A stretch of 63,769 bases of DNA, the filler included, from Folioceros fuciformis (taxonomy: Eukaryota), in the NCBI GenBank assembly GCA_049999805.1. It is 5 parts of 5 records of this genome, joined end to end, with 100 filler letters (N's around TTAATTAATTAA, not from the genome) between each part and the next. Parts side by side here need not be neighbours in the genome. Positions count along the whole stretch, not along the records: positions 58,467 to 61,665 come from JBNGIO010006124.1; 4 more parts are not named here. One strand, written 5' to 3'. The first letter of the stretch is position 1. Each line of letters starts with the position of its first letter. Below the pieces are notes generated by a model that saw only the letters and a program-made list of their open reading frames with translations, ran no database searches and had not been told where the DNA came from. Positions 1 through 63,769 of this stretch are shown here, piece after piece. A program made the position numbers and the translations under genes.

Positions 1-3000
1 TTCTCGACAATAGGCTTGTCTGGAGCTTCAGTTTTGGAACTAGTTGCACCTTTCCCTTTGTCCGCTTTCCTGGGGCTCTCTATATCCGTTTTGTCAATTT
101 GATCGTCACCCTTTTTCTTTTTTGCCTTCGAATCAAGTGCCTTTTTAGCCTTTGAACCCTTTTCTTCTTTACCGCCTCGTTTGCCTTGCTTGTTATTCTT
201 GTTTCCCTTCCCTTTCACCTCAGGTAAAGTAACGTTTCCATCTTTAATGGCATCGAGTATAAGATCTTCTACATCAATAATTGGACATCTATAGAGTCTA
301 CTAAGCAATTTAGCTTGGCTAGTTTTACCAATCATGGGTGCTCCATACAATATAATTATCGGTCTAGTAACTTGATTTACAAGTTCTGTAATTTCCTTGC
401 CACCATCTTTTATGTCACTTTTACGAGGCTCACCTATTTCACCAACATTGACCACATATGAATAAATATTTCACATCAAACAAGTTTTTTTTTAACAACT
501 AAATAATATTTCACAATCATGACAAACATAATGCTAGAAATGAGAAATAAAATTTTGAGATCTTAATCAATGAACTTTGAAGTAAAGTAGTTTTATTTTA
601 TTATGTGTGTTGTAGGCACAGAGCTCTTATATCTCATACTATTGTCAGCTTTTCTATCATACTTGAGATTAATGCTACATTAAGTTCCTTAGAGCATGTG
701 CGGTTTTCCTTATAATTATGGACCTTTAATTATAAGGGATCTACCCTTTTGCAATATTTAGGGTTTAGGCCCTACCTTTTTCAATGTTGGTGGAATCTTT
801 TGCAAGCTTTTTAGGATTTTCTGCTTTCTCCTTTTTAGGACTTTCTGCTCTCTCCTTTTTAGGACTTTCTGCCCTCTCTTTTTTAGGACTTTCTGCCCTC
901 TCCCTTTTTGCAAGCTTTTCTCCATCTTCCTTGGATGGCTTTCTACCCCTCATTTCCTCTTTGTTCTCATCCTTTGATTTTGCCTTTGCTTCTTCCTCTA
1001 ACCTCTTTGAATGATGTGCAGCAATAGTTGCCCAAAATCTTTCTCCAGCTTCACGAGGTTGTAGGTAAAGTAGATTCTTTTCATCATATCCTTCCGCATG
1101 ACGAAGCATGTCTTCTTCCAATAAGAGTTGAGCATCCCAATCAAGAGAATACACCTCTATCAATTGATTTGATTTGTTCACAATCTCAAATGAGCATTCC
1201 GAAGTTGTTCCTTTAGGCAAGATAGGTGCAAGTTTCACTTCTGGAGGATGCACCACGAAAGGAAGGGTGTAGCCTCTAGCTTTGCAATGGATGAGATAAG
1301 TGTCCGGATTGTCTTCTATTTCTATTTCAATGTTGGCATGGTATGAGGAATGTTTTTTTATAGAGGGCCTGAACCGCACCTAAAGTGCAAGTCAATGTAA
1401 TCAAGGAACAATTCACAAAGACATCATAATCACAAATTCAAACATCCTTCAAGCACGCACAGCAACAACAAAGTAGAGCTTACTTCCATTGTGACATATC
1501 TGTTTGGTTGTAGTACACCCATACTTGGGGTACACGTAAAGTGGTGATGATCACGAACATCATGAGAATGAACTACATTTGCATCTAATTGTTTCACATT
1601 CCAAACGGTAGGCGTCTCACTCCCATTATAGAGTTGAACATGAAGAGCCTACACAAATATATTAGGGTCCCTCAGTAAAATGGAAGCATGTAACTTGTTT
1701 CTTAGTTTTCAAGTGCAATATGAGAATTGAAGGTTTGGCGTACTTTGCAATGTCCCACTTTCACAGACCCAAAATCTAAGAAGGTGGTCGACAATTCAAG
1801 AGTCGGTAATGTGAGAAATGCTCTCAGATACAACAAACTCTGAGGTCCCTGCACGTTTAGAAGACACCCGAAGTTCATCCCGAGTCGATATCCGCACAAA
1901 TTGATTATTAGATGGTGGTGATAATGGGTTCTTACCTCACGTATGTGGATACGTGCACAAGCTTCAATTTGGCCAAAGGCAGGATTCTTTTGGAAATCTT
2001 TCTTAAAAGTAACATGAAGATGCACCTCTGTCTCTTCAACATATCCATGCTCTAAAGCATTAGCCCCAGAGATCTTTAATACTCGATCAGGTTCAATGTT
2101 GAAGCCATGTTCACGTACTGCTAATTTGTCTACCTTGAATGCAACAGGAAGTATCCCTCCATTCCTCACTCTAATCCTTTTCTTCTTTGTTTGACCCAGT
2201 TTCACTTCTCCAAAATCAATCAAAAATTTGCTAACAATGAGCTTTTGCACATTGATTTTTCTCTTCAGGGTTCTAGAGGATGCTCTACTTGCCAGCATAA
2301 GCCTACATACAGTATCCGTTGAGCTTGGGGTTGGAGGAGATACCACATCTCCTTGAGGATTATATTGAGGAGCATCATCTACAATCACAAGCAACAAGTT
2401 CTAGGTTTCAATACTATACAGCCTGCTTAAACAAAAAAATGGAGGACATCATTGGATTTTGGATGACAACCATAATAACCCATGTCAACCAAAGCAGCTT
2501 GCAAGCTTTTTTGTGCTAATTGTTGGAGCTTCTCTAACTCCAATATGTTCTCACGCAAAATAACACGATCTACTTCAAATTCAATCTCTTGGAGAGAGGG
2601 TTGTAATATGACACTATTAGCCTATTGAAAAAAATTATCTCATATATGAGAATCAATGAAGATAGCTTAACATTTACATGTACTACACAAATACTTTAGC
2701 ACGGAAGTGAGTTTGATTTTTTGCAAAACAAATACATTACAATTAGAACTAACCTCATCCACATCTGCTTCTACATCAACTTCGCCTGCTTCATTAACTT
2801 GTTGTTCCCATTTCAATAGATTCTCATTAGACCTTATAATCTCGCTTTTTTCTAAAGTAGAACATAAGCCTTAGGGTCATCCAAGATACACACTTGAATA
2901 CTAACTTTACAACCTACCAAAGAAGGAATGAAATTTCTTGCCTGAGCTGTTTTTTGGACTATTATAACCTTGAGTAAAGATTTTCACTTTTTCCTAGAGA

Positions 3001-6000
3001 TTAGGAAGAACAAAAATTAACCAAACTTATTCCAAGTAGAAATTGGTAGCATATTATACAATTTAATATACACACCAAAAACTTTTTAATGTCTGGTTCC
3101 TCTCCTTGAGAACACGCTCTTCCACGCTCATCCAGGTAAAGCCTTTGAGTTCTTTCTGTTAAAAATCCCACAACATATTTCTTTTGACATGAGATGAAGA
3201 CATAACCAACATCCATCAATAAATTATATGATAAAAATACATAAAATAGATATTTAAAGAAAAATATTCAAAAAAGCAGGCTTAGCAACATATGAAGGGA
3301 ATGTAAGGAATCCACATAGTTGTAGACTACACTTTACCTTCTAGAGTATAACTATATGTTGGTCTAGTTTTGTCCTCACATTGTTCAAAACAATGTTCCA
3401 TATAAGGCTTGTACCTTGGGCGAAACTTCTTATTTCCTAGGTCTTGGAAATCTTGAAATCCTTTAAACTCCATGGTGCTCATCAATTGTTCATAAGCTTG
3501 TTGAATATGATTCAAAAATTTTGTACTGCGAACTCGCTCTGCCTCCAGATTGATACATGGGTAAATGCCGTCTCCTTGGACTAGAAGATTATTTGGATGA
3601 AAGTACTCTACCTTTAACATTTGCCACAAAACAATTTAGTAATTTACGAGACACTTAAGTTCCATGCCTTGAGAATCCTCACCTTTCCATTGATGATGGA
3701 AAAGTACCTGTAGTCTAAAGGCTTCGCAGAATGTTCCTGGTAAGCCTGGATACACATTCACCCTAAATGTTTGCTTTTCCCCCGCATTTAAGAAACCAGT
3801 GAGAGGCAAGACCTTTAACAAGGACTTCCTAAGTAAAGGGCTGAGGTCCATTTTGTAGCTTATGGGCACCTTCCCTGTGTTTGTCAAGACTACATCTTGT
3901 GTGTGAGTCTTATTAAAAGCTTGCTTCTCGAAGTCCAGAATCGTCCTATTGAGATGATATTTTATTAAGTTTGATGCAGCATAAATATTGATTTCATATT
4001 CTGGACCTGCTATTACCTGTGCAAACAACACACAATTCACCTATTTAATGTTTCTTTCATCAATCACATGAGACGAGGGAAATTGACCAAAGCCATCAAA
4101 CATTCATGAGCCCTATAGGTAGGATGGTTACCTTAGCGTCCTACCTTACAAACAGCCAAAGCATGACACCTATATCCGGTATGTGCAAAATATGAAAATT
4201 CGATTCTCTCGCAGTGTCCAGGAGCTAAGTGGCCTCGAATTGGTAGGATGTCCAAAATTTGAGTCACCGGTAATTTGATCCCAACACTTTTCAATAGTAC
4301 TGCAGGCGAAGCCACAACCTCTGTGTCTTGATTCTCCAAAAAGCTCCAATTATAATGCACAGTTAAACAACTTATATTCCATATTGTGACAAGGATTCGT
4401 TTTGATGTGTTCTCTATCACATTCCTGTTCATCAGAAATTTAATATTTACGAAAACTAAAAAAGGATAAATTATTATTATACCTTTGTCATGCCATCTAA
4501 ACCCTAAAACCCAAAAAAAAAATCAATGTGCCAAGAATGCAAAATCAAAATCTTACCCAAAGTCAACTATAGTTGTATCAATGCTCAAGTTTGGATAGTT
4601 TATTTCGCCTATTAGTTCAACTTGTTCCTTTGGTACTATATTCTCGTAAGCTATTTCTAGCTTTTCTTGAAGAATAACACTAATTTTGTCTAGAAGATCT
4701 TGCCTAATACAAATTTAGTACAAAATGAGATTGATTAGAACTGAAGGATGTAGGACAACAACATGTAAGAGTTATGTTCTCTTGGCATAATGTAAGAGGA
4801 GTGTTGTTTCACAAAAAATTGAAGTGGTACCTGTCCATAGTGACCTCCACTGTCATGTATTCATTAGGCTCTAATACACACTCTAATTGGCTTGTTCTAA
4901 AGGGAGGTTTCACATGAAACGCAAATGTTAGTCTCAAGGATGACACATTTTGACAAGTAAGTTGATGACTTAATATGTCATCATCTGAGCCACATTGTGA
5001 CTCCGATATGTTGTTTTGCACAAATCGGAGAACAGTAGAAGAAAATCGAAGCTTTGAAGCTTCCAAGGTTGCATCCACTTTCAATTTATGAAGATCAAAT
5101 TGAGTCAAAGATAAGGCAGCCTTGCATACAAGTAGCTCACAAGCCAAGCCCGGTGTAGCCGAATATCCTGCATGTCTATTGGAAGTTATATATATGTATA
5201 TTTTTCCTCAGAATGTTAGGTGTTGTATAGAAGCAGATTCATATCATGATGTAAACCTGTTATTGTAAAGCTATACTCAGAGTATGCAGGGATGAGCATT
5301 TTCTGAGCAACCATTGTGAACACAGGCTTTGGTGGGAGGGCTTCGAATTGAGGTTTCTTCGATTTCTTTTCCCAAGGGTCATACACATGGGGATTCTCGA
5401 CATACTTAGGCAGCTTAACTTTGGCTGCCTCGTTTTCCCATGACAATGTTTGGCCTCGCCTGCCTTTGTTCATAACTAGTAAGTCATGTCTGAATGGGCG
5501 AAGTGTTAATTGCGTCCCAAAATGATAAACTCCAGCATTCAGTGCACCAGAAACAATGCAAGAGCCAAAACCGAAAGATGTCAAAGGAACTATGTAATGC
5601 CCTCCTTCACACATTACATTCATTCTATCGTTGAAGCGAATAACATCATCCAGGAAAGCAATCACCTGTTAGACAAAAACTTCAGTTGAGTTAGTCTTTT
5701 GTTGATAAACTGGCTTCTTCTGATGGATCCCTCAATCGAAGTGAAGTTCATCCATTGCATACCTCTATTTCTAAAACTCCATATGGATCTAATTCATATT
5801 CTGTACAAGTGAATCGATACACTGTGTCCTTTCGACTTGCAAATATCTTGATTGGGGCCTTGATGTAAGATAAGTTGCGTATGACTAGCCCTTCACGATG
5901 ATCGGTGAGGACTCTAACACGGCCAAAATCCACCCTAGGCACCCATTGATACATTTCTCTTGATATCTCAGGTTGGTGGCTTATAGCTTTATGTGCTCGA

Positions 6001-9000
6001 TAATAGGCCGGCGTTTCTATTCTTAATGTGGGTCCTAGACTTATTGCTGTTATCACCATTTCCAAGTCCGGACTATCTTTACTTGATGTTTTGATTATGG
6101 AAATAAGTTTCATGTAACCAAGAGTTTGTGCAGTGAGGGTGACAGCAATGGGGAAATCTGAGTTGGGTCCTATTATTCCATTGGAAGGCGTAACAGTCCA
6201 GATAGCTAGTTTCTTTGTGGCACCCTCTTGAGGCAAAAACTCAAAAGTTGCAGGGACAGGGGAATTGTTTCTCATCTCTACAATTCTTGTGTACGTATAG
6301 CNNNNNNNNNNNNNNNNNNNNNNNNNNNNNNNNNNNNNNNNNNNNNNNNNNNNNNNNNNNNNNNNNNNNNNNNNNNNNNNNNNNNNNNNNNNNNNNNNNN
6401 NGTATCATGCAGTTTAAAAACTCTACGGTTTCAGACACCAATGCCACCTGTAAAATATTGCAATTACATACAAAAATATTATGAGATATAATAATCTCCT
6501 CGTGTTAATGTAAAATCACCATAGAACGGGAAAGTATGATCAATTTGTATCGTGTCTTCTTGCCATAGTACCTTTGGATTCATACATCGGGCTTTCACAG
6601 GAATGGCTGTAAGAGCATTACCAACATTTGGCATATCCAAATACAATATAGCATCATAATTTTGGATTTGATTGGGAACTAAAGAAATCACAATCACTTC
6701 CTTCTCCTGGGCAATCAAGATCAAAATCATATGCAATTTGTTAGTCGATAGATGCTAAAAACCATCTACTTTGGTATTAACTTAAAAAAGCTCAACTATC
6801 AACCTGTGATGGTATGCATGTTGTGTCCTTGCTTGATTTGAAGAGAGATGAATAGCTAGCTTCTGCATGGTTAAGGCGAAGTACAAAATCCAAAGCGCAT
6901 GGACTCTCATTTTTTATGATGAAGTTTAGACGGCAATCAAATCCATACGACACCAGGCCAAAATCCAGAATCTTAGGTTCTACTTTGTAAGCAGGATCAA
7001 TGATATTTCCCTTGAATTCCAATATTAAATTCTCGATAGTGTCGTCAACAACCCACAAAAACTTCTCTTCAAAAGGACCCCTAGCTGTGCTCGTAACTGT
7101 TATAGTAATCTTAACGTGCTTTCCAACTGCTAAAATTCCTTTGCATGGGTTGAAGGTGAAGAATATTCGCGAAGGAGTTTCACAAGGAAGAAGTTCATAA
7201 TGTGCCTAAGATGGCATTATGGCATAGTTTGAACTTGCATATGCAAAACCAGAGTTCTAGTAGGATGTATCTCACTTATATTTAATAATAAAAAATATAT
7301 TTTTTGAAAAACAAATAGTAAGACCATGCTCATGTAGGGTTTTACTTTAAATACCTCGAGCTCACCACGATTTTGTAACTCAACTTCATATTGGTAAACT
7401 GAAAATAAGTGTAGGTCTCCTAGGTCCAAGAAATCTGGCACTATTGCACACTCTGGACCAACTCCAAGTCCTTGTAATTGCATAGGTAATGTATCCCCTT
7501 TGCCGGTGATGGTAAGTTGTGCTGTGTAAATATATCTTGATTGTTTCCATGACAAACAAGGTCTCACTATTATGTTAAACAAAGAGAAAATTAAGGGTGT
7601 TCCGCTTCGTATAAGCTTCTTTATACATTGTGGAACTTACCTTAAAGGCTGAGGGGGACAAAATGTGACCTTCACTTCTACAATGCTTCCTGGCCATATA
7701 TCACCTTGCACTGGAATGAGATCAAAGGCCTGTTCGTCGTAAAGTAAACCATGATGAATTTCAATATCCAGTTGATTCACTTGATGATGTCCCCATTGTC
7801 TTACAAAAGTGTACAATTCTACATTTTGACGAAAGAAAATACTTACTTTTTTCATACACTGTAGTTCCTCAATATCAGCAGGCTCAGAATCAGATCCTGT
7901 AGATGGAAGCACTCTATCATTATCAAACATCCGCTGATGATTTGAAAGCTCACCCACTCGCTCTGAGTATTCCAATTCATCTTTCTCACTTGCAAACCTA
8001 AAGAAGGAAGCAAATCAGACTTCACAAAATGAATTACTTATGATGAATTAGACTACATTGAATAACAGGTCACAGGTTCTTCATTGTGGGCAACATACCT
8101 TGCCCAGATAAAGCGAGCCACCATGGATGAGTTATTGATTATGTGGAAGGTTTTCGTGCACTTAGTTCTTACATGACAAGGGTCTGCAATTATCAAATCT
8201 GTAGAAAGTCCAACATCCAACTGACCATTTTCCCTAGTCATTTTGAAATTCTTCCTAAAAGCTCTCAAAGTGTATTACAAAGCGTGAAAACATATCTTCA
8301 CATTTTAAACATCTATAACATCATTTGGGAATCTAGAGAGGAATTGAAGAGGTGATCCAACCTCACATCCACTTCCAAATAGTTGGCAACATATGAGATC
8401 TTTTGTGTGTGTGTAAGTCATAAGTAGTTCGCCTTCATAGGATTGTGGAAGTTTGGGTTGAAAATGCACTATAATTAATGAAAACAATCCTGGCTCTATT
8501 TCTCCCTTGGAAGGAAATACACGAAATACACCTCGTGCCTGAAGCTTAAAAATGCCTTTACGTAATCCTAGATTCCGGATCATCATATTCTGCGATTAGA
8601 TTAGAAATCCAATGAGATGATATCTTTTGCTGCTTTGTATTAGCTATAGATTTGTATATGGTCTACTTCAAGACATTTTTCTTGGGATGCATTAAATAAA
8701 CACATTTACATAGCTTCTTGATGATCTCTAACTAGTGTATAGATAACTTCAACTCTTCTTGCTATGGTTGGAGATGTTTCTTGCAATGCATTCAAAAAAC
8801 AATTGTCAATGGGTTGTAGAATACCTTTTTGTGTGTAGCCTTACATGGAGTTGATGGAAAATGAAGGTTGTCAGGGATGTCAAGTATAGCTGTTTAATCA
8901 CATAAAAACTTACTAATTAGTTCTTAGGTTCTTTCTTGTTACTCATGAGCATTGAATGAAATGATATCTTTTAATTTTTCTATCTTGTCCCTGAATTTGA

Positions 9001-10242
9001 TACTTTGTTTCAAATGTCAAAGGAATTTTGGCTCAACCTTTGACACCATAGCATACCACAGGCACAATAAACTGTTCTCTCTCAGTGACAACCAAAAGAG
9101 CTCCTTCGAAGTCTTCATCGTGCTCAGGATAGAAGTTAACAACAAAATCCACCTAAGAGTGACAACATTTTCAGAACCACATGTATCTTCAAACAATAGC
9201 ACACATCACAAGAAAACAATGGGCTACACTCATTTACAATAGTTTACCTCCATCCCACATGCCACTTTACTCGAACCGATTTCTGCGTAGATGGATTGAT
9301 CCTCTCCTTCAATATTACAAGGTTCCACTGTCAAAATACCAGGAACCATGGGGAAAACTCGAACCCTTCTAATAACCTACATATAACAACAAATGTTAGC
9401 TTCGGATCAATACACTTCTCCACATTTTATGAGAGATACAGATGGGTGCAGATATATCCATCCTACCATATCATTGTTTCGAAGCTGAAGAATTGTAGAG
9501 TACTTATTAAACGCTTGATAGTTCCTAAAGTTGATAACCGGTGGAAAGGGTTGAAATAGAGGCTCATCTGTAGGAATGATAGTTCCATGCTGTGAGGAAA
9601 TGCCAATTAATCTTTTGTAAGTCACAAAGGTATCTCACAAGTTCATCTTTTCCTTCTCAATCTCATTAGCACATAGCAGCATACTTAGATTAGTACCTGG
9701 TAAGGCCCATCGAAAAAATCATGCCGAGAGGTGATCTCAGGACATAATCTAACTTGACCATCTCTGTATGCTATTGGAGGATTTAAAGCATCCCTTACGT
9801 GCTCACTAGGTATTCTCTGGTTTGCCCAAAAGAAATTCAAATAAAACCCATAGTCAGAATCTTTTGATGCAATGCTAAATGTGTAGAACAACAACTCCTT
9901 TGTAGAGATTGATAAACGCTCTAATTAAATTTTTGGTACAAGACAACATGTCTTCCACATTCTCAAGAATCTTTCACCTTGACTGGTTTAAGTGGTTTTG
10001 GAGGATGATATCCATAGGATTTGTATTTCACAGTGGAATTTTTAACAAGCTTTGCTATACATGTTGTTGCCTTATCAAAATGATACTTAGTATTCATCTT
10101 GAATAAATTTCGCTAAAGAATCTTATAGTGCACATGTAGGTGTAAGTGTTAAAAGAGATCTAGTGCTCTTGGTCTTATAACAATCCAGCTTTGTTATCCA
10201 TAGAAATGGATGACATATACTTGATGGAGAACAAATATCCAT
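1..10242 (-). CDS. HYDIN: HYDIN (axonemal central-pair protein), multi-exon 5' portion; continues beyond window start
   Basis: About 25 GT-AG-bounded exons encode tandem ASH/Ig-like repeats, e.g. FQPFPPVINFRNYQAFNKYSTILQLRNND, VTEREQFIVPV, AILDIPDNLHFPSTPCK, LDFGLVSYG, IDFGEVKLG, LDFGSVKVG, IEVYSLDWDAQLLLEEDMLR. The exon at 1-434 encodes an adenylate-kinase-like P-loop (IIILYGAPMIGKTSQAKLLS). The start ATG at 10242 (MDICSPS) is tentative and inferred from splice phases. N gap at 6302-6401. Confidence 0.88.
805..920 (-). repeat. 24-bp coding tandem repeat (KKERAESP x~4) inside a HYDIN exon
   Basis: Unit ctttttaggactttctgcyctctc is repeated; translation AKRERAESPKKERAESPKKERAESPKKEKAENPKK. Confidence 0.85.
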
Positions 10243-11765
10243 TGCAACTTCATAAACATAGAGCTCCATTTAACATATTTAGAGGCTGAGAACTAAGATG
10301 TATTAAATTTTAATAGAATAATCTCGATCTGATAGAAACATCCACTTCTCTCCACATTTCATATCTTCTTAAACATTTTGTGTGTTGGCTTGAAGTTACA
10401 CCTCTTCTTTTCATGTTTTTTGTTTGGACCAAGCATGAAATGGTGGAGGCTTGTCTTGTACACCAGCTCACGCCAAAAAGACAGTGTAGCTGATCGGTCA
10501 TGCCTACACCAAAAACGAGCCCAAAAGAAACAGAAACCCTAGGCGAGTGAGGAGTTCTTGAAACTAGTGTGCTGTTGTGCCACGTCAATATCTTATTCGT
10601 ATTTGGTACCTTAAGTATTTTAAACTAAACAGGTTTCTTTGTTACTCACTGTTACTACTGACTGCTACTACAAGACGCAAGTAGGACTGCCGGGAGACGG
10701 GCTGCCGCAGAGCGCGCTTTGCTCAAGGTTCGAGGGCTTATTGCACGGTGCAGGAAGCGTCGTCCTGTTGCGGCAAGTAAGGTATGTTGCGTGTCAACGG
10801 CGCCATGTTTTAGGTTTTCGGGGCGAGGATAACGTGCCCAACCTCGCGAAGAATGCTTCGGCGCCTCATTTTCGACTGGTGTCATCTCAAGGGGTGTTCC
10901 CGTTTCACGGCATTGGCTGCTGCATGTTTCATTGTTAGGCAAGTGTTTTTGGCTTGAATCCACAGAGCAAGATACGATGCACAGCATTCAGACAGCAACA
11001 TTGTTCGCTCCACACGGCCTCCTCATATTACTGCCAGCCTTTGGCCCTGAGACGGAAGTCATTTCAGGTCGACGATTCCTTCCCGACAACCGAGCCTACC
11101 ACTTGCTCGGCCTTCTTCAAGTTCCAGCGAGCACGGATTCCTAGATAGTTCTGACAAAGCACATACTGGTAATGAGGCTCAGAAACTCTGAGAATCAGCA
11201 GACGTTGCGATAGAGTTTGAAATGCGCAAATTAAACACCATCATGGTTTGACCATCTTTCGGTTTGTCCTACCGTCAAACTTCCTTTCACGGCTGATCTT
11301 TGTACACTCCTTTCTGCGAGGGAGGTTCAGCAATTCCTCAAGGAACTCATGACGTGAGGAGGTACTAGATTGGCTCATTCGCTGCCTGCAGTTATCAACG
11401 ATCTTGGATTGTTCAGCCTAGTCCTTGTGTTGTATATGCATGCTCCTGAACATGCAGCTGATCTAATAAGAGGCGCAAGAACAACAGAGGTAGCCAGCCT
11501 TTTGTTTGCTTGAATAATTTTGGCAAAAGGGCAACACCACCAGCTAGCTGGTCATTGCTTCTTAGCTCACTCTCTACCCTATGCCTCAACCCGTAGCATT
11601 GTGACAAGAAAAATGTACGCGTCAGCGATCCTTGAGCCATGGCTGAATCGATGCATGCCTTGAAATGGCGCACGTTACGTGATTTCATCAGATTGTTCGG
11701 CAGAGGCAATCCGGCTGGGAATCATTACAAGCAGTTCCGAGCAATTTCCTGGCTGTGAAAAGAAG

Positions 11766-13260
11766 CCCCACTCCCGGTTTGGGACTCCCGGAGCTGGGAC
11801 TCCACTTCCGGTTTGCGACTCCCGGGACTGGGACTCTTAGACTACTCCAAGGTCGGGAATCTCGGGACTAGGACTCTGGGGATCCGACTGGGCCCAAACT
11901 CCCGGGACAGGACTATCCTGGTCCGGATTCTCGGGACTAGACCTCTTTGGACTCACTGGTCGGGACTCCAAGGATCAGGACACACGTCGGGACTCCCGAG
12001 TCCGAAACTTCTTTACTCGGCGCGGGCTCCTAGGACTAGGGCACGGACGCAGAAGCCCCGACTCACGAGTCGGAACTCCGGGGACTGGGACTACACTACT
12101 TAGGTCGGGACTCCTGGGACCGGGACTTCGTACTCAGGTCGGGACTCCTGGGGACTGCGACTTCACTACTCAGGTCGGGGCTGCTGCGACTGGAACTTCA
12201 TACTTAGGTCGGGACTCCTGGGACTGGGACTTCACTACTCAGGTCGGGATTCCCGGGACTTAGGACTCCAGGTACGGACATCCCAGGTCCCGACTCACTG
12301 GTCGGGACTCCGGAGACTGGGAGTTCACGATGTATGTACTCAGGTCGGGACTGCCCGGACTTAGGACTCTAGGTACGGACATCCCAGGTCCCGACTCACG
12401 AGTCGGGACTCCTGGGACTGGAACTTCTGAATCACTTCTCAGGTTAGGACTCCTGGGATTGGGACTCCACTACTCAGGTCGGGACTCCTGGGACCGGGAC
12501 TTACACTCAGGTAGGGACTCCGGGGACTGGGACTCAACAACTCAGGTCGGGACTTCACGGACTAGGACTCCACTCCCGTAAGAGTGCCGGGACTGGGACG
12601 TCCCTTCCATGTCGAGACTCCCGAGACTTGGACACCAGTCCCTCATGACTCGTGGAACGGGGACATAACTTTCGGGGACGGAACTCCGGGACGAGGACTC
12701 CAGTCACTCAGACTCCTGGGGTTGGGAGTACATACATAGTACATATAATAATAATATGTACTGCTGGATCGGAACTCTTGGGCCTGCCGGGCCAGGGACA
12801 AGGACAGGAAGCCCAGCCGTGGGACTCTCATGTCGGGACGGGGACCAGGAGTTCGCTTCCCGGGACTTTAACGCCTGAACGGGGACCGGGAGTCCATCCC
12901 AGAACTCTGACGCGGGGACGGGTACCGGGAGTCCGCCCCCGGGACGCAATCGTCTGAACGGGGACAGAGAGTCCGCTCGCGGGGTACTCACAGTGGGACG
13001 GAAAGCGGGAGTCCGATCCCTGGGACCTCACGCTGGGACGGGAACTGCGAGTCCGCTCCCGGGGCACTCACGCTGGGACAAGAACCGAGTGTCCCTCCCC
13101 CTGGACTCGGACGCCAGAACAGGGACCGGGAGCTCGCTCCCGGGGCACTCACGCTGGGACAAGAACCGGGAGTGCCCTCGGGAAATCCGCTCGTGGGACA
13201 CTAACACTGGGACGGGAACCGGGAGTTCCCCCTGGGAGTTGTCGCAAGGACTGGGATGAG
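11766..13260. repeat. GC-rich degenerate GGGAC/GGGACTCC minisatellite island with two unit types
   Basis: Left part repeats ctcaggtcgggactcctgggactgggact-like units. Right part repeats cacgctgggac...aaccgggagtccgctcccggggcact-like units. A short AT-rich core lies at about 12727-12762. Confidence 0.8.
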
Positions 13261-13553
13261 ATAGAGCACTTGCACTTCAACTAGTTGGAGATACCTCTCA
13301 ACTTAGAGAGCTAGAGATTGAATGCAGCCCCTCAAGATCTTATGCCTTCGGAGTGGTTGTGCTCAACTTCTAAACTTCTCGTCAATGGGTCTATATCTTT
13401 CTCAACATATATGAGTATATAATATTTTTTAAAAAATATATAATGTTTAAAACTTCATATTTTGCTAACTTCAAAAGGTCACATACTAAATGGTGAAATC
13501 CATGTCATGAGACGACACAAAAGGGAGGAGGGGTTGGGAGTAAAGGAGGGGGT

Positions 13554-14160
13554 GACAGATGGGGATGGACAAATAGCTAAGCCTAGTGTAGGGAAGGTGG
13601 GAGAGGATGAAGTGCATGGCTAGCATGGGTGGGGTCCTGCAGACAAGTGCACGGAAGGGGTACTTGAAGGCATGATTCAGAAATAAAGACATTAGAGGGG
13701 GAAGAAAGGGATGAAGAGATGCATGATTCAGAAATAAAGACATTAGAGAGGGAAGAAAGGGATGAAGAGAAAGAACTCGTTAAGCTTACACTTAGCAACT
13801 TTTGAAGGGTTATCCTCTGGCATTACTCAACTTAGAAATTGATCAAAACTGACAGATGGAGATGGACAAATAGCTAGGCCTAGTGTAGGGAAGGTGGGAG
13901 AGGATGAAGTGCATGGCTAGAATGGGTGGGATCCTGCAGACAAGTGCACGGAAGTGATACTTGAAGGCATGATTCAGAAATAAAGACATTAGAGGGGGAA
14001 GAAAGGGATGAAGAGAAAGAACTCCTTAAGCTTACACTTAGTAACTTTTGAAGGGTTATCCTCCAGCTTTACCCAACTTTGAAATTGATCAAAACTAAGT
14101 GTAGAGGCATTAGAGAGAGAGAAGAAAGGGATAAGAGAAACAACTCCTTAAGCTTATATG
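13554..14160. repeat. Tandem duplication of ~250-300 bp with an internal ~50-bp duplication
   Basis: gacagatgg.gatggacaaatagcta...gatcaaaact occurs at ~13554 and ~13851. gcatgattcagaaataaagacattagag occurs three times, and a partial third unit starts at ~14105. Confidence 0.8.
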
Positions 14161-14270
14161 TGGCTCCAAAGCGTTATCCTGTAGCATGGTTCAACTTGAA
14201 ATTGACGAGAACTAAATCTAATGCCTTGGAGTGAAGTTGGACTACAAACCCTTATTCCACTAATTTTTAA

Positions 14271-17200
14271 CTATGATCCACTATTTTTATAATTGGCCAA
14301 AGAGGAGAGGAATAGCTTTCCTGGATTGTTGGGTTCCCAATAAGGATAATTGCTTTGGAAGCTGGCAACACACAAAAAAATAGGCATCATCCTTACAATG
14401 AACAAACATGAGAAGGTTAGGAGTTGTTGTCATACCTTAAAAATGACTTTTCCATTTTCCCTTGGGAGCTTCGTTTGTCTTTTGTAGAATGGAATGGCGA
14501 TCCATATTTGCTATTACCATGACTTTCGAAGTCAAAGATACTTAAGCTATGAGCATGAAATAGAGAGCAAATTCAACATAGTCTCAATAAGGACAAAATA
14601 TGACTTGTCTAACTTCTCCAATGCCTTGCTTCTAATTGACAATGCATCCATAAGCGACAAGAACAACTAGCAAGAGAAATGACTAATGTTCCTCTTCAAC
14701 ACCAAGTGTACTTCTATTAAAAGAAGCTGACATGTGTAGAAATTATATGTACAGTAATGAATAAAAAATTAAAAATAAAAGACCATTGATTCACCCACAT
14801 CAAATATGACAAACACATTAGGGGGATGCTGAACAATCTGCCAGAGTGGAAGGTCTAATGCCAAAGAGGACTCAAATTACCAAACTTATAAAATTAGGTA
14901 AAGAATACAAGGAAAAAACATCCTCTATGCTGACCTGCAAACATGACCTATTCCTTCTACATGTGTGGTGAATTCTTGAACAAATAAAATTAAATCATCA
15001 ATGCACTGCCAATAAAAAATAATCAATCACTAAAAATTAGAGTTGGATTTCGTTTTGCTTGAATTTTTCATCACCATCAAAAGTTCTTAGAACGCTAGTC
15101 CACTAGAACACTTTGATCTCTTTTCTATCATGTGAAGAATTTAGATATCATGAAAATAATTTAATGTACCTTGGGAAGTAAAAACCATAAAATATAAGGA
15201 ATTACAAAAACAGCGGATATTTCTTCTATAAATGCCATGCCTTCCCACTGCACGTAGATTGATGAGCGTTAGTGTGAAATATGAAGCAAAGAGTGAATAT
15301 GGTCTTTGTTGCTTTATTTCTATTGAGAAGAGTTTTAATCAATGCAATCTTATTAAGCTAATTGCATAAGCTAATTAGATTGTGTTTGCTTACTAATAGT
15401 TCATTTTATTTATGACTACCTATCACTTTTGATTTGACAACATCCTTCTTTGTGCATCAAAGTTGCTACTTGAGAGTTGTTCAAGAAATTGCAAACCTGG
15501 AAAAAGGCATTAAACTCAGAACGAACTACATCCATATTCTCTACTCGAAACCAATGTTTTGGCATGTAATGCGTGTGTTGAGCAACTTTATAAATATCTT
15601 GTTGTGGAATAAATAGATTTTGAGCATCCTTAGGAATGAGAGATCTACTGAAAGCAAGAATCCCACCACAAAGAGCTGCATACCAAACCAACTCGTGTCC
15701 TAAGAACTACAGAGTTCAAAGCATATGATTAGTACATGTTTGATTTGCACTCTCCAACTACTATTTCCCTTTTTGGCTATCCTGAAATATACACCTAGTG
15801 AAGGATATAAACAAGTATTGTAAAGTTCACAAAGAATAAAGAGTAGCTTGCCAATGCTTGGAGAAGAGATTCATTGATCAAAGCAATCGCCAAAAACATG
15901 GCTCCAAATGCTCCTGCTATGAATGAGATGGACCTCGCAATTATTGGAATGATTGGAGAAGGAAACTGCTTTACATATTCCATAGCATGTTTGTAACTTG
16001 CATCCAATCTGCATTTGAACATATGGTCTACCTGTGTGTGCATATGATGATGTTTTGTTAGCTGTTTGTTAAATCAACAAATCTTAAATTAAATCGTACA
16101 AATTTCACCTCATTGAATTCTCGAAATGTCCACTTTGCCAAATTGGACCATTGGCGAGATCCTCCAATGCTGGGGTCGTGATAGAAATGTTCAGCATTGT
16201 GCAAGAAAAAATACACCAACACGAAAATAGTGTAAAATGGTGAAAGTATCAATATGAGAGCTCCAAGAACCATTAACCTCATCCGAGTTCGAGATGGATC
16301 ATTCATGAAATCCCTTCTTAACAAGCATTCTCTGCAAAGTTTCCCTTCCTAACTCAACCATCCCAAATTTGAGAGAATTTATCATTTGAATTCATTCAGA
16401 AGCTGGAAAGGGTTTTTCAGCTTGACTTGTAGAGGGGAATGTTCCAACTTGTAGAACAAATTTGTCATGGTTAATTTTGAACCAACTAACAGAGAAGGGC
16501 AAAAATGTATGACACACTTTTCATTTATTGAATAGTTTGGCATCATGAGATAACTAGCGTTGCTTAGAACAATTTGGGGAAGATCGTAAAATGTATGAGA
16601 CAAGTAATAGCCATGTTTCAGGATCCACAAGAGCTATGAAGGAAAGGAGTGTTGATCCCGCTACCAAGGAATAGCCAACGAATGCAAATCTAGTTACTAG
16701 GATGCACAACTTTGAGGTACCTGTCAAACATGTATTGTAATACACACCAATTTATGCTCCATTCTAGTGTTTTTGTCAGTATTAGACGTTTTTTTCTACC
16801 AAGATTATCTCGACCAACAAAGGGTCCTGCTCCAGGTAGCCATTGAGGAATAGGCAAGGCAATAACGCCCTTGTTTAACAAACCGATCAAGTAGTTTTCT
16901 GTCCTCATAATACAGGAAACAATGTCGTGGGCAGATAATTGTTGCATCACTCTCAGCCGTCCTTCATATTCAACCACTTTACTGAGCAGAGTAGGCCATG
17001 ACATGGTTTGGAGCTCTGTCTCCCCAACTCTTAGGCTACAGGGTGATCATTCATAAGAGACCACCATCAGTTGTATGTTTCTCAATTCATAAGGCCACAT
17101 ATAGTGCTCTCCCTTACAGTATGTAATATAACTTCCAAGACAAGTATTAGTGCACAAAATTATAGTGGGTACTTTAGGATCATATGGGGTTGGGGTTAGT

Positions 17201-17601
17201 TAGGATTGAACGTTTTCTCACCTTTGGTGTAAAAATTTGCGAATCTCCAGTATGTCGTGTAGTCGAGTGAAAAAATGCAAGAAATAAAAGACCCAATATG
17301 CAGCAAATATCGTCAAATAAATGATGACAACAACTTTGAAGGGACTCACATTTTCAAGAGGATGAGCATAGAAACATGAAGCACTAATGTTGCAAGGCTC
17401 CCCACCCGACCCACAACTAAGCACTCCTTTCCAATTCACAAACAACAATAAGAACCCAGAGAAAACAATTGTGAATCCTAAGGTGAAAAGCTCTGATATC
17501 CATTTAACGATGATGCAAAGGAGCCCTTTATCGCAGTAGTAGCGATACATAAGCTTGAAAAACCTATCTGAATGTGCCTCACCAGCCCATGTGGGATTCA
17601 T
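14271..17601 (-). CDS. ATG9: Autophagy-related protein 9 (lipid scramblase), 9 coding exons, ~552 aa
   Basis: Motifs DRFFKLMYRYYCDKGLLCII, HDIVSCIMRTENYLIGLLNKG, LTKTLEWSINWC, RQWSNLAKWTFREFNEVDH, HTHYMPKHW, VEGIGHVCS, GKMEKSFLSFQSNYPYWEP. Exons: 17601-17222, 17035-16721, 16331-16109, 16031-15852, 15706-15497, a 78-bp exon near 15200, a 71-bp exon near 14970, 14546-14436, 14361-14271. They sum to 1659 nt, in frame. Confidence 0.93.
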
Positions 17602-18328
17602 TGCTCTTTAATATTCATGCTCCAAGAGCTTCCAATGTTGATTAAGCATGTACTTCAGTACACAACTGAGATCTGACTTTGTTTATGTAACTATGTTTAA
17701 CATAGATCAAACATGAGAATGTATGACACATATTTGTGAAAGTGGTTTCAAATACTTGTTCTCTGGTCTCATAAGTTGTACTTGTAAGAAAGTAGGTACC
17801 ACTAAAGCATCACTCAAAACTAAACATCTTAGTTTAGTCTTCTGTCACTCATGACCTAAGCTTACCTCCATTTGATAAAAAAGGAAAAGGGAGAGAAAAA
17901 GAAAAAGAAAGCCTGTCCTCAATATACTAGCTTGTTCTTAGGTGCCTCTTATTTCCAGCTATGTCTCTGTCTATGTGAATGCTGATATATATGTATATAT
18001 ATATATAGGTAAGTGGTAAAGGTATATAGGAGGAATAATGATAATTTTAAAAACTGAAATACCTAGGTAATGTAGCGAGGTAGGGAGTGGCGGGGAGGAG
18101 TTTCCACTTTCACGGGGCGTGGCGGTTGGAGGTTAGGCTGCTGCCGGCTGCATAACCAGCCGGCCCACCTGACAAACCTGCGAGGTTAGCAGCCCCCGGC
18201 CCGCCATGTTGCTAGGATATCTGTAGGTTGTACGGGAGAAGCAGTTTGGTGCTTTGTCACCCCTGCTCCCTGGAGACCTGGCCTGGCTGTCTCGAAGGTT
18301 CAGTCCTGGTGTGTGTTTACATCTCATT

Positions 18329-18329
<1 letters not shown>

Positions 18330-18375
<46 letters not shown>
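18330..18375. repeat. (GCAGGA)n hexanucleotide microsatellite
   Basis: About 7 perfect copies; these produce the SRSR and AGAG ORF translations. Confidence 0.9.
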
Positions 18376-19110
18376 AGCTCATTCTCCTCCACCGCCACCA
18401 TCCTTTGCATGCGAGATCCCATGCTGCATAAGCCTGCAAGTCGCAGAACCTATGGATCTCTGAACTTCTACTTCAAACTTTGTGAACGAGAAGCTCACAG
18501 ATATCTTGCCCAGGCCTAGACCTGACCGCCGGCGCCATATTCCAATACCGGCACTGTACCCTAGCAAGGCTGTAGAACTAGAAGATGACAACCCTTCGAT
18601 TCACCTTGGACAAGCTCTGGGACGACCCAGTTTGGAACGACTTTGAGCAGCGCAACAAGCAACTCTTTGTGTCAGGTCTCCAAGACTAACTTGTACTGCC
18701 AGTGCTACTACTCGCTTTACATAATTGTGACACGCAACCTAGCTTGTGCATGCATTCCTGCCGGGCAGGAGTGGGCCACAAGCTAACTCATGGTTGGAAC
18801 ATCCTTTGCTTCCTCTGCCTGCAGGGAATTACAACCAAATGCTTGCCAGGAGCATTACCTAGCGCAGGGAAAAGCTGGTCAAGGAGGTAGGGCAGTTGGA
18901 GGTCAATCCCAATCTTATCAGATTAACCCTTTCTAGGATTTTGAAAGGGTGGGGTATCCATCGGAACAGGATGAAGCCGGAGCTTGAGACATGCACGAGC
19001 CCTAGTAGGTCTTAGCGGGAGCTTAGTCGGACACATGTAGGGCCGACAGGGGTGGGGTGCATCGTTCTGGATCTTTGGCACTGAGCTTACAAGTTTGAAG
19101 TTCAACAAAG

Positions 19111-20112
19111 ATGTGTAAGAACCTGAGCCCTCTGGAGCGTTCGCATGCCAGCCACCTTGCACCAGAGCCAAATGTCACCATAAACATGGGCTCCAGCACA
19201 TTGAAAGTCTCGTTTCCAGCCAAGAGCAAGGCTTGCATCGTGAAGGAGGCACTACAGCAGCAGCAGCAGCAGGGACTTAGACAGTGCCTGCAGGAATTGC
19301 ACTCCAACGGGCCCTTTTCCATCAAGATAGCACCGGGAAGTGCTACCCAGGCTAGTAACTCGAGCGGGCAGGACACGGGTTGGCACCCGCCAGAGTGTCG
19401 GGTTCACGGTGGGAGATCCGGAGATGGTTATGACAGATCCGGCACGCCGGAGGTGAGCAGGTGTTGCAGCACCCCGGGCCCGCAGCAGAAAACATTGCAT
19501 GTTCCTCCACAGGGCCTGGTCATCTCTCTCGCAAGCAATGACGGCCACCAACGGGCTGGGTCTGGGAACCAGGTGTTGGTGACCAGCGGCGCAGGCCAGG
19601 GTTGTGCACTCGCCTCCGTTAGTCCCACCCAGTTGATAATCAAAGGAGGGGAAGAGTGCAAGGTTGTAAACCGCGGAGGGTCGGACAACCAGCTCATAAT
19701 CCAGTCGGACGGCACGGCACCTAGCTTGGTGATATCTAGTGGTGGGAATGATGGGCATGGGTCAGGTTGCAAGGTTGCTTCTGGCAGCCGAGCCACTCAA
19801 TTGGTTATTGGTGGTGAATCTGGTTGCAGATCTGCACCATCGTCTCCGACTAAGGTGGTGATCGGGAGGCCACAAGGAACTGAGCTTGTGTTTTCAGGTG
19901 GTGCTGCCGATTCCGGCTGTGCACTTGCAAGAGGACAGCCGACTAGGGTTACCATTGAGACCCCATCTGCCGCCACTGGGTGCAAATTAGCCGGAAGTTG
20001 CAGATCAAAATCCACTCCCAGCGGCCACAGCAGGCCCACAACTCCCTCACGCCCGCATTCACACTGTGTTGCTAGAAATCAGCAGAGGTCCACCTCCGAA
20101 CTTACCTACTAA
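19111..20112 (+). CDS. Hypothetical 333-aa Gly/Ser/Cys-rich protein with internal GC-x-LA...PT-x-LVI-x-GG repeats
   Basis: ATG-initiated 1-kb ORF with a protein-level repeat that is degenerate at the DNA level. A possible upstream exon lies at 18585-18675 (MTTLRFTLDKLWDDPVWNDFEQRNKQLFVS). Confidence 0.55.
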   Translation: MCKNLSPLERSHASHLAPEPNVTINMGSSTLKVSFPAKSKACIVKEALQQQQQQGLRQCLQELHSNGPFSIKIAPGSATQASNSSGQDTGWHPPECRVHGGRSGDGYDRSGTPEVSRCCSTPGPQQKTLHVPPQGLVISLASNDGHQRAGSGNQVLVTSGAGQGCALASVSPTQLIIKGGEECKVVNRGGSDNQLIIQSDGTAPSLVISSGGNDGHGSGCKVASGSRATQLVIGGESGCRSAPSSPTKVVIGRPQGTELVFSGGAADSGCALARGQPTRVTIETPSAATGCKLAGSCRSKSTPSGHSRPTTPSRPHSHCVARNQQRSTSELTY

Positions 20113-21179
20113 TATTTCCTCTCCTCTCACCTCTAAACCTCTCTTGCTTCCAATGATGTGTAGGGGCCCAGCAGCTCTCGTCCCCACACTTAACACCCAT
20201 CTTTGTCCCCATGTCTGCAGATCCTACGACACTGGATGTGCAGCAACTACCAGTGGAGCCAACGGACTCAAGGTTTTCTCGTCAACACAGAATTTCGTGA
20301 CCAGCATTTACATTGCTTTCACCTCGGTCTGATGAGTTTCACCACACCATTTCTATTTCTGTTAGGCCAAGCCCACGGATGCATATTCTTGTCACAGGTA
20401 CACGTCGCGGGAAGGCCAGGAATGCAAGTGTCCGTAGGGTCGGGTGATGCAGGTAGGTGTCGTGCAAGCGCCGCAACCACCAGCTCAGACGTTTCTGGAT
20501 GTCTGGAATCGTTGTGTCCCAAGGCTGGTGGCCGCTGCCTCCAGAGCAGGTGAACGCGTTTTCTGAGCTGGAGTGTGTGTTGGTACTAGTTGAACAGGCC
20601 AGTCCCTCCATGTCAATCTGCTTGCAGCTGCAGCTCATCAGGTGACTTTCTGTCTCCTGCTGCGCAGACCCAAGATGGACATGCGCCACTACAAGCCAAC
20701 AATTTCATTCCTTATCGCTAGCAGGTTTGGATGCGCTACAAGTTTTTTTTGAACACGATGAGACTCCAGTCGTTTCGTGTGACAGTAACTAAGCAATTTC
20801 ATCCTGGAAATTCAGAATGACTCAACTTCTTAAGGAGATGAAGAGGAATGCCGAAATCCGGGCAAACACACATCCGTATTATCATTCCTGACAGGATGTC
20901 CCGCCCAGGTGTGTGCCCGGCATGAAGAGCATGCAACCAAGACCTCAAACTAGGAGAGCACAGCGTCAAGTCACAGCAACGACATGGAAGATGTATGTTG
21001 TTGGAAGATGCCAAGGAATGATTCTTGGCAAGTGACTTGACCATTTATCGACCCGGCGAAGATGCAGTCTGGGCCTCAGGAAGTTCCATGAGCCAAGCCT
21101 TATCCCTGTCACAGCCACATACATGACGTTTCTCTCCGATTGGGAGCCCAAATTTTTTTTCCAAAGCACATACATCCGG

Positions 21180-21232
21180 GGCAGGGCAGGGCAGGGCAGG
21201 GCAGTGCAGTGCAGTGCAGTGCAGTGCAGTGC
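21180..21232. repeat. Compound pentanucleotide microsatellite (GGGCA)n(GTGCA)n
   Basis: Read directly from the sequence. Confidence 0.85.
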
Positions 21233-21559
21233 AACGTGGAAGGGGAGCAGCTTGTTTTGTGAGAATCCTGGATTTAAAAAAGCGCGAAATCTCCAAAGCT
21301 ACTTAGCAGCATCTAAGAACTGATGTGGGAACAGAGCATGGCTTGAGACATACACACCTTGTCAGAACAACAATGCAGCGCACCAGCCTCGCACGCTTCC
21401 ATGACTCGGAACACATCGTTGCCATACTGCTACTCTGGCAGCTGCCAGGCACACTTGACAAGGTATCAGTGTCTTCTCGGATCATGCACTGCTCATACAT
21501 GTATACCCTGGTGGAACTTGCCTGCCTTGAACCATTCTGAGAAAGATCAACGTAGTTGT

Positions 21560-23569
21560 CTACAATCCCCCTTTGGCGTCTGCAACATGTTGTTTAAGCA
21601 TATTGGGCCTCGAGATCATCTTGGCCAGCTGTTTTAACAGATGATGCAACGGTTCACGTAGTGCGTGCCTGCAGTCTCCCGTCACGAAACTCTCACTTCC
21701 CAACTCATGCTCAATCCAGCTACGGCCAGGTTCCTTCCTGAAACGCTGTCCATCTTTCAACTTCTCGACCCTCTTTGCTTGATCCACAAGCCCAGCATCA
21801 GAATAGATGTGTAACAGGCTGAAGGTTGGTTTGGACGTAGACGCAGTGCACAATTAAAGGCAAACTCTGCCAGCTCTCCATTACTATGTTTTCGGCAGGA
21901 GCTTAAAACACACAACCAAATAGAAAGATCCAGCTCCATTGGAATTGTTGACAACAACCTTCCGATAACCGAGAACCATCCTGCACGACCCAAGAGGTCT
22001 ATCATGGTCCCATAGTGCTCAAGAGCAGGAGCCATAGCATACTCGCTGGTCATGGAGTGAAAAAACTCAAAGCCCTTTCCCACTGATCCAGCATGGCTGC
22101 AAGCAGAAAGGAGTGCAAGAAAGGTGACTTCATTTGGTTTCACTCCTGCCAGGCGCATTTCCTCGTAACAGGCCTGGGCTTCTTCACCAAGCCCATGCTG
22201 ACCATAGGCAGCAATCATGGCAGTCCAAGTCACAACGTTTTTCTCCGTCAAACTTTGAAAGGCACGGTGAGCATCATCCAAGCGCCCACATTTCGAGTAC
22301 ATATTCACCAACGTGCTGCCCAGAACTGCATCGGCGTCTACTCCTCTTTCTAGTATGTGGGAGTGAATTTTCTTGCCTACATGAAAAGCTCCGACACTGG
22401 CACATGCCCTCATCAGGCACACAAACGTCACGTGATCCGCTGCTGCTCCACGTCCATCCTGTTGCATGCTCTCATACAGACTGATGGCTTCCTGACCAAG
22501 CCCACCCTCAGCATATCCTGAGAGCAGGACATTCCAGGTGACTACATTCTTTGTGGCCATGCCATCAAACACACTGCGGGCATCACTTAAGTTCCCACAT
22601 TTAGCATGCATGTCCACCAGGCATCTTCCAACAAATACATCGGCTTCCAGTCCTTCTTCCCGAACTCGGGCATGAATCCGCTTTCCGGGATGTGATGCTC
22701 CAACATCAGCACATGCCTTCAGGAGGCAAATAAATGTGACACGATCAGCCCCAAGAACGCCCTCCTGCTCCATACAAGCATAGAGAGCCAAGGCTTCTTG
22801 ACCAAGGCCGTGCTGAGCGTATCCTGCAAGCATGGTGGTCCATATGACCACATCTTTGTCGCCAAGCTGTCAAACACCCTGCGGGCATCGTCTAGGCTGC
22901 CACATTTCCATACATGTCCACCAGGCAGCTGCCAAGATATGGATCAGGCTTGGTTCCGCTCATCAGAAAATCAGCATGAACATGCCGGGATGATGTTAAA
23001 TCTGCTGTGCGGATACAAGCCTTAAGGACTGCTACAAATGTGTGGTTGTTTGGCATCACCATGGACTGCCGCATCTTCCAATACAGCATTATGGCCTCCT
23101 TGGGCTGACCGCGTTCAGCATGAGCCAAGATAATGGACGTCCAAATGTATACATCTGGAAAAACCATTTCAGTGAAGACCTGCGAGGCTTCCTGCAATTT
23201 CCCATGAGAATCATACATGCAGATGATGTGGTTGGTCAGGAATCTGTTCGAGCCATACCCGCTTCTAAACACCAGATCATGAAGAGCTTTGCCAGCACAC
23301 GGGTCCCTCCTTGCCAAGGATCGCCTTAGGAGTTGGTAAAAGAGCGATATAGGGACATGGAATCCTTGATGCACCAAAACGTGCAACTGCGCATCCATCT
23401 GGATTTCGCTCCATCCTTGTGCTTGAATATCGGCTTGGTACTCCCTGCAAGGGTGAGTGCATTCAGAAGATGTACCTGGCAAAATGTTGACGAGAGCAGC
23501 GGAGAGGAGGCTTGAGAAGCTTAGACCTTGGACGCTCAAATCTTCGCTGGTGTGTTCCTCTACATGCAT
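21560..23569 (-). pseudogene. PLS-class pentatricopeptide repeat protein, E/E+ subgroup (no DYW), with three frameshifts (pseudogene or assembly indels)
   Basis: P-L-S motifs DVYIWTSIILAHA, PNNHTFVAVLKAC, LVDMHAKCGNLSDARSVFD, KNVVTWTAMIAAYGQHG, PNEVTFLALLSACSHAG, EHYGTMIDLLGRAG, and E/E+ motif KEPGRSWIE...FVTGD. The frame shifts at ~22905, ~22856 and ~21815. The 5' end is uncertain because upstream exons are possible. Confidence 0.85.
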
Positions 23570-24957
23570 GCAGCCGTTTGCAGTTTTGCGCTGGCCTGTG
23601 TACGGAACGAGTGATTAGACCCATACTGCATACCTTATCCAACTACCTGACAGAACAGTGGTGCCTAGAATGTGCCTCTGCAATGTGACGTTATGCAGAC
23701 TTGCCAACGACCCAGCGGTACCAATCATTTCCCTGATGGACAGCAATTCCAAGAAGGAGCTGAAGGGATTCCAGTTCTGATATGCCGTCTGGTTTATGCT
23801 GTCTTTCTATACTTGCCGCCTTGGCTGCTCGGAATCCAACCCATCACCGCGCACGCCGTCCAGGAAAGATGGTGCAAAACTGGGGGCAGAAGTGACAGCA
23901 AACAAGGGCGAACTGGACTCTCCTGTACATTTGTGGGACGGGAAATATCAACCTTGCCGGTATGGGCACTCTGTGAGGATGCACGCATTGGGACACACAT
24001 CCGCGAGCTCGATAAGATGGTTCAAGTGTTGTACATTCTCCTGGATGCAGGATGTTACGTCGAAGCTATCACCTGCTCAACGGGAGTATCGCACAGGCGA
24101 ATTTGGCTGTCGACAAACGGCTTCACCCCCTTCCGAGGAGGGAAGGGAGAAATGAAGCAAACACGTTCTCGGCCGACCACAGCGTCGGCATGTATGCTGC
24201 CAGTGGGATGCTGCATGAGGGCATATGTCTCTTCTCCAGAGTGAAGGCACCCCGGCACTTTCATCTGGCCCTCCATTCTTCTTACGTATGCTGAGAAAGG
24301 ACAAGCACAAGGAGAGCACGGCTAGGCTACGGTGTTTGGGCAGATGCTACAGAAGACTGTGCAGGCCACGGACTGTACTGTACGTTTTGTGACAGTCCTG
24401 AAAGCTTGTTCCAGTACTGGTGCGCTGCAATCAGGCATCTGGCATCAAGCAAGTAGGACCATGCTGAAGTCTGGTTGGGCACTTTAGCTGAAGCCACCAT
24501 CTTCGTTAGCGAATCAATTGGCTGGTCGATATGTATGCCAGTAAGAGAACAAATTATGGCAACCTTCAGGATGATCGCAGAGCTTATCGCATGCAAGAAT
24601 TGTGATGACGTGGAATACGTGCTTGGAGCATATGCTCATTGTGTGCTTGTAGAGCAGATATGGCTGTTCAGTAGCCTGGTCCTTGTTGGTGGCGGTGGTG
24701 GTCATAACTGCAAAATGCTGGAGCTTAGAGGAGGCTCGCTAAGTGAAAGATTACGGGATGTGGCGAAAGTTGTGATGGGACCGCGAGGATTGCGGAATAG
24801 GCCCCGCACCATTGGCTGGGTCAAGAAGCTCTTGCTCTATCTATAGTCACGCATGCACCACGAACGCTTGTGAGTCATGCCCGCAGACATTTGCATGCCC
24901 ATGGAACCGTTCACTTGTGCTAGCGTTGGAGTACTGGATGTAGGCAAGGCAAGGTCG

Positions 24958-25069
24958 GCATTTTCAGAGGATGTGGTTCTAGGGAATCGCATTTTCAGAT
25001 GATGTGGTTCTAGGGAATCGCATTTTCAGATGATGTGGTTCTAGGGAATCGCATTTTCAGATGATGTGG
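24958..25069. repeat. 31-bp tandem repeat, ~3.6 copies
   Basis: Unit gcattttcagatgatgtggttctagggaatc. Confidence 0.9.
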
Positions 25070-25569
25070 CTCTGTCCACATGTGTGGAAAGCATATACCG
25101 CCGAGAAATTGCTTGCCAAATTGACAAGAACAGATGTCGGGGACGTAGTCCTAGATGGAAATGATCTTAGGATATCCCGAAGATCTACCTTGCATGCAAA
25201 GTAGAAAAGGAGGAGAAAGACACTTTACTATTAAAAAAGAAGAAGGTGGAAACCCATCTTCCCAAGAAAGGAAAAGGAACCACCCCCGAAGGTGAAATGA
25301 AGGGTACCCAAACTGGGGTCTATTTTGCTTATAGTACATGCCTTTTGATGAAGGGCAGCCCGACAGAGCTCTATCTCCTTATGTGTGACGTCGGGCTCAA
25401 ATTCTTCAAATGATTACAAATCACTTGCAAAATTTGTGGCTTAAGGATCTTGAGGGGTATTGAAGGGCCTACCTACCAATCACTTCTAGAGCTTGTGGTT
25501 AGGGATGCGAAAGGGCACCTACCACGGGGACGAAGATGCCCCTTTCCCGCACTCACTGACATTATGTAC

Positions 25570-26010
25570 ACCCACCAAAATGCCCTCCCTTAATAGGGTG
25601 ATGGATATGCTTTGCTGAAAGAAAGAGAAAGGGGAAGACTAGTTCTAGTTTTTGGCCATTGACAAGCATTACAGTTTAGGGCTTCGCCATGGGGTGTACA
25701 CCACTTTGGTGGATGCCCTCCCTTAATAGGGCGATGGATATGCTTTGCTAAAAGAAAGAGAAAGGGAAAGACTAGTTCTAGTTTTGGTCTGACAAACATT
25801 ATAGTTTAGGGCTGCACCATGGAGAAGACTAGTTCTAGTTTTGGGCCATTGACAAGCATTACAATTTAGGGTTGCGCCATACATCTCATTGGCAAAGCGG
25901 ATGAAGCTAGGGGTTAGCCGTTGCACATCCCTCTACCACCTAGGGCTTAGCCGTTGCACATCCCTCTACCACCTAGGGCTTAGCCGTTGCACATCCCTCT
26001 ACCACCTACC
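25570..26010. repeat. Local duplications plus 33-bp tandem repeat x3
   Basis: tgccctcc.ttaataggg.gatggatat...gaagactagttctagtttt is duplicated. Unit tagggcttagccgttgcacatccctctaccacc occurs three times at 25909-26008. Confidence 0.8.
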
Positions 26011-27174
26011 CTTGTGATTAAGAATAACATGTTTCCAACATCTTGTTTAGCATTAAATGAGTAATAGCCTAAGTAACAACAACACATGCAAACAAAAATA
26101 TTATTCTCCCAATGAAGAATAGATCTATACAAGGTGTAACCCCATTCCACAACATGTAGGAGTGCTTTTTGAATGAGAAAAAGCTTGCCTTTGCTTAGCA
26201 ATGGAGATTAAGAATGAAAAAAAAAAAAAAAAAACTCACCTTTTCTAAGCAATTGAGATTAGGGTTTAAGGTTTAGCTTGATGTTTTGGATAATGTTTTG
26301 TATAACAAAACACAATGAAACCCACCTGAAACAATACCCAAGTTATGAACAACAGGGCCACGCAATTGCAAGTAGGAAGAGAGTATGCCAAAGGATCCTA
26401 GATTGATTAAGAAGGGCACGTAACTCTAAGTAGAAACAGAGTAGGCCGAAGGATAGATTAAGCACAAATGAAAAACATAATGGTGAAAAAGGTTGTTGAT
26501 GGGAAACACATAAAAAACCTTAAACCCTAATTATGTAGCATGCAACATACTTCTAGTAATTAATGACTTATTAAGTACATATTTAGGGTGTATGTATATA
26601 TATCTTAACAAAATTTTATGGGTAAGTAAAACAATGAGTAGTAAAGATTTTATTAGAATTATAATGAATGAAGATGAGAGACTAACTTCTATTATTACCT
26701 ATTTTAACTACCTACTTAGCCAAGGATATTAAAGTAGAACCTATCTACAACAATTGTTAGGTTCAAAAGATGCTTTGGCCAATGCCCACTGAAGATTATC
26801 TCCCCAACACTTACTATTTGTCCCCAACACTTACTATTTGTCTTATGCATTGTGTTAGCCATATACTCACAAAATGTTATTCTTTGCTACAATTGCTATT
26901 GTTGTGCCCTAGATTAGCCAATGCTTCATACATGTTGTCTTCACTACACTTGTTGTCAATCTTATATACTACATTGACCATATGCTAGACGATAATGGTC
27001 GATTAAGAATGAAGTCTCTATGCGTGTAGAAATTCATAATGCAAAGAGAAGGAAAGTTAACCTTACTCTTCATACTATACTGCTCTCCAGCATAAGCCTT
27101 AAAAAGCTCAAAAATAGCCTCGCCCATAGCCTTATGGGTCTTGATGACAAAGAGGGATATCAGATGTGTGTCCC

Positions 27175-27418
27175 TGTTGCATAATTTCAGATTAAAGAAA
27201 ATATGCAGAAACATATTTACATTAATTGGCTATATTACATTACATTCATGCTTGTCATGTGTATGTATTCTTGATAAATAAGCCCAACTTAAACTACAGC
27301 TACTTACGAAACGGTACACCCCTTTGCTAAGCGGTGTAACCCTAGCGAACGGGTAAGTTAAATTATTTTAAACTATAATAACTAGCTGCAATTATTAATT
27401 AGCACATATTATCCAACA
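27175..27418 (-). repeat. 3' LTR of Copia #1 (244 bp) with adjacent PPT
   Basis: Inverted termini tgttgcataa...ttatccaaca (9/10 match). It is adjoined by ctcccacttgct, which reads AGCAAGTGGGAG (polypurine tract) on the minus strand. Confidence 0.7.
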
Positions 27419-30400
27419 CTCCCACTTGCTGATAATAATTCGGTGAAGTACACAACGGCTTGTACCCCTCACTGCTGACTCCTAGTGAGAAACTCGAACA
27501 GAACACATACTCGATTACGTTCCAGCTGTGAGCATCGCCAGTGAAGATGCCACCGCCTAGTACAGACACATGTATGAAAGCTCCTGAGCTGAGGTGTGTT
27601 GCTGCAATCTGTTTCTTGTTCTTGATCACTAGGTTCCTTTGCGAACTCATACAACGGCGGATTGGAAACTTGGACGGCCGCTGGGAACTACCAAGGAGTT
27701 TCTGGAGCGCAACAAACGCGGTGTGGTGCAGACTGTTTCCAACATGGCTGGTCCCTCTGTGCCTCAGTGACGGCCATCACCACCCCCTGCGCCTGTAGAA
27801 GAAGAAGAGTTCGTGGTTTCGCCCTTTACCAGAGTGCTCAACTTGGATGTGGCATACTACAGTGACGGCTCCAAGAGCCGCATCCCGGTACGCCTGCCAA
27901 AGCCCAAGTGTCGTGGTGAAGAGACGAAGGTTGTGACCTATGGCACCCTAGAGTTCCCTTGCTCTCTGATCTGGTACAAAGCTTGGGTTGACTCGGAGGA
28001 ACTGACGATGAAGAGGGTGAAAGTCCTCCGCTGCAGATGCTTTCTTGGGCATGTTGTTAGTCTGTACATTAAGATTACAAACCCCGTTCACTGCTTTTCA
28101 CTACTGCTGAAGTTGTTGTCTTCAAGTTGCTTGTGGTTTTACTGACTGCTCCCACTTGTTGTGGACAGAGTCCACTAGGCGTATCAGGGAGGAGTGGAAG
28201 ATATTGGAAGAAGCGAGAGCGACTGGTGATGAAGCCAAGTATAAAGAATTGTGCCGCCTGAAGCCTTGCAAAAACTGGGCGCCCGATGCCTCCTTCAAGA
28301 CTAGAGATGAGTCTACCTTTGACACTGTTGAGGCTGGAACTGAGATAGTATTAGACATGATATCTGATTCTGATAACTCAGTCTCCTCGGGCTTTTAGAA
28401 GTAGATGGTTTACTCTGAATTGGATAGGAGTGCTTCTGCATCTCCTATGCCCAAACGTTGCATGTGCTTAAAGTGTAATTCTCTGCTTAAGGCTTTCGTC
28501 AATATGTCTGCTGGATTATCCTGCATCGGGACATATTGTAAATCTATTTTGCCTTCATTCACGAGCCCCCGTATGTAGTGGTATTCTACCTCTACATGCT
28601 TCGTTCTCGAATGAAGAACTGGATTTCTTGCCAAGGCCATTGAGCCCTGATTGATAGTATGTATAGTGATGCACGTTGGTATTTGAATACCTAGCTCCTT
28701 AAATAGCAACTGACACCAAACGATTTCCTTTGTAGCCGGGGTCAGGACCCGATATTCTGCTTCCGTTGAAGACAAAGCAACTGTTGGTTGCTTTTTGCTT
28801 GACCAACACACTGGACCTGCTGCTATGGAAATCACATATCCTGAAACCGACTTTTTGCTGTCGATATCACCGGCATAGTCCGAGTCTGTAAAGACTTCAA
28901 GGTCCAAGGGCTGTCCTTTTTTATGCTTATACGTAATCCCTAACTTAGATGTACCTTTCAGGTATTTGAATGCACGCTTAAGACTTGTCCAGTGCTATAC
29001 ACCTGGATTTTCCAGAAACTGTGACAATACACTCGTAGTGTAAGCAATCTCTGGTCTTGTTGTATTACTGGCGTATATCAACTTGCCAACACCCTGTCTA
29101 CAGAGTATGTTTTTCACTTGTGCCTTTTCATCTCTAGTTACAGGTGACATGGTCTTGCTTAGTTTTTGACCCGCTGCCATGGGCGTTGATGCAGGCTTAG
29201 CATCCTTGAGGCCAAGCTGCTCAACACAATCCAAGAGGTAACGTGGTTGAGTCAGAGTCATGACCCGAGTCTTCCTGTTCCGTTGGATGTGTATCCCTAG
29301 GCAACTCTGTAGGGGGCCTAAACAGGACATCTTGAATTTGGTGGCCAATACATCAGTTATACTTGTTATGAATGCCTGGCTGTTACTGGATAGTATCAAA
29401 TCGTCCACATAGACTGCTAGGTAGCATATAACCTCTCCTTTCAAGTATATGTACAAGCTGCTGTCAGCCTAGCTCTTTGTGAACCCAAGCTGTAGAAGTT
29501 CTGTGTCTAAAGCAGCATTCCATTTCATTGCTGATTGTTTTAACCCGTATATACACTTGATCAGTTTACATGCATAGTTTTCCTTTCCTTTCACTTCGTA
29601 CCCTGGTGGTTGTTGCATGTATATCTCTTTATCAATCTTGCCATATAGGAATGCAGTTTTAACATCATACATCTGTATCTCATAATCATAGTATGTTGAT
29701 ATTGCAAGGAGGATACGAAGTGTGGAGAGCTTAACAACTGGTGAGAACGTTTCAAGATAATCCAAGCCAGGGATTTGAGAAAATCCCCTCGCCACCAAAC
29801 GAGCCTTGTACCGGTCAAAGGTACCATCCGCTTTGACTTTAAGTTTAAAGACCCACTTGCATGAAACCAGCTTTCTGTCAAGAGGTAACTCCACCAGTTC
29901 CCATGTTTTGTTTTCAATTAATGAGTCATATTCTGACTGAATACTTTCTGCCATTCTTTGTGATCAAGTTGACGCATTGCTTCTTCATATGACTGAGGCT
30001 CAATAGGATCAAGTGAACTTGCAGCGTTGACGAGCACATGAGAGGAAGATGGACGAAAGTCCAAAGCACGGTAGTAATCTGGAGGTTGACGCTGACGGGA
30101 TGGATACCGTCTACCAGGTTCTTCTGCAACTTGTGGTAGATCACGTAAGTCAGCATCTAGGGTAGGCTCAATGATATCAGCAACTTGTTCTTGAGGATGG
30201 TAGTCATGTGGATCCGGAGGATGATCTGGAACATCTGGCTGTACAGGTACTTCAATGGCATCATCAAGGCCAACAAGCTCAAAACCTGCAGGATCACCTA
30301 AATCATCAACCGAATTTCCCCCCCCACAGGGGCAACATCCTCAACGGGAAGAACTAGGGTGCTGTGATCAGTCTGGTCAAATTGCAAATCAGGGAAGGCG

Positions 30401-31291
30401 GATATGTCTGAATCATCAATGGAGGAATCCTTGGATGCTCCCACTGAAGACCAAGTGCGCCATTCAGCAAAGGTAACGCTTCAAGCATATACAATCTTGT
30501 TTTTAGAGGCATCATAAAGCTTATATGCTTTAATGCCTTCTATATACCCTAACATCAATAGTTTTTGAGATTTATTAAATAACTTCTTCCGTTTTTCCTT
30601 AGGGATATAGGCGTATGCGATACATCCAAAGATACGCAAGTGGAGTATAGAAGGCTTGCGCCCTGTGAACGCTTCATAAGGGGTAAGACCAACTAACAAA
30701 TTTGTAGGAAGTCTTTTTTTAAGGTAGGTAGAAGTCATAATAGCCTCTGCCCAGTATGGCAAAGGAAGCTGAGCATGATGAAGGAGAGATGATGTCATTT
30801 GCTGCAGTGATAGGTTGTTTCTCTCAGCCACGCCATTTTGTTGAGGCGTATAGATAACTGTAAGCTGGCGACCAATACCCTCAACAGTACAGTAATCCCG
30901 AAACTCATCAGAGGTAAACTCTCCCCCGTTATTTGATCTTAGGGTTTTTAATTGTTTGCCGGTCCATCGTTCCACATACTTGAGATACTCTTTAAAGTAG
31001 CTAAATCATTCATCTTTGTGCTTTAGAATATAAGTTGTAACAAAACGTGTCTTATCATCTGTAAATGTTAGGAAATACTTGCCACCACCAATGGATGCTT
31101 GTGTGAGTGGGCCACACAAGTCAGTATGGACAAGTTCCAAGACATCTGAAGCTCTGTGTGGCTCTTTGTTCTTGAAGGCTGCTTGATGGCGCTTCGTAAG
31201 AGCACAAGACTCACATAGTGGAAGTGGCACAAGAGGACCTATCTGCCCATGCTGGTACAAATCACTTACAGCTAGTTTTTGTAGCTTAACA
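27175..31291 (-). mobile_element. Ty1/Copia retrotransposon #1 (degenerate; 5' end lost in gap): GAG-pre-integrase, integrase, RT, RNase H, 3' LTR
   Basis: LELVHTDLCGP, NGGEFTS, TPQQNGVAER, CKWVFKLK..YKARLVARGFSQ, YVDD, FTDSDYAGD, SRTKHVEVEYH. The domain order is INT-RT-RH, with many stops and frameshifts. Confidence 0.93.
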
Positions 31292-31391
31292 NNNNNNNNN
31301 NNNNNNNNNNNNNNNNNNNNNNNNNNNNNNNNNNNTTAATTAATTAANNNNNNNNNNNNNNNNNNNNNNNNNNNNNNNNNNNNNNNNNNNN

Positions 31392-34300
31392 GGCAGACGG
31401 CAACTCGGTCAGGCTGCAAGCAGGCAGCTTGGCCTGGTTGTAGGCCACCAGCCGTTGTAGGAAGGCGGCCTCATAGCGGCAGCGAGGACAGGGTGGTATG
31501 TGGTCTAGCCAGGGCAGATCCGGCCAAGCAACTAGCTGATCAACTGGGCAGGCGACTGGTCGCGGTGGGGCCAGACATGTGCTGGCCGGATCGCCTGCCA
31601 GCCAACGAGCAGGTCAGAAGCAGGCGGTTCCGGCCAGGCGTCCAGGTAGCCGCGGGGTAGCTTGGCAGCAGGCTGGTGGGCAAGCGACCGGCAGGCGAAC
31701 TTGCCTGGCTGGATTTGGAGGCAGCTAGCGGCCTTTGGTAAATTGAACAAGGCAAGCAGGCGACGGCCAGGGGAGTTGGGCAAGCGGGCAGGCTGCCTGG
31801 CCAGATCCAGGCCGGGCTGGCCAGCGGGCGAGTCCAGGCACCCGAGCCGATTGGTAGGGGGGCCTACCAGATCCGGCTCGCTTCCCAGCCGAATCTAGCC
31901 AATCAGCAGGTTGGCCAGGCCACGGGCAGCAGCGGCCGTGGATGGCGTGCGACCGGATGGCGAGCAGGATCGATCGGCAAGCCTGGCGGGTTGAGCTAGG
32001 CTTGGCTAGATCCTGGCCGGCAGGACACTCCAAGCATGGCAGGCCGAGGCCGAAGTTGGAAGCCGGGCGCTGGCCTGGCTGTAGGATCCCGGCAGGAGGC
32101 AGGCAACCGAGATGGACCCAAGTTAGCTAGGCCGGGGGGAAACAAACTGGTCGTGGCTGGAGGTGGCTGCTGGCTAGAAAGGTGGTAGCTTGCAGTGCCT
32201 GGCCGNNNNNNNNNNNNNNNNNNNNNNNNNNNNNNNNNNNNNNNNNNNNNNNNNNNNNNNNNNNNNNNNNNNNNNNNNNNNNNNNNNNNNNNNNNNNNNN
32301 NNNNNATTCAGGGGCCGACTGGCTAGGCCTGGCCAGTCGGCGGGCTGGGCTGATTGGGGCCGGCGAGCAGGTAAGGCCCAGGAGGGGCAGGCTGGGGGAA
32401 CAGAACGGGCGGCTGGTTGGACGGATCCTAGTAGGTGGGCCTGGCTGGATCGCCATGCGGCCGCTGGCTGGCTACAGTAGCAAATCGGTCTGCAGGCTAG
32501 CGGGTTGGATTTAGCCAGCGAGGGGATCGGCCTGGCTGCAGCTAGAGGCGGCCAGGCAGATAGCCCAAGGGCTAGCAGGGACCAAGCGCTGGCCGGCCAG
32601 GCAGGCAGCCAGAGGTGGCGCTGGATCCAGGCTAGACGGGCCTTGGGCTGATCCAAGCGGTAATGGCTGGCAGGTGAGTTTGAGGCGGATCAAGGCAGCC
32701 AGTGGGCCAGGGAGATCCTTGCCGAGGGGGAGTTCGGGCCAGGAGGAATCTTGGCGGGTGGCGGGCTATTGAAGAGCTTAGGCAGCAGCCCAGCCCGGCT
32801 CAGCTGCTGGGAAGCAGGCAGGCTTGCTTGCAGGCTCTTGGACTGGTCAGCAGCAGGTTGGTGGAGCCAGGTCGAAGCCAGGAGCACGCCAGGCAAGCAG
32901 GATGGATCGTAGCCAAGCAGCAAGCGGGGCGGATCCAAGCTGATTGGGACCAAGGTTGGAACCGAAGGCTGGCAAGCGTCCTAGCAGCAGGATCCCACGC
33001 AGCGGCTGGCTAGGTGGGATCATGGCAAGTAGCCGGGTAGGCCAGGAGGGCGGCTGCCAAGGTCGAAGATAGGACACTCCAGGGTTGTGGCAGACAGGCA
33101 AGTAGGCGGAGCTAGGATGTGCAGAATCGGGCTCAGCGGGATTGAAGCTGGCAGGAGGCCCAACGGCAGTCGAATCCAAGCAAGGCGGCTGTGGGCTTCG
33201 GGGTGATTCGGGCTCTGGCCAATCGGCCAGAGCCCTACAGATCGAGTTGCAGGCAACCAGTAGCGGCAGTGGATGGCGTGCGGCTAGGCGGCGGGCAGAG
33301 TCGATTAGGCAGCAAAGCGGCCGGGGAAGGACCCGAGAGCCGGGCAGTGTCTGGCTGCAGGAACCCAAGCAGCCAGGCATGCTGGCTTCCGGCCTCTAAG
33401 CAAACGAAACCAGCAGCCAGCCAAGCCGGGCAGGCTGGTTGCCTGGCTGGATTCGGAAGGCAGGAGGCCAGTGTGTGGCCTCGGTGCAGGCGGCTTGGCT
33501 GGCGCTGAAGGCTGGCTGCATGGGAGGAAGGGGCTCTAGACGGCTGGGGCCGGATTCAGTCGGCCAGGCGGATGAGAGGGGAGCGCTGGCCTCCAAGTGA
33601 CCGACGCTCCGAGCAGGCGAGTGCCAAGATTAGTCTAGCAGGCTGGCTGGTTGGTGGAGAATCTAAGCCTAGCCGGATTGTTGGGGCTGAGCGGGGCCGG
33701 GGTGGCAGGATCCAGGCAACAATGGTAGGTGGGCCCGAATCGTGATAAGCAAGCGGCAAGATCCGAACTTGTTGACCAGACGGGCTGGGTCGCCGCTCAC
33801 TAGCGAGGAGATTGATCGGTAGGCCGGGCAAGGGGTTGGCAGTTAAATTTGGGCCGGGTAGTGTAGTCAAGTAGGTGGCAGGATAGAGATTGATCAGCAC
33901 AGTAGGAACCAGCACCCCCCTCAGGATTCATTGTAGGATTACGGCGGGCCAGCTTTGGACCAGAACGATGGATGGCAGGCAGGAGCTGGATCCAAGCGGC
34001 TAGCAGGCGGCCATTTCTCAACGGGCTGAGCAAAGCAGGGCAGTTGGGAGGAGGTTCGTGACTCTAGAGAAAGAGGGAACAATGTTGCTGTAGGCCTTTG
34101 GAGCGGTCAACCTGGACAGCACCGAATGCGTTCGTAAGCCAGGCATTGCCATTTCTGCAACTAGATTGGAGCCCGAGCAGCCGCATGACATAATTAGCAT
34201 TTTTCTTGCAGGCGGGGAGCCAGATGGTGGGATGGCACTTTCAGGTGCTAGGTTTACAAGGCTGCTCCTCAAGGGCATCAGATGGGTAGCTGGGCTGGAC

Positions 34301-34440
34301 CATGGGGCCTCCTTGGCCAGCAGGATGGGGAGTAGACGACTGGAGGAAGGTGGAGGCTTTGAAGGGTTGCAGGATGATTTGAAGGAAAGGGATGATCCGA
34401 GAGAGGAGAGGAGAGTGTGAGAGGCTAGTGATTTTTGGTA
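31392..34440. repeat. ~3-kb GC-rich, G-skewed degenerate repeat region
   Basis: Recurrent ggcaggc, ggctagc, ggatcca and gccgg motifs. The ORFs are only low-complexity Pro/Ala or Gly/Arg. Confidence 0.55.
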
Positions 34441-34477
34441 GGGAGCAACTAGCGGTGTCAAGGGGTCACAACCCCTC

Positions 34478-34605
34478 TTAGGTCGGGGTTAGGTTAGGTC
34501 GGAATCAGGGTTAGGATTATGTCGGATTAAGAATAGGTCAGAGTTAGGGTTAGGATTAGGTCAGAGTTAGGTTTAGGTCAAAGTTAGGGGCGGCTTAGGT
34601 CAGAG
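34478..34605 (+). repeat. Degenerate telomere-like TTAGG(G)/TTAGGTCAGAG array
   Basis: ttaggtcggggttaggttagg...gttagggttaggattaggtcagagttaggtttagg. Confidence 0.6.
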
Positions 34606-34630
34606 AGAGACTGCTAAGTGGTTGACTCAG

Positions 34631-34808
34631 GCTAACCCTAGTAGACAGAGATGGAGGATGAGGCTAACCCTAGTANNNNNNNNNNGCTAACCCTAGTAGA
34701 CAGAGATGGAGGATGAGGCTAACCCTAGTAGATAGAGATGGAGGATGAGGCTAACCCTAGTAGACAGAGATGGAGGATGAGGCTAACCCTAGTAGACAGA
34801 GATGGAGG
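34631..34808. repeat. 32-bp tandem repeat (at least 5.5 copies, contains a small gap)
   Basis: Unit gctaaccctagtagacagagatggaggatgag. Confidence 0.9.
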
Positions 34809-35242
34809 TTTGGGCCAAGGTAGTATAAGAGGTCAGACCTGTCATTGAGAAGGGGGCTGTCTACGGTGCGATTTCCTTGGACCTTGTGTGCAGAACTCCT
34901 AGCCTAGGACGCTGACCTGGTTGAGACTGAACAAAGGTCCTGATTTCCCTTGCCACTAGGGGAACATGGAGGATCCCAAGACTACCAAGATCCGTGTGGC
35001 CGGATCTGCAAGGGCTGAATGATTCGCAGGCTGGCTGAAGTGAAGTGACAGGAGCGTGAGCCAGGAGGGCTATCCAGTCCTAGCATCCACACTACGCTTG
35101 ATGGCTGTAAGGAGTGAAGCCGTTGTGTCCCAACTTCCAGGGGATAGCTGAAGCAAAAAGAAGAAGAGTTGGAGTGAAGTGCCTAGAAGTAAAGAGTGAG
35201 TTGCTGAGGTGCAGGAGTGTGTGCTGAAGTGAAGGGAGAAGG

Positions 35243-35405
35243 GCTGAAGTGAAGAAGGAAGGACTGAAGTGGGGATCATGAAGAGCTGAAGGACTGAAGA
35301 TCTGGAGTGTGAGTTGTATGAGCTGAAGTGAAGAAGAGAGGACTGAAGTGGGGATCATAAAGAGTTGAAAGATTGAAGATCTGGAGTGTGAGTTGTGTGA
35401 GCTGA
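35243..35405. repeat. ~80-bp tandem duplication in a CTGAAG-rich tract
   Basis: gctgaagtgaagaag..ggactgaagtggggatcat.aagag.tgaa.ga.tgaagatctggagtgtgagttgt occurs twice. Confidence 0.75.
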
Positions 35406-36999
35406 TTTGAAGATAGGCTAGGCTTCTGGCCCCCCTTGTTGTGTGCGTGTCGATAGGTCTATAGAATGGCTGATAGGTAGAGGTGTGAGTAGATAGCTGT
35501 AGGTGTTCCTTGACACTAGTTCACTCCCTTGGGAGCAAATCATAAGGCTGCAACGACAATTAGGGGAGGTGTGGCCCTTTGGTGTTTCTTGGGTGCAAGA
35601 AATCACTTCACACCTTCACCCAACTGAAACAAGCTCTGAGCTCAGGGCCGATCTTGGCTGTGGCAAATTCCAAGGGGATCTATCATGTGCACACAGATGC
35701 ATCAGATCTCGCCCTTGGGGCTTATCTGTCCCAGGAGGGACGGGCGATTGCCTACGAGTCCCACAAGCTCCAGGGAGCACAAGTTAATTACCCAGTTCAT
35801 GACAAAGAAATGCTTGCCATCATCCATGCACTCATGGTCTGGAGACATTACCTACTGGGAAAGAGGTTCACAATGCACACGGATCACCATTCCCTCCAGC
35901 ACTTCTTTACCCAGCCCAACTTGAATGCATGTCAGCGGAGGTAGTCAGAATACTTAGTTGATTTTAACTTTGAGATTAAGTACATCACTGGAGCCTCTAA
36001 CGTGGTAGTAGATGCCCTCCACAGGCGAGCTCTCACTTTGATGACCTCTCAACTGGACACCATCAGGCTTGTCCAAGCAGCCATCCCAAGAGATCTACAC
36101 CTGCAGCAGATATACCAGCAGATAGTACAAGACACAGCGGAAGGCATTTGATGCAGACTTACCAGCTCATAGCTTTGATGCAGACTTACCAGCTCAAAGA
36201 CACTTGTGTTTACAAGAAGGGTCGATTGGTGATTCCTCAACAGCTGAAGGAGATCTAGAGAGGGATCCTGCACGACTCTCTCATCTCTGGACACTTAGGT
36301 ATCGACAAAACCTATGAGCGGGTGAAAACCCATTTCCACTGGGAGGGCCTGCGAAATGATTGCATACAATGGGTCAGAAGCTGCACCTCCTATCAACAGA
36401 CAAAACCAGAGCATCAAAAAACACCAAGGTTGTTGTTACCTTTACAAGTACCTGAGGGAAGATTCCAATCCATCTCCATGGACTTTGTGACTGCCCTTCC
36501 CCGCACACGTACAGGAAAGGACAGCATATGGGTGGTTATGGACATAAAGTCCAAGTGCTGCCATTTCATTCCAGTGAATTCCAACGTCATAACCCCATGA
36601 CTTGCCACCATATTCACAAAGGAGATCTTTACGCTTTATGGGTGCCCGTAGAATATTGTCTCAGACTGGGACCCCATGTTTACAGCATGGTTCTGGCGAT
36701 CCTTCGCCAAAACCCCGGGCATCCGACAGAGCTTGTCCTCCACATGCCACCCCGAGTCAGATGGTCAAATAGAGCACCAAATCCAAGTGCTTGAAGACAT
36801 GTTGCGGCATTATACACAAGACAAGAAAGGCAAGTGGGAGGAATTCTTACCCCCCCTCGAGTTTGCCTACCATAGCTCCAAGCACGCCGCCACAGGAGTA
36901 TCCCCCTTCAAATTGCTGTATGGCAAGAATCCACCACCTCCCGGACTCTGGCCAGCTAGCGAAGCCAAGTGGAGAAGTGCAGCCGAGGTTGCAGAGGAC

Positions 37000-37210
37000 T
37001 GTAAACTATCAGAAGATAGTCATTTAACATAAAAAAATGCAAGAGAGCCAGGAGGCTGAGACTTTGTGTACAATACTATATATGTGTATATCTCAAGTGT
37101 TTTAAAAACAAAACTTTGTCAATATATATGGGCAACCCTAAGGGTATGACCCTTGAATATAATTTAACCTAAGCAGGTTAAATATGGTTAATCACTAATT
37201 AACCCTAACA
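37000..37210 (-). repeat. 3' LTR of Copia #2
   Basis: tgtaaactatc...aaccctaaca; 7 mismatches versus the 5' LTR by manual alignment. Confidence 0.95.
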
Positions 37211-40200
37211 CTCCCTCTTAACCTACGCTGGTTAAAAGTGAAGCTCAAGAGTGAAGAAGAAGGACGAGCTCACACGAACCCCAACTATCACCACGTTTCC
37301 TCGTGACGACACTTCAGTTGCCGTCATTACTTGTCACGATAAACTTCTGTGCCATGGTGATAATTGCGATCACATCCTACATTTGGTTGTTCATTCAGGC
37401 TACAAAGAGGGGACTTGGCGCTTAGCAGAAGTAGGACTTCGACAAATCAGTAGGGGCTTTTCTTCCAATTGCGGCAGTGCGCTACCATCGTCACCATTCT
37501 CTCCTACAGGATGGCATGCAACAGCTTTGACTCCTTGGAGATGGGCAGTAGCAGCATCAAGCATCTGAGAAATCCGCCACCTAAACAGCTTCCTACTCTG
37601 TCATCTCCCTCTGTAACTGGGAAGTCATGGTGGCCAAACAAGGCTAACATGGAGCTGTTGTGGCATCAGATCAAGGCGCTCGAGATGTGCAACGAACTGG
37701 AAGACCTCATCTCATATGCAAAGAAGAAAGCACGGGAACTGGAGGCCCTTTAAGCTAAGAGGCTTGCCGAGGATGAACTGTCGCTACCCTTAACACTTGC
37801 AGAGTATAGTACAGTGATGTGGGAGCCTGAAGAGCTTGGCTACATCCTTTGGTCAGCAACAAGTGAGAGGTAAACCTATCACCTTACAATACTCTAGCAT
37901 GTGATACACTCACGACTAGATTCTGCGCTTAGGCTTCATCCAATGAGGGCATCACAATGTTGACTTGCTATGAATAAGAGACAGTGAGAGCAAGCTCTGT
38001 ATTTCGTGCGGACAACTGGACCAAGTATGGATTATTGAAAACTGGAAAAGCTGACTTGCAAACTGTCTCCATGAAGACTGAACTAGGTAGGTCACGTATT
38101 GGTAGTGGGAATGGAAAATGCCCTCAGCCCAAGGGCTTCTAAGTTTTTGTAATGCTTCTCCTTGGATAGACCCTTAGTAAAGATGTCAGCTGTGTTTTCA
38201 TCTGTTGCCACATAGCTAACCTTAACAATTTCACGATCAACAACATCCCTGATATAATGGTGTTGTATTTCGATATGTTTCATTCTTGCATGAAATTTAG
38301 GATTAGCCACAAGCTCCAGTGCCGACATGTTATCACATAGGATGGGAGTTGGAGCTGTCTACTTCTGTCCTAGGTGAAGGTACGCTCCCACTCAGCCTCT
38401 TTTGAGGCTTCTGTTAAGCTTTTATACTCCGCCTCTGTCGATGATAAAGCTACTGATGTTTGCTTTTTATAGCTCCAATTAATAGCAGCTGAAGACAGCA
38501 GGGAACAGTATGTGGAAAGGCTTCGACGAGATTCTGTATCTGATGCCCAATCTGCATCCGTGAATCCTCTAAGTATAAGCTTTCCTTCATTACTACTTCT
38601 ATAAGCAAGTCCATATGATTGTGTCCCTTTTAGATAGCGAAAGACACGTTTGGTTGCTGTCCAATGTACCATGCCTGGATTTTCCAAGAACTGAGACAAG
38701 GTGCTGACTGAATACTGTATGTCTGGGCGTGTCCAGTTAGCTATAAATATCAAACTTCCAATCACATGCCTGTACGGTACTTGTGCCATCTCCCTTATTT
38801 CATTTGTTGCTTGACGACATTGTAAACTAGTGAGCTTTGTCCCAAGGGCATAGGGAGTAGTAGAAGGTCTAGCCTGTTCGAGTTTAAACCTTTTCAAAAG
38901 TTCCTGAACATATTGATATTGATGAATGAGGATTAGTTTTTCTTCATCATACTCGCAGCAACTAGATTCCTAGGCAGAATTTTAGCTCGCCAGTATCTTT
39001 CATCTTGAACTTATTACTTAGCATCTCTTTTACCTCTACTAACAATGGCTGACTGTTTGTGGCAAGTATGACATCGTCCACATACAGAGTAAGGATCACA
39101 TATTCAGTTCCTTTTGTCAGTTTATAGACATTACTGTCTGCAGAACTCTAGACAAAAGAACTATTTATAAGGTACTCATGAATGGTGAGATTCCATACTC
39201 GACCACTCTGTTTTAGACCATAAATGGTCTTTAGTAGCTTCAGTACTTGCTTAGGGTGTTTAGGATCCTCATAACCTTCAGGGTGTATCATATAAAGATT
39301 CTCATCCAGTGCTCCATATAAAAATGCCGTGCAGACATCCATCTGTTGTAGGTCTAGGTCGAATTCAACTGCGAGGGCAAAAATCATTCTTATGGATTGT
39401 GCTCTCACAACAGGTGAGAATGTCTCTTGATAATCCAGTCCTTCTACCTGAGTGAATCCCCCTGTGACCAATCTGGCCTTATACCTTGCTATCTCTCCCT
39501 TCGCATTAAGCTTTAGTTTGAATACCCAGTTACAGGAGATAGGTTTTCGGCTAGGAGGTAAGTCTACCAATATCCAAGTTTTGTTCTTCACCAGAGAATT
39601 ATATTCTTCGTCAACAGCAAATTTCCATTTGTTCCTTTCAAGTCCTGAGAATGCTTCTGTGAGGGATTTGGGTTCCAGATGTATAGTACTAGATGCAGAA
39701 TGGCCAATGTCTATATATGCTGTCATGAAGTCGATTGACTCATATCTTGGCTCTTTCCATTGTTCTGGTGGAGGGCGATTCCTTGTTGACCTTCTCAAAG
39801 GAGGATCTGGATCCTCATCAGGAGCAACTGGAGCAAGGTCTTCATCATCTCCTTCAGGTTCATATAACTCGTCATTTAAAACTCCCTCAGCTTCGTCAGC
39901 AACTGGGTTTATGGGTGGATCAGCTTGATTTGGATCAGGAATGAAAGCTTGTGGTCGATCAGGTACTAATACAAGAGGAGGAAGTATTGGGTCAACTGGC
40001 TGACCAAGCTAAGGAGGTGGTTGGGTCACTGGCTGACCAGCCTGTACATCTTCCTCATCTTGAGATTCGTCCATTGGAAAATGAGAAGTATTTTCTCCTA
40101 TCTTAGGTAAAGTTACTCCCTTAGCTTTGGAAAACCCTATTGGTTTATCAACCTCAAGAAATGTAACAGTACGTGCTAACACTACCCGCCTGTTCTCAAG

Positions 40201-43200
40201 ATCGAAAAGTTTGTAGGCTTTGGACTGTTCACTATAGCCAACGAAGACAAGTGCAAGGGCTTTGAATCCAGTTTCCTTCTCTTCTCCTCTGGGATGAGAG
40301 CAAAAGTACGAGAACCAAATACTTGTAAGTGCAGCAAATTAGGTTTTTGTTTCCAGAATGCTTCATATGGGGTCTTGGAAGGAATGGAGCTAGTGAAAAG
40401 TCGATTCAGGATGTATGTAGCAGCAGTAATAACTTCAGCCCAATACTCCTGAGATAAGTTTGCCCATAACAGCATACTCCTAGTCATAGACAATAGAGTT
40501 TGATTTTTCCGCTCTGCCACTCCGTTTTGTTGTGGTGTGTAAGGGATTGTGAGTTGACGCTGAATCCCCCTCTCTTGGAGGAGTGTATCAAAAGCATAGT
40601 TCAGGAAATCTGTTCCATTGTCAATCCGGATATATTTAACGAAATGTCTTGTTTGTTGTTCAGCCATCAAAAGCTTGAAGGTCTCACTCTTCAGTTGCAT
40701 TGGATATGTTCAAGTGTAGCGAGAGTAATCATCTGTGATGCATAGGTAATATATGGAACCTCCGAGAGATGGGATTTGTATTTTTCTAGATATGTCTGCA
40801 TGCACTAGTTCTAACACATTCGTGGCTCTATAGGATGCTGCAACTAGAAAAGAATGAGCCTTCTGTTTTGCAACAATGCAAGCTTCACAAGACGTCAGGT
40901 CCTTAAAGACTTGAGGTAAGGGTTCTAAATGACACTCTTGTAGAGACATGTCTACCAGTTTCCGTTTATTAACATAACCAAGCTTGGCATGCCACAGGAC
41001 AGCAAGGCGTTGGGAATGTTTGGAGACTAAGCTTGCCTTATGATGAAGGATACAGATATGAAGTCTATAGAGATCATGATCAAGTGTACCTTTGAACACC
41101 AGCATGGATGGATCTAACCTTTTGTAGAAAAGACAGATATCCTCACTGGCTTTCATGTCATGTATCCGCAATTGCATCAGCTTGCTAAAAGAAAACAAAT
41201 TCTTCGCTATGGAGGGTACATAGAGAACGCCATCCATGGTAAGAATTGATCCATCGTGAAGTGTGAACTTGCACGTCCCACAGCCTAGAATAGGGAGACT
41301 GGAATGGTTTTTTTTATCTCCCAACAGAACTCTTTCAACTGTATTATAAGCTTTCAGCATATAGAACTGATCCTTGTTTTTGCAGATGTGTGTAGTGGCA
41401 CCAAAGTATAAATACCAGCCACCCTCATCACTTATGGATCTAGCGAGGCAGACTGTAAGTATCTTCACCGCTGGTTTGGTGTCACCTATATTCTTCTCCT
41501 TAATCGCAACAGTTGCGGTATTCTTAGGAGTTCTTCGAGGTTCTCCTGCCTTCTTCTTCTTGCATTCTTGAGCTCAATGACCGGCTATGCCAGACCAATT
41601 GCAATTTCCAGGTCGTTTAGATGGGCCAAAGAAATCAGAAGTTTGTATAGGTTTACCTCCTGCCTTGCCTTTTCCTTTGAATGTCCTATGACTTGTTACT
41701 AATGCCTTCTCTGTTCTGCTCTTAGGGGATCCCATCACAAACATTTTGCTCTGCTCTTCCTGGTACAAGGCACCGATTGCCTCTTCAAGGGTGATGATGC
41801 TTACAGTTCCAGCAGCAGCGGCAGCATGTGCAGTCCACATAGGGCCATTCTGGCTAGTAATAAATGACTGGTACGAAGGTGGTAGTCTAGTGAGGAGCTT
41901 AGCAACAGCATCCACTTCACCCATCTTGGTTCCAGTGAGTGATGCAATTTGAGCTTTTAGATGTCGAAACTTGCTTGTGAAGTTCGATACCTTTTCTCCC
42001 TCTCTCATCTTTAGGTTATAGAATTCGTGTTTCACTGCACACAGGGTTAACACGTTTGTGACCTTGTAGGTCTTCTCCAATTGTGACCATATCTCAGAAG
42101 CATTTTCCAGGAATTCGACTTCTGGTACAAGGTCAGCATCCAAGCCTCCAATTAGTAGAGCAATGGCTATGCCATTGCGCTCATCCCACTCAGCAATCTG
42201 ATCTACTGTCGGGGCTGGATTTGCATTGGGATCCCGTTTATTTAAAGTCCCATCCACAATTTTCCATACGCGTCGAGCTATCAAGGTAGCTTTCATTTGG
42301 ATTTGCCAAATTGGGTACCTTGTGCCATTGAAGTGATCTTTCTCCTTCAGTTTTGACATGTATGTTGCCTTGGCAGGAGAGGTGGCCATTACTACAGGCT
42401 GGTTAATGTTGACAGCATGCTATATGAAACTTAGGCTCTGGAACTGACCAATCAAGGCATTTATGGATGCAGTAGAATCTGCGGACATAAGATCTTAACA
42501 AGGTAACTAAGGCTATGGCCCTAGTGACACAAGTTAGTAGCTTAAGCCCACTAGATCTCTTTTCCTTTTTGATTATTTTTGTTCTAACACTAGCATGACA
42601 AGCTAGGATCAAAGGGGAAGGATGAGTTCGAGGGGGAGAGGATACTTAAGTATTCTTGCCTCTTCGTACTCATCCTCCCTTTCATATCCCGTCTATTAAT
42701 GCTTAGTTTAGACTAATAACGTTTTGTAAGGTATGTATGAAAAAATAACTTAATTAATTAATTTTAAAAAGAGCATGTTCTTTCAGCTGAACCCTAACTG
42801 TCACTTCTTAGTGTCTCTTTAGGTGGACCAGTAGCATTTTGAGGGATGCAAAAATGCCAAGGGACACCTCTCTGATTATGACTCTTCAGATTTGTGGCCT
42901 CAGCAACGCCGGGTGTGGGGGCCTTTGGCTCTCCAAGAGCGGAAGCAAGGAAAGGTCATCGAATTTGTGAAGATCTATTGCAATTGGAGGCAGATCCTCT
43001 CAGATTCATATTCTGTGGAAGAACAACAATGCTCTTCATATCTTCTTTTATCTGTTCTGATTCCACAATTGCTGTATGCTCAAGGGAATTTCTTATATCT
43101 TCAATGTTGCTTAGAATCTCTTCTTGACTTTGTAGCAACAAAGATTGAATTTTCTCCACTTGCCTTAGCACAGCCAATTGCCTATAAACCATGTTGGTTA

Positions 43201-43610
43201 GAATCACTTTTGATGATCGTCCTGTTTGTGGTGCAGTTGGATATGGCACTTGACGAATTGGGTGTGGACAAGGTGGAGATGTATTCCTTCTCCTTTCGCA
43301 GCAATGTGAGGTCTGTCTCCCTCTTTGCCAATCAATTTTTGAATATCCATCATGTACATAATTTCTTCTCACATCTTGTCTCTATCCAAATAGGTGGTTA
43401 GGTTGGGGGCCACCTCTCCTGTTTATAGACTTTTGAGGCATTGTGCCTGCTGCTGTTTCATCTCCCAAACAAGAAGTGAGAACTTAGTTTATTCATTTTT
43501 CTCAGCAATTTGGCTGCTTTTCTCGTATTTCTGTGCAGCAGCATGTTTGCTAATCTTAGTAGACCAAGTGCAAGGTGCAGTGGCTGCATTGAATGGCACA
43601 TAGGGATTAG

Positions 43611-43622
43611 GCTCTGATACCA
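43611..43622 (-). promoter_or_regulatory. Primer-binding site complementary to initiator tRNA-Met
   Basis: gctctgatacca on the plus strand reads TGGTATCAGAGC immediately after the 5' LTR. Confidence 0.92.
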
Positions 43623-43833
43623 TGTAAACTATCAGAAGATAGTCATTAAGCATAAAAAAATGCAAGAGAGCCAGGATGATGAGACTTTGTGTACAATACT
43701 ATATATGTGTATATCTCAAGAGTTTTAAAAACAAAACTTTGTCAATATATATGGGCAACCCTAAGGGTATGACCCTTGAATATAATTTAACCTAAGCAGG
43801 TTAAATACGATTAATCACTAATTAACCCTAACA
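43623..43833 (-). repeat. 5' LTR of Copia #2
   Basis: Direct repeat of 37000-37210. Confidence 0.95.
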
Positions 43834-44566
43834 AGGACATCTGGCATGAAGTCCACAAGACCATGCAGAATCTCTTGTCAGCTCAGGACCGGGCCAAGAA
43901 ATCGAGCAACAAGCATAGGCGGGAAATCTCCTACAGCATCGGACAGCTGGTGTGGTTGCGAATCCGCCCTCACAGGTATCCATCACTTCTCCAGCAAAAA
44001 AACAAGTTGGCGTATCGATTTTTAGGACCTTTCTGGATCTTGCGCAAGGTCAATGAAGTTGCCTACATACTGGAGTTGCCCGCCGAGTGGCGCATGTCTC
44101 ACACCTTCCATGTGAGTATGCTGAAGCCAGTGATCCAGAGACCTGCCCAACTCGTCCCGCCGCCACCTACAGACTCCGCTACCCAAGACAGTCTGGAAGC
44201 CCTAGCCGCCACGGACAGTCTTGCTACTCTACCAACGAAGGACGACTCTCCAAGCTCTCCCACGACAACCAACCTGACCACCAAACCACCAATATCAGCT
44301 ACACCCCTCAACCAGAAAGCACGACACGGAAGCGGAATAGATCTCCTCGCCACCCCAAGCTCACCGACCTTGTCCAGCTCAACAGAATCCTGGAGGTACG
44401 CACCCGTCACCTCAAAAACCGATTTGTCCATGATTACTTGATTGCATGGAGCCAGGAACCAGACTCTTCTGCCACTTGGGAGCCAGAAGATTTCTGTAGA
44501 CGATTTCCCCACCTCAGCCAGCAGCAGGAGGGCCTGGAGGACTAGGCCTCTTGCAATGGGCGAGAA

Positions 44567-44969
44567 TGTTACGATCGCCAGGAGCAGGACCGCCCGTGAC
44601 GATCACTAGCAAGGAGAACGACGCCGCAGAGACGACTGGAACCCTACTAGGTCTAAGGCACCAAATAGGGTACCCACAAAAATCCCGAATCCCGATTAGG
44701 ACGGTGTGAACCCAAACGGGTATGAGAAAAGGCATGCTAGATAAAGTATACTTAGAAGTGTTACTTAAACTAGGGTAATTAGGATAATTACCGATTCACC
44801 TTAGGAAGTAGTTAGAGTCCGTTATTTGGGCCTTCTTCGCATGAACCAGGACCAGCCTTCTTAGGCCTTGGACACTGAAACTAAAGACAGCTTATCTAAG
44901 ACGGATCCTTCACGAATTCTAGATCCGACCCTGGAAATCTAGCTGGGTCTAGGAATCGAGAGCGTGACA
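44567..44969 (+). repeat. Probable 3' LTR of the chromovirus
   Basis: Follows the chromodomain stop and the purine tract gggcgagaa. Termini tgttacga...gcgtgaca are imperfect inverted repeats. No partner LTR was seen. Confidence 0.6.
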
Positions 44970-44989
44970 CTGGTGCTCCGGTTAATTAA

Positions 44990-45560
44990 GTCCCCCAGTT
45001 GGTGGTGAATGCTGTCTACGGCCAATCACTTTCCCGGAGGTGAAGTTGGTTGTAGCCAAAGTAGTCGTCCAAGAATGAATACACCATTCTGCCAACAACC
45101 AGATCTAGTATATTGTCCATGAACGGAAACGGAAAATGATCCTTCTTGGTTACCTTGTTCAACTTCCTCCAAACCTGACAAACGCGTATCTTGCTTGGCT
45201 GCTTCTTGGGAACTACTACGATTGCAGCTACCCACTCTGATGGGACAATGGGGTAGATGACATCCGCTTGGAGGTAGAGTTCCAACTGCTCCTTCACTTT
45301 CAGAGAATGCTTCAGATTCAGCTTGTACTGCGGTATTTTGATTGGACCAGCTCCGTGCACCAGCTCAATCCTATGTTCTTCCCACTTTGCCCTTCATGTC
45401 CATGTCATCAAAAGAGAAGACGTCAATGAATTCCGCTAGCAGGTCCTTCATTCTTTCCTCCAATACAGCATCGAACCAAGTTGAGAATTTAAGGACCTTC
45501 CCTTGCAGCACCTCAACGTTCTTAATCTCATTTGCCTGTACCCATTCCCTTAGATATTTT
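44990..45560 (-). mobile_element. Truncated Ty3/Gypsy reverse transcriptase fragment (non-chromovirus, Athila/Tat-like)
   Basis: LLAEFIDVFS, EHRIEL, SEWVAAIVVVPKK, KLNKVTKKDHFPFPF, YSFLDDYFGYNQ, TAFTTNWG. Confidence 0.85.
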
Positions 45561-45749
45561 TCTAGGCAGTCAAACTTTATGATAAGAAAGCAAGTTTATT
45601 TACCCACATGAATAACTATATATGCAAGACATTGTACACATTTTATGCATATAAGTGTCAAGAGTACCATACCATTAATTATCTAAAGAAAATCTATACT
45701 TTTAGTTTTCTAAAGAAAATCTTGCAACTATAATTCTAACTAGCTAACC

Positions 45750-46124
45750 ATGGATAATAACGGTAACATGAACCATGGAAATGTGTTCGATAATACCAAT
45801 ACCATTAATGATGGAAATGTGACAAGAAGGATTTATAAAGGTGATGAAGCCATGGAGTGCACTATTTGTTTAGGAGATATAAACAAACAAGACGAGATCA
45901 TGCAAGTAGACTTATGTCGTCACTCCTGTCATGAGCTTTGTCTTGCTACATAGCTCAATAGCATGGATGATTATCATCTAAAACGATGTCCTACTTGTAG
46001 AGGATTAATAGTGCAAGTAGATCATGTTTATATCACTCGTGATGACAACCACGATTCTATCCTTAATGATGATGTATTTTTCATTCAAGGTTTCATGATG
46101 TCCATTCTTCGTGGATGGCTGTAA
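45750..46124 (+). pseudogene. Intronless RING-H2 zinc-finger ORF with premature TAG
   Basis: CTICLGD...CRHSCHELCLAT*LNS...CPTCR. The TAG sits at the usual Trp position, and the frame runs 125 codons to TAA. Confidence 0.7.
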
Positions 46125-48309
46125 CCTCAAGGATGATTTAATTCTTGGTAATCATGTCATCTTTCATTGTGGTCAAGTGTTAATAGGGTCTTGCAATATA
46201 ACAAAAACTTTCAATTCATACAAAAGGTTTTTGAGAGTGTGTGTCTACATACGGGAACAAAGTTATGAATTTAATCTCACCAATATTGTTTAGAGATTAC
46301 AATATATTGTTAACAATTCTTAAGAAAAACATAAATGGTAAAGAGACAAACGATTCCTTGCTAAATCTAGTAGAACTGTGAGTATAAGGTGGCTACTGAA
46401 CAAAACTATGAGTTAATAAGGGGTCTGGTGGACAAGTGCGGAAGATGAAATATAGATGTATTATCTTTATATTACATGGATCCTAATACAAATTCATATT
46501 CATTTTTGTTAGTCTTTGTCTACTTTGTAACATTATTGTTTATCTACTTGTAGCATGTCTAGTTCATTTTATCTATCTTATTTTATCTATCATTATTATT
46601 ATATTAATAAAAATGACATAGCCATATGGTCTGCTATTAATTACTAATCATACCCTATTATGATAACCTAATTATTGACAAACGTGATTTATACGATAGC
46701 ACACCATCTTGCTTAACATCCATGTGTTATAAGTATCCATCCTATGGCCCTAAATGTTTATGACCAAGTAGGGAGGAAGTGTTTGCATAAGTATAAGTAG
46801 CTTGTAATTATTCACTAGGTCCAAGGCTATTGACATATTTGTGTTTCCTTGGAGCACGATGCATTGGTGATAGCTCAAAGGGCTAAGTAGTACTTAATTA
46901 CTCAATGTGTCAAAGGCCAAGCATATGTTTGTCCTTGGAGCATGATGTATTGTTTGTAGCTCAAAGATATAAATAAGTGGTGCCCCTTGTTGTAAGACTA
47001 ATCCAACATATTGTTTCTTGTTTGCAACGTTCAAAATTTTGAGGAGGTGAATTGTGGTTAGCCCTGCTACTTATGCAAATCCATGGCGCACTGTAGAGGA
47101 AAAAAACTTTCGGGACTCCCATTTTGAAAAGCAGAATGCACAGGTTATGTTTTTTTTTTATGAAGATACGGGTCAACTTAGTATGGGAATCAAACATGGT
47201 ATTTATACCCAAGTGGCTCCTTGGCCCTTGGTGTTTCGATAGGATTGAGTGACAAGACCGAGGAGAAGCGTGTTCAAGAGTGTCCTTGGCCCTTGATGGT
47301 TCAGGGGTACTCAGGTGTCTATATATGTGCCCCTCCCCCCCCCAAGGAAATAAGAAATAGGAAATGGGGTAGGGGCTTAGGTAGTGGTGGACTTAGGTGG
47401 AAAACCGGAGTGTGATGACTGGGCGATGGTAGCCAGTTGGGAAACGGTCGTGGAAGGGGAACCGGCGGTAGTCCAACCGGTAGCAGTAGAACGGAAACGG
47501 CAGTATAAAACCCTAGAGAGAGACAGGGGAACCTAGACAGTAATCGAGGCAGAAGCGGGAGTGAGAGTAGCCGCGGGGCGCGACGACGATCAGGAGCGGA
47601 GGAGGCGCAGCAGTGGGTTGAGCAGGAGCCTGTCCTCATCTTGAGTAATCGGCGACACCAAGAGGAGAGGGATTCCCTCCGATGAGACCCACCTGCGCTG
47701 CCGTTAGCAAGGGCCAAGAGCAGCAGCAGCGAGGTAGAGGTCCTATGGGAGGACCTACCTGACCAACGGCAGGGTAGGAGGGCCAGAGGTGGACCAATAG
47801 GGGGAAGGGCGCGATGACCAGGAGGGAGGCGCCAGGGCCAAGAGAGAGGCGATAGTAATTACAGTCTAGACCAGTTTTTTTTAGATTGTTTTGCTCGGAC
47901 CTATGCCGCTCAGCATTTAAGAGCGCTAACTCACCCCTAACAGACTTTATGGCGGGAAGACCGCCACTACCGTGTACAAGAGGCCAATTTGGGGCCTCGG
48001 AAAAATCAACAAGAAACCAGCCCGACATTCCGACCTTGTGGAAGCCTAGCGATGGCCGTTGCTAGACAGGAGGTCCAGGCAAGCGAGCGCACGTAGTGTT
48101 CTGAGGGTGCGAGTGTAGGTGGTGGATGCTCCGTAACCAAGAGCCGGGAACGAATCGGGAGGAGAGACCTCGCCGAGTGGGAGACGAGCTCCCCAGCTAT
48201 TCCCGTAGAGTGACGCGGAGTGGTAAAGGTGCTAGAGGCCGAATCCGCGAGTTTGGAGTGGAAGCGGATACCTCTTCCCGTAGCCTTCGGCGACCTACCA
48301 TCCCTTAAA

Positions 48310-51300
48310 CTCCCACTTACTGCTGAAACTGTGAATGTTGTGTTGACATAGGTTCTGAAATAAGGCTACGTGAGGAAGAGAGGTGTTGAGAACTGAGGCA
48401 CGCATGAGAGAGGAAGAGCAATTGTCCTATGAGGATAGGAAGAAACGAAACAGTTCAGGTTCCTCTGAAGATTCCTCCAACTCTCAGTCCTTTGAATCTA
48501 GGTTGCTTGGTTCTGACAGCGAAGAAGTGGGCTTCCATGAGTCAGAATCACAGCACTCTGATTTTGAAAGTGAAGAAATGAATTCCCCAAGGACTCTAGA
48601 TTCCATCAACTATCCAACAAGCAACCATTCAAACTCCAACTATAGCTGGGATTAGGCATAGCTTGTTGTTTCCTTTTGTTACTGAGACTCTAGGAAGTCT
48701 TCAGACTTCCCCATACCAAGACTTTTAACATGCCTTGCATGTAGATCCCTTCCAAGGGCTTTGGTAAGTATGTCAGCTGGATTATCAACTGTTGGGATAT
48801 ATTGCAATGTGATTTTTCCAGCTTGCACTAGCTCTCTGATAAAGTGGTATTCCACTTCAACATGCTTGGTTCTTGAGTGAAACACTGGATTTTTGGCTAA
48901 TGCAATTGAGCCTTGGTTGTCTGTGTTTATAGCTCTACAAGTTGGTAAGCTTATGCCCATTTCTTTAAACAATAGCTTGAGCCATACAACTTCTTTAGCA
49001 GCAGCAGTTAGGACTCTATATTCAGCCTCTGTACTGGACAGGGCTATTGTTGGCTGCTTTTTGCTGCTCCAATAGATAGGGCCTCCAGCAAAACAAATAA
49101 CATACCCTGATACTGACTTCCTTCTGTGTATGTCCCCTGCATAGTCAGAGTCAGTATAGACCTCTAGGTCTAGGGCACCCTTTTGATGCTAATACTTCAG
49201 CCTTAAGTCTGCTATACCCTTTAGGTATCTAAACACTTGTTTGAGACTTTGCCAGTATTCTTGACCAGGGTTTTCTAAGTACTGGAATAGCACACTTGTA
49301 GAATATGCTATCTCTAGTCTAGTTGTATTTGAGGCATATATTAATTTCCCTACACCCTTCTTGTAAGGTATGTTAGCCATAGCATCCTTCTCATTTTGTG
49401 TTTCAGGACTCATGTCTTTGTTGAGTTGAAGTCCATTAGGAAGTGGGGTTGCTGCAGGTTTAGCATCCTTAAGCCCCATTTGTTCAGCACTATCTAGGAT
49501 GTACCTAGGCTGAGTTAGAGTGATAAGTCTTCTACTCCTATCTTGCTGAACATGTATTCCTAGATAGCCGTGAAGTGGTCCTAGGTTTGTCATCTCAAAT
49601 TTAACTGCTAACAGTCCATTCAATTCTAGAATGTAGTTAGGGCTGTTGCAAACTAATATCAGGTCGTCTACATAGACAACCAGATAGCAAACCACTTCAC
49701 CTTTCCTTTGGACATACAAACTGCCATCAGCCTTACATTTCTCAAAGCCTAAAGTCTGAAGCTCTTCATCAAGGGCTTCGTTCCACTTTAGAGCTGACTG
49801 TTTAAGGCCATATAGAGTTTTCTTCAAAAGAAGAACATGATCCTCTTTCCCTTTAACCTCATAGCCTGGTGGCTGCTGCATGTAGATTTCTGTGTCAAGC
49901 TTCCGATGAAGGAAAGCTGTCTTCACATCAAATGTTTGTAGCTCATAGTCTTTGAATGCAGCTACTGCGCAGAGAGTTCAAAAGGTAGCCATCTTTACAA
50001 CAGGTGCATATGTCTCAAAATAGTCAAGGCTTGGTACTTGGGAGAAGCCTCAAGCAACAAGGCGAGCTTTGTACCTATCAAAGGTACCATCAGCCTTCAC
50101 TTTGAGCTTGAATACCCACTTGCAAGACACCATTTTTTTTCCTGGAGGTAATTCAGCAAGTTCCCAAGTGCCATTTTTTATTAACGAGTCATACTCTGAC
50201 TATATGGCCTTTTTCCATTCTGTTGAATCAGGTCTGTGAAGGGCTTCTTCATAAGACTGAGGTTTCACAAGGAGAAAAGAAGAAGCTGCATGAGCTTGTG
50301 GCCGAAAGTGTTGTGACTGGTAATAATCAGGGGCTCGGCGGATCCTTGCAGGTTATCGACGCTCAGGAGGTGGATTAGGTGTTTCTTCAACATTTGGAAG
50401 AATGGTAACATCTTTAGGATCAGCTACACTCAATTCTTCAGGTATAGCATCCTCAGTGTTAGGAGCAATTTCAGGATGTGGCTCTTGTATGTTATCATTT
50501 TCAGCTAATACAATCTCCTCCACAGGATCAGCTGCAACTGTGTCTGGTTCAGCAACATCTTCCCCACCTACAGGAGTAGCATCCTCATGAGAAGAATCCT
50601 CAAAGTGTGAAACAGCTGGAAGTGCTGAAAGTTCATCTTCAGCAGCATCTGGAGTTGAGTAACCACCTAGTTGAGTAACTCCCACTGCCCAAGGAACCCG
50701 TTCATCAAAGGTAACACTTTAGGAGTAAATTGCTTGATCTTTTGACACATCATAAAGTTTGTAAGCTTTAATTCCTTCAGTATAGCCCAGCATCATTAAC
50801 TTCTGTGCTGTGTCTAAGAGTTTCTTACATTTCTCCTTAGGAATAAAGGAATAAGCTACACAACCAAATGTGCGAAGATGAAGCACAGAAGGCTTGCGTC
50901 CAGAAAATGCCTCATAAGGAGTCATCCCTACAACTGCATTAGTGGGTAATCTGTTACGTAGATAAACTGCTATAGATAGTGCTTCTGCCCAATAAGGCAA
51001 AGGGAGGTGAGCATGATGAAGTAAAGAAGATGTCATCTCCTGCAAAGTTAAGTTCATATGCTTAGCTACGCCATTCTGTTGTGGAGTGTACACTACTGTC
51101 AGCTAACGTCCAATGCCTTCATCTGCACAGTAGGACTAGAATTCCTTAGAAGTGAATTCCCCACCATTGTCCGAGCGAAGTGTCTTGAGCTGCTTCCCTG
51201 TCCAGCGCTCTACAAACTTAAGGTAAGTTTTGAAATGTGAAAAGCATTCACTCTTAGCCTGAAGGATGTAAGCTGTAACATAACGTGTCTTGTCATCTAT

Positions 51301-53324
51301 AAAGGTGAGAAAATATCTCCCACCACCCAGGGAAGGTTGTGACAATGGTCCACATAAGTCAATGTGGACAAGCTCCAAGACCTCTTAAGCTCGGTGTGGA
51401 TTCTGGTTTTTAAAAGCTGCTTGGTGCCTCTTAAAGAGTACACAGATTCACAAAGAGGTAAGGTGACCAAAGGTCCAATTGGCCCATCAGCATAGAGGGT
51501 GCTTACAGCTAACTTCTGTAACTTTGCACTATGTGGATGGCCAAGCCTAGCATGCCACAGCTGACTCTTTGCTACTTGCTGTGCAGAAGCTAGGGCACTA
51601 TCTTGTGTAAGATGAGAAGTAGGCTTCCCACTCCGAGTATGAAGACGAAACAGGTCATGATCTGATGATCCATAAGCCAAAACCTTGCTACGATCATAAG
51701 CATCTATCACCTGACATTCAGTAGTTGTAAATAAAACATGACTGTTGTTATCTGAATTTAGTCTTCTAACTGAAACTAAGTTTCTGGTCATGTCAGGTAC
51801 GTAATACACATCATTCAAAATTAGTGTAACTCTAGATGGGACCAACAGGTGCACTGTGCCTATGCCAGGGGAGACTAGTGAACGATCATCCCCAAGGTAA
51901 ACATATTGATCCTTAGCTGACCTATATGTTTTGTAAGCATTTTTGTCAAAACAGATATGTGCTGTTGCACCTGTGTCTAAGTACCTTTCTGCTAATGGTC
52001 TTATCTCTATCTTTGTAGATAGGCAAGTAGGGAGCAGAAGTGGGTTAGAAAATTCCCTTGTACTCACAGTGAGAGCAGAAGGAGTGTTATTTTTCTTTAC
52101 CACCACATGATTTTGAACTGGACTGCTTTCCTTACGAGGCTGGCCACCTTGTTTCTTGCGACACTCACACTCCCAGTGTCCTGGCATTTTGCACCAGTTG
52201 CAAGTGCCACTTCTTTTGACACCAGGTTTCTTAGTATTACTTGTTGAGGGTCCAGATTGAGAGCTACTGCCTCTATAAGTATTTGCACTTCCTCCCCGGA
52301 AGTTGCCTCTCATACCTCCTCCTCTACCCCTTCTTGAAGTGTAGAGGGCTTGCTGCCTCCCAGGTCTTCCACTAAGAGTGCCTCTTGTAGCTTCCTCCTA
52401 TAGTAGAGCTCCCACTAACTCAAAAAATGTAACCTCAGGGAGCTTAACCTTGGCTACCTCGGCAAACTTCTCAGATTGCATTTGAGAGGTGTTGAAAGAT
52501 GTCACAAAATGTGACCAGGAGGGTGGCAAAGAAAGTAACATGTACATAACCAAAAGTTCATCCTTCAAAGGCTCCCTAGAAGAACTTTCCAGCTTTGAAA
52601 CTAGGGTCCCTGAAATGCCCCACATGCTTCTCAATAGATTCTCTTTCCTTCATCTTAAGGTTGTGGAGATTTTTGAGAGCAGTCATCTAGCTTGTAGTAT
52701 TAGAACCAGAGTACAGATCCTGGAGACGATTCCACACATCCTCAGCAGTGTCAGCTCCAACAGTCTGCCTTAACATGTCTGATGTTAAGCCACTTCGGAG
52801 CAGATACAAGGCTGCGTCGTTTTTTACTGTCCATGCATCTTTGTCTTCCTGCCTTGATGATGTTGGTTTCTCCGTTCCTTCTGTAATTTTCCAGAGTTTC
52901 TTAGCCTGGAGGGCTCCCTTCAATTCTCATAACCCATATATCATAGTCATAACCTCCAAATCTGTCCTTCTCTTTGAAGGTATCATATGAAATGGCAATG
53001 GAGGTAGAAGCTGGGTCTGCCATATTGGAGGTATATGTGCTTGTAGGGTTAACGTTAGGCACTGCATCTATGTCAGTATCTAATTCAACATCACTATCAT
53101 GCTCAGATGCAGACATAGTGTGGAGGCAAAACCCCGGGCACTGATTGCCGACGGGTTCCACCTTTAGTGGCCACACTTATCCCACTGTCGTTGAGACATT
53201 GGGTTTCGTTCCCACGAAGGAGCGATGGGGTTCCTTGCTGCTGTGGATGGAGGGTCGGACTTGATCAACTCGATGATGGATTCGAGGGCTCCCCTCCAGC
53301 TCCGATCAGGCGTAGGACAGGCCT
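48310..53324 (-). mobile_element. Ty1/Copia retrotransposon #3 (degenerate, related to #1): gag with zinc knuckle, protease, integrase, RT, RNase H
   Basis: CNWCKMPGHWECEC, YLDTGATAH, LWHARLGH, ELVHIDLCGP, VERWTGKQLKTLRSDNGGEF (shared with #1), YVDD, SRTKHVEVEYH. PPT-like ctcccactta at 48310. LTRs were not recognised and the 5' end lies in the gap. Confidence 0.93.
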
Positions 53325-53423
53325 NNNNNNNNNNNNNNNNNNNNNNNNNNNNNNNNNNNNNNNNNNNNTTAATTAATTAANNNNNNNNNNNNNNNNNNNN
53401 NNNNNNNNNNNNNNNNNNNNNNN

Positions 53424-54425
53424 NGTGAGCCAAAGCTGGTAGGTTTCATCGCTCTGGCCCTGCCCCGCGCGCACCGGGTACGACATGAAGCGGCCGATAT
53501 CGCCCTCTGCAGTTCCATCCACGATGAGGCTGCGCAGGTGCGCGTTGTTGTTGAAGCGAAGGCGGGCTGCGTCCAGCGGGGTGGAGGACGCGAAGCCAGT
53601 GCGCACTGAGTCTTTGATTAAATTGACCACCGTGGGCGTGACCTCCGGGCGATGGCGCGCGTCTCGGTAGGGACTGTACAGGCCGGGGTATTCTGTGGGA
53701 TTCCGAAAGAATTTTGGGAGAGTATGGGGGAGGTGGGTGAAGTGCGGGCTCTGGTTATCCCAATTCCAGAATGGCAGCGCGAAGGTGTCATCGCCCACCA
53801 GTCTGGCCAAAATCCTCTCGAAGAAGAAGGTGTACCTGGTGATCCACGTCCAAACATCCATGAGGCGTCATGGTTAGGGCTGTGCACAATTGCGATCAGC
53901 ATATGCATTGACTGAATAGCGTGTGGGATGGAGGAGGTGGGAGGCGGGAGCTCACCAGCGGTGGAATGGCAGGAAATACCAGTTGCCGTGAATCCCGTAC
54001 GCGAGATCAGGACGACCGAGTTGGTGCACCACACCGGGACCGTAGACGCAGTGGAAGTTCATCTGCTGGAAAAGAGACCTTGGGTCAGAGCTGGGCAGCG
54101 CCTTTATGATCTGGAACGCCCGGTCCAGCTGCCGAATGTAGGTCTCGTTCTCGGCGATGAGGTGCGCGGCAGGCCGCACCCTCGGCTTGGCAGGGAGCGG
54201 GTTCTGCTCCAAGTACTGCTTCCAGGTCTTGTACTCCGGCTCCGGCTGCCTTATCAATTTGGTGAGCGTGCAGCAATTGGGCCGCAGGTGCGGCCCACCC
54301 TCGAGGATGGTGAACTCCGGCCGTGGATTGCAGTCCGCGAAATCGGCCTGCATCGGCGCCGCTCTTGCTCCGCCTCCGGCCCACGCCACCAGCAGCAGGA
54401 TCCGGAGTAGAAGGAAACCCACCAT
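53424..54425 (-). CDS. PPO: Polyphenol oxidase/tyrosinase (type-3 copper), N-terminal half; 3' end in gap
   Basis: Signal-peptide-like MVGFLLLRILLLVAWAGGGARA, then NCC, RVRPAAH, KALPSSDPRSLFQQMNFHCVY, CuA IHGNWYFLPFHRWYTFFFERIL, FALPFWNWD. GT-AG intron at 53955-53836 (120 bp). Confidence 0.92.
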
Positions 54426-55286
54426 CCAGCCTCCACCGCCGCACACCACTCCAGCTGCAAGCAAACTGTAGGCTGAGGGTTGCAGGGTGGAGATGGGAGT
54501 TGGAATGGCATCAATGTGCTGTGCCACAGGAGGAAGCTTGAAGCTCGACCAGCGTCCAAATCGAGGCCCTCTCGCCCCAGATCCGAGGCCCGTCTAGCGT
54601 TTATGTACCCACGAGACTTGGTGGGCGGTCGGTGACGGGGCAAAGATGTGTGCCCTTGTGCTGCCTGGAGCATCAGCCGCTGGGTGCAAGCCCCTGATCC
54701 ATGGTGTTGCGAAAACAAGGGGAAGCCCGCGGCCAGCAACGTGGGGCCCGCCTCGGCCGGTACGAAGGGTGCCCGACTCACCACGGCACACTCATCCCCA
54801 CGCCAATCTACTCACGAGCAACCAGCCCAAACGTCGCTCTGCCAATTTCCAAATTCGAAAGTCTTGCGTGGTCTGTTGTCTGCCCTTCGTTTTACCCGTC
54901 GCTAACCAGGTTTTGGGATTGAAAGAGAAGGACGGGGGACCCTTCACCGCCGTCAAAGGCACCCCTCCAGAGATGCCCAAACCAGCATTCGTTGCCTTTG
55001 CCCTCTATACTTGCATCCACGGCATTCGATCGACAGGCTGCAGGTGAATGGAAATTGCATAAACTACGCTCGAGCGTTCCAGGCTGGTGAACTGATCATT
55101 GCTCCAGCGTGACAGTGACGATGACCACACGTTATGTAACAAGGCCCGGCAGATTTCCCATTTATCATGGCTGCATGTTGTAGTGGCCATTTCGCAGTCT
55201 CCATTTCCATGTGTTGCCGTGTGGGATTTGCATATTATTGAGCATCTAGCTCGAACTTGACTCGCCTGATTTGTGCTGTATTTGGG

Positions 55287-55411
55287 TGATGGATCGGTGG
55301 TTTCCGTTGTATTTATTGGATGTGATGGATCGGTGGATTCCGTTGTATGTATCGGATGTGATGGATCGGTGGTTTCCGTTGCACGTATCGGATGTGATGG
55401 ATCGGTGGTTT
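55287..55411. repeat. 36-bp tandem repeat, ~3.5 copies, upstream of PPO
   Basis: Unit gtgatggatcggtggwttccgttgyaygtatcggat. Confidence 0.85.
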
Positions 55412-56499
55412 ACATTTCTCCACTTGTGTATGTCTGTCGGGCCGTCCGAAGGTCCCCGCACCCCACATCTACTGTAACATTTTTGCAGCCATAATGGGTC
55501 TAGAACTACCAAACCGCAAAGCTCCAACGAAACTTCTCACGCGCATCGCGGCCTTTCAATCAACACGTGTGTATAGGGGCCTTTTAATGACACCCGCACA
55601 CTCTGCATCCCGACACGTCCGGTCTGCCTGCAATATGGGCCCACAAGTCGGCAGCAATCATACGGTTGGGGCATTACTTGGGCATCTTTAAATATTTGGA
55701 GCACTGCAGTTTCTTTTTCTTTTTTATCAGAAAGTGTAGTGACTAAAGCCGTCTACGACGATTTAAAGAGCTTTTTTTTTTTTTTTTTTTTCTGTACGTA
55801 GATCGGAACGCCTTTCGATTTTTGAATAATTTATTGTTATTGCACACATAAATCAACTGGCATTGGACTAGGTAAGGCTCTTGTTGGTCACCTTTCCAAA
55901 GACAAGCCCAGCATGTAGCCTACAAAGGAAAGGCCAGTGGACTTCGCTCTACCGTCTATGTGCCAAAAGCTAGGCCCATTCGAATTTAACTACGTGATCT
56001 AGCCTGGGCAATATGAAGCAGGACACAGTCACATGGATTTGCCATGTACATGATACCCATGGTAACATACTATGAAACTCAATGCAATTACAAGATACTC
56101 TTGTTGGGCCCTCCCTTCTTCCTCTTCCTCTTGCTCTTCAACATTCGCTTCGCGCTTCGTCAAACATGTGCGTGAAAGCGCCCTGTAGAGGTTGGTTTTC
56201 ATGAGTCCTTACATTGGTTCTAGATGTTGATCTTTGAGGGTTGCCTTCCACTACTACTTGGATTTCCTGTGTATCGTCAACAGCATCTCATATACCTTAG
56301 CTTTGATGAGCTCTTATGCCCGTAGTTGTAGAGTGCCATCACGTTTTCAAGAGAATCCATATGCCAATATAAATGTTTATGAAATAATAAGTCGATCTAG
56401 TTTTGCCGCACAACGGTTGCGCTACTATTTCCCATGCCTCCTAGTTTCTCGTGACAAGCATATCTCCTCCACAAGATATCTTCCTTCAAAGGCATTAAC

Positions 56500-57900
56500 A
56501 TTTTCTGTTACCCACTATTGCATGAGAAGGGATGGTTCTAGAGTTATAGAATCTACCTTTTCGACATGAGCACTCCAACAAGGCCCATTCTGATCATCAC
56601 TGTCACACGGCACCGCAATCACATCGCCTTGTTTGATTTTGACATTGACTTCAAGCTTCGCACCCTCCAATGGAGTTGTCATCATGGAGCAATATGGTCC
56701 TAGATTCATGTGTCTTAGCTCTGGCAGCCTTCTACCTGCTTCTTGTTCAACATGAACAGGATAATTATTTGCCCGTATAGTACGGTTTGTCTCTTCCTCC
56801 CTATTGTACCATACCCAAAAAGCGTTTAATTGTTGCTGCTCTCCATGGACGATTTTATGGGTGTTATCCTCCTACGACATTCGAAATGACTACTGCCACC
56901 ACTCCTTATCTTTATTGCTTAGATATTTTACTATCAAGACTTTGAGGATTTTTTTCTAATCTATGCCAAAAAATGTAATGGTCCATTACATTTTTTGGAC
57001 TCTTATCCAAGATTTGAGTCCTGTTGCTTCCCATGAATCTAAAGTGAACAAAGTGGTGCACCAACAATAGGAGTGGTAGAAATCTATGATAAAAATTCAA
57101 GACCCTCCAATGGCTCTTACTGGGAGATATCAACAATTGCTTTCCATATCAAACTATTACCATCTCCCCTCCGCATCGTTCCTCCCATATTTATTGTGAA
57201 CTAATGGTGGTAGCTATGATTATGTATGTTTATAGACCACTGCGTCATTCACTCATACCATTTGGCCAAACCTAACATCTAAAGTCCATAACATTTGTAA
57301 TAATTTGCATATTCGAATTCGGCGTGTACAATTGTGTTATGAGTTGCAACATAATACCCAAAGATAGAGCCTTCTTATGTTTAAGCATTTTGGGAAAGCA
57401 AGAGAACATTTGGTCAACTGCATAATACATATGGCTGATCATCAAAAATCCAATCTTGATCTTTTCAAAAATACCTTTCTCTACCAACATATACAGATAT
57501 GCAAACAAAGCATATTCTTGTTTTCTCGTGCAATATTGTCGTGTTATAGATAAAACATCTATGGCAATACCCCCTCGTAGTTAGAAACGACATCCTATAT
57601 GATATGAATATACAACATCCTATATGATATGAATATTCAAGTTGGCATCATTTTGAATGTTCAGGAAGTTATGAAATACCTTCGTTCTCATTCTCATATT
57701 GTAGACAAGGGAGCCCACTACATGCATGTGAATGCTCTTTGCAAAATCCTTTGGAGGTCTAGTGAAACGGGGTAGTTCCGTTTTGCTCTGGTCCATTCCA
57801 TCTATTGTCATCCTAATATATTGACTGGCTCGACCTTGACACTTTAGTCGATGCTTTCCCAACTTTGCTCTCTCTTCCTTAATATGATCTTAATGCTCTC
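56500..57900 (-). mobile_element. Decayed DDD-type DNA transposase (Sola-like/DUF7869-like)
   Basis: MTIDGMDQSKTELP, HVVGSLV, DANLNIHII, LP*MFYL*HDNIARENKN, LVEKGIFEKIKIGFLMISHMYYAVDQMFS. This matches my recollection of the DGMDQ / DN..RENKN / GHTHEDVDQ.FS motif series. Many stops and a 28-bp duplication at ~57590-57645. Confidence 0.65.
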
Positions 57901-58466
57901 ATAGCTTTTCTTCGTGGAGTTTTGGAAATAGACAACATACATTGATTATGAATGTTACATGCACAACATCAATTACACCGTAGGCAAAGTTATTGGCTGC
58001 AGTCGTTGACAAGGCTAAGTCCACGCCACATAGGGCCATGGTGCCCACTTGGGCGCAACATGACCAAGCGAAACATGCTAATGTTGTCGAGGCTCAACCC
58101 CTTCCTTTCGCATTGAAGAGAAAAAGAGTCGATCCATTAGGAGAGGTGTGGGCAAGCGCATCTGGTACCCCTACCAGGCACCCGCTCACATATATCGTGG
58201 CCACATCAATCCCACGGTCGTTGTAGGCTTCCTCGGAATTGCGACATCGGCGAAAAGCGACATCGGCGAGAAGAGATTCGTCCAGCCCGCTAATCAAGAC
58301 GGCGCGTGCAACGTAATTCAGGTTCGCCCACTTGTCCTTTTCTTCTTGTGTGGCAGATTGTGCCGGNNNNNNNNNNNNNNNNNNNNNNNNNNNNNNNNNN
58401 NNNNNNNNNNTTAATTAATTAANNNNNNNNNNNNNNNNNNNNNNNNNNNNNNNNNNNNNNNNNNNN

Positions 58467-61400
58467 GCCACGGTTGCGTGCCGCTTCATCCATTGCTGCA
58501 AATTGGCGTGCAGTCTCCGGAGAGAAATCATCCCCTTCCTCCCTCCTTCTCTTACGTGTACGTACTGGACTGAGGTCCTCCTCCACTGACTTCAAGGCCC
58601 TCAAGGCGCCATCAATCCTACTGACAAACTTCTCAACATCTTCTTCAGTGAGGGGGGCTTCTGGAGTTTGTAATGCCATGTGCAGCGCCTCTCTCCAATC
58701 AGTAATGGCCTTGTTCACACGACCTTCAAATGCCTTCACTGCATCAGCAACCCGATCCGATCCTGGAATACCTATTGTTCGGTGTTCTCGCGCGGCTTCT
58801 TCCAGTTTCAGTAGAAATTTGGCCCTCCCAAATGGCTCCATCTCGTATTTTGCACGTATGTCACAAAGTTCCTTGTCCTCAGTGCACTTATCCCCAGCCT
58901 CAGCTAATGGGTTCGAATATTTGGCGGGAATTCTGAAGAACCTTCCCTTCTCCAAACTCCAATGGCCTCCAAAGTTCCTACAGAATAGCTCACGCTGCAC
59001 GTCATTCTCTATGGCGCGTGCCCGCGACTCCACCTCAAAGTCGGACGTCATCCAAAACATAGCATCCACCAACGTAGATGTATACATATCGTGTCGCTGC
59101 GTCTCGGGGTCCCACTGCATCGGTTTTCCCCAGAACTTGTAGTTCAAGAACATGTGAGGCTCCTGGTCCAAAGGGAGCGTCCATCGATTGTATTCGTGGC
59201 CATGCGGCATCTTGTCAAGGATCCCATACAACTCATAGAGCCTTCGTGGAAGTGGAGCTCCACAACACATGCAAGAAGGTTTCCGGATTGCAACACGTGT
59301 CAGACAAGTTACATGGTACCTGTGCCCACACGTGCCCAACTGAAAACATCCTTCCGGTCCAAACCCTTCTAAACATAGAGCGCATGTGGACTCATCCATC
59401 ATCCATTTTGGAGGATAGCCTGGATGCACTACCGCCTTCAAATCGGGGTCCAAGTCCGCGGTCTTTACTGGGTATGGAGTCCAGCCTTCCTCCACTTCGA
59501 TGGCCCAGTTCACAGCCCCTTTTCGATTCTCGTTGCTATGAATCAGCCTCTCCATCATCTTTGCTTCGTCTGCCCAATGTGTAACGACTGGAGGGGGTGC
59601 ATCTGCTAGCCACGCCTTAGAATCTCTTGGTGCGTCGCCGATGCTGCTTACGCTGCTTGGACAAAGTAGTGCTCGCATTGCTAACTTCTGCTTAGCAAGC
59701 ACAATTCGCTTCTCCTTGACATTCGCATTGAATGCCCAATTGAGCCATGTTGTTGCCTCTGGCAAATCAGAAGTTGGGGCATCTACTATGGAGGACTTCG
59801 TGATGTCTGCCACTCGCTTCTCCGCCGCAGCAGCCACTGCTTGGTTGAATACGATATGCTCGTGCTCCGTACGTACATCTTTCAACTTGCCCTCCTCGAT
59901 GAGTACTTGTACACGGCTTTCGGCCTCCTTCAAAACATCCCTTTCAAATGTTGCGTCAATGAAGGCTGTCTTCCCTATACGGATCCCTTCTTCAATCTTC
60001 ATTCGGATCTCTGCTCTTTCCTTTGCTACTTGCTCCTTCACTCTTTGAGCAATCTCCGCACCAACCCAAGTCTGGTGAAGCTCGTGTGGTTGTTGCATTT
60101 GGAGTTCGAGCTCAGATGTTTCTCCAATGGGCTTTGCATTACTTAGGGCCAAGTCATCTTCAACGGGCAAGCGTATTCCCTCGTGCACCAGAGTTGTGGC
60201 TAGTGCTCTTCTCGGAAAGAAGCTGTGGTCCAAAGGCAGAGACAGCTGCTCCTCAGAATCCGTGCCAATGCCTACGGGACTACAGGATACAACAATACCA
60301 GTACGGGGAGGTCGTAGCTGCCCTTTCCTTCGTCCAGCATTTTTGTCTGGACTATCTCCGAGAACCTCCTGCGTTAGATTGTCCACCATATTTCCAACAG
60401 CTTGCTCGTCCACCGTTCGCTGCAAGTCCTCAATTTTTTTCAGCAAGCGCTGCACCTCGGCCTTGTCTTCGTTGCTACTGAAAGAGGACCTCTGTAGCCG
60501 CATTGCCTTCTCCGCCTCGTACATCTGGGTGACTTCTCGAATCTGTGCTCGGCATCTATCCAAGTCGTCATTCCTATTTTCCAGGGCACTCTCCGCGGAT
60601 GATAAGGTCACTTGTATCACTTCCACATCAAGGCGCAACGCTGCGGCTTCTGCATTGGCATTATTCAACTTGATATTCAAAGCATCCACCTCCTGATGCA
60701 TGCTTTGAACATCTACTTTTGTGGAAGATGATGCAAACGTGCCGTCGAGTACATCCGTGCGCAGCTGTGCTAATTCAGACTCCAAGGCCTCATTCTTTTG
60801 CCTCAGCTGTTGCAAATCCTGTACTGCCTTGTCATTTTCCTGAGCTTGGAGGTTGTACAGTTCGAGCTCACGCTTCTTCTCTTCGACTTCTACTTGTAGC
60901 TTACGAGAAATAACCTTCAAGCCCTCAAGAGCAACCCGGGGATCCTCGAAAGTGTCATCCATCCACTCAGCTCGAGTTTGGCTTCCTTCGCCCAGCTGTA
61001 CACCTCCACATGGTTGTACAACTTCTGCTGTTTCCAGTGCAACAACCGCAGGAGCATTAACTTCAACGGCAGGTTCCGCGCCACTCCCATCAGCCCCCAT
61101 TGGAATTCTACCCGTTGCAAGCGAGTCAAGATGCTCGATCCCAGGTACATATGAATCCACAATGTCACAACGATCATAGGATGATCGCGAAGATGCCTTC
61201 TTAGTAACAATGGTCTTCCAATCCACTTTTCGATGGAGTATGAGTTCGGCGTACACCATGGCCAACAAGTTGTAAGATGCTTTGGCTTTTAGGGACTCGT
61301 TCCCAGGAAAGAGTACTTGAGTCACTTCTAACAAGCGATGCTTGAAGTGAGGGTCCTTGCATGTGCGAGTACGGGCCACCCCTTGTTTGTGGTGTAATTC

Positions 61401-61664
61401 CCAGCGATGCTCTGGAAACACCTTATCGATGTGGTACCACTTTACAAACTTCTTGGCATCTGCTGCCCTCCAAATCATACCATCCGGCTCCATATCCCAG
61501 CCAACCTCAGCAAGCACATTTGGATCATTTGTTATGTCTTTTCGAATTGGATGCGCTTTACCCTTCGGCCTTGACTTCTGTCGAGCTGCACTCGGCGAAG
61601 AGGGCCCTGATCCCTCCAAACTTGCTAGTACTTCATACGGTGAAGGACTGCCTGGGCCATCCAC
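58467..61664 (-). CDS. Large uninterrupted ORF (>1,050 codons, both ends in gaps): helical N-domain, long coiled coil, RING-H2 finger
   Basis: Stop-free for 3.2 kb. Coiled coil LKVISRKLQVEVEEKKRELE...KKIEDLQRTV; RING-H2 CALC...CGHRYHVTC...CMCC; NLS-like RTRKRRR. Confidence 0.75.
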
Positions 61665-63057
61665 GNNNNNNNNNNNNNNNNNNNNNNNNNNNNNNNNNNN
61701 NNNNNNNNNTTAATTAATTAANNNNNNNNNNNNNNNNNNNNNNNNNNNNNNNNNNNNNNNNNNNNATTGCACTCCCTCTTCGCCCAATTTGTGAATTCTT
61801 CCTAGCTTCACCCCACATCCAGTGCGTGCAGTCTGGTGCATCAGGGAATAGCCCTGCTGCCCACTGAGTGGTACTGGTTGATCTCCCGCGCCACTAACTT
61901 GTACAGTATGATGTTCAATTTCATCATGATGGACGATTCGAGCCATCTGCTGTTATCAGCACCTTGTGTGAATGTCCAAGACTAGGCCACCACACATCCA
62001 TCCGGGCTGAATCGGATGCTTGTTTCACCTTCCAAGTAAACTGTGAGCAAGCCCCACGGCAACACGTAAGGGTCCTCCAGTGGCAGCAGTTGGCACTCCG
62101 GCGCCAAGGAAGAGAAGATGGTGCACAATAATGTCACACAGTCACTGTGGAGCATGTGTTGTTTTCAGGGCCAAGGCATAGACCTAGTTAGCGGCCAAGC
62201 CTCTTGCACTCGCAGGAGACTGAACAACCAGCTTGCCTGACTCAACGTTCAACTTGGGATCAATGGATGTGCTCTTTCCTCCTAAAAATGTTCACTATCC
62301 CACTCTCACTCGTCGGCTTCGCAACCTGCTTGGATTCACCATGCGCCTGTAGAGCCCTAGTGTAGGCAAAGTAACTCCCTAGGCTTGCGATCGACTGATG
62401 GGAGACTATCCCACGAGGCTTCCTGGTTATCCAGGATGCACTGAAGTGAGGTGGTCCAGGATCGTGACCCCTGCCAGTGCCACATGAGGGGAGGGCTGGC
62501 GTCAGCTGCTGTCATATGTGTGCGACAGGAACACAAATCGTTGGTGTGCGAGTTGCAATGAAACAAGCGCCGCGCCCTGTGGCTGGACGGCATGGTAGCC
62601 ACAGTTCTAAATGAAACCAGCTTCCCCATGCTAAGGACTCGAGGATCTGATGATGCACAGTCACCTCCGTGACTCCCGAGGCCAGCCAGTACTGCCACAT
62701 GCGGGGAAAGGAACTGGACGGCTTCCCGGAAACCTACCTGTTCCACCTCAGAGACGCACACTGTATTTTTCTATTTAGTTTTAAGAGATCGGAGATCCCG
62801 TGACCCCGTGAGGAGAGGGGAAGAGCCCGGAAGAGGGTCCAAAGGGGGAAAAGAAAACGGGGCTTTGACTGGAAGAAGGTTCGCCGTGAACACTACTCTG
62901 ACAAATGAAGCTGCAGTGGCGTGATCCGTCCCAAAGCTGACCGGCGTCACACGGTTGTCAAACTCCCAAAAAACGACACGGGTCTGGTCTCTGCCGGCGT
63001 CAGCAGTTAGCACTCCTCCTGGCTGCAGCAGTCTCTGGTCCCGTTACGCATCCCAGC

Positions 63058-63063
63058 TATAAA
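63058..63063 (+). promoter_or_regulatory. Putative TATA box of the germin-like gene
   Basis: TATAAA about 250 bp upstream of the ATG. Confidence 0.35.
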
Positions 63064-63307
63064 TGACTCTAATCTTGCTGCCCTTTCCGGTCACATCCTA
63101 GTCCCTGTTGTGAAGGCTTCCAGAGGTCCTTCCATCGCCTGAGCTCCCTAGGATCGATATCATCACGGTCGGCACGAGTGAAGGCCTAGCTGTGAATTCT
63201 CAATTTTTGAGAGCAATCCTTGCCAACCAAGCTCGCCTACAGGTGGTGGAAGGCTGCAACCTTCGGCTGCGCTGTTGCCAGTACTGCACTGCAATTCACG
63301 GTCATCC

Positions 63308-63769
63308 ATGGCTCGCTATGCCGCATCCCGGAATTTGAATCTCATGGCGGCCGCGTTCCTGGCCGCGTTGCTGGTCACCTGGACGCCCCACTTCAGTTTG
63401 GCAGCCGACGAGGACCCTCTCCAGGACTTCTGCGTGGCCCAAGCGGGCGCTCCCACCATCAACGGCGTCGTCTGCAAACCAGCCGATGAGGTGACGGCAA
63501 CCCACTTCAAGTTCTCGGGCCTCAACGGCCCCGGCAACACCGGCAACAAGTTCAAGGCTGCAGTGACGCCCGCGTCCGTCGCCCAATTCCCGGGCCTCAA
63601 CACGCTGGGGATCTCCGCCGCCCGCATTGATTTCGCTGTGGGCGGGCTCAACCCTCCGCACTCCCACCCGAGAGCCACCGAGCTGCTGTTCGTGGTGGAG
63701 GGCACTCTCGAGGTTGGATTCGTCTCGTCTAACGGGAACACGCTCTTCCAGCAGACGCTCAACAAGGGC
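63308..63769 (+). CDS. GLP: Germin-like protein (cupin), runs off window end
   Basis: Signal peptide, box A DPLQDFCVA...NGVVCK, FPGLNTLGISAARIDFA, germin box GLNPPHSHPRATELLFV. It is absent from the ORF track because there is no stop in the window. Confidence 0.95.
   Translation, partial: MARYAASRNLNLMAAAFLAALLVTWTPHFSLAADEDPLQDFCVAQAGAPTINGVVCKPADEVTATHFKFSGLNGPGNTGNKFKAAVTPASVAQFPGLNTLGISAARIDFAVGGLNPPHSHPRATELLFVVEGTLEVGFVSSNGNTLFQQTLNKG

Follow-up and report, generated by a model that had tools for sequence, protein, structure and literature searches.

TRIM/RBCC proteins are composed of an N-terminal RING, a B-box, a coiled coil and a variable target-binding domain. RAG1, a Transib-derived recombinase, carries an E3-type RING at its N-terminus, ahead of the DDE recombinase core to which it is fused, and is a precedent for a RING in a transposon-derived protein. 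The gene for VANC, an anti-silencing protein of VANDAL transposons, adjoins a transposase gene, and VANC is not, to our knowledge, a RING protein. In one passage of a report on the VANDAL transposons of Arabidopsis, the targets of VANC are said to 'often form tandem repeats' in noncoding regions of the transposons (PMC5735166).

Here we describe a gene from Folioceros fuciformis (assembly GCA_049999805.1), located in a stretch of 63,769 nucleotides, filler included, hereafter the window. Its RING-H2 finger has the same C3H2C3 pattern and spacing as the RING-H2 E3 ligases EL5, RNF12, RNF165 and RNF13, with a predicted-fold rmsd of 1.3-2 Å, but it lies deep in a protein of 1100 residues, between conserved Trp/aromatic-rich segments without a known family. 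The resemblance to TRIM/RBCC proteins concerns the logic of the design and implies no membership: a RING goes with a long helical rod and with a separate conserved domain that possibly chooses the target, in a fast-evolving, multi-copy family, yet the order is reversed, the RING being C-terminal to the rod, and Pfam gives no B-box or SPRY match. A likeness to VANC, in logic, would hold if the N domain binds repeats beside its own gene; such DNA binding is hypothetical, and relatives do have GCGGACG arrays and 61-bp tandem repeats upstream. Unlike the case of VANC, no transposase gene was found beside the gene here, and unlike RAG1, none of the 149 family members scanned has a catalytic transposase domain. 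The sequence-only reading had likened the N domain to the plant mobile domain of MAIN/MAIL1 (PMD, PF10536) and to Transposase_32. That likeness is limited to a '...VDW' motif: with a threshold of E<=1, Pfam showed no such match for P0001, the protein itself, and none of 37 N-domain relatives had one at E<=0.1.

The open frame and its assembly piece

The gene occupies one piece of the window, and the features of the record that bear on it are as follows.

58467..61664, minus strand: open frame P0001, 1066 codons (frame scan and alignment with relatives P0002/P0003)
58367..58466, no strand: artificial contig separator on the 3' side of the gene (44 N, TTAATTAATTAA, 44 N)
61666..61765, no strand: artificial contig separator on the 5' side of the gene (44 N, TTAATTAATTAA, 44 N)
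57272-57889, minus strand: decayed transposase-like remnant (PF25273, DUF7869), on a separate piece from the open frame
58094-58366: copia gag-like fragment, between the DUF7869 remnant and the open frame

The minus strand from 58467 to 61664 is a single stop-free frame that spans the entire 3199-bp piece. The frame is real, as first described, and a chance frame is excluded because it has matches to 251 proteins of a representative library (E<=1e-3). It had also been called intact, which needs correction: it has neither a start nor a stop codon of its own, and both of its ends are piece ends, cut by separators. Alignment against full-length relatives indicates that ~18 N-terminal and ~40-45 C-terminal residues are missing. 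P0001 thus lacks little of a gene whose full length would be some 1120 codons. Elsewhere in the 63.8-kb window there is no second copy or fragment of this gene.

The 12-mer at the centre of each separator is documented, in one passage of an earlier paper, as a separator of contigs in pseudomolecules (PMC539331). Because the piece at 58467-61665 is flanked on both sides by such separators, the gene is truncated at both ends, and no link to the adjoining decayed DUF7869 remnant is supported. The pieces of the window descend in size (at least 31291, 21933, 4942, 3199 and at least 2004 bp), suggesting size-sorted concatenation. For genes cut at a window separator no continuation was found on the other side, and this includes the missing 3' end of the open frame, which does not continue on the neighbouring piece. 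The gene had been described as co-oriented with the transposase; since the remnant sits on another piece, neither orientation nor adjacency is established. The record is a concatenation of contigs, and neighbourhood arguments across its separators are not to be trusted.

Architecture of the protein and its RING-H2 finger

The layout of P0001 recurs in full-length relatives, which are 1061-1270 residues long: a basic N-terminus, an N domain, a Pro/Gly-poor rod, and a C region with a RING-H2 followed by a basic KRKR cluster. Two of these relatives, P0002 and P0003 (1122 and 1124 aa), are 65-66% identical to P0001. The order of helical N domain, coiled-coil-like rod, RING-H2, aromatic-rich segment and basic cluster had been read correctly from the sequence. 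In P0001 the parts lie as follows.

61539..61583, minus strand: N-terminal basic stretch, residues 28-42, putatively NLS-like (alignment, composition)
61218..61547, minus strand: conserved N domain, mainly helical, residues ~40-149 (model and alignment)
60360..60947, minus strand: helical rod, coiled-coil-like, residues ~240-435 (composition, 3.5-residue periodicity)
58467..59756, minus strand: conserved C-terminal region, residues 637-1066 (alignment A1 and model)
59262..59384, minus strand: RING-H2 finger, residues 761-801 (sequence, alignment, Pfam, fold matches)
58920..59252, minus strand: aromatic-rich post-RING segment, residues 805-915 (16.2% F/W/Y; invariant motifs)
58575..58877, minus strand: C-terminal helical bundle, residues ~930-1030 (model helices, pLDDT mostly >85)
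58542..58562, minus strand: basic cluster RTRKRRR, putatively NLS-like, residues 1035-1041 (position kept in relatives)

The N domain is predicted with confidence (pLDDT 88.8, pTM 0.82) and is preceded in relatives, too, by a similar K/R-rich stretch. It gave 77 matched stretches in 188 proteins searched and also forms the N-terminus of many other proteins; a word search for shorter N-domain relatives returned 3 only. N domain and RING region occur together in 13 of the 188, and the architecture thus holds down to about 33% identity. No relative of the N-domain model was found with Foldseek against PDB (best E 3.4), in a wide VIA-align search (best Z 2.9) or in BFVD (best E 1.6), an absence that does not prove a new fold. 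Its profile matched nothing among PDB sequences (best E 3.1), Pfam had no match and the ESM Atlas no usable one.

The rod contains 0-2% Pro/Gly, is rich in E/K/Q/R/D/L and has a weak match to a coiled-coil Pfam family (KxDL, E 0.015). Both its length and its sequence vary among relatives. Predicted self-association of two copies of residues 236-440 scored 0.14 against a mark of 0.32, which speaks neither for nor against oligomerisation.

The C region runs from a W-rich pre-RING segment through the RING-H2, the aromatic-rich segment and the helical bundle to the basic cluster, and it contains 70 of the 72 invariant columns of alignment A1. Its model has a pLDDT of 75.4, with blocks from about model residue 130 onwards mostly at 80-97. 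The finger has the canonical C3H2C3 spacing, C-x2-C-x14-C-x-H-x2-H-x2-C-x10-C-x2-C, and all eight ligands (C761, C764, C779, H781, H784, C787, C798 and C801) are invariant in 7/7 aligned sequences. Pfam zf-RING_2 (PF13639) matches P0001 at 23.7 bits (E 6e-05), below the gathering cut-off of 27.3; the relative P0104 scores 28.6 bits, above it, and 24/149 relatives match at E<=1e-4. With the predicted RING as query, Foldseek aligned the RINGs of RNF165, RNF12 and EL5 (5d0i_B, 6w7z_B and 1iym) over 47-50 columns at an rmsd of 1.3-1.6 Å (prob 0.96-0.99). VIA-align returned many RING chains at Z 5.4-7.5 over model residues of about 127-197, and the RING-domain fold matches overall span 1.3-2.2 Å. 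The model thus contains the cross-brace RING fold. By sequence, PDB gave weak RING matches only (best RNF24, E 0.0035), and the ESM Atlas clusters matched by the C region were all generic RING ones at 0.87-0.89, under the 0.9 mark. In the fold search with the C-region model the post-RING aromatic segment had no clear match, and the helical bundle had only generic helical ones (Z<=6.6). The terminal basic cluster has the consensus RKRKR among relatives. Neither the N domain nor the Trp-rich segments flanking the RING have a Pfam family, a solved relative or an annotated member among those looked up.

Relatives, copies and decay

Counted at the 50% clustering level, 26 of the 251 representatives match P0001 at E<=1e-30. 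A scan of 149 family members found no transposase, reverse transcriptase, integrase or helicase domain, nor any plant-mobile-domain or transposase signature, DUF7869 included; P0048, an array of eight RING fingers that had matched via the finger alone, was omitted from it. Among 3124 candidates there was no longer fused form, a finding of little weight. Roughly 60 cluster members were traced to their source, which was ENA, JGI, Logan or SRC throughout and NCBI/UniRef in no case; masking of the family as a repeat by annotation pipelines would produce such a pattern. For most members the short-read contigs barely exceed the reading frame, by 0.2 kb to about 1.9 kb. No relative was found in 2.9 million viral contigs or 185,579 prokaryote genomes, and PHROGs gave no match. 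A limited search of the open-access literature found no report of such a family or of DUF7869. Taken as a whole, this is an undescribed family of intronless genes, and the window holds a near-complete copy that is still open.

Three related loci extend the picture upstream. L001 has an intact frame of 1287 codons, and the copy in L003 is interrupted by a stop. These two have little DNA-level likeness beyond one short stretch, yet the same motif array accompanies the gene in both: GCGGACG occurs five times just around TATAAA in L001 (532-600) and nine times just before a TATA-like box in L003 (67-238), and one of the two also has the 61-bp tandem repeats upstream. The window has 0 matches to GCGGACG, the gene's upstream region lying outside it. 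L002 is 86% identical to L001, and the 770 bp after its stop do not contain L001's upstream repeats or promoter. Between L001 and L002 dN/dS is 0.35 over 639 codons. In the flanks of the three loci (at most 0.9 kb) there is no TE enzyme domain and no DUF7869 gene. Terminal repeats, target-site duplications and unit ends were not seen, the unit ends being outside the sequence examined, so that mobility itself is putative. The lack of ends and of a TE enzyme lowers the claim that this is a TE and leaves unaffected the claim that it behaves as a repeat.

Public sequencing runs were compared by contig, with the piece bearing the frame alone as target and a likeness of at least 85%. Among the 12 matching runs listed there is no RNA run. 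Four organisms of one study contain 82-97% of the piece's 31-mers, the best match being run X1 (0.97 of the words of the piece), which may stem from the window's own organism. X1 and X3 (organisms A and C), which are closest to the window, gave 2 and 3 contigs with 1-2 differences. Each has one variant, intact in X1, and no diverged copies, and their contigs extend 0.24 kb beyond the 5' end and 1.4-2.7 kb beyond the 3' end of the piece. The frame has a CpG observed/expected ratio of 0.73, compared with 0.15-0.42 in the window's copia remnants; this ratio and a GC3 of 0.50 are like those of the window's host genes (PPR 0.50-0.56, PPO 0.78). Because X1 has one intact variant and CpG is undepleted, this copy is young or else still under selection.

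The pattern is different in X5 and X6 (organisms E and F). These runs, whose type is not on record, gave 372 and 7348 contig pieces, counted on the frame only and spanning 85-100% identity to the window copy. At >=99, 95-99, 90-95 and <90% likeness there are 60, 63, 111 and 138 pieces in X5 and 1133, 2385, 2975 and 855 in X6. Summed depth in X6 is about 1-5 x 10^5, which as a sum over contigs is not a copy number. Copies in both runs show internal deletions and frameshifts, including 1-bp indels present in single contigs. There are 73 internal joints; the 15 that are listed come from X6, and each is a skip. Both runs also have a few joints of the head-to-tail 'back' type, at low depth (10-110) and inside the frame. 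C>T and G>A together account for 306/679 changed places in X5 and 98/251 in X6. Every contig over place 58915 (6 in X5 and 30 in X6) has a stop at codon 917 (S917), which fits one dead copy having been multiplied as a passenger. Among the differences from the X5/X6 copies, the 40 with the best support include 21 synonymous ones, where about 22% would be expected. In two other organisms, then, the gene is both numerous and decaying, and purifying selection has acted between copies.

Selfish repeat, host gene and other readings

The protein family, its architecture, and the RING fold and ligands are firm. As to what carries the gene, we place about even confidence in a selfish, repeated unit that encodes a candidate E3 ligase; the high-copy, decaying behaviour in two other organisms fits the gene of a selfish element. 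The TE-encoded ligase first proposed for this locus is retained in part: there is a RING-H2 protein, and in organisms E and F its gene behaves as a repeat with many copies in decay, but linkage to a transposase is unsupported, the two being on separate contigs.

Since X1 has only one variant, a low-copy host or domesticated gene has to be weighed. Such a lineage-specific or long-domesticated RING-H2 E3 gene would belong to a fast-evolving family, be single here, and have been captured as a pseudogene and amplified as a passenger in E and F. The single variants in X1 and X3 agree with this, as do the intact frame with its host-like CpG and GC3, the excess of synonymous differences, the stop at S917 common to all X5/X6 contigs there and a family without any TE enzyme domain (149 scanned). 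It accounts less well for a family as diverse as 251 representatives at 50% clustering, or for the absence of annotated NCBI/UniRef proteomes among the sources of the roughly 60 members traced. Other samples hold intact as well as broken copies, diverged pieces in their hundreds to thousands are accompanied by some at least 99% alike to the window copy, and the promoter motif array stays with the gene in relatives otherwise nearly unlike in DNA. We regard a host gene as the main rival, though somewhat unlikely.

Human D4Z4/DUX4 and RS447/USP17 are macrosatellites with one intronless ORF per repeat. A similar tandem array, with a unit of about 4.5-5 kb, would explain why most member contigs are little longer than the frame (+0.2 to about +1.9 kb), and the high summed depth and the few back joints in X5 and X6 would fit. 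Those joints, however, are low in depth and within the frame, the 770 bp past the stop of L002 do not enter the upstream repeats or promoter of L001, and the X1/X3 contigs run well past the 3' end, so that we give an array little credence. Still less do we believe in a contig of a symbiont, contaminant or virus concatenated into the plant record. The piece is isolated by separators and has no gene in common with its neighbours, and its relatives come solely from metagenome or raw-run assemblies, but its GC3 and CpG resemble those of the window's plant genes, viral contigs, prokaryote genomes and PHROGs yielded nothing, and four organisms of one study contain most of its 31-mers. Highly improbable is an accessory gene of a DNA transposon that shared terminal repeats with the DUF7869 remnant. 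Frame and remnant are both on the minus strand as deposited, about 0.6 kb plus a separator apart; they are nonetheless on different, artificially joined contigs, apparently concatenated in order of size, with the copia gag-like fragment intervening and the 3' end of the frame not continued on the neighbouring piece. There are no inverted repeats in 55000-58366, DUF7869 matches 0/149 family members, and neither these members nor the three related loci have a TE enzyme domain.

On the reading of a selfish, repeated unit, the product would be a nuclear protein of about 1100 residues in five parts: the basic N-terminus, the N domain (helical, novel, ~110 residues), the rod (helical, ~190 residues), a linker that varies, and a C region (~430 residues) in which the RING-H2 lies between conserved Trp-rich segments and is followed by the bundle and KRKR. 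The RING, judging by its predicted fold and ligands, would recruit E2~ubiquitin, and we infer E3 ligase activity from this. Choosing the target, whether a host protein or a DNA motif, would fall to the N domain, and the rod may oligomerise the protein. The gene would be the cargo, possibly the sole gene, of a repeated unit with its own promoter, which in two diverged relatives appears to consist of the GCGGACG array and a TATA box. The apparent link to the neighbouring DUF7869 remnant would be an artefact of contig concatenation. A bolder version, which we consider doubtful, is a selfish plant unit whose sole gene, an E3 ligase, serves TE counter-defence through ubiquitination, with a VANC-like logic plus a catalytic arm. 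The N domain would then recognise the gene-borne GCGGACG or tandem-repeat arrays, or a host silencing factor bound there, ubiquitination by the RING would act on chromatin or silencing proteins, and the many N-domain-only relatives would represent a wider family of sequence-targeting modules. Anti-silencing through ubiquitination is something we only surmise.

If the gene is borne by a mobile or selfish repeat, this would be a rare case among plant repeats, with a gene for a ubiquitin ligase in place of, or in the absence of, one for a mobility enzyme, and the ligase would be a candidate counter-silencing or host-manipulating factor. Regardless of mobility, it represents a clean new protein family, with an N domain that is predicted to fold confidently and that recurs in dozens of diverged proteins.

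Contig boundaries and the surroundings of the RING ORF

The stretch holding the RING ORF, 58467-61665 (3199 bp), is flanked at each end by a block of 44 N, the 12-mer TTAATTAATTAA, and 44 N. The 12-mer places a stop in all six frames and is documented as a contig separator in pseudomolecules of unfinished genomes (PMC539331). The remainder of the window is plant-like, with a germin-type Cupin_1 gene, a PPR protein and copia RVT_2/gag remnants.

Features of the window
31292-31391, 53325-53424, 58367-58466, 61666-61765: four identical artificial separators
58467-61664, minus strand: stop-free frame of 1066 codons (P0001), its own frame end absent
57272-57889, minus strand: transposase-like DUF7869 (PF25273) remnant, E 2e-17
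56515-56871, minus strand: transposase-like DUF7869 (PF25273) remnant, E 0.018
53425-54593, minus strand: polyphenol oxidase (Tyrosinase domain), cut by separator, host-type
21757-23614, minus strand: PPR gene, host-type
63308-63769, plus strand: germin-like Cupin_1 gene extending past the window end, host-type
30481-31291, 39148-42419, 49189-52397, 58094-58366: Ty1/copia remnants (RVT_2, gag-pre-integrase, SH3-like, gag-like), CpG o/e 0.15-0.42

The pieces between separators descend in size (at least 31291, 21933, 4942, 3199 and at least 2004 bp). Neither the polyphenol oxidase gene cut at 53425 nor the copia integrase cut at 31291 continues across its separator, and the P0001 frame continues past neither of its own. 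Taken together, these features indicate that contigs were concatenated into this record, apparently in order of size. Adjacency and relative orientation across a separator are therefore no evidence, and neighborhood arguments there are unsafe. The sequence-only reading had proposed the ORF as an accessory gene of the neighboring transposase. That proposal finds no support, as the two lie on separate contigs across an artificial separator and no transposase was detected in 149 relatives of P0001.

The two DUF7869 remnants share one frame with stops interposed, reflecting decay or introns, and a 25-bp tandem duplication lies at 57587-57636. A search of limited open-access text found no paper mentioning DUF7869. 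A minus-strand open frame encoding repeated T-T-[DE]-x-T-D-P-S-H-P-I-like peptides contains a 36-bp tandem repeat at 55286-55416 (3.5 copies, 93% matches). The region 31400-36000 is rich in GC, reaching 0.61, and its GC skew is strongly positive (0.25-0.27); low-complexity open frames overlap there on both strands. Gaps of another type than the separators, made of N alone (100, 100 and 10), lie at 6302, 32206 and 34676.

P0001 and its protein family

Two full-length relatives, 1122 and 1124 residues long and 65-66% identical to P0001, came from a word-based search, as did three more distant ones. Alignment with these relatives revealed no frameshift in the window frame, which is short by about 18 N-terminal and 40-45 C-terminal residues. 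The long stop-free frame seen earlier is real, and its description as intact holds for the lack of stops and frameshifts but not for the ends, both of which are missing. Exhaustive HMMER searching matched 251 representatives at E≤1e-3, of which 113 reach ≤1e-10 and 26 reach ≤1e-30. When both protein ends were used as queries, 77 stretches among 188 proteins matched the N domain and 104 the C region. Both were found in 13 of the 188 (732-1270 residues), indicating that the architecture is conserved to about 33% identity. Dozens of proteins from outside the window (P0062-P0149, 344-578 residues) have the same basic N-terminus and N domain without a RING, so the N domain is a module of several architectures. 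Their tails are unrelated, either low-complexity (Gly/Tyr/Pro-rich) or helical, and in several the last residues form an acidic Ser/Asp/Glu run, as in the RING-bearing family.

In P0001 and its relatives, the only families that Pfam detects are RING families. P0001 scores 23.7 bits against zf-RING_2 (cut-off 27.3), and 24 of the 149 relatives match at E≤1e-4. The same scan, which left out P0048, an unrelated eight-RING array, found no transposase, RT, integrase, helicase or PMD family among the 149. The N domain had been likened to PMD, a resemblance not borne out, as none of 37 N-domain relatives matched PMD or any TE family at E≤0.1. Modeled over residues 20-180 from a 37-sequence alignment, this domain is small and mainly helical (pLDDT 88.8, pTM 0.82). 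It has no convincing relative in the PDB by Foldseek (best E 3.4), among 48,161 PDB representatives by VIA-align (best Z 2.9) or in BFVD (best E 1.6).

Residues ~240-435 contain 0-2% Pro+Gly and 50-70% E/K/Q/R/D/L with a moderate 3.5-residue periodicity, and are predicted to be a helical, coiled-coil-like rod. The C region (residues 625-1066, 53-sequence alignment) was modeled at pLDDT 75.4, mostly 80-97 from the RING onward. All eight RING ligands are invariant in seven of seven aligned sequences. The predicted RING superposes on RNF165, RNF12 and EL5 (Foldseek, rmsd 1.3-1.6 A) and matches HOIL-1L (Z 7.5), RNF146 (Z 6.8) and HRD1 (Z 6.2) by VIA-align. The coiled-coil-like part and RING-H2 noted before are thereby upheld; the suggested structural check by domain gave clear matches for the RING and no convincing one for the N domain. 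The post-RING segment is 16.2% aromatic and, like the terminal helical bundle, gave generic fold matches only. Close to each terminus sits a basic cluster (residues 28-42 and 1035-1041) whose position is conserved among relatives; the two may serve nuclear import. P0001 very probably works as a RING-H2 protein and, judging by its sequence and model, is likely to be an active E3. We hold with high confidence that the gene is real and under selection.

Related loci and copies in public runs

Three metagenome contigs encode relatives of P0001.

Related loci
L001: intact frame of 1287 codons; upstream (within 1-600), a 61-bp tandem repeat of 8.4 copies precedes five GCGGACG, in both orientations, within 70 bp around TATAAA
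L002: frame cut at its 5' side; 86% DNA identity to L001
L003: copy split by a stop (675 + 255 codons); at 60-250, nine GCGGACG, in both orientations, within 170 bp directly before a TATA-like box and leader

L001 and L002 differ with a dN/dS of 0.35 over 639 codons. In L001, a leader of ~260 bp separates the GCGGACG/TATAAA array from the ATG; in L003, GCGGACG is interleaved with ATTGG (CCAAT-box-like) motifs. L003 DNA has little in common with L002 and nothing detectable with L001. The presence of such arrays in both diverged loci, L001 and L003, indicates that the gene travels with its own, recognizably similar promoter module, possibly a shared regulatory or recognition module. GCGGACG is absent from L002, and also from the window, where 1.5 are expected by chance and which excludes the gene's upstream region. 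The 770 bp 3' of the L002 stop contain no recognizable TE feature.

Across 12 listed public runs, 82-97% of the ORF piece's 31-mers were present in four organisms of one study, and 49% and 25% in two others. Four runs were compared with the piece. X1 (0.97 of its words) gave two contigs with one difference and X3 three contigs with two differences; these organisms, closest to the window, showed a single intact variant. Their contigs extend beyond the piece ends, showing that the gene carries on there as it does in its relatives. X5 and X6 (organisms E and F), whose run kinds are not on record, gave 372 and 7348 contig pieces, counted on the ORF piece without flanks. At ≥99, 95-99, 90-95 and <90% likeness, these number 60, 63, 111 and 138 in X5 and 1133, 2385, 2975 and 855 in X6. 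Summed word depth in X6 is about 10^5-5x10^5, although contig depth is not copy number. X6 also shows 15 listed skips and 58 further internal joints, a few back-joints, and 1-bp indels, each in a single contig.

Changed places lean toward C>T and G>A: these two make up 306 of 679 in X5 and 98 of 251 in X6, against 121 and 59 for the opposite transitions. Such a bias would be expected from methylated-cytosine deamination in silenced repeats. Synonymous changes make up 21 of the 40 best-supported differences, where ~22% would be expected. A change at 58915 turns codon 917 into a stop in every covering contig (6/6 in X5, 30/30 in X6). Given the piece counts, the transition bias and the synonymous excess, the ORF sequence is a high-copy, decaying family in these two organisms, and descends from a copy formerly under purifying selection.

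A mobile unit or a host gene

The best single reading, to which we give about an even chance, is that a selfish or mobile repeated unit carries the gene. It draws on the X5 and X6 repeats, the diversity of the family, the co-traveling promoter and absence from annotated proteomes: each of the ~60 members whose source was checked traces to an ENA, JGI, Logan or SRC assembly, with no NCBI or UniRef entry among them. Their contigs mostly exceed the ORF by only 0.2-1.9 kb. The main rival, which we consider rather unlikely, is a low-copy host or domesticated gene, of which a dead copy was amplified in organisms E and F. The stop shared by the E and F copies fits this account, as do the single variant in X1 and X3 and the host-like CpG o/e of the ORF, 0.73 versus 0.15-0.42 in the window's copia remnants.

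A mechanism may be drawn by analogy with VANC, whose targets are often tandemly repeated in noncoding TE regions (PMC5735166). The N domain would select a target, a DNA motif or host protein, which the RING would ubiquitinate, possibly against silencing. A search of limited open-access text found no publication on a RING-H2 repeat family. RING-H2 ligases and TE accessory proteins are already known kinds; the novelty lies in the N domain, in the Trp-rich segments that frame the RING, and in a possible repeat unit with an E3 as its only gene.
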